Part shown: positions 1-64,000 of the stretch, in pieces
Layout of the letters: each line of letters begins with the position of its first letter
Numbering within the stretch: the stretch's first letter is position 1
Source of the DNA: Eledone cirrhosa
Lineage: Eukaryota
NCBI GenBank assembly: GCA_964016885.1
Contig: OZ024742.1
Span: 148,242,001 to 148,306,000 of the forward strand
Direction: 5' to 3'
DNA length: 64,000 bases
Notes under the pieces: generated by a model
What the model was told of the DNA's origin: nothing
Database searches by the model: none
What the model saw: only the letters and a program-made list of their open reading frames with translations
Made by a program: the position numbers and the translations under genes

Positions 1-691
1 TAAAACGAGTTGTTGCGAAGCAGATGTATGAAATTGACATGTAAAAGCTGTCATGGGGTATATTATATGTAGTTTAGAGATAACCTGGGGCTTGAAACAA
101 TGGACCATTTACTTTACTGTAGGTTTGCTGACCGTAAGATTTATTTATTTTCTGACAGATAAAATATTTTCATTGTAGTGAGGATGGTAATTTTTAGGTG
201 GTGTAAAGCGGATTCATTATTTAAGTGGTCTATATTAGATGAAGGGATTGTTAGTTCGAACCATGGGGTTGTTTAGCTTTCACAGCATCAATAACAAATA
301 ATGCATGGATAAGATAACAATAACAGCAATATAGGCGGTAAGTTAATACAGAGGTTAAGGAAGCAAGGTATATATAGAGAGAACATGATGAATACTATTA
401 CGGATACATTGGGGTGTTCATTATAACAACAGGAGGAAGGTGATATTTCAAGGACTGTGGTAGTAGTCAAATAATGTACTTAGAATTAAGTTCATCTGTT
501 GAAAATCAAGAGTGAGGAGGTTGTGTTGACAGCAGCCGAGAAGAGATATATTTATGGGTTGATAAGATATTTGCAGACATTACTGTGGTATAGAATTAAG
601 GAGGCTAGAAGCTGCTTATAAAATATTATAGTTCTGTGGTGGTCTGTGTGAGAGTGCGGATTTCATATATTGAATGCTAAGTTATGTCGAA

Positions 692-3076
692 TTACGGTGG
701 CTTAAATCTTGTGAATTTAGTAGCGATCCTGTGTCTGCAGAAAATTGACCTTTCTATCTTGTTGTTGAGTAGCCTTTTATCGTTCCTAAGGATATACAGT
801 AATTCAAGGTCGCAGAGCCTACAATAGGACATACCGGTACTATATGCCCTTGCGGCCGACAACCTCGACCAGTTGATATTGTAGTCGATGTTTTTGTCCT
901 TAAGTTCCCAGATTCTTTTGGCGAGGGTTGTAGAACCTATTAGTGCACGGTTCTTCATCGAATATCTGTGCACATACCATCTTTTTTTAAATGTACCCGC
1001 GGTGGATCCAATGTAATTCCAAGTGGAGTTGCCCGAGTTCACCGTACACATGTACACTAGGCTCGAATCAAGGCACCTGTTCGCCAAGGGCACCTATCTG
1101 GTAGGTGACAATTGCAGTTTGAGGTGTTATTCCGTGCAGCTTCCACACTGCTGTTTTGTACACTGCTATAAGTGGGTTGTGATTCATGCCCGTTGAGGTT
1201 TTGCTGCGGCGCGTTCGTATGCGTTTGCGGTTGTGATACTGTGATGTGTTTATGTTTAGAATTTGGTGCTATGTTGCGCATAGGTGGGGTGGTTTCCCTA
1301 GAGGTATTTCTGTGGTTGATCTTGCGTATGTGGGATTCTATATTTGCAGCCGTAGAGTATGAGAGTTTTATAGTTTTTCTATTGAGGATTTTATGATATC
1401 TATGTGATATATGGAAGTGTTTATCTATTAGTTTAAAAAACGTAGAAGGCAGTCTAGTTTTTACAGAGGAGTTGAAGATTGGATTAAACCACAGGTATCT
1501 TCTAATTCTTCTATAGTTTCTAGGGTTTACATTATTCGTGTTTGGACCACCTACTCTAGGTGCTATTTGCCTACCTCTATGTCTATTCTTGTTACCTCTA
1601 TTTTTGTGTGAGCGGTTGGTGTCAGTGTTAGTGGGTTTGTTTGAGTTGTCCTTATCTGTTATAAACTGCAGCTTTTCTTTGTGTCCGGCTCTATGTAATG
1701 CCGCGTTATAATAGTTAGCATGCTCATTAAAAATTTCTAGGTTTGAGGATAAGCGGGATATTCTAAAGGATATACTACGTGCTATGGATCTGATTATGGA
1801 TCGGAGGTGGTTCGAATTATAACTAATGTAGGCCAGATTCTCATTATTTTTGTGGAAGGGTTCTATTAATCTCGTATTTAGATTTAGAGTCACATCTAGA
1901 AAGTTTGCCTTTTTATGTTTCAGTTCGTAGGTAATACTTAGGCCTAGTTTTTTGAAGAATATTCTAATGTTTTTTCTTAATCTTTCTATGCGCTGGTTAT
2001 TTAAGTTCCTAGCTATAAGGAGCGTGTCATCTCTATAAATCCCTCCTTGGAGGTTACTGAATTCTTTATGTAGGTTGTGTGCTATAAATAACCCTACAAC
2101 GTCAGTGATTTGCGCTGAATCGTTCGATCCCATTGTGATATCGAAGCTGATATCCTATCTTTTCTTACCCAATAGCTATTTTCAAATTTTATGATAGTGC
2201 TTCTAGCAGCTAGTATTATTTCAATTTCATCAGGAGTAAGATCGAAGTTATTCTGGGCAAATATAAGCGCTTTATCTAGGGTGGCTGGGGATATGGATGC
2301 GTAGTAATCGTTTATATCGAATTGTATGAAGTTACATGTTTCGCTATTTCCTATTTTACTGAACCATTCAATCGCTTCGTTAGTGTTACCCCATAAATTG
2401 ATTTCTAGTTTTCCCTTTATTTGTGTGATTACCCTATCTAGAATATTCTTGTTAATTGTACCTATATCCGACTTAGATGGGCATATTAATCTGATAGTAG
2501 GATTTGCTTCAAAATTATTTTTGTGATCCTTAAGGTTAAATGTGGGGTTGCATGGGGTTAGAGGCTCGGTTCTATCGGATATTCGGAGTTTATTTACTAT
2601 CCTAAGACCCTCCTTGTTAATGCTGGTGAGTGTGGATTCATTTGTTTGTTTTTTTTGTATTTTTTGTGTAGTTCACGCTGAATGAAATTATTGTGTGTGT
2701 TAAGGTCCATAGAATATACGTTTGATGTTTTGTCTGCCTTTAGTATGATACCGTTGGTGTCTTTTAGTTTTTTTAGTAGTATATTGATGTCATTTTGTAA
2801 TTTGTTGTGGTGTGTTCTTTTTTTGAATTTAGTTCCACTTATATTCATAAGGTCCAGCTCGAAGGCATCGAGCGTGGGGTTGTTTTGAGGGTGTTTGCAG
2901 GATTTGAATCCGTAATTCTCCTTAGAAAATTCTCTTGTGTTAATAGCTAGTCCTTTGTCAAAGTGGTAAGCCTTCCATCTTACCCTACGGATGAAATCAT
3001 TAGTCCAGTGTGTCATGCCTAGTGTATAGTCCTTAGGTATGTTTTTCAGTGACATTCCTATGCGGTGCTTTTCCAT
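692..3076 (-). pseudogene. Disrupted PLE RT + GIY-YIG endonuclease ORF (pieces 2597-3076, 1057-2133, 692-1093)
   Basis: Colinear domain order, broken by frameshifts/stops at ~2600, ~2155 and ~1090. Confidence 0.85.
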
Positions 3077-3227
3077 GTTGTTGCCGTGCGTTAATGATGT
3101 TGCTCAACCAGGTGGGAGCTATGTATACAGGATAACAAATTATTGTTATAGGTAGTCCACTTAGATGTAGTCCAGTTAGGGTACTCTGAGTAGTGGATAG
3201 TATTAACGCTTGGCTAAGTTTGACTCA

Positions 3228-3275
3228 ACAAAGACGTTTCCATAGTGTTACATGCTAAAGTCATCAGTATACTTT
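3228..3275 (-). ncRNA. Degenerate minimal type-I hammerhead ribozyme in the PLE 5' pseudo-LTR
   Basis: Minus strand reads CTGATGA-ctttagcatgtaacactatg-GAAA-cg-TC. Stems I and II are weak. Confidence 0.5.
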
Positions 3276-3404
3276 ATGTCTTACTTAGATTGATGTTGTG
3301 ATTATTTTAACTATTTACAGTCTAGCTAATTTATTTGAGTATTGTTATTATTGGTCTGATTTAATGCCACTACTATATATAGAAGCCATGCCTGTGTATT
3401 TCCT

Positions 3405-3531
3405 TCATTCTCGCATGCTCTGATGAATTGACTCGTTATAACAAAGTATTGGTGATCGATTGATGCAAAAACAAGCGGGTAGCGATCTCTAGACCTACCA
3501 GTTCAGAGAAACAATTGTCAGCAATGTGAAT
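3405..3531 (+). ncRNA. Type-I hammerhead ribozyme with long stem-II insert
   Basis: catgct-CTGATGA(3420-3426)...GAAA-caattg-TC(3519)-agcaatg. Stem III is palindromic. Followed by AATAAA and (TA)n. Confidence 0.7.
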
Positions 3532-3572
3532 AAAGCCCTTATTGTATAGCAAACCATGTCACTTTTCTTTCT

Positions 3573-3608
<36 letters not shown>

Positions 3609-4126
3609 GACTTCAACTATACCATTTACGTGGTTTTGTCTTTGCGTGCAATTGTTCTCCACGTTCCACATATGACGTATTATCTTTGTTTTTTCCGTTC
3701 ATTGCCAGAGAACGTCTCTATGAACCACCTAAGAGAACATTAGTCAACAACTTCTTTTATACCATAAACGTGGTTCTGTCTTTGCGTGTAATTGTTTTTC
3801 ACCGCTCCTATTAATGACGTATTATATTCGTTTTTTCCCGTTCTTTGCCAGGCAACGTTTCCACGAACCAAAGTATCGTCTTCCTGTCTTCCTCCGGTTG
3901 CAACGTTTTTTGAAATATCCACTTCTGCGTTTACAGATTGACTTTGTTAGTTTCAGAAGATCCCGTTAAGGGTGGAAGCAGCGATTCTTTGCTTAAACTT
4001 TAATCTGTTATTTTAATAAATATTTGCTCCACGGTTCTTATATATTTGATATATATTTATCCTTATCGAGCACTCTTTGGATTTTAGTCTTCAAATTTAT
4101 TATTATTACTATATATATATATATAT

Positions 4127-4589
4127 CTAAGGCGGGTAAAATTCCCGAGATCCATGGACGAGTTCTCTACAGCGGTCTCTGTCCCTCATTATCGCTGCCA
4201 TGTCCTGCGTCTCCAACAGACCATCAAGATACGTTAACCTTGGTCTTCCTCTTCTAGTGTGTCCATGTAGGGGCTCCCACAGGAGCACTGAGTGCAACGT
4301 CAACTCTGGATGTCGGTGAGCATGTCCAGCTAACCTCAGTCTCCTCTGTGTCAGTTTTGAGCTGACTTTTGGGATTCTCCCATACAGCTGTGAGTTTTTC
4401 ATCCTCAGTGTATACTGATTAATGTTCAGAGGCTATCCTCAGCATTCTGGTGTAGCACCCATCCACCATCTGAGTGAGTTTCTTAGTCAGTGCCCAAGTC
4501 TCAGACTCGTACAGCAGCACAGACTCCACTACAGCTTGAGATCGGTGTGGAAGTCGGACCTCCGTAAAGACCTGAAAATCCGCCTCTTC
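4127..4589 (-). mobile_element. 5'-truncated RTE-X/RTE-clade LINE with inverted 5' segment
   Basis: Minus: 'QAVVESVLLYESETW..GCYTRMLR..RRLRLAGH..LLWEP..RGRPRLTYLD'. Plus 4540-4589: 'SVWKSDLRKDLKIRLF'. Flanked by (TA)n. Confidence 0.85.
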
Positions 4590-4644
4590 ATATATATATA
4601 TATGTAATTATGCATACACTGACCGTGCCGAAAACTAAAAATAA

Positions 4645-4709
4645 AATTAGAATTTCATTACTCGCCCTAGCACAGCTGATACAAAAATGCGATTATTCAT
4701 ACTTACACG

Positions 4710-4780
<71 letters not shown>

Positions 4781-5064
4781 GTATGGGTTATATCGAGCAT
4801 TAATAATATTGGATTCGTTTGTAGCGGCTTGATTAAAGCTATGCCGTGCCGATGACCAATCATCATCCGTTTGCTCAACACTGGCATTGAGGAACAATCA
4901 ACATGTTTCTGGGTCATTACCCTTCATTAGGACTGTTCGATATAACCCATACGTACATGTATATATGTGTGTGTGTGTATACATATATATCTGTGTGTCC
5001 GTATGTATAATTACATGTATAATTATGTATCAGCTGTGCTAGGGCGAGAAATAAAATTCTAATT
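4645..5064. mobile_element. Short non-coding element with inverted arms and an internal HHR
   Basis: 4645-4682 is inverted at 5027-5064, and 4775-4796 is inverted at 4937-4958. Confidence 0.65.
4895..4935 (-). ncRNA. Minimal type-I hammerhead ribozyme, G5A variant (probably inactive)
   Basis: Minus: cagtc-CTAATGA-a gggt aatg accc a-GAAA-catg-TT-gattg. Stems I and II and a palindromic stem III are all present. Confidence 0.65.
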
Positions 5065-5075
5065 ATATATATATA

Positions 5076-6239
5076 TAAGGTGGTATGTCCACAGAGACAA
5101 TATAAATAACCGGAAGCTTATGAACACAACAACGCTCGCCAATAAAATCTGGCAGCTCAAAGATACAAACCAGGAATACAGAATTAGCTGGGTGAAGTTG
5201 TCAACGGCAATGGCCTATAGAATTGGCATGTCCCATTGTGGACTTTGTAATATGGAATTATTTCATATTTAAAAATATAACAAAATGCTGCTTAACAACA
5301 AAATTGAACGAACAATTTTCTGTAGGCATAAAACGGCGAGCAAATTCGATAATTTTAGATCAACTTAATTCATCCCATCTATTCCATAATTTAAATTGTA
5401 CCACCTGAATCTATTATAATAACCTATTATCATTATTATTATTATTATTGTCATCAACTGTCAATGAACCAACATCATAACCTTTTATATTTTCTCTCTT
5501 TCATTTTCTATATTTCTATTTCTTTCCCTAAATTTATTTCATCTCTTACATTATATTTTATCGTATTATTTTCACTTCCAATATAACTTACAATTAATTA
5601 AATAATTAATTAATTATTTAATTGATTTATTAATGTAACTAATACATACATGAATATATTTAACATTTTCATGTTTATGCCATCATATCTCTATATTTTA
5701 ACCACCAACACCACAACTATTCTCAAAAATCATACTATGTTTACTTTTCTTCGCACATATAAACATTTTTATTTCTATTTTCTATCATATTTTGTATTGT
5801 TTTTTATGATCCTCGATGTAACTTGTTATTAACATTTATTAACTTATTGTTGTTGTCATTGTTTTTTTCTCTTTATTTTTCTTTTTCTTTTTCTTTTTCT
5901 TTTTCTTTTTCTTTAATTTTTATCTTTCTTTCTTCATCCTTTTCTCTTCTTTCTTTTTTTTCTCTCTAACTTTTTTCTCTATAACTTTTTCTTTTTACTT
6001 TTTTCTCATTTTTTTCTCACTCTTTCTTTATTAATGATGTTGTAATTTGAATTCGTAGACACAGCATATTTTTAACAGTTCTTCTGATGATCTGGTTAAG
6101 CTAACAACGTATTTAAAATTGAGTGGCACAACTTTAAGTGTTCAGCAATTTTTAGACAACTTAATCAGTGAAACAATTGTCAAGACTGTAAATAAAACCC
6201 CTTTCTGTACTGTTGACCATGTTATTCTTCACTCTTTCA

Positions 6240-6245
<6 letters not shown>
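5076..6245 (+). mobile_element. 3' fragment of a second Naiad-like PLE (GIY-YIG C-terminus, 3' UTR, HHR)
   Basis: Translates as 'RWYVHRDN..TTTLANKIWQLKD..CGLCNMEL..LLNNKIERTIFCRH', homologous to ORF 692-1093. Flanked by (TA)n. Confidence 0.85.
6070..6192 (+). ncRNA. Type-I hammerhead ribozyme with long stem II
   Basis: acagttctt-CTGATGA(6084-6090)-tctggttaag...cttaatcagt-GAAA-caattg-TC(6181)-aagactgt. Confidence 0.8.
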
Positions 6246-6270
<25 letters not shown>

Positions 6271-6489
6271 CCACATCTTTACTCAATTTTTAATACCTTC
6301 CTTCTTTTTCTTCTTTCTCATATCCTCTCTAGAGTAACGAAACTCACCACATAGCCTTAAGTATTGAGTACTCATTCTCATGTCCAACAATATCATATGA
6401 ATATATATATATATATGTGTGTATATCCCAGGTTCAATCGATGGTAACGACAGTAAGGTACTCAAAACATATAGAGTATAAATGTTTAA

Positions 6490-6603
6490 TATAGAAATGG
6501 CTTCTACAGGACTAGAACTGTTCAATCGAAGGAAATCATCAGGAAAGCCCTGATGATTTTTTTGGAATTAAACAGTTCTAGTCCTGTAGAAGCCATTTTT
6601 ATA
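6490..6603. repeat. Fold-back hairpin (~50-bp arms, ~5-nt loop)
   Basis: aaatggcttctacaggactagaactgtt pairs with aacagttctagtcctgtagaagccattt. CTGATGA lies next to the loop. Confidence 0.9.
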
Positions 6604-6844
6604 AATACACACACACAGACACACATACACATATGTATATATTTATATACATTTGCATTGTATGTATGTGCATGCCTGCGCGTGTAGTGTATATGCAAAA
6701 TAGGTCCAATATGAATTCTTTCTTCTAAACCCATATCGTCCTATATCTCATTTACATATATTTATATGTGCATGTGAGTTTATCAGTCTTCGTATATCTC
6801 TCGTGTTATTTGTACATCAGTTTATATTTACATAATATGTATCA

Positions 6845-7340
<496 letters not shown>

Positions 7341-7753
7341 TTATGTCTTAGCTTAACATACATAAATATACATATTTCGACTCTACAACATGATCTGTTT
7401 GCTTTATTAACTCAATATTCAGTCAAGTCATGTAACGTACATTCTACGCGTGCGTGTTCCGCCTAAAAAGAGCTGAACATGTCTCGAAACCTATAATTTA
7501 GCTACCTGGTCATGTAACGCGTCAAACCTACCTTGATTTATAACCCTAATATTATTATTCTGCAGCAAGTTTTCACGTGCTTGAAATAGCAGACGATATC
7601 TCCAAAATGTTACAAATTCCAGGTAGCTGAATGGAGATTCTAAAATCCGGAATCTAATGATATTGAATACAGCACTTAAGAATTTCACTGCTGTAACTAT
7701 TTAGCACATTCACCATTCCTCATTCTATGATAGGGAACTTCGTGATCAATTGG

Positions 7754-7896
7754 ATGACGATGACAACGATGACGACGACGTCGATGACAACGACGACGAC
7801 AACGACGATGAAAACGACGATGACAACGACGACGACAACGATGACGACAACGATGACGACAACGATGACAACGACGACAACGACGATGAAAACGAC

Positions 7897-7928
<32 letters not shown>

Positions 7929-8722
7929 CGATGAAAACGACGATGAAAACGACGATGACAACGACGACGACAACGACGACGACGACGACGACAACAACGA
8001 CGACGATGACGACGACAACGACGACAACGACAACGATGACAACGACGATGACAACGACGACAACAACGACGACGATGACGACGATGACGACAACGACGAC
8101 GACGACAACGACGATGAAAACGACGACCACTATCACGAGTATCAGCACCATAACAACAATGACCATCAACGCCACGGTCAACATCATCATCATCATCAAC
8201 ACCAACAACTCCACCATCACCACCACCACCACCGTCGCCGCCGCCACTACCACCACCACCACCACCACCACCACCACCACAACAACAAAAACAATGACAA
8301 TCGCCCCCCCCCAATTCCACAGTCACCATCACCACCACCGCCGCCACTACCACCACTACCACCACCACCACCCCACCGCTACCACCACCACAACAACAAC
8401 AATGACAATCGCCCCCCAATTCCACAGTCACCATCACCACCACCACCACCACCACCGCCGCCGCCACCACCACTTCCACCACCACCACCACCACCACCAC
8501 CACCACCACCACCACCACCACCGCCGCCGCCGCCGCCACCACCACCACCACCACAACTACATCCACCACCACCACCACACAACAACAACAACACCAATGA
8601 CAATCGCCCCCCAACTCCACAGTCACCATCACCCCCATCCTCCTCCTCCTCCTCCTCCTCCTCACCAACACCACCACTACCACTAACCACCACCACTAAC
8701 CACCATCACCACCACCATCACT
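7754..8722. repeat. Compound trinucleotide repeat (GAC/AAC, then CAC/CCA, CCT) with a three-fold ~35-bp internal duplication
   Basis: aatgacaatcgccccccaattccacagtcaccatc at ~8292, ~8401 and ~8596. Confidence 0.9.
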
Positions 8723-9393
8723 AAATGAAAGCTAGTCATCCCCCCAATCTGTACGACATATACAATATGTCTAGCGACCAATTCACTAGTATGTGCTGCT
8801 CAATCATTCTTAAGCGATCTTTCTCCAATTTTCTGTTACCATAAATGATTTCATACAATTATAAACATTTCCGGTTATAGGAAAAATATTTCCTGTGTCA
8901 TTTCCTTCAGGTAATTTAGTCTTTGGTGTATTTCGGTGTATCTGACATGTTACGCGAAGAATCATTTTCAAATTGAGATTAAAGGTTTCCAGAAATTGGC
9001 AATTATTGGTTATTTTTAGTTCCTGAATTTGATAAATTTGTTTTAACAGAATCGAACTAAAACGACTTTATATAAAAGAACAGGCAGGAATGAAAGGTTA
9101 TAGAAAGTTTCTATGCAGTATTTACAGAGAAATATGTATTTTATATTTAAATGTGTGTGTGTGAATGTGTGTGTGTGTGAATGTGTGTGTGTGTGTGGGG
9201 GGGGGGGGGGGGTGAGTGAGTGTGTGTGTGAGTATGTGTGTGTTTGAATAGAGTAAGCAAATGTGGTGTGTATTTCTATGTGTGGAATACACATCAAATT
9301 CAAAGCGCATGTATATACATCTGTATAAACAAAAGGTCGAACACACGCACAGACACGACACATATGTATGTATGCATGTATAATATATATATA

Positions 9394-9557
9394 TTAAAAG
9401 ACTATTTCATGAAAACTTTCAGTGGAGATGGTCACGGTTGGAATTTCATTCATCAGCAGAGCTCAACAGAGCCCTGGTTTTCTGTTGAGCTCTGCTGATG
9501 AATGAAATTCCAACCGTGACCATCTCCACTGAAAGTTTTCATGAAATAGTCTTTTAA
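9394..9557. repeat. Perfect 77-bp inverted repeat with 10-nt loop
   Basis: 9394-9470 is the reverse complement of 9481-9557. Confidence 0.95.
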
Positions 9558-9570
9558 GACTATACAGAGC
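9489..9570 (+). ncRNA. Canonical type-I hammerhead ribozyme with stable stem III
   Basis: gctctg-CTGATGA-atgaaa...tttcat-GAAA-tagtct ttta agacta-TA(9564)-cagagc. Stems I, II and III are each about 6 bp. Confidence 0.85.
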
Positions 9571-9820
9571 ATTTGATGTTATTCCAAATTGAAGGATAAG
9601 TGTTTCAAACTTTATTTTATCATGAGTTAAAGGTCTATAGATTTTTCCCTGGATTTTACTAAATTCTGTGGATGAATTTATATCCTGATTCTCTTTTGAG
9701 ATGAGTTTGAGTTATTTTTCCTAAATCTTTCGTTAACTACTTTTCCCATCTTGACGTTATAGTCGCATATATGTTATAGAATGCCGTTAGCTTCTTGCTA
9801 AAACAATCTCTATACCTCTC

Positions 9821-9880
<60 letters not shown>

Positions 9881-10154
9881 ATATATGCGTCTTTCTCTCC
9901 TCGTCCACGATTTGCTTGAGCTTAAGTTCACAGATATCACGGACTTGTTTCTCATCTTCCTCTCTTTCCGTTGCATTACCATCTCTGTTTGTTTACATGT
10001 CTCGCTTTCTCCACCCAATTCTACCTGTCCCAATAACGTTTTTTAGTTATTGCTCGCACCAGCCTGAGGTATATGGTCTTTAATGTGAAGAAATACCGAT
10101 GATGGCTGGAAGATCACTGATGACGGACAGTCCTGTCTTCTTGCTCTAATTTTA

Positions 10155-10242
<88 letters not shown>

Positions 10243-10558
10243 TATCCATCGTACACACACTCTTATCATACCTTTTCCATATACATTTATGCCACTACTA
10301 CCATCATTTCTTTCTTTCTTTCTCTCTGTTTCTTGCACCTACACTTACTTTCTAGTGCGACAGATATTTTACATGACATGTACTATGGATTCAATATAGA
10401 ATATGGCTTAGTGAGTGTTCGTTTTGTAATTTTTGTGGAGAAAATATTCAAACATATTCCGAATTCTACGCTTCTATACGTCTGTTGTTCATGGCGTTAT
10501 ATTGTATATATATATGTTCGTATGTATGTATGTATGTATGTATGTATGTATGTATGTA

Positions 10559-11152
10559 TGTGGTGCTACTGGTAACATGTATCCCAGTACAACCTGTCTC
10601 ATGGTCGGGTCGTTGGCGACTAAACTGGCAACCCCACCAAGGTTTCTTGGTGAGGAGGGTGACTTTGGACATCCTACAGGACTAAAAACAAAACCTGTCA
10701 AAGGGCAAAGGAGCTCTTAAGAGTCAATAGCCATCCAAAATCACCGGGAGAGATGACCCCTTAGCCTTTGTCAAGGCAGAATTCTAGGAGAAGGAAAACT
10801 CTGATATAACACCTGCAACTCTGATGGTATCCAATGATGTTGACATGTTCTTCTTTTTGGTAAATATCATCTTGGTTAAGAGAGGGACTGGCTTTGTGCA
10901 GTGCCTTTGCTCACTATAAAAGCTTCACGGCACAGGCATTGCTTTATATCTGGAGATATCTCTGCACTTGTCACATGGTACCATGGGCCCAGCACTATGT
11001 GTCAATAAATTGTCACAAGTGTAGTGTTTGTACCAGAGTTTTCAAGTCGCTGGCTGGACTAAAAAGTCACACTCGTTCAGCGCATCGGTAGGAGTTCTCC
11101 TACATGGATATCAAGTAGTGGCCGTACTCGAAAACGAGTTGGCAGCTACCAT
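10559..11152 (+). mobile_element. Bipartite (5'+3') RTE-derived non-autonomous retroelement with (TATG)n tail, copy 1
   Basis: RTE-like 5' UTR, C2H2 remnant 'CSVCTRVFKSLAGLKSHTRSAH', and both ends shared with 11233-11860. Confidence 0.6.
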
Positions 11153-11232
11153 GTATGTATGTATGTATGTATGTATGTATGTATGTATGTATGTATGTAT
11201 GTATGTATGTATGTATGTATGTATGTATGTAT

Positions 11233-11860
11233 GTCGGGTCACTCTTGGGTGCTACTGGTAACATGTAACCCAGTACAACCTGTCGCAAGGTCGGGTCGAC
11301 GGCGACTAAACCGGCAACCCCACCAAGTTTACTTGGTGAGGAGGGTGATTTTGGAAACCCTGCAGGACAAAAACAAAACCTGACAAAGGGCGGAAGAACT
11401 TATAAGAGTCAACGGCCATCCAAAAGTGTGTAAATATGTATATATACATGTACATATGTATGTATATTTATATATGTATATACATGGGTGCATGTGTATG
11501 TATATGCGTGGGGGCATAGAAATAGTCGGGCTGGTTACCCGATCGCGTGGTTAAACCACTGGGGGTGAAGAACCCCTAGCCTTTCTCAGGGCATTCTTCT
11601 AAGAGAAGGCAATTCAGGAAACTGGGATAACTCCGATATAAAACCTGCGGCTCAGTAGTTACCGATGATGTTGATCTTTTCTTCTTTTCAGGTTATAGCT
11701 ACTGTCGCTCAGAGAGTGGGATTGGCTTAGAACACAGTCTTTCCTCACTTTAAAAAATATCTTCACGCACAGGCATTGCACGATAGAATTAAGTAATAAT
11801 TATTAATAATGGTATATCGTGCAAGGCCGTACTTGATAACGAGGGGGCAGCCATCATGTA
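11233..11860 (+). mobile_element. Related bipartite RTE-derived element, copy 2
   Basis: Shares ggtgctactggtaacatgta.cccagtacaacctgtc and ggccgtact.ga.aacgag..ggcagc with copy 1. Confidence 0.6.
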
Positions 11861-11884
11861 AGTATGTATGTATGTATGCATGTA

Positions 11885-13345
11885 TGTTCTTCTGGTTTTA
11901 TAATTTCACAAAGTTTTACCAATAGAGAGAGAGTCGGTTTCTAACATAGACACAAGACTCTCTCATTGGAATTTACACAACATCAACTAGGTAGATATGT
12001 ATGTATGTCTGCATGCATGCATGTGTAGATATGGATGTTATTGTATGTGTGGATGTGGATGTTTTGAGTTGTATGTGTGCATGTGTATATGCTTTGTATC
12101 TGTACATGTGTATATGCAGTTATTAGATGCAAAATGTTTGGAATGTTTTACAAATTTTTACTGTTCCATTAATGGATTGTACTTGTAATTTCCTAACTAG
12201 TTGTGTTCTTTCTGTTCCTGTGAAGCCTAGCTTCTCAAGATTTGTATTGAGGCAGTTACTAACATATCCCAGTGCCCCAATAATCACAGGCATAAATCTG
12301 AAGGTGTAATCAGGGTGGAGTATCTGCAGATTTCTCATCAGTTCTGCATAAATATTCTCCTTTTCACTAATCTTTGATATTATATTGGCATCTGCTGGGC
12401 AGCTAATTTCCACTACTGTGCATATTTTCTTCTCCCTGTCCCATATCATAATATCTGGTCTGTTATGCCTGCATTTTATTGGGGTTTTTACTGGAACATT
12501 CCACCAGTACTCTTTCATATTATGTACATGGATGTCTTCCACATTGTTGTAGCTTTTAATGTGTTTATTATCGGGGCTATCTTTTTTACGAACTGCATTG
12601 TACAGTGTTTTGGCCACTACATCATGCCTCATAGGTAGATAGTACCGCGATGACATCTTTGGACAGCTGCTGATGACATGGGTGATATCCTCGATGTTAG
12701 TTCTGCAGAGTCTGCACTTGTTATCACATCTAGGTGTTTTGCCTGCATCCCTATTTCTTTTGTGAATCAGGTATTTCGTGCTAATCTCCTGTTCTTGGAT
12801 TGCAAAAGCGTATCCTTCAAAGTGGGAGCCAATATAGCGGTTGTTGGTCCAAGATAGACTACTTTCCTTATCTATATTACTCTCACTCTGGAGCTTCCTG
12901 GCAACATATCCATGCATGATTTTTTGCTGATAGGCATGCAGTTTTTCATCCATGGATTCACTGCGATACTGCTGAGCGACATCCCTGGGTGTGAGTTTTT
13001 GATTATCACACAGGGAATATCTCTCAAGGAGTTCCTTCCCAACTCTCATGATCTTATCTGTTTCATGCAGATAGACTTGCTCGAGAAGCGGGCTCCTACG
13101 CTTCGGGGTTCGTAGATGTCGGAGAGATATGATGCGACATTCGAATGTTGTCTGGATTGATGTTAGGCCTCTGCCTCCCTGCTTACGTTTCAAGTAAAGG
13201 CGGTCTATGTCACTGTTGATGTGGAAGTTTCCGGTGTTGTTCAGTATTTTTCGAGTTCCAACATCAACTGCTTGGATTTCGTCTATCGTCCAATTGAGTA
13301 TTCCAAACGTTGGTGTTAGGACAGGCACTATGTAGGACAGGCACT
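11885..13345 (-). mobile_element. 5'-truncated R4/Dong-like (RLE) non-LTR retrotransposon in (TACA)n
   Basis: ORF 12123-13328 contains 'RLYLKRKQGGRGL', CCHC knuckle 'CRLC..EDITHVISSC', 'RHD' and RLE motif 'NRPDIMIWD..VVEISCP'. Confidence 0.9.
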
Positions 13346-13574
13346 ATGTATGTATGTATGTATGTATGTATGTATGTATGTATGTATGTATGTATGTATG
13401 TATGTATGTATGTATGTATGTATGTATGTATGTATGTATGTATGTATGTACGTACGTACGTACGTACGTGCGTACGTATGCATGTATGTATGTATGTATG
13501 TAAGTATATATGTATGTATGTTTGTATGTATGTATGTTTGTATGTATGTATGTTTGTATGCATGTTTGTATGTT

Positions 13575-13885
13575 AAACACCTAACCACTACTATCAGAGG
13601 CCACAAACCAGTACCACCACTACCACCACCATTAGCACCTAACCACTACTAACCACTGCAATCAGAAGCCATAAACCCCTACCACTACCATTAACACCTA
13701 ACCACTACCACCACCGCCATGATTAACACCTGACCACTACCACCACCACCATTAACACCTACCCGCTGCTAACCACCACCATTAGCACCTAACCACTACT
13801 AACCACTACCACCACCATTAACACCTAACCACTACTAACCACTACCACCACTATCACCACCATTAACACCTAACCACTACCATCA
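13575..13885. repeat. Degenerate minisatellite (accaccattaacacctaaccactact-like)
   Basis: Direct reading. Confidence 0.8.
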
Positions 13886-14381
13886 GAAGTGTTCCATTGA
13901 TGGATTGTACTTGTAATTCTTAACTAGTCGTGTTCTTTCTTATGTATGTATGTATGTATGTATGTATGTATGTATGTATGTATGTATGTATGTATGTATG
14001 TATGTATGTATGTGTATATGTATGTGTGTATGCATGTGTATGTGTATGTGTGTGTATGTATGTATGTATGAGTTTGTATGTACGTATGGATATCAGTGCA
14101 TGTGTGGATCTGTATGGTTTGTGTTAAATATACACTCTACATATGTTGTTATATCTATATGACTGTATATGCAGTTATTACATGCTAAATGTTTGGAATA
14201 TTCTTCACATATTTGCAGCTCCGTGGACTGTACTTAATATTTCTTAATTTGGCGTGCACTTTCTGGTTCGGTGAACACCACCTTGTATGTATGCATGTAT
14301 GTATGTGCATATGTGTATGTATGTATGTATGTATGTATGTATGTATGTATGTATGTATGTATGTATGTATGTATGTATGTA

Positions 14382-14628
14382 TGTTCTTCTGGTTTTATAA
14401 TTTCACAAAGTTTTACCAATAGAGAGAGAATCGGTTTCTAACATAGACACAAGACTATCATTGGACTTTACACAACATCAACTAAGTAGATATGTATGTA
14501 TGCATGCACGTGTAGATATGGATGTTATTGTATGTGTGGATGTGGATGTTTTGAGTTGTATGTGTGCATGTGTATATGCTTTGTATCTGTGCATGTGTAT
14601 ATGCAGTTATTAGATGCAAAATGTTTGG
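14382..14628 (-). mobile_element. Second 3'-end copy of the R4/Dong-like element
   Basis: Near-identical to 11885-12140. A more diverged relative lies at 14160-14285 and a fragment at ~13890-13940. Confidence 0.85.
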
Positions 14629-15022
14629 AGTATGTATCTATGTGTGTATGTATGTACGCATGTATCTATACGTGTATTCATATGTTAATCTATGTGTGTA
14701 TGTATCTGCGTAAATGTATGTACTTCTGTATGTATATGTGTGTGCGTGTGCGTATGTGTGTGTGTGTGTGAATGTATGTATGTATACATGTATTTATGTA
14801 CGATTGTATGTATCTATGCGTCAATGTATGCATTTATGTATACGTGCATGTATGTCAATGCACATGCATATACACTTCGACTTACAATTCAATGATTTTT
14901 ATATATTGAAATATATTCAGTAAGGAAATAGGTGAACATAAAAATAGTTAAATGAATCCGGTAAAGTACTCTTGAAGACAGGAACAGAGGACAGAGATGA
15001 TGTTTTCAACCATGACTTTGCC

Positions 15023-15568
15023 GGGGTCGATAAAATAAAGTACCAGTAATGTACTGGGATAATTGCTGGCCTTGTGCCTAAAGTAGAAACAATTATTTTA
15101 GTTATCTGCCGAGGTTAACTTTGCCTTTCATCCTTACGGGGTCGATAAAATAAAGTACCAGTAATGTACTGGGATAATTGCTGGCCTTGTGCCTAAAGTA
15201 GAAACAATTATTTTAGTTATCGGCCGAGGTTAACTTTGCCTCTCATCCTTACGGGGTCGATAAAATAAAGTACCAGTAATGTACTGGATAATTGCTGGCC
15301 TTGTGCCTAAAGTAGAAACAATTATTTTAGTTATCGGCCGAGGTTAACTTTGCCTCTCATCCTTACGGGGTCGATAAAATAAAGTACCAGTAATGTACTG
15401 GATAATTGCTGGCCTTGTGCCTAAAGTAGAAACAATTATTTTAGTTATCGGCCGAGGTTAAATTTGCCTCTCATCCTTACGGGATCGATAAAATAAAGTA
15501 CCAGTAATGTACTGGGATAATTGCTGGCCTGGTGCCAGAAGTAGAAACAATTATTTTAGTTATCTGCA
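15023..15568 (+). repeat. Five tandem ~115-bp units of a tRNA-SINE body (three units in the inverted arm, 15941-16258)
   Basis: gccgaggttaactttgcctttcatccttacggggtcgataaaataaagtaccag matches the dispersed SINEs at 32408, 33470 and 34685. Confidence 0.9.
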
Positions 15569-15826
15569 TTGTGGCGACTATATTTTGAACCCTCTTGTTT
15601 ACACTTCTATCTTCACGCTTAAATATTATTTTTAAAAAGGCTGTAATTAACGGACAGGCACATTTTGCTGTGATGGTTAAACGTGCTTCTCTGGCATTTG
15701 AGCGATATGTGGTTCGATTTCCATCAGATATATCTGTTGACTTTGTCTATCTGCAAGGGCACTTTTCCAGATTTAATCAACCATTATTTATAGCTATGAA
15801 GTATTATTATAATTATCTGCATTTTG

Positions 15827-15862
<36 letters not shown>

Positions 15863-16835
15863 AGTAAAATGCAGATAATTATAATAATACTTCATAGCTA
15901 TAAATAATGGTTGATTAAATCTGGAAAAGTGCCCTTGCAGATAACTAAAATAATTGTTTCTACTTTAGGCACAAGGCCAGCAATTATCCCAGTGCATTAC
16001 TGGTACTTTATTTTATCGACCCCGTAAGGATGAAAGGCAAAGTTAACCTCGGCAGATAACTAAAATAATTGTTTCTACTTTAGGCACAATGCCAGCAATT
16101 ATCCCAGTACATTACTGGTACTTTATTTTATCGATCCCGTAAGGATGAAAGGCAAAGTTAACCTCGGCAGATAACTAAAATAATTGTTTCTACTTTAGGC
16201 ACAAGGCCAGCAATTATCCAGTGCATTACTGGTACTTTATTTTATCGACCCCGGCAAAGTCATGGTTGAAAACATCATCTCTGTCCTCTGTTCCTGTCTT
16301 CAAGAGTACTTTACCGGATTCATTTAACTATTTTTATGTTCACCTATTTCCTTACTGAATATATTTCAATATATAAAAATCATTGAATTGTAAGTCGAAG
16401 TGTATATGCATGTGCATTGACATACATGCACGTATACATAAATGCATACATTGACGCATAGATACATACAATCGTACATAAATACATGTATACATACATA
16501 CATTCACACACACACACACATACGCACACGCACACACATATACATACAGAAGTACATACATTTACGCAGATACATGCACACATAGATTAACATATGAATA
16601 CACGTATAGATACATGCGTACATACATACACACATAGATACATACATACATACATGCATACATACATACATATACATATGCACATACATACATACAAGGT
16701 GGTGTTCACCGAACCAGAAAGTGCACGCCAAATTAAGAAATATTAAGTACAGTCCACGGAGCTGCAGATATGTGAAGAATATTCCAAACATTTAGCATGC
16801 AATAACTGCATATACAGACATATAGATATAACAAC

Positions 16836-19519
16836 ATAATGGTCAAGAGAAATTGGATGGGAGAATTGTTCTGGTTAAGTGAATATGGTTAGTTCGCTGG
16901 GGTGTCAGAATTCAGATTTTCTATTGAAGTAAAGAAAGTAAAGATGTGTATGTTTATTTGTGTGCTTGTGTGTGTGTGTGTGTGTGTGTGTGTATTGGAA
17001 GATGATTCTATTAGTAGAAATGGGGGAGGGAGTTGTGTGTGTGTGTATATGGGTGTTATGTGTGTGTGGGAGTATGTTAAGATGGAGAGAATATATATAT
17101 TTTGCGTGTGTGTATATATGTGTGTAGGAAAGTGATTCTATTAGTAGAAATGGGGGAGGGAGTTGTGTGTGTGGGGTTGTTATGTGTGTGTATGGGTGTT
17201 ATGTGTGTGGGAGTATGGTTAGCATGTTAAGATGAAGAGAATATATATATATATTGTGTGTGTGTGCGTATGTGTAGGAAAATGATTCCTTTAGTAGGAA
17301 TATTTTTGAATGAACATATTTTCCTTACTTATTCGTACTTGTTCTGTTGTATTGTCAGCGCAAACGTATGTTAAGGTTTATTTAGTTCGTGTTATCTTCT
17401 AAAGTAGCAGGTGTTATGTGTATGTGTATGTGTCTGTTTGGATGGTTAGCATGTTATGGTTTTGACATAATGTATATTAAACCATATTTAATGTCAGTTT
17501 CTTAATCTTAAAAAAGACACAAATATTGAAACTGACATACACTATAAACCAACAGATTCCAAACAATACCCGCTATTCACCTCCAACCACCCAAAGCACA
17601 CGAAGACGAACATTCCTTTTAAGCTAGCAAGAAGAATTTGCACAATTGTCTCCAATTATGAAACGCGAAATAAAAAACTTCAAGAATTAAAGGAAATTCT
17701 ACTCGAAAGAGAAACCCACCATTACTAATAAATAATGGAATAGAAAGGGCTAAAGCAATAGGCATTGATGAATTACGAAAACAGAAACAAATTCAAGGTA
17801 CGTCCAATATTCTATCATATATCTCAACACACAACCCAAGAAATGCAGAAGCTTACAACACTATTCACAAGAACATCTCACTACTAAAACAAAACCCAAG
17901 AATGAAAAAAGCCCTTGAAACACACAAAATAATCGAAAGCAAAAAACAACCGAAATCACTGAAAACATTACTCACCAATGCCAAATTACCTACCACAAAC
18001 CCACAACCAACTGTCAAAAAATGTGATCGCTCTAATTGTGGAACCTGCAATCACCTCATTGAAGGCAACACGTATACATTTAAATCAGGACAAAATTTTG
18101 CTGTAAAAATTCACTTCACTTGCTCATCAAAAAATCTAATTTATGCCATTAAATGTAAAGGATGCAATGAAGATTATATAGGACAAACTAAACTCACACT
18201 CAGAAAGAGAATGACAATTAATCGCCAACAATTACGAGATCCAACCACGAGACAGATACTACTAAGCGCACATCTAGACATATGCGCAAGTAATAAGACA
18301 CCCAAATTCCAAGTCTTCCCATTTTACCTTTGCGCTAACAATACAACAGAACAAATACGAATAAATAAGGAAAATATGTTTATTCAAAAATATAGACCAG
18401 CATTAAATATGGTTTAATATACATTATGTCAACACCATAACATGCTAACCATCCAAACAGACACATACACACACACATAACACCTGCTACTTTAGAAAAT
18501 AACCCGAACTAAATAAATCTTAACATACGTTTGCGCTGACAATACACCAGAACAAATACGAATAAGTAAGGAAAGTATGTTCATTCAAAAATATTCCTAC
18601 TAAAGGAATCATTCCCCCCCCACACACAATATATATATATTCTCTTCATCTTAACATGCTAACCATACTCCCACACATATAACACCCATATACACACATA
18701 ACAACCCCCACCCCCCCACACACAACTCTCTCCCCCATTTCTACTAATAGAATCACTTTCCTACACACATATATACACACACACAAAATATATATGTTCT
18801 CTCCATCTTAACATACTCCCCCCACACACACATAACACCCATACACACACACACACAACTCCCTCCCCCATTTCTACTAATAGAATCATCTTCCAACACA
18901 CACACAAATAAACATACACATCTTTACTTTGCTTCAATAGAAAATCTGAATTCTGACACCCCAGCGAACTAACCATATTCACTGAACCAGAACAATTCTC
19001 CCATCCAATTTCTTTTGACCATTATCTTCTGCTTGTCATAAAATTCTCTAAAAAGGCTACAGAATAGATTTCCAAATAAGGGCGCGAAAATTTAATGAAA
19101 ACTTGTTCACGTGACAGCCATAATTTCATTTATAACCATTCAAATTACGTTTATTTAAAAAAAGCCTCCGTGAGCCCCTTTTTTTTAAGTAAAAAGAAAT
19201 TCAAACAATCATATATGAAAAAACAACCTGTGCCCCACCCCCCCTTGTTTGAAGAACTTTGTAACGCGAACTGGCGCGAAATTTATTATAATTATTGACC
19301 AACCAATCAAATTACTTCTCTAAAAACCTGGCATTTCGAGCCACTTTTTTTCATATAAAACAAGTAACATTCAGAGACCAACCAGATGTGAGAAAAACCA
19401 CAGACCCTCCATCTCAACTCTACTTTTGAAAAGCAGAAGAACTGCGAAACCGGTAAAGGAACCAAATAAATATATATTTTTTTTAAATAAGACTCCAGTT
19501 GCATTTTCGATTTCATATT

Positions 19520-19550
<31 letters not shown>
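16836..19550 (+). mobile_element. 5'-truncated Neptune-like PLE with ~650-bp inverted copy of its 3' region
   Basis: RT thumb 'YYKPTDSKQY..NHPKHTKTNIPFKLARRI' (~17540), C-x4-C-x2-C linker and GIY-YIG 'LIYAIKCKGC..YIGQT' (ORF 17902-18417). 16836-17493 is the inverse of 18401-19025. Confidence 0.88.
19421..19460 (+). ncRNA. Minimal type-I hammerhead, U3-A8 core variant
   Basis: tactt-TTGAAAA-gcag aagaa ctgc-GAAA-ccgg-TA-aagga, followed by AATAAA and (CT)n(TA)n. Confidence 0.65.
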
Positions 19551-19551
<1 letters not shown>

Positions 19552-20095
19552 GTTGCAGGAATCATAGACAGTGGTGATCCATGTCGGAAGTTCGATCCTG
19601 GTCGGGAGTAGGGTTCCCGGTAAAACTTTTCAGTTTTTTTTCTATGCGATATAAAATAAAAACGGAAAAAGATTACATGTACCTCTTGAGCAGGATTGCA
19701 CCCAAGGCTAGGATCGCCATCGTCTCTAGTAGTACCTGCGGCTAGTCCACAGAGACAGCTACGAAAATCTTATGAAAATACATACTTATAAACCTACTTT
19801 CAAAATTTCAAAAGAAAATCATGTGGTCTCGTTCATGTCTTTCTTAATGTTATTGTTCCTACTTAAGGTCGACTTCTAAATCATTTGGGTGTTCCATAAA
19901 CTACATCCTCGCTTTGTTTCTCATCTATCTAGAATATATTTTAACCCGTAATCCATGTTTCATTTATGCTGCACCTCATTTCCCACCTCGCTCTCTTTCT
20001 ATCTGTGATATTTGAATCTACTATGATTTGGGTTTACTTTATTCATATATATATATTTTTGCTTGTCAGATTCAAACCTACAATGATTGGCATTA

Positions 20096-20168
<73 letters not shown>

Positions 20169-20266
20169 ATATATATATGTGTGTGTGTGTATATATATAT
20201 GTGTGTGTGTGTGTGTATATATATATGTGTGTGTGTGTATATATATATATGTGTATAAATATATAT

Positions 20267-20350
<84 letters not shown>

Positions 20351-20487
20351 AGTGTAATTTTCTACACAAAACGAAGGTTATAGAGAAAATTGAGGTTGGT
20401 AATGGCACATGGAATATATAAGAGACAGAATACTTTTTTGTGAAAAAACATATAATTTTATAAGGTAAGGAAATAATAAAGGGTATA

Positions 20488-20536
20488 AAAAATGACCGGT
20501 TTCGATGGGTCTGCAAAAGCCATCTTTTCAAATGTT
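20488..20536 (-). ncRNA. Minimal type-I hammerhead, U3-A8 core variant (weak stem I)
   Basis: Minus: aacat-TTGAAAA-gatgg cttttgcagac ccatc-GAAA-ccgg-TC-atttt. Confidence 0.55.
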
Positions 20537-20675
20537 GATTAATATTAAGAAAAATTAATAATACGAAGAGTTAAAATTTGAGATTTGAAAATTCAAGTAT
20601 AAAATTCATTGTGGGATTTCATAGTAGTTTTCATCTTGGTAGCAACAAGTTGACTGCTGTGTGCCTTTCTGGTAG

Positions 20676-20821
<146 letters not shown>

Positions 20822-20829
20822 GTGTATAA

Positions 20830-20901
<72 letters not shown>

Positions 20902-20947
20902 ATATTTATATATATATGTGTATAAATATATATATATATATAAACAT

Positions 20948-21035
<88 letters not shown>

Positions 21036-21037
<2 letters not shown>

Positions 21038-24000
21038 CTTTGAATAACTTTGAAATGTTTTGGCCAGTATTGGCCCAGGCCATGTCTAACTTAATAGCAC
21101 CACCTGGCGAAGTCTTTCAATTCAGGATTTGGGCACCATGGCCCATTCGAGAAGAGAATTACTGTTTGCGGAGACATATCCGGGTGTGGGTGGTTTGTCC
21201 GGGATTACTTGGAGGAATTTGTCCAAAGACTTCTTGAATTTTGTGTGGTCAGTTTCTGTTTTGACGTGTCCTGGTGTGATGTTGAAGAGAGCAGGGCCGA
21301 TTGAGGTGAAATAATTGTGCCGTATTGTTGTTATGAGTTGCGATTTAGATTTTTGAATGGGACGGATAGCACGGGGCCCAAGCCTTGGGTGTATCTTGAA
21401 GGCGATGCCAACATCATTTGGGCAGTGATGATGGAACATTTTCCACATCATGCAGATAATATAACGCTCACGGCGACGTTGGAGTGAGTAAAGTTTCAGG
21501 TTTTCTAATCGACCCCAGTAGTCAAGGTCTGACATGCCATCTATCTTTTTCGTGATTGCCCTTTGAGGAGCTTCAAGTTTCATGATACTTTGTTTCGTGT
21601 GGGGAGACCACAGTGGACAACAGTATTCAAGGTGTGGTCGGGCGAAAGTAGAGAAGAGAAGGATAATGGTGCGGGAATCTCTCGACTGGAAGGTTCTGAG
21701 GATCCAGGAACACATTCTGCGGGCCATGTCAACTTTGCTGCTTATATGCGTGGTCCAGCTTATGTTGCTGTCCACGGTTACTCCCAAGTCTCTGATGTTG
21801 TTAGATGCCACGAGAGTTTCCCCGGAGGGAAGGGAGTACGGGAGTTTCAGAGCATCCTCTTTTCCAAAGTGGATCAGTTCGAATTTGTCTTCGTTCAGTA
21901 ACATGTTGTTCTTTTCTGCCCATTGGGTAACAGCCAGTAGGTCTGACTGAAGGCTTATCCGGTCATCCACGCCATTGATGACCTTTTGGAGCTTGGAATC
22001 ATCAGCGAAAATTTTAATGTTGCTGTGTTTGATGATGTCAGTGATGTCATTAATATAGATGATGAAGAGAAGTGGGCCCAACACAGTGCCTTGTGGGACC
22101 CCACTACTGACTTTGGCTGGGCTTGATTTGACTCCCTCAACTACAACATGTTGGGTTCTGTTTGACAGGAAGCTCTTGATCCACTGCAGCAGCTTTCCAG
22201 TGACACCAATATTGGACAGCTTTCTCAGTAGAATGTTATGATCAACCCTGTCAAAGGCCTTGCTGAAATCAAGGTAGATAACATCAGTGTTGGAACCCTC
22301 TCCCAAGGCTCTCAAAATGTCATCAAAGTGATGCAGTAGCTGCGTCAGGCAATCCCTTCCATTACGGAATCCATGCTGGTTGGAGTTCAGCATATTGTTA
22401 CTCTCAAGGAAGTGGGTCATTCGCGATCTCACCACTCGCTCAAATACCTTAATGATATGAGAGGTGAGTGAGATGGGCGGTAATTCACGGCAAGGGATTT
22501 GTTTCCCTTTTTGAAAACTGGGACAACAGACTGGGATAGAAGGTTTTCTGGCACATATCCAGCATCCAGTGAGTTCCGCCACAGATTGGCAAAAGGAGAT
22601 GCAAGTTGGTGTTGAAATGCCTTCAAGACACAAGCAGGGAACCTATCGGGACCTACTGCTGAATTATGCTTGATTTCCTTTATTGCCGCCAAGACATCAG
22701 GGGCGCCAAACGTTATGTCCGATAATGTGTAATGGGGAGTAACATCGCCGATACAGCCCAGATCGGCCATATCAGGATTGCTGAAAACAGAGCAGTATTG
22801 TTTCTGCAGTATCTCACCCATGGTTTTAGCATTGTCTTGAAGAGTGCCATTTTCATCAATTAGAGGGCCAACAGTAGAGCCAGTGATTTTGTGTTTTTTT
22901 GCAAATGAAAAGAACACTTTGGGATTGAGTTTGATCTTCTCAATGGCCCAGGCCTCTTCAGCTCTTCTCTGATTGTTGATGAGGGACATTATGTTGTTTT
23001 GGAGGTTATGTTTTTTAATCTCTAGTGATGAAATGGCAGTCAAGTTGATGTGTTGCTGCTGACAGTATTTCAGCTTGTTGATTTTTTTGTTCGTTCTCTT
23101 AATTTTTCTGATGAGCGTTTTTCTATTTCTAGGGATTCTGCTCTTAGATTTGTTTATAGTTCTTAATGGGGTGTGTTTAGCACATATGTTTGTAACAGTG
23201 TCCACAAATGTCTGCCAGGACTTTTTGATGTTAGTGGGTGTATGAGTGTGCGTGAAGGACCAGTCGACATGTGCAAGATCATGACTGATCGCTTCCCAGT
23301 TTGCATTGTGGAAATCCATAGCGTCAAACGGATGGACAGGAGAGATGACATTGGGTTTGTATATTGGACGGTGGAATCTCAGATCACAGAGAACCATGTC
23401 ATGATCAGAGAGTAGAGTTTTCTCCACTGCAATATTGTGGATATTGTCAGTGTGATTGCTGAAAATTAAGTCTAGGACGTTTTTGTGGCACCTCGTTGGT
23501 TCGAGCACCAGTTGGGATAGGAAGAAATCATCCATGAAGTCAAGAAGCGATTCCACAGCTTCCCTGTCAGAGGTTGAGGCAGAAGAACCTGGTGGCAGGC
23601 TGTTTGTGGACCAGTCAACTCCGGGGAGGTTGAAGTCCCCCATCATTAAGATGTTGTCAGGGTGACACTCTTGGATGAAACACTTTATGCTGTTGAGGCA
23701 TTCCTTGAAGCATGGTACAGGCGTTTGGGGTGGCCTATAGAGCCCAACTACTAATAGGTTGTTGGTTTGACTGAATACAGTGACTGCTTCACAGTATCCA
23801 TTAGTGAATATGTTCATAGCCTCTGTTGAGAAAGAATTATGGACATAAATGGCAGTTCCGCCCTTTCTTCTGCCAGCGCGATCAGCACGGATGGCTTTGA
23901 AATTTTTCACTTTCACCTCGGCTTCCAAGTAGAGGTTACTGAGATGGGTTTCAGTGAGGACGAAGAAAGGGATGTGGTTTGGATGGACATCAATCCAGTC

Positions 24001-24120
24001 CTCCAGGAATTTGATCTTCCATTTTTGAGTATTGGTGGAAGGGCTGATGCCTTGGGCGTTAAGCAAAAATGTAGAGGCGAGAGTGGATGGTTTTAATTGT
24101 TTTGGTGTGTTGTTAATTTG
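21036..24120 (-). mobile_element. CR1-group LINE, near-complete APE-RT ORF2 with one frameshift (~22490), no ORF1
   Basis: EN motifs 'LNAQG, LTETHL, GLYRPP, MGDFN, LDLIF, SDHDMV'; RT motifs 'YLDFSKAFDRV, SGVPQGTVLGPLLF, FADD'; (TTCAAAGTTA)2 tail; (TA)n on both sides. Confidence 0.93.
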
Positions 24121-24155
24121 TTTGTTTATATATATATATAATTTATATATATATA

Positions 24156-24218
<63 letters not shown>

Positions 24219-24450
24219 TGGCGGACTGGGTCTAAAAATATTGGTTGCCGGGAGATGAAGGGGCCCCACCTACATATAAAATGCTATCATTTACTTATTA
24301 TAATGAATAAATAGCATTTTCAAAAATACATAAGTGGAAACAAAACTGCAATAAAATTTTCGCAGAAAGATATCTTACCTTCTCCAATAAGAAATATTAT
24401 GTATTTTGCGAAATCCAGAGACTTTCTATAATGCCCTTTGGCCTTTTACA

Positions 24451-24540
<90 letters not shown>

Positions 24541-24705
24541 CAATATATTTAGAAACACACAGATACATGCGGGGACACACATATACATGAATGCATCCGC
24601 ACCCAACCGTGAGTTAAGGGTGCAAACTTCACCGATGTTGCTCAATGAATGACTGGGACAGACCAATCACGTCGTGTAGACGCGTTCTTGAGACCAGTAA
24701 AATGA

Positions 24706-24803
24706 GGTATCCTCTTGATAAGTCGGCAGACCTCGCAAGGACTCTATATCTTTATGATGTATTGTTTTTGTTTATGCCACGAAACTACGTAGTCGAGGAA
24801 TCT
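24706..24803 (+). ncRNA. Type-I hammerhead, U3-A8 variant, copy 1
   Basis: tcctc-TTGATAA-gtcggca...tgccac-GAAA-ctacgtag-TC(24794)-gagga. Confidence 0.8.
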
Positions 24804-25298
24804 AGGAGCAGTTTAGGTATGATACATTTTATTACTAATTATATCTAAATGTTCCTTCTCTCTTCATAATGTATTTTTAACTCTGATACTGGTTCAGTCT
24901 AGTTCAACCTGATTGGTCTGTCCCAGTCATTCATTGAGCAACATCGGTGAAGTTGACACCCTTAACTCACGGTTGGGTGCGGATGCATTCATGTATATGT
25001 GTGTGTCCGCATGTATCTGTGTGTTTCTAAATATATTGTTAATAACTCCCTCTGGTCGAGCAATCTTTGAAGTGTGGGGACTGCTGGAAAGCTTCCATTA
25101 CTCATACTTCTCGCCTCCTTCACCACCTCTTCTACGGCTTCGATATAAATACCCCCTCCGCCTCCGTGGTATTTTCTTCGGGGTTATAAGAGGCTTAGCT
25201 CTGTTTCTCGACCGTTATATCGCGTGACTATCTCCTCCTCCGCCTTTTGGGATTCTTTCTCACGTCGTGTAGACGCGTTCTTGAGACCAGTAAAATGA

Positions 25299-25396
25299 GG
25301 TATCCTCTTGATAAGTCGGCAGACCTCGCAAGGACTCTATAACTTTATGATGTATTGTTTTTGTTTATGCCACGAAACTACGTAGTCGAGGAATCT
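25299..25396 (+). ncRNA. Type-I hammerhead, U3-A8 variant, copy 2
   Basis: Same core and stems as copy 1; predicted cleavage after 25387. Confidence 0.8.
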
Positions 25397-25463
25397 AGGA
25401 GCAGTTTAGGTATGATACATTTTATTACTAATTATATCTAAATGTTTCTTCTCTCTTCATAAT

Positions 25464-26552
<1,089 letters not shown>

Positions 26553-26710
26553 TATTGGTGCTCTGATATAGCGATGTATGCATGAATGTATGTATAGTAT
26601 ACTTGGCAATATACCGTATGTTTAATTTAAACACATTTAGAAGACCATTCGCTACTAGTTTTGAAGTGGTGACTATGTCACTTACTTATATTTTCGGCAA
26701 AAGCTGGAAG

Positions 26711-26756
26711 AATGGCTGATAGTTGTTTCTCGCTGCTTGGCGTTTATCAAAGCCAC
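26711..26756 (-). ncRNA. Hammerhead, U3-A8 variant, in the inverted arm (stem III mutated)
   Basis: Minus: gtggct-TTGATAA-acgc caagca gcga-GAAA-caacta-TC-agccat. Confidence 0.6.
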
Positions 26757-27048
26757 ACACTCACCAGCTGTCAGCCACACACCCAGCTTTTGCCGAAAAC
26801 ATAAGTAAGTGACATAGTCACTACTTCAAAACTAATAGCAAATTGTCTTCTAAATTTTGTTAATTAAACATACGGTATATTACCAAATATACTATACATA
26901 CATTCATGTATACATCGCGATTTCAGAGCACCAATCCTAATATCTAATTTTTTCTGGACCGGCAATCGCTCTGTGTAATCAGCTCCTGGCTGTTACTGGA
27001 ATTCTATAAGAATCCAGCTTCTATAATTTTCGGCAAAGGCAGGTGAGT

Positions 27049-27095
27049 GAGTAACTTTGATAAACGCCAAGCAGCGCGAAACAGCTGTCAGCCAC
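27049..27095 (+). ncRNA. Minimal hammerhead, U3-A8 variant (stem I 5' strand mutated)
   Basis: gtaact-TTGATAA-acgc caagca gcgc-GAAA-cagctg-TC(27089)-agccac. Confidence 0.7.
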
Positions 27096-27221
27096 ACTCC
27101 CAGCTTTTGGTGAAAATATAAGTAAGTGACATAGTCCCTACTTCGAAACTAATAGTGAATGGTCTTCTAAATGTTTTTAACTAAACATACGGTATATTGC
27201 CAAATATACTATTTATACATG

Positions 27222-27373
<152 letters not shown>

Positions 27374-27484
27374 GAAAAAGTATGACCCCGACAGCAGAGC
27401 TCAAGCCATTTCGACGGCTATTTCTGGACTCCAGAAATAGCCGTCGAAACGGCTTGAGCTCTGCCGTCGGGGTCATACTTTTTC
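27374..27484. repeat. Fold-back hairpin with 54-bp arms, 3-nt loop and 2 mismatches
   Basis: gaaaaagtatgaccccgac...tttctgg-act-ccagaaa...gtcggggtcatactttttc, immediately after (TA)n. Confidence 0.95.
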
Positions 27485-29871
27485 CTATTTCCCACTCTAC
27501 TACCCTAAGTATTGAGTACTCTGGTCCATTGATTTTTATGTGGTTGATTTATACTGATTAGGAGAGGAAATACTGTATATATTTTATCTAATGGTTCTTT
27601 GGACTTACATTTATATATACACACCACCTTCACCACTAATTGATTTGACAGATGTCTTTAACACATTGATACCAAACATTATTTGGCCAGTAGTTCGTGT
27701 GTATGTGTAAGTATATATATATGCTTGTGTGAGTGTGTCTATATATATGTATGTTTGCATGCATAAATGAATACACGAAGCTTTAGATTTAGTAGAATGT
27801 ACAACCACTGATTCCAGCTATCTGCACTATCGTATATTTTGGTTTCTAGTAATTTCCCGGGGAATTGGTTGACCAAATGCTTTGCTTAATTGTTTTATTT
27901 ATTAAAAAAGAATTTTTATTTTTTCACTTAGAGTTCAGGTACTTTTTGAAAGCAAAGCATTGGCCCCTAAAAAACTAGAGTGGGCCCTGTAATGCTACCG
28001 TGGGTTCCCTGGGGCCCACTTGCCATTGGGCAACCTGGCAACCTGGCCAGTTCGCCACCGCCGTACTTATTTTCGTTAGCCTAATAAAAATCGTTCGTTT
28101 TCAAGAATGTGTTAAAAAGTAACGGAAGCCTGTGCAATGTCTGCATTGTATATTTGCTTTCAATTTGGTAAGATTCTTTTCCAACGGATCAAAATATCTT
28201 TGTCGAAAAATCGAAGAGTTATTGCATCATTGCTTTATTGCAACGTGGTCGTGTATTGACAGAATCGATATAGCACCAAGACAACTATCTTGCTGTATTT
28301 GATCCGGTTTTTTTAATTTTCAGCGTTTGAATCCCTCTGCGCTCAACTTTACCTTTCATACATTTTAAGGTTTATAAAGCGTTAGACGAAATGTCTTGTA
28401 CTCCTTGTATTTCTCTTAAACAACTTCTGTGATGTAGCAAGGCGATATTTGTTGTTGGATCAACAATTGCTTTCATTAAAAAAAAGTTGCCTTGTTCTGC
28501 GCCCTGGAGAAAAACAGATACATAGTCAATCCTGACATTTGAGGGTCATATACTTGAATTTGTTGAAAGGTAACGAGAATTTCTGCAAATCAGTGTATGC
28601 CTGTTAATGTTATCAATAGGCATAAATTAGACAGGAAACATTTCATGAATGTAAGAGAAGAAATTTCTGCCGAAATAGTTCGACTGCGAAATTGTAAAGC
28701 GCCTTCTTGTTTTGAATAATGACATACTGAAAAGAATCGGAAATTACCATATGAAGTGTTAACATTCCTCGTCATCTAGTTGAAACGTGGCTAGTTATTG
28801 TATAATATAGCAAATCAGTGGGCCTTTGAAGAACCCTATACATTGTTGCTCGACTTACAGGAAACAGCAGTCACGTCATTCACAAATCAAACACCAAAGT
28901 CTTTCCGGAAAGGGCACATTGGATAAAGTAGCTTCAGATACATTGAAAAAATGATGGAACGCCTTTTCCCATACTTTTGCTCCTCGACAAGGATTGACTC
29001 AGAGCGAGACAACTAATTAGATAAATAAATAAAACAAAACTAAGTAACGTTTTCAGCTATAAGTAACAAAATATATTTAGCATCATATTTTGACTGTATC
29101 ACGGAACAAATAAGGTGTTCAGATGTTGCAGCAAGTTGCTTTTTTTCCGGATCAGTTTCACTCTGATGGATGGAAATAATACTGTTTCAGAAGACATTAT
29201 AATCGTTCTATCATGACAAGATCAATGGTTCACAATGCTACCTTAGTTTTATGGCCTCAAGTCAGCTCTGGCGAAGATCTATGACTAAAGGCATACAGCT
29301 GGGACCACCTCGGTGTCCACTTACATTTCTCTTTTAAGATATCAAGTGATATGAAGTAATTTGGCTGCTGTTTCTAGCCGGTCAAACAATCACGTAGAGG
29401 CTTCTTTATTGATTTATTGTGGGTTTAGTTTAAATTAAAGGTGGCTTAGTTAGAGAAAATTGTATATTATATTTGAAGCATGAACATCGGAATATTGAAA
29501 AGTGATTAGGGTTTTCATGAGGTTTTGAAATCCCAATTCAGTCGAATATATAGGATGTTGTTTAGACAATTTGATGAGAAGCATGTACCAACAAATGAGA
29601 AATATTCAGCAGATTTCAAAATGAAATCCTCAAAGCAGTTTAAGCATTCTTAATCTTGAATCCTTTCTTCCAAGTCAGAAAATAAATGTTGAACCAAGTA
29701 AATTATTAATTACACTGGGGATGAATTTTATCTTTTAGTGACACCCGAACGAAAATACTGGATTGTTATAGTATTTTTTGTGTTGAAACCAAATAAGTTC
29801 GTAGCATTTCACTACTAGGTCTTTAAAAAACCATGTAATTACACATTTGTTAAAAACCGACCAAAAAGTGT

Positions 29872-30670
29872 TGGTAATGGTTGTGGAGGTGGTAATGGTT
29901 GTGGAGGTGGTAATGGTTGTGGTGGTGGTAATGGTTGTGGTGGTGGTAATGATTGTGGTGGTGGTAATGGTTGTGGTGGTGGTAATGGTTGTGGTGGTGG
30001 TAATGGTTGTGGTGGTGGTAATGGTTGTGGTGGTGGTAATGATTGTGGTGGTGGTAATGGTTGTGGTGGTGGTAATGGTTGTGGTGGTGGTAATGGTTGT
30101 GGTGGAGGTAATGATTGTGGTGGTGGTAATGGTTGTGGTGGTGGTAATGGTTGTGGTGGTGGTAATGGTTGTGGTGGTGGTAATGATTATGGTGGTGGTA
30201 ATGATTGTGGTGGTGGTAATGATTGTGGTGGTGGTAATGGTTGTGGTGGTGGTAATGATTGTGGTGGTGGTAATGATTGTGGTGGTGGTAATGGTTGTGG
30301 TGGTGGTAATGATTGTGGTGGTGGTAATGGTTGTGGTGGTGGTAATGGTTGTGGTGGTGGTAATGATTGTGGTGGTGGTAATGATTGTGGTGGTGGTAAT
30401 GGTTGCGGTGGTGGTAATGGTTGTGGTGGTGGTAATGATTGTGGTGGTGGTAATGATTGTGGTGGTGGTAATGGTTGTGGTGGTGGTAATGATTGTGGTG
30501 GTGGTAATGATTGTGGTGGTGGTAATGGTTGTGGTGGTGGTAATGGTTGTGGTGGTGGTAATGGTTGTGGTGGTGGTAATGATTGTGGTGGTGGTGGTAA
30601 TGATTGTGGTGGTGGTAATGATTGTGGTGGCGGTAATGGTTGTGGTGGTGGTAATGGTTGTGGTGGTGGT
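29872..30670. repeat. 18-bp minisatellite GGTGGTGGTAATG(G/A)TTGT, ~44 copies
   Basis: Direct reading. Confidence 0.95.
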
Positions 30671-30719
30671 TAAAAATTCTCTTGTCTGTTGGTTCAGACC
30701 TATTACTATTATGAGTTAA

Positions 30720-32120
30720 GCACTAATCAGCAAGCATACTATCTCTGTGGTTCCGTTGGTAATGCTTTTCCATGTTAGAAATGTCCTGATAGAAACATTT
30801 CCCATGTCCCTCATCGCTTACCCTATTAACTTTTAATGACGTTGCGAAGAAAGACTTGAGAATGTCATCTACTATTTCAGGATATTTTTTAGCTTTGTAA
30901 TTTCCTCAAAAAGACGCTTTTGAAACTCTGTCATGCATATTTCTTAACGTTTAAACACTTGTCCATTAACAATTCACGGATCTGAGGGCCTACAAAAAAT
31001 ATCTTTAATCTTTGCCTCATTGATTGGAGAAACTTACTCCTCAGGTATTTGAATTCGGTTTGCGCTCCCCACATCTAGTTTTAATATACTGTTCCATAAG
31101 TGCAAACGAGAAAGTAACACTTTCTTAGGGTCAACAAGTAAATTGTTAAAACAGTTTTCATATCTTGAAAGAATGAAATACGTTTTAGTTAATTCTTCTG
31201 AACATAGTGGTTTTGCTTGTCCTTACTGTCCCATAAAAAACAACAGTGTAACCTAGCTGAAGTCCTAACCATGTGCAATGTCCTTCAGGCCTCCATTGAT
31301 ACTCCACTTATATCTCTGATGCCGAACGTATTCTAAAAGCAATTTCATGTTGTCGTATGGCTCTTTCATGTTTGTAGTATGTACAATAAATACAAAAGGG
31401 AATTTCTTTCCAGTAAGAAGTAATTTCAAACTCAATTTGAGGAATCATTCGCTGCTCATTTACGTTATGTTCATGACCAAAACTGAATTAACATCTTTCC
31501 AAAGCAGGGAGAACTATTTTTTTTTAAATCAATTATGGTGGTTGCAGAAATCACAAACGTTAGTATCATGTGTCAGTAGATCACAACCCTTTAATTTTTA
31601 ATCTAAGAGTTCAGCTGGCCTCTTAGATAAATTCAAATCATGAACTAGATAACTCTAAAAACGCTTCACAAGATGATCAGGAAGCCCGAATTTTTGGCTA
31701 AAAAATGTCTTCATCTTTTTCCTCAAGATATGCTCCGGCTTCTCTTATGCAGGGAATTGATCTCATTGCAGACGATAGATTATGGTATTTAATTGAGTCT
31801 TTATTTTTGGACTGATTCTTTTTCTACAAACAGGCAGAAATAGCAGTGGTGGTATCTTTGGGTTGCCGCCAAATCCTTGGAATAGCAAATAGCATATAAC
31901 GTGAAAAGTTTAACCATTCTATTGATAGCTCTCAACATGTCAGACCACAAATGTAAGAAAACCAGTATTTGTTCTGATTAGTGACTTAGCATCTGAAATA
32001 AAGTTCATGGCGCTTTTGTTCTACTAATGGTGCAAAGTTACGTTTCTGGAATTTTAAAGCTAGGTTACGACATACACAGCAGAAGGCATTAGAGTGATTC
32101 AGATAGTTCCACAGCCAGAA
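30720..32120 (-). pseudogene. Heavily decayed DNA-transposon protein remnant (family not firmly assigned)
   Basis: Minus-strand fragments 'NHSNAFCCVC', 'MLFAIPRIWRQPKD..CYFC' and 'YKWSINGGLK..LQLGYT..WDSK' resemble a widespread metazoan transposon protein (recalled from memory). Many frameshifts. Confidence 0.6.
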
Positions 32121-32407
32121 AAAGTATCTACATGAGCACAGCACTAGTGAACATCGACTGTGTGTAACATATATTAGCTGTTAACACTAGTATTTACAAG
32201 CAGACTGGTTTAGAACCCTTTGCACACAGACACTAGGCTTGGATCTGAACTGGGGGCTAAGGAGGTTGTGGTGGTGGTGGGGGTCGAGATGATATAATAG
32301 TATATTAAATATCAGATGATACATATTATATATAAATATAGTAAAATAAAAAAATATATAATATCTATTTACATGTAGTATATATATAATCTATTATACA
32401 TAAATCA

Positions 32408-32510
32408 ACGAGGTTAACTTTGCTTTTCATCCTTACGGGGTCGATAAAATAAAGTACCAGTAATGCACTGGGTATTTGCTGGCCTTGTGCCAAAAGTAGA
32501 AACAGTTATT
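32408..32510 (+). mobile_element. tRNA-SINE 3' fragment
   Basis: Matches the 115-bp unit at 15023-15568. Confidence 0.8.
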
Positions 32511-33382
32511 TATTATATATTATTTACAATTTGCGTGTAGGAAGGACTCTCTGGAAATAGGGTTGGAGGCGCTGAGGGTATTACTTGACTGTGTTGGGTA
32601 GCCCCAAAAGTTTGAGAACCTCTGCTCTAGCTGATGTACAGCAAAGGGCCATAGAAAATTCCGCCATAGACTGTTCTGTTCAGAAAAAAGAAAGGTTGGA
32701 CGTGGGGTCATTAACCTTGCCTAGTAAAAACCCCCACCATACTACAGAAACCACCAAAATGGGGAGGGGTGGCGTTTAAATGGGAAGTGGGTACTTGGTC
32801 GAGTTATATAGCTAATCCGTCCTAGCATTCTTTATAAGTTCTGTATGTTGCGTTGATTTTGTGCCTGCAATTCGGTTATCGTTTGGGCTCTTGGTGAATA
32901 ATATTTCGTAGCTCTCGATAAATAAATAACTGGATAATAACACAAAAATGTAAATGGAAGAAAGTAGAAATAAACAAACAATTAAAAGAAATATCTACTC
33001 TAAAGTCTAGAAAACAACATTGCGAAAGTAAATGCTTAAGAAAGACCGTAAATAAACCCATGCGTAAAAAGAATGTGAACTAAAGGAAAATAAAGGAAAT
33101 AAATATGTAACTAAATATACAATTAGATGAGGACAAACATGGTCGATGAAAAGAAATATTCGTGGAGATGCAATAGAAAAGATGTGTGTGTGTGTGTGAA
33201 GGGGCTTGAGCGTTCTTGAAACGATAGGTGTGATGGTAAAGGTAAGTGAGATTTGTTTTAATGTAGACTGGTGTCAAGGAGGAAAATGGATGGTGGTGGC
33301 AGTATTGGTGTTGATAGAAAAGGAAGGAAGGAATTAGATAAGAAGTGAGGTAAGATTAGTAAAAAAAAATGAAGACGGGGGA

Positions 33383-33448
33383 GAAGAAGAAGAAGAAGAA
33401 GAAGAAGAAGAAGAAGAAGAAGAAGAAGAAGAAGAAGAAGAAGAAGAA
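33383..33448. repeat. (GAA)n microsatellite
   Basis: Direct reading. Confidence 0.95.
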
Positions 33449-33471
33449 AGAGAATGGGGCCCCATTTGCTC

Positions 33472-33660
33472 ATAATACTTTTTTCTACTTTTGGCACAAG
33501 GCCAGCAATTATCCCAGTGCATTACAGGTGCTTTATTTTGTCGATCCCGAAAGGATGAAAGGCAAAGTTAACCTCGGCGGGATTTGAACTCAGACCGTAA
33601 AGGGTCTTAACTCTATGCAGCGAAGCATGGTGTCCAACGCTCCACCGATACTGTCAACCC
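33472..33660 (-). mobile_element. tRNA-derived SINE
   Basis: Minus: cggtggagcgttgg...gagttcaaatcccgccgaggttaactttgcctttcatcc. Confidence 0.85.
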
Positions 33661-34684
33661 ACATAATAATGAGAGATGGGGAGAGCGGGAGAGACGGAGG
33701 CGATGATTGGGAGTTTGGCTCCTCTGTGTTTGGACCTGGTGTACCGGTGTACCGGTGTATGTGTGACAGATTTGATAGTAATCAAGTTATATTTGTTAAT
33801 ATATATCTATTTTTCTATAAACACGTATGTATATCTAACCTCCCTTACAATTTAGAAAGAGAAGAAAAGTAATGCAAGCAATTAACATAAAATTGAAGGG
33901 GAAATCGAAGCAGCACCAATTAAAGAGAGTGTTAGCCGTGGTATTTATCTGGAGAGGTGTCACAACTGATTAAAAAAAAAAAGAAAAACAAAAGATTACA
34001 GAATACACACAAAAGATTACAGAATACTACATTATAAGTGATAAGTATAGTTGTGTATTTTTGTGTTTAACAGTGAATTGTTTAATACATATCTATAAAA
34101 CCAGCTTTCTGCATACAATGTGGTTTGAGGTATAATGATTATATTAACACAAGCATTAATACATGCATGAATAGAATCTGTAAGTTGTATTGTTATAAAT
34201 ATATTATTAACCACAATAATACCGTATTATTATAGTCTATAGTTAATAATATATTCTTTAGGATAACACAACTCATTCATGTGCGTAATAATAATATGCA
34301 CATGAATGAAAACATAAGAATTGAGTCAATAAAAGTGCTCTATTTAAAGTATATTAATTACAACACGTATTGTTATTTATCATTATTTAACTCATTCTTG
34401 TTTTGAACATTTACCATAATATATCAAGATTTGTAAATAGAAATGAAAAATCTTCAAGGAGATTAAAATCCATCTAAAGGACAAGGTGTAATGATTCTTG
34501 CTTTTGATCTAGATTCCATGATTCCATTAAGATTACTAGTTTTGAAATTTTGATACAGGTTCTACAATTATAAAAATCATTGGTCAACTAACTATGGTTA
34601 ATGAAGATACAACTCAGATGTCGAATAAACCAAGTGAATCTGTTACATCAAACCATTATTTGTCTACTTTTTAAGGGCTGTGGA

Positions 34685-34880
34685 AGGGCGGTGGATTGGT
34701 AGAGCGTCGGATACCATGCTTTGCAGCATGGGGTTACGGCCCTTTTACGGTCTGCGTTCAAATCTAGCCGAGGTTAGCTTTGCCTTTCATCCTTACGGGG
34801 TCGATGAAATAAAAGACCATTAATTGACTTCCCCCTTCCCTGAAATTATTGGTCTTAAGCCTATATCAGAAACCATTATG
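34685..34880 (+). mobile_element. tRNA-derived SINE (same family)
   Basis: A-box-like tggtagagcg, B-box gttcaaatc, then the family body. Confidence 0.85.
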
Positions 34881-35164
34881 TTTCTACTCTTTGGAATATT
34901 AGAAACTATAAAACAGAGGGAACAAACATTTCCAAAGGAATTCACCAAGGATGATTTTAGTCATACATTTCCTCCGTTTTTAATGAAGCTGAAACTTAAA
35001 ATATAGAATGCTTGCTTAACTGGTTAGTTTAGATCAGATGAAAAAGAATGCACTTGTTTTTGTGTTTTCTATGTCTTCAAATAACCTTCCGAATCAACGA
35101 CGCTCTCTTCTTTTTACTATTCCAGAAGTATAGAATAAATAAAGGAGAGTCACTGAAAAGGTAT

Positions 35165-35497
35165 CATAGGGTAAAGACCCACTTCAGTCACGAATGACCA
35201 TGGGATTTGCACCTAGAAAGTTCCCCTCCAAGACACAAGTCCTGGCAAGGTTGTTTGTGGAAGATCAGCAGTCGCCTATGCTTACCAGCCTCCCCTCTCC
35301 ACGCCACCGATGTTTTCCAAGGGAAAATCAATGGCCGATACAGCTAGGCACCAGTGACGTCGCAACTCATTTCACTGGATCATCGTGAAATAAAGTGTTT
35401 TGCTGAAGGAAACAATGCATCACCCCCGGTCCGAGAATCGAACTCACAACCTTACGGTTGCAAGCCCAATGCTCTAACCACTAAGCCATGCGCCCTC
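35165..35497 (-). mobile_element. tRNA-derived SINE, second family
   Basis: Minus: ggcgcatggcttagtggttagagca (A box)...gagttcgattctcgg (B box), then a non-tRNA body. Confidence 0.8.
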
Positions 35498-36639
35498 ACA
35501 AAGGTATCATAGTATGATGGTAATGTTCATCACAAGTGGTGTTATGTCAACTGATGAAACATGGAATTACGATCATCTCATAAATCATCCGTTGGTGTCT
35601 TTTAGTTTCAAGCATTCGAGACCAGAAACATTTTACAAGAAAATTTCACGTGTACCTAGACTTCGTGCTGTAGAACGAAGTCAAGCTTTTAGGGTAAAAA
35701 AAAACGTATCCTGCCCCCCCCCCCCCCTCCCCCCCGAAAAAACCCCAAAACAATGGGAAGTATTTGATATTTTGGACTATCATTACGATAGCCTTATAAA
35801 TTAATATTTAAACAAAGTTAAGGCTACCCCAATGGAATGCATGTAAGCTCATTATTTATCACTTGTTAGTCAAAATTGATTAATTAAGTGTACCAATGAA
35901 GCTAGAAAGGCTTTTCTAACACACTGTAAGAACACAAAATATTACAGTATATCTGTGGGTGCATCACATTATTTCTTATATATAGAACACTGCATTGGTA
36001 TTATGATGTGTTGTTGGGGGTGGGGTAGTGGATATGTTAATAGTGACTATACTGGAAGTGGTGGTGGTAGACATTGATAATAATGGCAGTAGTAGTGGTG
36101 GATTTAATGTTAGTAAAAAGCCGTTGTATATCAAGGTGAGGAATCATAAGTAAGTGTTGTTTTACTATAGCTTTCGATGTAGATATCAGCAGCTTATACC
36201 ATTGCAACCCCAACTGGATAGTGTCAAAGAACGCTCTCTAGCGTGCAGAACCGCAGGTTCAAGCCACATGGTGATTCCAGCGAACAGAATGGAGAAAGTG
36301 TTACCCTGGAGGATAGTGAGAGAAACATGTTGAAATAGCCATTCAAACTTGTGGGGTTCATTCTTGTTCGTGGCTAACTCCACCCTGGTAGCAGTGAGTA
36401 GGGAGGTGGTGCAGGGACCAAGAATTCCAGAAGTCTCCAACCCTACAGGTTCAACAGCGAACCTATCTGAAAGCAGCCAATACTTAAACAGCTTGTGATC
36501 TTTAATTTGAAGGGCAGTACACCTGGGTCTGTCGCTGAATGTGCCAGATTACTGTTGAGGAAAGTATCGTTTCATGTCACGTCTCACATGAGGGGTATAC
36601 CACCGTGGAACGGGAAAATAGGGATTACAAGCCAATAAT

Positions 36640-38025
36640 AATTAAATGAAAAACTTCTTGATTTTGTTGACTGTAAAAAAAGATGATACGCTGGCCAAAT
36701 GAATACTGGATAGTCTAAAGATCACGATATTTTATTTTCTCCCCGTAGTGGACAAAGCTCTGAAAACGTAACATGTCTTTTGGCTATAAGTAACATGTCT
36801 TTTGGCTATAAGTAATATGTCTTTTGGCTATAAGAATTTTTAAGCTATTCTATGTCATTCCCATCATTGACTATATTTTCTCTTATATAATCACAACTTA
36901 CATGGAGTTATTGTAGCTGAGTGTTGTAATGAAGTTACTACTTACTTTGGATCTGTTCAAAAACTCTTTAGCACAGGCATGTCAAACATGGGGCCCTTTA
37001 CAAGCACACCTGTGACCCGCACAAAGGATTTTACAACGTGAGCATAATATAAAATAAAAAATATTAGTTAAAATGTGCACAATTAGTTGTCATGTGTGGC
37101 CATCGGACAACACATATGTGACCCATATGGCCCTCGGGGGACCCTCAGTTTGACATCACTGCTTTAGCATATTTTTCTAGTAGTTCCCTCCAAAATGGCA
37201 AATTCTGAAATATTGTATAGAAGTTTCACTGCATGGTACCTCGGATATTCTATGACCAGAAATAGTTGAAAGTTCTAATACCATCGTAGCTCATAATCCT
37301 GGTAAAATCAAGTATGCTCTTGTTTACTCTGAATCTAACATCAGAAACAACTCAACACTTAAGCACTATCAAACATAAATTTGACAGTTTCCTCGTTGAA
37401 GCCAAAGTTGTTACTGAAAATATTAAAAACCCAAATGAATTTTTCAACAAGAGACAAATGAAACATTTTCATCACTTCTGCTATCGAAGATAGATTTAAG
37501 GTAGGAATAGTTTACGCTTTATTTGATTTGTTTCAAATATTTTGAGATGCTTCAATGCTGCATCTTATTTTAATAATTTATTTGGATTCATATGGAAATA
37601 TCTTGAAATAAAAAATTATTGTATTGAACTCAGTTAATCAATTGTATGAAATATATAATATCGATATATCAACTGATATGAAAGATAAAATATTCTATTC
37701 AAAATCAATATATGAATTAAATATTACTCCGACCCGAATTCCATCAATTGAATTATTAAGGTTACTGAGCTGTATCTTCAAGAACTATTCCCTAATGCAA
37801 TTATAGTACTTCGAAGTTTTTGCAGCCTACCAGTGATAGTTGCAGAGGCTGATAGCTCTTTCAGTATTTTAACTTCTATTAAGAATTTTACGAGATCAAC
37901 TATGTGCCAAGATTGGTAATCTAATCTGAATATCTCAGCAGTGGAACCATCATTTACGCATGACCTTAAGTACAACTATGTAACTGATGTCTTTGCTAGT
38001 TGAAAAGGCTAGGAAAGTTTTCTTA
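36640..38025 (+). pseudogene. Decayed hAT transposase (ZMYM1/Tip100-like)
   Basis: 'ILDSLKDHDI..SGQSSEN' and C-terminal dimerisation motif 'LFPNAIIVLRSFCSLPVIVAEADSSFSILTSIKNFTRSTMCQ'. Confidence 0.75.
36974..37161. mobile_element. 188-bp hAT (Charlie-like) MITE with 8-bp TSD
   Basis: TIRs CAGGCATGTCAAAC / GTTTGACATCACTG. TSD CTTTAGCA at 36966-36973 and 37162-37169. Confidence 0.9.
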
Positions 38026-38769
38026 TAATTAATATTATATAATTTTTATTTTTTTATTTGGTAAAAAAAAAAATTATATTTCTATTTGATACTGTAATGT
38101 TTTTACTGAGTTGGTAATTACGAATAAAATCATGTGAATCAGGAGACAAAGTCTTTGTCACTAATGGTGATGCTGATGATGAACATAAGGAGGATGGGGA
38201 ATGGAGGCGGATGATAAGGAGAATGATGATGAAAAGGAGACAAAGGAAGAACACTACAATAGCAAGAGTAAGAAGAAAGAAAGATTGTTAAGAAACGGAT
38301 GCCAGAAATTATAAGACAGTTTGACAAGATAGACTGACCGAAGGAAGCTTGTGGGATTCATTAAAGCATTTCTTAGTGTTCCAAACACAGACCATTAACA
38401 TAGCTAACTGAATCCTGAAACCACCATCACTACCACACTCACCTCCTCTACCAGCAAGAACAAAGAGACCACCAGCACCATCACTAGCACCATTATCACT
38501 TTCAATCGTAATCACTTTCAAACCATACATATCACGATAACCTTCTACATCAGGTTAAGTTTCACTATCACAAGATATTAATAACATCGCTAACTATAGC
38601 ATAAAAGATCTAGAAAAAAAGGAGGCCGCCATAACGAGGCTGCTTGACTTGCTAGAAATATTCAACATTGTCATACCACACTATTTTAAATATAAGTTAC
38701 ATTAAATGATATAATCTCCGATGTTCACATAAGTAGATGAGGTGGACAAGTCCACTCTATGAGGTGAGC

Positions 38770-38790
38770 CAAACAACAACAACATGAGCC

Positions 38791-38842
<52 letters not shown>

Positions 38843-38975
38843 AACAACAGCAATAACAACAACAAAAAACAGCAAAAAAGAAACAATAGCATCAATACTT
38901 CTACAATCAACATTATGACCACCACAACTACAACTGTTACCACCACTACAAACACAACTATTACTACTACTACTA
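38770..38975. repeat. (CAA)n grading into (ACT/ACC)n low complexity
   Basis: Direct reading. Confidence 0.9.
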
Positions 38976-39101
38976 CAGGGTGGCCCAAAAGTCGCAATAC
39001 ATAGGACATTTTTAAGTTTCCATATTTATTTATTTTGAATAAATGGTTTCTTATAAAACATAATTATTTTTTTTATGTATAGCGACATTTGGGCCACCCT
39101 G
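38976..39101. mobile_element. 126-bp Tc1/mariner-type MITE with TA TSD
   Basis: TA-CAGGGTGGCCCAAAAGTCGC ... GCGACATTTGGGCCACCCTG-TA. Confidence 0.9.
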
Positions 39102-39103
39102 TA

Positions 39104-40782
39104 CAATCATTACAAACACTACCACTATTACCATGACAACAACAATCATTGCCATCAATACAACAATTACCACCACCAAAACCATTACCACCACCTTAAT
39201 CATTACTATCACAATCATTACCACCACTACAACCATTACAACCACCTTAATCATTACTACTACAACCATTACCGCCACTACAACCATTATCACCACCTTA
39301 ATCATTGCTACTACAACCATTACCACCATCATAACAACCATTACCACCTCCGCAATCATTACTACTACAATCATTACCACCACCGCAATCATTACTACAA
39401 CAACCATTACCACCACCATAACAACCATTACCACCACCGCAATCATTACTACAACAACCATTACCACCACCATAACAACCATTACCACCACCATAACAAC
39501 CATTACCACCACCATAACAACAATTACCACCTCCGCAGTCATTACTACTACAACCATTACCACCACCATAACAACCAGTACCACCTCCGCAATCATTACT
39601 ACAACAACCATTACCACCACCATAACAACCATTACCACCACCATAACAACCATTACCACCACCATAACAACCAGTACCACCTCCGCGATCTTTACTACTA
39701 CAACCATTACCACCACCATAACAACCATTACCACCACCATAACAACAATTACCACCTCCGCAGTCATTACTACTACAACCATTACCACCACCATAACAAC
39801 CATTACCACCACCGCAATCATTACTACAACAACCATTACCACCACCATAACAACCATTACCACCACCATAACAACCAGTACCACCTCCGCGATCTTTACT
39901 ACTACAACCATTACCACCATCATACCAACCATTACCACCACCATAACAACCATTACCACCACCGCAATCATTACTACAACAACAATTACCACCACCATAA
40001 CAACCATTACCACTACCATAACAACCATTACCACCACCGCAGTCATTACTACAACAACAATTACCACCACCATAACAACCATTACCACCACCGCAGTCAT
40101 TACTACAACAACCATTACCACCACCATAACAACCATTACCACCACCATAACAACCATTACCACCACCATAACAACCATTACCACCACCATAACAACCATT
40201 ACCACCTCCGCAATCATTACTACTACAACCATTACTACCACCATAACAACCATTACAACCACCATAACAACCATTACCACCTCCGCAATCATTACTACTA
40301 CAACCATTACTACCACCATAACAACCATTACCACAACCATAACAACCATTACCACAACCATAACAACCATTACCACCGCCGCAATCATTACTACTACAAC
40401 CATTCCTACCACCATAACAACCATTACAACCACCATAACAACCATTACCACCGCCGCAATCATTACTACTACAACCATTCCTACCACCATAACAACCATT
40501 ACAACCACCATAACAACCATTACCACCATAACAATCATTACTACTACAACGATTACCACCACCATAACAACCATTACCACCTCCGCAATTATTACTACTA
40601 CAACCATTACAACCACCATAACAACCATTACCACCTCCGCAATCATTACTACTACAACGATTACCACCACCATAACAACCATTACCACCTCCGCAATTAT
40701 TACTACTACAACCATTACCACCACCATAACAACCATTACCACCTCCGCAATTATTACTACTACAACCATTACCACCACCATA
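39104..40782. repeat. Composite 21/33-bp minisatellite, left segment
   Basis: Units accattaccaccaccataaca and accattaccacctccgcaatcattactactaca. Confidence 0.95.
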
Positions 40783-41386
40783 TAATTTGACTTGATTTTC
40801 GCCAACAAACCACGTGTGGACATGGACGGGAAAAAAAGGGAAAAAAACAAACAAAACAAATCACTACATCCCTTAGGGATCGCAGTACGTACTCCACAAA
40901 ACATATAAACAACAATATACACACATACTTATATACAGATACATACCATATGCATATACACACACGTGAAAAGAAACCACACTATTTCGTGTGAGACACT
41001 ATACCGGCCAATTTTACCAATTTACATTGGTAAAATATTTCTTTACGTTGACCTCGCTTCTAACCCACATACACCTTTTAATTATATATATATATACTAG
41101 CAGCTGAAAGTTAATAATTTGAAAAAAAAATATATATTATTGAAAGTTTACTATAAAGAAGCAGTATCAGGGAAAAAAAACAAAACAAAAAAAAACCTTA
41201 TTTCGCTGTTAATAAACAACTGCCTTCTACAGTACGTTTCATTTAACTTACGCAGCATATTTATTTGTTTACATGTAATGTAATTCAGACTCTTCTGTAC
41301 ACACACAACATTTAGGAAAACGGAAACAAAATACACAAACAAACAGACATTTTATTTCTATCGTAATCGAGTGCGCTAAACCTATA

Positions 41387-42796
41387 TTGTTTACATTCTG
41401 TGTTTTTCTACGGATGGGTAGAAATAACAAAATTGCCATGGTGATATCCATCGATGAAATATGCGACAAAACCGGCCGATGTCCCAAAATAGAACATTGC
41501 CCAGAAAAGCACATCTGCCATATCTGTGCGGAACCCGAAAACTCGTTCCGTAATCGCTGGGTCGAATGTGGAACCTGTCGCATCTCTGTCTGCCTTCAAT
41601 GCGCCACAGGCTTCCGGAGGATCCCAGGCCCAAAAAAGAGACATCATAATGCTATGATGGATGGAATATGGGAGATGGTCCAGCTAAAATCCTGGTCCTT
41701 TCAGTGTCTGGCCTGTGTGCCTGCCTCCACTAATGTTATTAATGTTATTGAAAAACAACAACAACAACAACAACAAAAACCAATGACTGTGTCTTCCTCT
41801 ACCATTGTTACTGAACAACGGCAAAAACCTATGACACTGGCTTCTACTGTTATTCCTGTGGGAGAACATCAGAAACAACAACAACCCATGTCTTCCACTC
41901 CCAGTACATCTCGACACCAACAACTGGTGACTGTGTCTTCCCCTACCATTCCCGTGGAGGAACATCATCATCACCAACAACAACAACAGCAACAACCTGC
42001 GACTGTGTCCTCCCCTGCCATTCCCGTGGAGGAACATCATCATCACCAACAACAACAACAACAGCAACAACCTGCGACTGTGTCCTCCCCTGCCATTCCC
42101 GTGGAGGAACATCATCATCACCAACAACGACAGCAGCAGCAGCAACAACAACAACAACAACAACCGACCAGTACAGATTTTGCGGAACTGCAACTAATGA
42201 TTTCTGCTCTGAGAAGGGAAGTTGCAGGAATAGAGGCAAGCATTCGGGTAGGACCCCACAATGAGGGGTCTTATCGGAATGCCTTGCTAAAGAATCTCCC
42301 TGTACCTCTTGCTGAAAAGACTGAAAAGACTGCGGAATCTGCTACCCATGAAGTGATTGCCATTGGGGTACCAGAGGACAAGGCTGATCTTCAGGCATTT
42401 GCTGCTAGCTCAGCCAAAGACCTAGGCTGTGTTCCCCCAAAGGGTGCCCTCCGCCTTGGTCGACTTGGTCCAAAACCCAGACTCATCAGGCTGTCTTTCT
42501 CGGACCCCGCAGAGGCAACCTCATATCATCTGGCCTCTGCTAAAGCTGGGCGTGAAAATCGGATTACCTTCCGAACACGCCCAGGCCTACCACCCCATGT
42601 ACGTCCAAAACTACGTGCTGCAGCTTCCTTGAATCGGAACTCAGCACAAGATGAAAGTTTCAGTCTGCGTGATGATGGGCAGATCTGGAGGTTTGTCAAG
42701 GCTGGTGAAACGTGGAAGAGAGATACCAGCTGGTCTGAGTGTGATCTACCCACAATAACTGGCGATGTAAAAACTGCTACAACTCTGGGAAACTAA
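41387..42796 (+). CDS. CR1-type ORF1 with N-terminal PHD-like finger and Q/H-rich repeats (ATG probably at 41413)
   Basis: 'CHIC..WVECGTC..CLQC..WSFQCLAC' and 'ALRLGRLGPKPRLIRLSF'. Uninterrupted frame. Confidence 0.8.
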   Translation: MFTFCVFLRMGRNNKIAMVISIDEICDKTGRCPKIEHCPEKHICHICAEPENSFRNRWVECGTCRISVCLQCATGFRRIPGPKKRHHNAMMDGIWEMVQLKSWSFQCLACVPASTNVINVIEKQQQQQQQKPMTVSSSTIVTEQRQKPMTLASTVIPVGEHQKQQQPMSSTPSTSRHQQLVTVSSPTIPVEEHHHHQQQQQQQPATVSSPAIPVEEHHHHQQQQQQQQPATVSSPAIPVEEHHHHQQRQQQQQQQQQQQPTSTDFAELQLMISALRREVAGIEASIRVGPHNEGSYRNALLKNLPVPLAEKTEKTAESATHEVIAIGVPEDKADLQAFAASSAKDLGCVPPKGALRLGRLGPKPRLIRLSFSDPAEATSYHLASAKAGRENRITFRTRPGLPPHVRPKLRAAASLNRNSAQDESFSLRDDGQIWRFVKAGETWKRDTSWSECDLPTITGDVKTATTLGN

Positions 42797-42852
42797 ACCA
42801 GAACAACCTGCCACCCTCTACACACCATCATAAACTGCGAGCAGGGTACAAA

Positions 42853-45610
42853 TTGTTGTCCTTAAATGCTCGCAGTTTATGCAACAAGATACATCTGTTC
42901 GAATCCTACGTCAGAAGCATCGACCCTGACTTCATCACAGTCACGGAAACATGGGCACATTCCTTACTCTGTGATGGGGTTTTCACCATTACTGGGTACA
43001 ACCTTTTCCGCAAGGACCGCATTAACCGCCGTGGTGGTGGTGTGATGGTCTACGTTCGTTCAAACTTTTCGGTAATTCCTTGCGTTGATTTGAACGAATC
43101 ACAGGAAGAAGTTTTTTCTGTGACATACGTATGACCATGTCAACACTTCTGCTTGGTGTTGTTTATCGCCCCCCAAACTACCATCAGGACACACAGCTTT
43201 GCGATATCCTAAGAGTTGCTGCCAAGAAAACAGCCACTTATGTGTTTATTGCAGGTGACTTCAATCATCCTGAGATCGATTGGGAAACCTTTCGTTGGCC
43301 ACAGGGTGCAAACGATTTCCTTGAACTAGTGCTGGACTCAAACTGGTCACAAGTAGTCACCTCTCCAACAAGAGGTGACAACACTTTGGACCTGATATTC
43401 ACCACTACTCCTGAAGTGGTTATCAGTTGTACTACTGAGGAACCTCTAGGCGACTCTGATCATGCTATGATCATTGCCAATCTGGCACTTGAGGGCAGCA
43501 ACAAAAACCAGAGCCATCTCCAATCTGCTTGCTTTGATTGGAAGAGGGCGGATTGGAACTTGTACTGCACTGAGCTACAGCGCCCAAACTGGCATGAGAT
43601 GTATAACTCTGGAGATGTGAACTCTATACTCCAGAGCATCCTGGACTCAATATGGATAGCGTGTGCAGCATCAGTGCCACGGAAGCGGAAAAATAACCAC
43701 CCCAAAAGTGCAATCTGGGAAACTTCAGCGGTCCGACTTGCCAGGAAAGAACGTCGGAACGCTGAACGGGAATATAAACTGCATAGATCAGATGCCAACA
43801 GAAAAAAGCGGAATAAATCTTCTAACCATCTCAAGCAAGTGACAAAGAAGGCAGTGCTTGAATTTGAACAGTGCATCGCAACCAATCCTGACAGTAAGGT
43901 GTTCTGGAAATATGTTCATTCAAAGCAGAGACCTCACTCTCCAGTTGGTCCTCTTCGCAATCCCCACACAAGCCAGATCACTGACGATCCCAAGGAATGC
44001 GCAGAACTCATTGCTGAGTGCTATGCAAGTATTTTTACGGTTGAAAACCAGAATGTACCATCTCCACCATCTCTAACATCAAATTCCATAACAACTATGG
44101 AATTTACACCTGCAATGTTGCGACGTCACCTTAAGAATAAGCGCAACTATGCCTCCCCTGGTCTTGATGGTGTGACATACCTGCTTCTCAAACGTGGCGG
44201 GGATTTCCTTTTGCGCCAGCTTTCTTTTTTCTTTCAATACTGTCTCAGCAATGGTGCTACTCCGGAGCAGTGGAAAACTGCCAGTGTCATTCCCCTGTTC
44301 AAAAAGGGCAACCGCATGTCACCTGTCAACTATCGTCCAGTCAGTCTTACTAGCTGTATGGCCAAACTGATGGAATCCTGTGTCAGAGAAACACTTTGGA
44401 ACTTCTGGAGCTCTCACAGCCTCATCCGGCCGTCACAGTTTGGATTTATCCCTAACTCCAGCTGCTGTGATCAGCTTATCGAGTTCCTTGAGGACATCAC
44501 CCGGATCACTGACAGCGGCTCATGGGTGGATGTTGTTTACCTTGACTTTGCTAAGGCTTTTAATTCTGTGCCACACAAAAGACGTATGGCAAAACTCTCT
44601 GCAATGGGTGTGAGGGATGATCTTTTCGACTGGCTGAAATCCTTCATTCTCAGCCGAAAGGAAGTAGTCACGGTTCTAGGACAGCATTCTTCACCATATG
44701 AGATGTCATCTGGTGTACCACAGGGATCTGTTCTTGGTCCTCTTTTGTTTGTGGCATATATTAATGACATAGATGCCAACTTACAGAATGCCACGGTACT
44801 AAAATATGCAGATGACATCAAGCTGTACCTTGAAATCAAAAGGACTGATCCTGAAATTTACAACTCTTTCCTACAGTCAGACCTGGACACAATGCAGCAA
44901 TGGATCACAGACTGGCAACTGAAGCTGGCTGTGGACAAGTGTACCACCATGCATTTTGGAAGGAAAAATCCAGCGTCCACATACTCCCTCCACAACACTG
45001 ACATCAAAAAGTCCTCTTGTGAACGTGACCTGGGCATTACTGTCAGCAACGTTGGACAAAGCATGTCTCTAAGATTGTCAAGAAGGCCGAGGGTGTCTTG
45101 GCATCACTCAGCAAGACCTTTGTTAGCCGCTCTCCAGCCATCTATTTAAAACTGTATACAGCTATGGTGCGACCACACTTGGAATTCGCATCATCAGTCT
45201 GGAACCCCTATCTTGCTCGGAACATTGACCTCCTGGAAACTGTTCAGAGACGTGCAACCAAGCGCATACCCTCCATCAGACACCTACCATACTCTGAACG
45301 CCTTGCTTCCCTGGGCATGGATTCATTAAAGCTCCGACGTCTGGCAATGGACTTGGTGAATACCCACAAAGTTTTTAACCATCTCGCCAACTGCAACCCT
45401 GAGCGCCTCTTTGATCTCCATGTGTCTAACACACGTGGACATGCCTACAAGATAAGAAAACAGCACAGCTCCCATGACTTTCGCAGACATTTTTTCACGC
45501 TCAGAGTTGCTGAAGCATGGAACAAACTGCCTGCGTCAATTGTTAGCTGCCGAGACACTGCATCCTTTAAGACACTCATGCTTCCCGAAATACGCCAAAA
45601 CTACACGTTA
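42853..45610 (+). pseudogene. CR1-type ORF2 (APE + RT) with frameshifts at ~43125 and ~45050
   Basis: 'LNARSL, VTETW, YRPP, AGDFN, SDHAM, YLDFAKAF, SGVPQGSVLGPLLF, YADD, RPHLEF, FFTLRVAEAWNKLP'. Confidence 0.92.
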
Positions 45611-45770
45611 TGTACCCCTTCCATACACATGCACACATGTGTGTATCATGACTCGTGCACTGTTCATTTTACTGATGTTTGTGCATTGCCCTATGTACTG
45701 TACATGCACTTTTTTGATGAGTTGTGGTGCACCTGGGCACTGTACACAATATTTCATTATTGTTATTATT

Positions 45771-48700
45771 ATAACAACCATTACCACCTCCGCAATCATT
45801 ACTACTGCAACGATTACCAACACCATAACAACCATTACCACCTCCGCAAACATTACTACTACAAACATTGCCACCACCATAACAACCATTACCACCACCA
45901 TAACAACCATTACCACCTCAGCAATCATTACTACTACAAACATTGCTACCACCATAACAACCATTACCACCACCATAACAACCATTACCACTTCCGCAAT
46001 CATTACTACTACAACCATTCCCACCACCATAACAACCTTTACCACCTCCGCAATCATTACTACTATAACAATTTCTACCACCATAACAACCATTACCACC
46101 ACCATAACAACCATTATCACGTCCGCAATCGTTACTATAACAACCATTACCACCACCATAACAACCATAACTACCACCGCAATCATTATTACTACAACCA
46201 TTACCACCACCATAACAACCATTACTACCACCGCAAATATTACTACTACAACCATTACCACCACCGCAATCATTAATACGACAACCATTACCACCCCCAT
46301 AACAACCATTACCACCACCATAACAACAATTACCACCTCCGCAATCATTACTACTATAACCATTACCACGACCATAACAACCATTACCACCTCCGCAATC
46401 ATTACTACTACAACCATTCCTACCACCATAACAACCATTACCACCTCCGCAATCGTTACTATAACAACCATTACCACCTCCGCAATCATTACTACTACAA
46501 CCATTACCACCACCATAACAACCATTACCACCTCCGCAATCATTACTACTACAACCATTACCACCACCATAACAACCATTACCACCTCCGCAATCATTAA
46601 TACTACAACCATTACCACAACCATAACAACCATTACCACCACCGCAATCATTACTACTACAACCTTTAATACCACCATAACAACCATTACCACCATAACA
46701 ACCATTACCACCACCATAACAACCATTACCACCTCCGCAATCATTACTACTACAACCATTACCACCACCATAACAACCATTACCACCTCCGCAATCATTA
46801 TTACATTAACCATTACCACCACCATAACAACCATTACCACCTCCGCAATCATTACTACTTCCACCATTACCACCTCCGCAATCATTACTACAACAACCAT
46901 TACAACCTCCGCAGTCATTACTACAACAACCATTACCACCCCCGCAGTCATTACTAACACAACCATTACCACCACCATAACAACCATTACTACCACCGCA
47001 ATCATTACTACTACAACGATTACCACCACCATAACAACCATCGCCACCTCCGCAATCATTACTACTACAACCATTACAACCACCATAACAACCATTACCA
47101 CCACCAAAACAACCATTACCAACTTCGCAATCAATACTACTACAACTATTACTACCACCATAACAACCATTACCACCACCATAACAACCATTACCACCTC
47201 CGCAATCATTACTACTTCAACCATTACCACCTCCGCAATCATTACTACTACAACCATTACCACCACCATAACAACCATTACCACCCCCGCAATCATTACT
47301 ACTTCAACCATTACCACCACCATAACAACCATTACCACCTCGGCAATCATTACTACTACAATAATTACCACCACCATAAAAACCATTACCACCTCCGCAA
47401 CCATTACTACTACAACCATTACCACCACCATAACAACCATTACCACCACCGCAATCATTACTACTACAAACATTACCACCACCATAACAACCATTACCAC
47501 CTCCGCAATCGTTACTACTACAACCATTACCACCACCATAACAACCATTACCACCTCCGCAAACATTACTACTACAACCATTAACACCACCATAACAACC
47601 ATTACCACCTCCGCAATCATTACTACTACAAACATTAACACCACCGCAATCATTACTACTACAACCATTACCACCACCATAACAACCATTACCACCTCCG
47701 CAACCATTACTACTACAATAATTACCACCACCATAACAAGCATTAGCACCTCCGAAATCATTACTACTACAACCATTACCACCACCATAACAACCATTAC
47801 CACCACCGCAATCATTACTACTACAACCATTACCACCACCATAACAACCATTACCACCTCCGCAATCATTATTACAACAACCATTACCACCACCATAACA
47901 ACCATTGCCACCCCCTCAATCATTACTACTTCAAACATTACCACCTCCGCAATCATTACTACTACAACCATTACCACCACCATAACAACCATTACCACCA
48001 CCGCAATCATCACTACTACAAACATTACCACCACCGCAATCATTACTACTACAACCATTACCACCACCATAACAACCATTACCACCTCCGCAACCATTAC
48101 TACTACAAACATTACCACTACCATAAAAACCATTACCACCTCCGCAGTCATTACTACTACAACCATTACCACCACCATAACAACCATTACCACCTCCGCA
48201 ACCATTACTACTACAAACATTACCACTACCATAAAAACCATTACCACCTCCGTAACCATTACTACTACAACGATTACCACCACCATAACAACATTACCAC
48301 CTCCGCAGTCATTACTACTACAAACATTACCACCACCGCAATCATTACTACTACAACCATTACCACTACCATAACAACCATTACCACCACCGCAATCATT
48401 ACTACTACAACCATTACCACCACCATAACAACCATTGCCACCTCCGCAATCTTTACTACTACAACCATTACCACCACCATAACAAACATTACCACCACCA
48501 TAACAACCATTACCACCACCGCAATCATTACTACTACAACCATTACCACCACCATAACAAACATTACCACCTCCGCAATCATTACTACTACAACCATTAC
48601 CACCACCACAACAGCCATTACCACCACCGCAATCATTACTACTACAACCATTAACACCACCATAACAACCATTACCACCTCCGCAATCATTACTACTACA

Positions 48701-51700
48701 ACCATTACCACCACCATAACAACCATTACCACCTCCGCAATCATTACTACTACAACCATTACCACCACCATAACAACCATTACCACCTCCGCAATCATTA
48801 CTACTACAATCATTACCACCACCGCAATCATTACTACTACAACCATTACCACCACCATAACAACCATTACCACCTCCGCAGTCATTACTAATACAACGAT
48901 TACCACCACCATAACAACATTACCACCTCCGCAATCATTACTGCTACAACCATTACTACCACCATAACAACCATTACCACCACCATAACAACCATTACCA
49001 CATCCGCAATCATTACTACAACAAACATTACCACCACCGCAATCATTACTACTACAACCATTACCACCACATAACAACCATTACCACCTCCGCAATCATT
49101 ACTACTACAACCATTAACACCACCATAACAACCATTACCACATCCGCAATCATTACTACAACAAGCATTAGCACCACCATAACAACCATTACCACCTCCG
49201 CAATCATTAGTACTACAACCATTACCACCACCATAACAACCATTACCACATCCGCAATCATTACTACTACAACCATTACCACCACCATAACAACCATTAA
49301 CACATCCGCAATCATTACTACTACAACCATTACCACCACCATAACAACCATTACCACCTCCGCAATCATTACTACTACAACCATTACCACCACCATAACA
49401 ACCATTACCACCTCCGCAATCATTACTACTACAACCATTACCACCACCATAACAACCATTAACACATCCGCAATCATTACTACTACAACCATTACCACCA
49501 CCATAACAACCATTACCACCTCCGCAATCATTACTACTACAACCATTACCACTACCATAACAACCATTACCACCTCCGCAATCATTATTACAACAACCAT
49601 TACCACCACCATAACAACCATTACCACCTCCGCAATCATTACTACTACAAACATTACCACCACCGCAATCATTACTACTACAACCATTACCACCACCATA
49701 ACAACCATTACCACCTCCGCAACCATTACTACTACAAACATTACCACTACCATAACAACCATTACCACCTCCGCAGTCATTACTACTACAACGATTACCA
49801 CCACCATAACAACCATTACCACCACCGCAATCATTACTACTACAACCATTACCACCACCATAACAACCATTGCCACCTCCGCAATCTTTACTACTACAAC
49901 CATTACCACCACCATACCAACCATTACCACCACCACAACAGCCATTACCACCACCATAAAAACCATTACCACCACCATAACAACCATTACCACCTCCGCA
50001 ATCATTACTACTACAACCATTACCACCACCATAACAACCATTACCACCTCCGCAATCCTTACTACTACAACCATTACCATCACCATAACAACCATTACCA
50101 CCTCCGCAATCATTACTACTACAACCATTACCACCACCATAACAACCATTGCCACCACCATAACAACCATTACCACCTCCGCAATCATTACTACTACAAC
50201 CATTACCATCACCATAACAACCATTACCACCTACGCAATCATTACTACTACAACCATTACCACCACCATAACAACCATTACCACCTCCGCAATCATTACT
50301 ACTACAAACATTACCATCACCATAACAACCAATACCACCTCCGCAATCATTACTACTACAACCATTACCACCACCATAACAACCATTACCACTTCCGGAA
50401 TCATTACTACTACAACCATTACCATCACCATAACAACCATTACCACCTCCGCAATCATTACTACTACAACCATTACCACCACCATAACAACCATTACCAC
50501 CTCCGCAATCATTACTACTACAACCATTACCATCACCATAACAACCATTACCACCTCCGCAATCATTACTACTACAACCATTACCACCACCATAACAACC
50601 ATTACCACCTCCGCAATCATTACTACTACAACCATTACCATCACCATAACAACCATTACCACCTCCGCAATCATTACTACTACAACCATTACCACCACCA
50701 TAACAACCATTACCACTTCCGCAATCATTACTACTACAACCATTACCATCACCATAACAACCATTACCACTTCCGCAATCATTACTACTACAACCATTAC
50801 CACCACCATAACAACCATTACCACCTCCGCAATCATTACTACTACAACCATTACCACCACCATAACAATCATTGCCACCACCATAACAACCATTACCACC
50901 TCCGCAATCATTACTACTACAACCATTACCACCACGATAACAACCATTACCACCACCATAACAACCATTACCACCTCCGCAATCATTACTACTACAACCA
51001 TTACCATCACCATAACAACCATTACCACCTCCGCAGTCATTACTACTACAACGATTACCACCACCATAACAACCATTACCACCACCGCAATCATTACTAC
51101 TACAACCATTACCACCACCATAACAACCATTGCCACCTCCGCAATCATTACTACTACAACCATTACCACCACCATAAAAACCATTACCACCTCCGCAATC
51201 ATTACTACTTCAACCATTACCACCCCCGCAATCATTACTACTTCAACCATTACCACCACCATAACAACCAATACCACCTCCGCAATCATTATTACAACAA
51301 CCATTACCACCACCATAACAACCATTACCACCTCCGCAATCATTACTACTACAACCATTACCACCACCATAACAACCATTAACACCTCCGCAATCATTAC
51401 TACTACAACCATTACCATCACCATAACAACCATTACCACTTCCGCAATCATTACTACTTCAACCATTACCACCACCATAACAACCAATACCACCTCCGCA
51501 ATCATTATTACAACAACCATTACCACCACCATAACAACCATTACCACCTCCGCAATCATTACTACTACAACCATTACCACCACCATAACAACCATTAACA
51601 CCTCCGCAATCATTACTACTACAACCATTACCACCACCATAAAAACCATTACCACCTCCGCAATCATTACTACTTCAACCATTACCACCCCCGCAATCAT

Positions 51701-54700
51701 TACTACTTCAACCATTACCACCACCATAACAACCAATACCACCTCCGCAATCATTATTACAACAACCATTACCACCACCATAACAACCATTACCACCTCC
51801 GCAATCATTACTACTACAACCATTACCACCACCATAACAACCATTAACACCTCCGCAATCATTACTACTACAACCATTACCATCACCATAACAACCATTA
51901 CCACCTCCGCAATCATTACTACTACAACCATTACCACCACCATAACAACCATTACCACCTCTGCAATCATTACTACTACAACCATTACCACCACCATAAC
52001 AACCATTACCACCTCCGCAATCATTACTACTACAACCATTACCACCACCATAACAACCATTACCACCTCCGCAATCAATACTACTACAACCATTACCACC
52101 ATCATAACAACCATTACCACCTCCGCAATCATTACTACCACAACCATTACCACCACCATAACAACCATTACCACCTCCGCAATCATTACTATTACAACCA
52201 TTACCATCACCATAACAACCATTACCACCACCGCAATCATCACTACTACAAACATTACCACCACCGCAATCATTACTACTACAACCATTACCACCACCAT
52301 AACAACCATTACCACCTCCGCAACCATTACTACTACAACCATTACCACCACCATAACAACCATTACCACCTCCGCAATCATTACTACTACAACCATTACC
52401 ATCACCATAACAACCATTACCACCTCCGCAATCATTACTACTACAACCATTACCACCACCATAACAACCATTACCACTTCCGCAATCATTACTACTACAA
52501 CCATTACCATCACCATAACAACCATTACCACCTCCGCAATCATTATTACTACAACCATTACCACCACCATAACAACCATTACCACCTCCGCAATCATTAC
52601 TACTACAACCATTACCACCACGATAACAACCATTGCCACCACCATAACAACCATTACCACCTCCGCAATCATTACTACTACAACCATTACCATCACCATA
52701 ACAACCATTACCACCTCCGCAATCATTACTACTACAACCATTACCACCACCATAACAACCATTACCACCTCCGCAATCATTACTACTACAACCATTACCA
52801 TCACCATAACAACCATTACCACCTCCGCAATCATTACTACTACAACCATTACCACCACCATAACAACCATTGCCACCACCATAACAACTATTACCACCTC
52901 CGCAATCATTACTACTACAACCATTACCACCACCATAACAACCATTACCACCTCCGCAACCATTACTACTACAACGATTACCACCACCATAACAACCATT
53001 ACCACCACCGCAATCATTACTACTACAACCATTACCACCACCATAACAACCATTGCCACCTCCGCAATCATTACTACTACAACCATTACCACCACCATAA
53101 CAACCATTACCACCTCCGCAATCATTACTACTACAACCATTACCATCACCATAACAACCATTACCACCTCCGCATTCATTACTACTACAACCATTACCAC
53201 CACCATAACAGCCATTACCACCTCCGCATTCATTACTACTACAAACATTACCACCACCGCAATCTTTACTACTACAACCATTACCACAACCATAACAACC
53301 ATTACCACCACCGCAATCCTCACTACTACAAACATTACCACCACCGCAATCATTACTACTACAACCATTACCACCACCATAACAACCATTACCACCTCCG
53401 CAACCATTACTACTACAACCATTACCACCACCATAACAACCATTACCACCTCCGCAATCAATACTACTACAATCATTACCACCACCATAACAAACATTAC
53501 CACCTCCGCAACCATTACTACTACAACCATTACCACCACCATAACAACCATTACCACCTCCGCAATCAATACTACTACAATCATTACCACTACCATAACA
53601 ACCATTATCACCGCCGCAATCATTACTACTACAACGATTACCACCACCATAACAACCATTACCACCACCGCAATCATTACTACTACAACCATTACCACCA
53701 CCATAACAAACATTACCACCACCATAACAACCATTGCCACCTCCGCAATCTTTACTACTACAACCATTACCACCACCATACCAACTATTACCACCACCAC
53801 AACAGCCTTTACCACCTCCGCAATCATTACTACTACATCCATTACCACAATCATAACAACCATTACCACCTCCGCAATAATTATTACAACAACCATTACC
53901 AACACCATAACAACCATTACCATCTCCGCAATCATTACTACTTCAACCATTACCACCTCCGCAACCATTACTACTACAACCATTACCACCACCATAACAA
54001 CCATTAACACCTCCGCAATCATTACTACTACAAACATTACCACCACCGCAATCATTACTACTACAACCATTACCACCACCATAACAACCATTACCACCTC
54101 CGCAATCATTACTACTACAACCATTACCACCACCATTAAAACCATTACCACCTCCTCAACCATTACCACTACCATAACAACCATTACCACCTCCTCAACC
54201 ATTACTACTACAACCATTACCACTACCATAACAACCATTACCACTACCATAACAACCATTACCACCTCCGCAATCATTACTACTACAACCATTACCACCA
54301 CCATAAAAACCATTACCACCTCCTCAACCATTATTACTACAACCATTACCACTACCATAACAACCATTACCACCTCCGCAATCATTACTACTACAACCAT
54401 TACCACCACCATAACAACCATTACCACTTCCGCAATCATTACTACTACAACCATTACCATCACCATAACAACCATTACCACCTCCGCAATCATTACTACT
54501 ACAACCATTACCACCACCATAACAACCATTACCACCTCCGCAATCATTACTACTACAACCATTACCATCACCATAACAACCATTACCACCTCCGCAATCA
54601 TTACTACTACAACCATTACCACCACCATAACAACCATTACCACTTCCGCAATCATTACTACTACAACCATTACCACCACCATAACAACCATTACCACCTC

Positions 54701-57700
54701 CGCAATCATTACTACTACAACCATTACCATCACCATAACAACCATTACCACCTCCGCAATCATTACTACTACAACCATTACCACCACCATAACAACCATT
54801 ACCACTTCCGCAATCATTACTACTACAACCATTACCACCACCATAACAACCATTACCACCTCCGCAATCATTACTACTACAACCATTACCATCACCATAA
54901 CAACCATTACCACCTCCGCAATCATTACTACTACAACCATTACCATCACCATAACAACCATTACCACTTCCGCAATCATTACTACTACAACCATTACCAT
55001 CACCATAACAACCATTACCACCACCATAACAACCATTACCACCTCCGCAATCATTACTACTACAACCATTACCACCACCATAACAACCATTACCACTTCC
55101 GCAATCATTACTACTACAACCATTACCACCACCATAACAACCATTACCACCTCCGCAATCATTACTACTACAACCATTACCACCACGATAACAACCATTG
55201 CCACCACCATAACAACCATTACCACCTCCGCAATCATTACTACTACAACCATTACCACCACCATAACAACCATTACCACCTCCGCAATCATTACTACTAC
55301 AACCATTACCATCACCATAACAACCATTACCACCTCCGCAATCATTACTACTACAACCATTACCACCACCATAACAATCATTGCCACCACCATAACAACC
55401 ATTACCACCTCCGCAATCATTACTACTACAACCATTACCACCACCATAACAATCATTGCCACCACCATAACAACCATTACCACCACCGCAATCATTACTA
55501 CTACAACCATTACCACCACCATAACAACCATTACCACCTCCGCAACCATTACTACTACAACCATTACCACCACCATAACAACCATTACCACCTCCGCAAT
55601 CATTACTACTACAACCATTACCATCACCATAACAACCATTACCACCTCCGCAATCATTACTACTACAACCATTACCACCACCATAACAACCATTACCACT
55701 TCCGCAATCATTACTACTACAACCATTACCATCACCATAACAACCATTACCACCTCCGCAATCATTATTACTACAACCATTACCACCACCATAACAACCA
55801 TTACCACCTCCGCAATCATTACTACTACAACCATTAGCACCACGATAACAACCATTGCCACCACCATAACAACCATTACCACCTCCGCAATCATTACTAC
55901 TACAACCATTACCATCACCATAACAACCATTACCACCTCCGCAATCATTACTACTACAACCATTACCACCACCATAACAACCATTACCACCTCCGCAATC
56001 ATTACTACTACAACCATTACCATCACCATAACAACCATTACCACCTCCGCAATCATTACTACTACAACCATTACCACCACCATAACAACCATTACCACCT
56101 CCGCAATCATTACTACTACAACCATTACCAGCACCATAACAACCATTACCACCTCCGCAACCATTACTACTACAACGATTACCACCACCATAACAACCAT
56201 TACCACCACCGCAATCATTACTACTACAACCATTACCACCACCATAACAACCATTGCCACCTCCGCAATCATTACTACTACAACCATTACCACCACCATA
56301 ACAACCATTACCACCTCCGCAATCATTACTACTACAACCATTACCATCACCATAACAACCATTACCACCTCCGCAATCATTACTACTACAACCATTACCA
56401 CCACCATAACAACCATTACCACCTCTGCAATCATTACTACTACAACCATTACCACCACCATAACAACCATTACCACCTCCGCAATCATTACTACTACAAC
56501 CATTACCACCACCATAACAACCATTACCACCTCCGCAATCAATACTACTACAACCATTACCACCACCATAACAACCATTACCACCTCCGCAATCATTACT
56601 ACCACAACCATTACCACCACCATAACAACCATTACCACTTCCGCAATCATTACTATTACAACCATTACCATCACCATAACAACCATTACCACCACCGCAA
56701 TCATCACTACTACAAACATTACCACCACCGCAATCATTACTACTACAACCATTACCACCACCATAACAACCATTACCACCTCCGCAACCATTACTACTAC
56801 AACCATTACCACCACCATAACAACCATTACCACCTCCGCAATCATTACTACTACAACCATTACCATCACCATAACAACCATTACCACCTCCGCAATCATT
56901 ACTACTACAACCATTACCACCACCATAACAACCATTACCACTTCCGCAATCATTACTACTACAACCATTACCATCACCATAACAACCATTACCACCTCCG
57001 CAATCATTATTACTACAACCATTACCACCACCATAACAACCATTACCACCTCCGCAATCATTACTACTACAACCATTAGCACCACGATAACAACCATTGC
57101 CACCACCATAACAACCATTACCACCTCCGCAATCATTACTACTACAACCATTACCATCACCATAACAACCATTACCACCTCCGCAATCATTACTACTACA
57201 ACCATTACCACCACCATAACAACCATTACCACCTCCGCAATCATTACTACTACAACCATTACCATCACCATAACAACCATTACCACCTCCGCAATCATTA
57301 CTACTACAACCATTACCACCACCATAACAACCATTACCACCTCCGCAATCATTACTACTACAACCATTACCACCACCATAACAACCATTACCACCTCCGC
57401 AACCATTACTACTACAACGATTACCACCACCATAACAACCATTACCACCACCGCAATCATTACTACTACAACCATTACCACCACCATAACAACCATTGCC
57501 ACCTCCGCAATCATTACTACTACAACCATTACCACCACCATAACAACCATTACCACCTCCGCAATCATTACTACTACAACCATTACCATCACCATAACAA
57601 CCATTATCACCTCCGCATTCATTACTACTACAACCATTACCACCACCATAACAGCCATTACCACCTCCGCATTCATTACTACTACAAACATTACCACCAC

Positions 57701-60700
57701 CGCAATCTTTACTACTACAACCATTACCACAACCATAACAACCATTACCACCACCGCAATCCTCACTACTACAAACATTACCACCACCGCAATCATTACT
57801 ACTACAACCATTACCACCACCATAACAACCATTACCACCTCCGCAACCATTACTACTACAACCATTACCACCACCATAACAACCATTACCACCTCCGCAA
57901 TCAATACTACTACAATCATTACCACCACCATAACAAACATTACCACCTCCGCAACCATTACTACTACAACCATTACCACCACCATAACAACCATTACCAC
58001 CTCCGCAATCAATACTACTACAATCATTACCACTACCATAACAACCATTATCACCGCCGCAATCATTACTATTACAACGATTACCACCACCATAACAACC
58101 ATTGCCACCTCCGCAATCTTTACTACTACAACCATTACCATCACCATAACAACCATTACCACCTCTGCAATCATTACTACTACAACCATTACCACCACCA
58201 TAACAACCATTACCACCACCATAACAACCCTTACCACCTCTGCAATCATTACTACTACAACCATTACCACTACCATAACAACCATTACCACCTCCGCAAT
58301 CATTACTACTACAACCATTACCACTACGATAACAACCATTACCACCTCCGCAATCATTACTACTTCAAGCATTACCACCTCCGCAATCATTACTACTACA
58401 ACCATTACCACCACCATAACAACCATTACCACCTCCGCAATCATCACTACTACAAACATTACCACCTCCGCAATCATTACTACTACAACCATTACCACCA
58501 CCATAACAACCATTACCACCTCCGCAACCATTACTACTACAACCATTACCACCACCATAACAACCAATACCACCTCCGCAATCATTACTACTACAACCAT
58601 TACCACCACATAACAACCAATACCACCTCCGCAATCATTATTACAACAACCATTACCACCACCATAACAAACATTACCACCTCCGCAATCATTACTACTT
58701 CAACCATTACCACCACCATAACAACCAATACCACCTCCGCAATCATTATTACAACAACCATTACCACCACCATAACAACCATTACCACCTCCGCAACCAT
58801 TACTACTACAACCATTACCACCACCATAACAACCAATACCACCTCCGCAATCATTACTACTACAACCATTACCACCACATAACAACCAATACCACCTCCG
58901 CAATCATTATTACAACAACCATTACCACCACCATAACAACCATTACCACCTCCGCAACCATTACTACTACAACCATTACCACCACCATAACAACCATTAC
59001 CACCTCTGCAATCATTACTACTACAACCATTACCACCACCATAACAACCATTACCACCTCCGCAACCATTACTACTACAACCATTACCACCATCATAACA
59101 AACATTACCACCTCCACAACCATTACTACTACAACCATTACCACCACCATAACAACCATTACCACATCCGCAATCATTACTACTACAACCATTACCACCA
59201 CCATAACAACCATTACCACCACCGCAATCTTTACTACTACAACCATTACCACCACTATTACCACCACCACAACAGCCATTACCACCTCCGCAATCATTAC
59301 TACTACAACCATTAGCACCATCATAACAACCATTACCACCTCCGCAATCATTATTACAACAACCATTACCACCACAATAACAACCATTACCATCTCCGCA
59401 ATCATTACTACTTCAACCATTACCACCTCCGCAATCATTAATACTACAACCATTACCACCACCATAACAACCATTAACACCTCCGCAAACATTACTACTA
59501 CAAACATTACCACCTCCGCAACCATTACTACTACAACCATTACCACTACCATAACAACCATTACCACCTCCGCAATCATTACTACTACAACGATTACCAC
59601 CACCATAACAACCATTACCACCTCCGCAATCATTAATACTACAACCATTACCACCACCATAACCACCATTACCACCTCCGCAACCATTACTACTACAACC
59701 ATTACCACTACCATAACAACCATTACCACCTCCGCAATCATTACTACTACAACGATTACCACCACCTCCGCAATCATTACTACTACAACCATTACCACCA
59801 CCATAACAACCATTACCACCTCCGCAATCATTACTACTACAAACATTACCACCACCGCAATCATTACTATTACAACCATTACCACCACCATAACAACCAT
59901 TGCCACCTCCGCAAGCTTTACTACTACAACCATTACCACCACCATACCTACCATTACCACAACCACACAGCCATTACCACCTCCGCAATCATTACTACTA
60001 CAACCATTACCACCACAATAACAACCATTACCACCCCCATAACTACCATTACCACCACCATAACAACCATTACCACCTCTGCAATCATTACTACTAGAAC
60101 CATTACCACCACCATCACAACCATTACCACCTCTGCAATCATTACTACTAGAACCATTACCACCACCATAACAACCATTACCACCTCTGCAATCATTACT
60201 ACTACAACCATTACCACTACCATAACAACCATTACCACCTCCGCAATCATTACTACTTCAAGCATTACCACCTCCGCAATCATTACTACTACAACCATTA
60301 CCACCACCATAACAACCATTACCACCTCCGCAACCATTACTACTACAAACATTACCACCACCGCAATCATTACTACTACAACCATTACCACAACCATAAC
60401 AACCATTACCACCTCCGCAGTCATTACTACAACAACCATTACTACCATAATAACAACCATTACCTCCACCATAACAACCATTACCACCACCGCAATCATT
60501 ACTACTACAACCATTACCACCACCATAACAAACATTACCACCACCATAACAACCATTGCCACCTCCGCAATCTTTACTACTACAACCATTACCACCACCA
60601 TACCAACCATTACCACAACCACACAGCCATTACCACCTCCGCAATCATTGCTACTACAACCATTACCACCACAATAACAACCATTACCACCCCCATAACT

Positions 60701-63700
60701 ACCATAACAACCAATACCACCTCTGCAATCATTACTGCTAGAACCATTGCCACCACCATAACAACCATTACCACCTCTGCAATCATTACTACTAGAACCA
60801 TTACCACCACCATAACAACCATTACCACCTCTGCAATCATTACTACTACAACCATTACCACCACCATAACAACCATTACCACCTCCGCAATCATTACTAC
60901 TACAACCATTACCATCACCATAACAACCATTACCACCTCCGCAATCATTACTACTACAACCATTACCACCACCATAACAACCATTACCACTTCCGCAATC
61001 ATTACTACTACAACCATTACCATCACCATAACAACCATTACCACCTCCGCAATCATTATTACTACAACCATTACCACCACCATAACAACCATTACCACCT
61101 CCGCAATCATTACTACTACAACCATTAGCACCACGATAACAACCATTGCCACCACCATAACAACCATTACCACCTCCGCAATCATTACTACTACAACCAT
61201 TACCATCACCATAACAACCATTACCACCTCCGCAATCATTACTACTACAACCATTACCACCACCATAACAACCATTACCACCTCCGCAATCATTACTACT
61301 ACAACCATTACCATCACCATAACAACCATTACCACCTCCGCAATCATTACTACTACAACCATTACCACCACCATAACAACCATTACCACCTCCGCAATCA
61401 TTACTACTACAACCATTACCACCACCATAACAACCATTACCACCTCCGCAACCATTACTACTACAACGATTACCACCACCATAACAACCATTACCACCAC
61501 CGCAATCATTACTACTACAACCATTACCACCACCATAACAACCATTGCCACCTCCGCAATCATTACTACTACAACCATTACCACCACCATAACAACCATT
61601 ACCACCTCCGCAATCATTACTACTACAACCATTACCATCACCATAACAACCATTATCACCTCCGCATTCATTACTACTACAACCATTACCACCACCATAA
61701 CAGCCATTACCACCTCCGCATTCATTACTACTACAAACATTACCACCACCGCAATCTTTACTACTACAACCATTACCACAACCATAACAACCATTACCAC
61801 CACCGCAATCCTCACTACTACAAACATTACCACCACCGCAATCATTACTACTACAACCATTACCACCACCATAACAACCATTACCACCTCCGCAACCATT
61901 ACTACTACAACCATTACCACCACCATAACAACCATTACCACCTCCGCAATCAATACTACTACAATCATTACCACCACCATAACAAACATTACCACCTCCG
62001 CAACCATTACTACTACAACCATTACCACCACCATAACAACCATTACCACCTCCGCAATCAATACTACTACAATCATTACCACCACCATACCAACTATTAC
62101 CACCACCACAACAGCCTTTACCACCTCCGCAATCATTACTACTACATCCATTACCACAATCATAACAACCATTACCACCTCCGCAATAATTATTACAACA
62201 ACCATTACCAACACCATAACAACCATTACCATCTCCGCAATCATTACTACTTCAACCATTACCACCTCCGCAACCATTACTACTACAACCATTACCACCA
62301 CCATAACAACCATTAACACCTCCGCAATCATTACTACTACAAACATTACCACCACCGCAATCATTACTACTACAACCATTACCACCACCATAACAACCAT
62401 TACCACCTCCGCAATCATTACTACTACAACCATTACCACCACCATTAAAACCATTACCACCTCCTCAACCATTACCACTACCATAACAACCATTACCACC
62501 TCCTCAACCATTACTACTACAACCATTACCACTACCATAACAACCATTACCACCTCCGCAATCATTACTACTACAACCATTACCACCACCATAAAAACCA
62601 TTACCACCTCCTCAACCATTACTACTACAAACATTACCACTACCATAACAACCATTACCACCTCCGCAATCATTACTACTACAACGATTACCACCTCCGC
62701 AATCATTACTACTACAACCATTACCAGCACCATAAAAACCATTACCACCTCCTCAACCATTACTACTACAACCATTACCACTACCATAACAACCATTACC
62801 ACCTCCGCAATCATTACTACTACAACGATTACCACCTCCACAATCATTACTACTACAACCATTACCACCACCATAACCACCATTACCACCTCCTCAACCA
62901 TTACTACTACAACGATTACCACCACCATAACAACCATTACCACCTCCGCAATCATTACTACTACAACGATTACCACCACCATAACAACCATTACCACCTC
63001 CGCAATCATTACTACTACAACCATTACCACCACCGCAATCATTACTACTACAACCATTACCACTACCATAACAACCATTACCACCTCCGCAATCATTACT
63101 ACTACAACCATTACCACCACCATAACCACCATTACCACCTCCTCAACCATTACTACTACAACGATTACCACCACCATAACAACCATTACCACCTCCGCAA
63201 TCATTACTACTACAACGATTACCACCACCATAACAACCATTACCACCTCCGCAATCATTACTACTACAAACATTACCACCACCGCAATCATTACTACTAC
63301 AACCATTACCACCACCATAACAACCATTACCACCTCCGCAATAATTACTACTACAAACATTACCACCACCGCAATCATTAGTACTACAACCATTACCACC
63401 ACCATAACAACCATTACCACCTCCGCAACCATTACTACTACAAACATTACCACCACCGCAATCATTACTACTACAACCATTACCACCAACATAACAACCA
63501 TTACCACCTCCGCAGTCATTACTAATACAACGATTACCACCACCATAACAACAATTACCACCTCCGCAATCATTACTACTACAACCATTACTACCCCCAT
63601 AACAACCATTACCTCCACCATAACAACCATTACCACCACCGCAATCATTAGTACTACAACCATTACCACCACCATAACAACCATTACCACCTCCGCAACC

Positions 63701-64000
63701 ATTACTACTACAAACATTACCACCACCGCAATCATTACTACTACAACCATTACCACCACCATACCAACCATTACCACAACCACACAGCCATTACCACCTC
63801 CGCAATCATTACTACTACAACCATTACCACCAACATAACAACCATTACCACCTCTGCAATCATTAATACTAGAACCATTACCACCTCTGCAATCATTACT
63901 ACTACAACCATTACCACCACCATAACAACCATTACCACCTCCGCAATCATTACTACTACAATCATTACCACTACCATAACAACCATTACCACCTCCGCAA
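45771..64000. repeat. Composite 21/33-bp (54-bp dimer) minisatellite, >18 kb, with kb-scale higher-order duplications
   Basis: Alternating 21- and 33-mers with diagnostic variants recurring in blocks. Continues beyond the window. Confidence 0.97.

What the first reader, a model, noticed from the sequence alone, without database searches (positions are those of the whole stretch)
9394..9823. Canonical monomer-type hammerhead overlapped by a perfect 77-bp antisense arm
Seen: an HHR at 9489-9570 with all three stems about 6 bp and an AUA triplet, unlike minimal PLE HHRs. The upstream 77 nt are its perfect reverse complement and stop inside the stem-III loop, 7 nt short of the cleavage site. Inference: a young fold-back insertion. 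A read-through transcript would form 77-bp dsRNA that blocks the ribozyme and could be an ADAR or Dicer substrate.
Basis: partly seen in the sequence, partly recalled or inferred. Interest (0 to 1): 0.7.

Follow-up and report, generated by a model that had tools for sequence, protein, structure and literature searches.

The report
Snapped-back copy of a hammerhead retrozyme
This is a cut-short copy of an abundant 630-base jumping repeat that carries a predicted self-cutting RNA motif; its 77-base mirror arm was likely made once, by accident, when the new DNA copy folded back on itself during insertion, a known by-product of Penelope-type jumping genes rather than a built-in off-switch.

Summary
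Observation confirmed. 9394-9470 is a perfect reverse complement of 9481-9557, and 9489-9570 is a full type I hammerhead motif with compensatory changes against an older subfamily. Bases 9468-9823 are a 5'-truncated copy of a 630-bp non-coding tandem repeat (1,306 exact 3'-end matches). The family has a fixed 3' end, variable 5' ends and (TA)n targets: a non-LTR retrozyme with Penelope-like (PLE) insertion marks. The arm turns on a native 3-bp microhomology with a 10-nt loop, best read as cDNA snap-back. It is rare: 1 of 74 unbiased insertions, and 3 loci in a genome-wide gap search. The three arms end at different TA/AT sites, not at a fixed distance from the cleavage site. Autonomous PLEs in this genome show the same head-to-head form, which is published for PLEs. 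The arm abolishes the predicted ribozyme fold, but transcription, editing and dicing are untested, and no partner PLE was identified. A side result is a predicted pseudoknot between loop II and the 5' flank. The scan has noted similar hammerhead fold-backs before, in this genome and others. Ordinary mechanism, new family member.

The parts
9384..9393 (.). Left remnant of the (TA)n target microsatellite
   Evidence: Sequence; 88 of 107 family 5' ends have (TA)3 within 14 nt
9394..9470 (-). 77-nt inverted arm = reverse complement of 9481-9557 (unit positions 290-364); an incomplete antisense hammerhead lacking the 3' strands of helices III and I
9468..9483 (+). Turning point: native AGA (9468-9470) pairs with TCT (9481-9483) around the native 10-nt loop 9471-9480
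   Evidence: Other copies read ...GTGAGAGCCCTGGTTT(T)CTGTTG; the junction is unique in the genome-wide search
9468..9823 (+). 5'-truncated copy (unit positions about 276-630) of a 630-bp non-coding tandem repeat (non-LTR retrozyme)
9475..9522 (+). Predicted pseudoknot: 5' flank 9475-9487 with loop II 9511-9522 (inferred)
9489..9570 (+). Type I hammerhead motif, AUA triplet 9562-9564, predicted cleavage 9564|9565
9801..9823 (+). Fixed 3' end of the family (inferred reverse-transcription start), 259 nt downstream of the cleavage site; the native unit continues with TATA-like bases
9824..9864 (.). Right (TA)20 target microsatellite
   Evidence: 104 of 106 family 3' ends in view are followed by (TA)n

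Best explanation
The locus is a 5'-truncated copy of a 630-bp hammerhead-bearing tandem repeat (a non-LTR retrozyme) set in a TA microsatellite, and its 77-bp mirror arm was likely made once, by the new cDNA folding back on itself during insertion by a Penelope-like (PLE) enzyme. Steps: (1) shown: fixed 3' end, scattered 5' ends, partial tandems, (TA)n targets, no ORF. (2) Inferred: a PLE endonuclease nicks (TA)n and its reverse transcriptase starts at unit position 630 on an RNA that is continuous across the cleavage site (circle or uncut multimer). (3) Inferred: synthesis stopped about 20 nt upstream of helix I, the cDNA 3' end paired back through 3 bp, copied itself for 74 nt and was joined to the upstream TA run. 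(4) Predicted: any RNA read through the locus forms a 77-bp hairpin and cannot fold the ribozyme; this is a side effect and the copy is most likely inert.
For: Family: 1,306 exact 3'-end matches, 2,315 matches to a loop II 15-mer, tandem period about 630, longest open frame 91 aa. 104 of 106 3' ends lie in (TA)n; 5' ends of 74 3'-anchored insertions spread from position 1 to 606. 42 of 74 run past the cleavage site and 1 of 74 ends within 5 nt of it. Junction: native AGA/TCT microhomology, with the loop in the polarity expected for first-strand snap-back. Rarity: 1 of 74 (L086); 3 loci genome-wide for arms covering the 15-mer with a 20-250 nt gap. Same form in autonomous PLEs here: L182 (arms about 1.6 kb, 8-nt loop on a native 4-bp palindrome) and L177 (26-nt loop), and a PLE-like element 6 kb upstream in this window with a 331-bp inverted terminal copy. 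These PLEs also end in (TA)n. Literature passages: inverted 5'-truncated copies are typical of PLEs (PMC8557442); junction palindromes were read as self-priming (PMC3846280); cDNA snap-back junctions occur with R2 protein (PMC11204384).
Against: No partner PLE was found: among 40 GIY-YIG loci the only significant hit was a separate retrozyme-like fragment, and the best PLE match was reached by 4 of 100 shuffles after picking the best of 34. The cDNA end can form a stronger 7-bp hairpin than the 3-bp one used. In L086 and L194 the spacer has the opposite polarity, so simple first-strand snap-back does not cover them without priming from the other strand or a spacer flip. Inverted copies look much commoner in long PLE copies than in this family (not counted formally; sample biased to long ORFs). 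Units within arrays are only moderately more alike than between arrays (1.1 versus 2.0 differences per 100 nt, 43 and 630 pairs, several arrays showing no difference), so rolling-circle copying is not established. No target-site duplication can be seen in (TA)n.
Confidence: 0.78

Rival explanations
1. Double priming: both target strands were nicked and each primed a cDNA (one from position 630, one from position 364 on another unit of a multimer or circle); the two cDNA ends were joined through the 3-bp microhomology.
For: A PLE protein cuts and extends both strands in vitro and is predicted to be a dimer (PMC11167929). All three outer arm ends sit on TA/AT microhomology. Spacer polarity varies between loci. 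Many PLE loci here carry an inverted terminal copy of unequal length.
Against: Two independent cDNAs should not stop within 7-14 nt of each other (L086, this locus), or within 8 and 26 nt in kilobase PLE arms. None of the 74 3'-anchored insertions has a second arm ending at the canonical 3' site. A hybrid (both strands primed, one cDNA folds back) fits all loci and differs from the best explanation only in detail.
Confidence: 0.12
2. The arm is a selected off-switch or dsRNA source: read-through RNA forms a hairpin that blocks cleavage of a host transcript or feeds ADAR/Dicer against the family.
For: The fold predicts complete loss of the ribozyme. All three loci found have arms over the ribozyme, but the search pattern required that.
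Against: The arms are identical and the copy matches the youngest subfamily, so there is no sign of retention. About 1% of copies carry such an arm. The ORFs I scanned in the window are transposon ORFs or had no Pfam hit; host exons were not searched for systematically. The copy lacks positions 1-275 of the unit.
Confidence: 0.05
3. Assembly or library artefact (a chimeric fold-back read).
For: The arms are perfectly identical; complex PLE inversions are known to trouble assemblies (PMC8557442).
Against: The arm is short, sits between a left flank seen as a single low-depth contig in another run and a different right flank, turns on native microhomology and ends in TA like other copies. A sister locus has arms differing at 5 of 340 positions, which a read artefact would not give.
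Confidence: 0.05

Closest known systems
Metazoan non-LTR retrozymes (Cervera and de la Pena 2020, PMC7229834, passages and section 14 read; Li, Clavereau and Pollet 2026, bioRxiv 10.64898/2026.07.22.740005, parts 1-3 of 5 read)
   Same: Non-coding, low-GC tandem repeats with one full type I hammerhead per unit; monomers, dimers and multimers; co-occurrence with PLEs. As in the mussel family, the usual loop-loop contact nucleotides are not evident.
   Different: The unit is 630 nt against about 170-400 in invertebrates (within the 51-972 range of the 2026 preprint). Loop II is 29 nt with a predicted pseudoknot to the 5' flank. Strict (TA)n targeting, a fixed 3' end and 5' inversions are not described in the parts I read. 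Cleavage and circular RNA are untested here.
Insertion units of endonuclease-bearing Penelope-like elements (PMC8557442 and PMC3846280, passages read; PMC11167929, parts 1-2 of 4 read)
   Same: 5' truncation, partial tandems, an inverted 5'-truncated copy head to head with a small palindrome at the junction, AT-rich or microsatellite targets, reverse transcription starting inside the RNA.
   Different: No ORF and no detected homology to the PLEs sampled; a full rather than minimal hammerhead; no 30-40 bp tail; the inversion is rare (about 1%) and its outer end is variable.
R2 'snap-back' 5' junctions (PMC11204384 and PMC11331408, passages read)
   Same: The cDNA 3' end primes on itself before the 5' junction forms, giving a reverse-complement segment upstream of a truncated insert.
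   Different: A different enzyme class and target; seen there with engineered templates in human cells.
L1 twin-priming inversion (PMC11702581, passages read)
   Same: An inverted segment at the 5' side, with microhomology.
   Different: Twin priming gives adjacent, nearly non-overlapping segments; here the inverted segment duplicates 77 nt.

Membership tests
Type I hammerhead ribozyme | Intact core CUGANGA...GAAA...NUH with three helices, helix I open | tested here: met
Type I hammerhead ribozyme | Helices supported by compensatory change | tested here: met
   2 pairs in helix I and 1 in helix II change on both sides between subfamilies; helix III has none; essentially two lineages
Type I hammerhead ribozyme | Match to an Rfam hammerhead model | tested here: not met
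   No hit at gathering score or E<=10; the 29-nt loop II may explain this (inference)
Type I hammerhead ribozyme | Tertiary contact between helix I and helix II regions | tested here: inconclusive
   Loop II pairs with the 5' flank in both subfamilies; own pairings -9.1 and -11.9 versus crossed -7.0 and -8.4 kcal/mol; the inner 4 bp are 91% paired but nearly invariant; could also be an inhibitory fold
Type I hammerhead ribozyme | Self-cleavage | not testable with these tools
   Needs in vitro transcription
Non-LTR retrozyme | Tandem repeats with a type I hammerhead in each unit | tested here: met
   Arrays of 2-6 units seen in fetched loci, about 12 evenly spaced matches at one place; 18 of 74 insertions have 2 or more units
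Non-LTR retrozyme | No protein coding, low GC | tested here: met
   Longest open frame 91 aa; no significant tblastn match to PLE proteins; unit is visibly AT-rich
Non-LTR retrozyme | Abundant linear and circular unit-length RNA | not testable with these tools
   Needs RNA data from the species; see Tried and rejected
PLE-mobilised non-autonomous element | Fixed 3' end, variable 5' truncation, partial tandems, microsatellite target | tested here: met
PLE-mobilised non-autonomous element | Inverted 5'-truncated copy, head to head | tested here: met
   3 loci; rare, 1 of 74
PLE-mobilised non-autonomous element | Sequence shared with an autonomous PLE terminal repeat | tested here: inconclusive
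   None found in 40 loci taken from the best 150 of 10,596 GIY-YIG candidates, nor in the window's own PLE; sampling is small
PLE-mobilised non-autonomous element | Optional 30-40 bp tail at one end | tested here: not met
   104 of 106 3' ends stop at position 630 and go straight into (TA)n
Functional hairpin RNA (endo-siRNA or ADAR substrate) | Transcribed, edited or diced | not testable with these tools
   Needs stranded RNA and small-RNA reads

The most novel reading that the evidence does not exclude
Snap-back arms turn a few copies of an active retrozyme into ribozyme-dead hairpin genes whose double-stranded RNA is edited or diced and restrains the 1,300-plus-copy family in trans: a self-made brake produced by the element's own insertion errors, on a pseudoknotted hammerhead copied from circular RNA by a Penelope enzyme.
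Probability: 0.06. Interest if true: 0.7.

Novelty: new member of a known kind. Interest (0 to 1): 0.27.

Why it matters
The locus itself is an ordinary insertion by-product. The family is of modest use. It is very young (many identical copies), so its junctions record how a retrozyme moves: one fixed start 259 nt past the cleavage site, passage across that site in 42 of 74 insertions with no pile-up there, (TA)n targets and PLE-style inversions. That supports the proposed, still unproven, mobilisation of retrozymes by PLE enzymes from uncut or circular RNA, and it offers a defined template for an in vitro test. The predicted pseudoknot gives a testable reason for the long conserved loop II.

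Tried and rejected
Rfam: no hammerhead hit; the miRNA matches only reflect the hairpin and are far below their cut-offs. Sequencing runs: no RNA holder listed. Contigs and RAD reads laid on the locus (7 runs): no listed piece bridges the arm or centre junction, and a contig of the left flank ends at 9394 in two runs of one sample. This neither confirms the palindrome nor shows an empty allele. Partner PLE: relaxed blastn, tblastn and local alignment gave nothing significant; a weak antisense match to a PLE ORF failed the shuffle test. Second fold-back pattern further 3': 0 hits, but it includes a homopolymer that varies, so it is insensitive. L062 (two copies 1.6 kb apart) and L145 (tail to tail) were rejected as fold-backs. 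Alignment A1 used wrong coordinates and was discarded. Literature: 'octopus' + 'hammerhead ribozyme' gave 5 papers (4 listed), none on such a family by title or abstract start; that search and searches are all I ran, and the supplements of the retrozyme papers were not read (the bioRxiv ones are closed), so an earlier listing of this family or a Repbase entry is not excluded.

Full report
Observation. The palindrome and the ribozyme motif are as described. 9394-9470 is the exact reverse complement of 9481-9557 (77 bp, 10-nt loop), and 9489-9570 folds as a type I hammerhead with an intact core, 6-bp helices I and II, a 29-nt loop II, helix III and an AUA triplet, cut predicted after 9564. The arm ends at 9557, one base past the helix III loop. 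Rfam does not recognise the motif and its folding energy is unremarkable. An older subfamily, 72% identical, keeps the core and changes both sides of 2 pairs in helix I and 1 in helix II; 95-97% of cells pair, against 21-51% when partners are slid. These changes come from about two lineages.

What it belongs to. 9481-9823 matches 40 of 40 scored places at 99-100% (1,657 candidates). Tandem copies define a 630-bp unit with no open frame over 91 aa. The 3'-end 23-mer has 1,306 exact matches and a loop II 15-mer 2,315. Of 107 distinct insertions examined, 104 of the 106 with the 3' end in view run into (TA)n at unit position 630, and 88 have (TA)3 within 14 nt of the 5' end. In the 74 insertions picked only by their 3' end (from the first 100 listed matches, all on one contig; copies whose 5' end lay outside the fetched DNA were left out), 5' ends spread from position 1 to 606, the median length is 294 nt and 18 have two or more units. 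42 of 74 extend past the cleavage site and 1 ends within 5 nt of it. A fixed 3' end with scattered 5' ends is the mark of target-primed reverse transcription (established knowledge), and the template must have been continuous across the cleavage site (inference). This fits non-LTR retrozymes (PMC7229834; bioRxiv 10.64898/2026.07.22.740005). The window copy is positions about 276-630. The host is probably a cephalopod; this is my impression from genome size and microsatellite load, not tested.

The arm. In other copies the bases before 9471 read GTGAGA; here they read CAACAGA, so AGA is shared between the arm and the native sequence and pairs with TCT at 9481-9483. The loop is native sequence in sense orientation, as expected if the first-strand cDNA passed through it, folded back and copied itself. 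Its outer end abuts the TA run. This junction is unique. A gap search for head-to-head arms covering the loop II 15-mer (gap 20-250) found 3 loci: this one, L086 (340-bp arms, 7-nt spacer, 5 differences) and L194 (630-bp arms, about 54-nt spacer). L086 was also the only one among the 74 unbiased insertions. The outer ends lie at positions 364, 585 and 306, each at TA/AT, so they are not tied to the cut at 371. Against a simple story: the spacers of L086 and L194 have the opposite polarity, and the cDNA end here could form a 7-bp hairpin stronger than the 3 bp used. Priming from both strands followed by fold-back of one cDNA would cover all three (inference).

Who moves it. The genome holds many GIY-YIG elements (10,596 candidates, 150 scored), some with frames of 844-1,096 aa carrying RT, a Cys-rich linker and the endonuclease; that linker marks the Neptune and Nematis clades (PMC8557442). 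They end in (TA)n, some carry a minimal hammerhead, and they show the same head-to-head form: L182 has 99.7% identical arms of about 1.6 kb turning on a native 4-bp palindrome with an 8-nt loop, and L177 has a 26-nt loop. A PLE-like element at window 1-3575 has a 331-bp inverted terminal copy at its 5' end. Such inverted 5'-truncated copies are described as typical of PLEs (PMC8557442), junction palindromes were read as self-priming (PMC3846280), a PLE protein primes both strands and starts inside its RNA (PMC11167929), and snap-back junctions are known from R2 (PMC11204384). I found no sequence shared between the retrozyme and the PLEs sampled, so the partner is inferred, not identified. Units within arrays differ by 1.1 per 100 nt against 2.0 between arrays, and some arrays share private deletions (periods 599-601); this is compatible with, but does not prove, rolling-circle copying.

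Consequence. With the arm, the predicted pairing of helices I-III drops from about 0.99, 0.5 and 0.99 to 0.0. Whether the locus is transcribed is unknown. The ORFs scanned in the window are PLE and LINE frames or gave no Pfam hit, the copy lacks the first 275 nt of the unit, and no U6-type promoter match was found. At about 1% frequency and with identical arms there is no sign of selection.

Side result. In nested folding of native copies, loop II pairs with the 18 nt upstream of helix I. This pairing is kept in both subfamilies: up to 13 bp in old copies (best of 201 windows in 3 of 21) and 9-10 bp in young copies (rank 3-28 of 204), and own pairings beat crossed ones. Several decayed old copies pair poorly. 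It has the geometry of the pseudoknot that stabilises many hammerheads (PMC3088659, passages), but it could also be an inhibitory fold. The window copy retains this strand, and the arm covers its inner half.

Earlier notes. The sequence look-up found nothing. A word look-up showed that the scan has reported hammerhead fold-backs as PLE footprints before, in this genome and others. I had reached this reading before opening them. Two notes describe back-to-back arms ending at two fixed sites; this family differs, with rare arms and variable ends.

Verdict. A real feature; a new retrozyme family member with a known kind of insertion accident. Interest 0.27.

Noticed in passing
window 1-3575 (- strand) and L195 5506-9576: Near full-length, frame-broken PLE-like element (RT motif YRDD, YIG-type nuclease; no Pfam hit) with a 331-bp inverted terminal copy at its 5' end; both terminal copies carry a hammerhead-core-like motif with an 81-nt insert (window 3412 +), not folded or tested.
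   Followed up: partly
window 17674-18417 (+): 3' fragment of a PLE with a GIY-YIG domain (Pfam E 3e-5), like the L172/L173 family.
   Followed up: partly
window 21122-24231 (-) and 43089-45149 (+): Two LINE-type frames (endonuclease + RT by Pfam).
   Followed up: partly
window 12123-13343 (-): 406-aa frame with a CRLC/RH motif and a PD-like motif resembling the C-terminus of a restriction-like-endonuclease retrotransposon (recalled resemblance; no Pfam hit).
   Followed up: no
window 39100-40780 and 45771-64000: Very long degenerate tandem array of 9/12/21-nt units with open frames up to 3,232 aa (Thr-rich in one frame); satellite or mucin-like exon, undecided.
   Followed up: no
window 15022-15564 and 15937-16253: Two arrays of a 114-115 bp unit in opposite orientations; related sequence flanks many retrozyme copies in TA runs.
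   Followed up: no
L143 (about 600-2500): An old-subfamily retrozyme duplicated tail to tail together with its flanking DNA as one large palindrome; genomic inverted duplication or assembly issue.
   Followed up: partly
L194 895-2526: The inverted arm pairs over exactly one unit length (positions 307-630 then 1-306), starting and stopping at the ribozyme core; a single case.
   Followed up: partly
L182 6016-6072: 57-nt fragment 79% like the retrozyme 3' end, possibly a third subfamily.
   Followed up: no
G000:C19:31.78-31.84 Mb (L198-L208): Tandem cluster of about 30 U6 genes at roughly 1.8-kb spacing.
   Followed up: no
one search run list: Words of this stretch occur in runs labelled with several other organisms (contigs laid for two of them), so the family is probably shared by related species.
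   Followed up: partly
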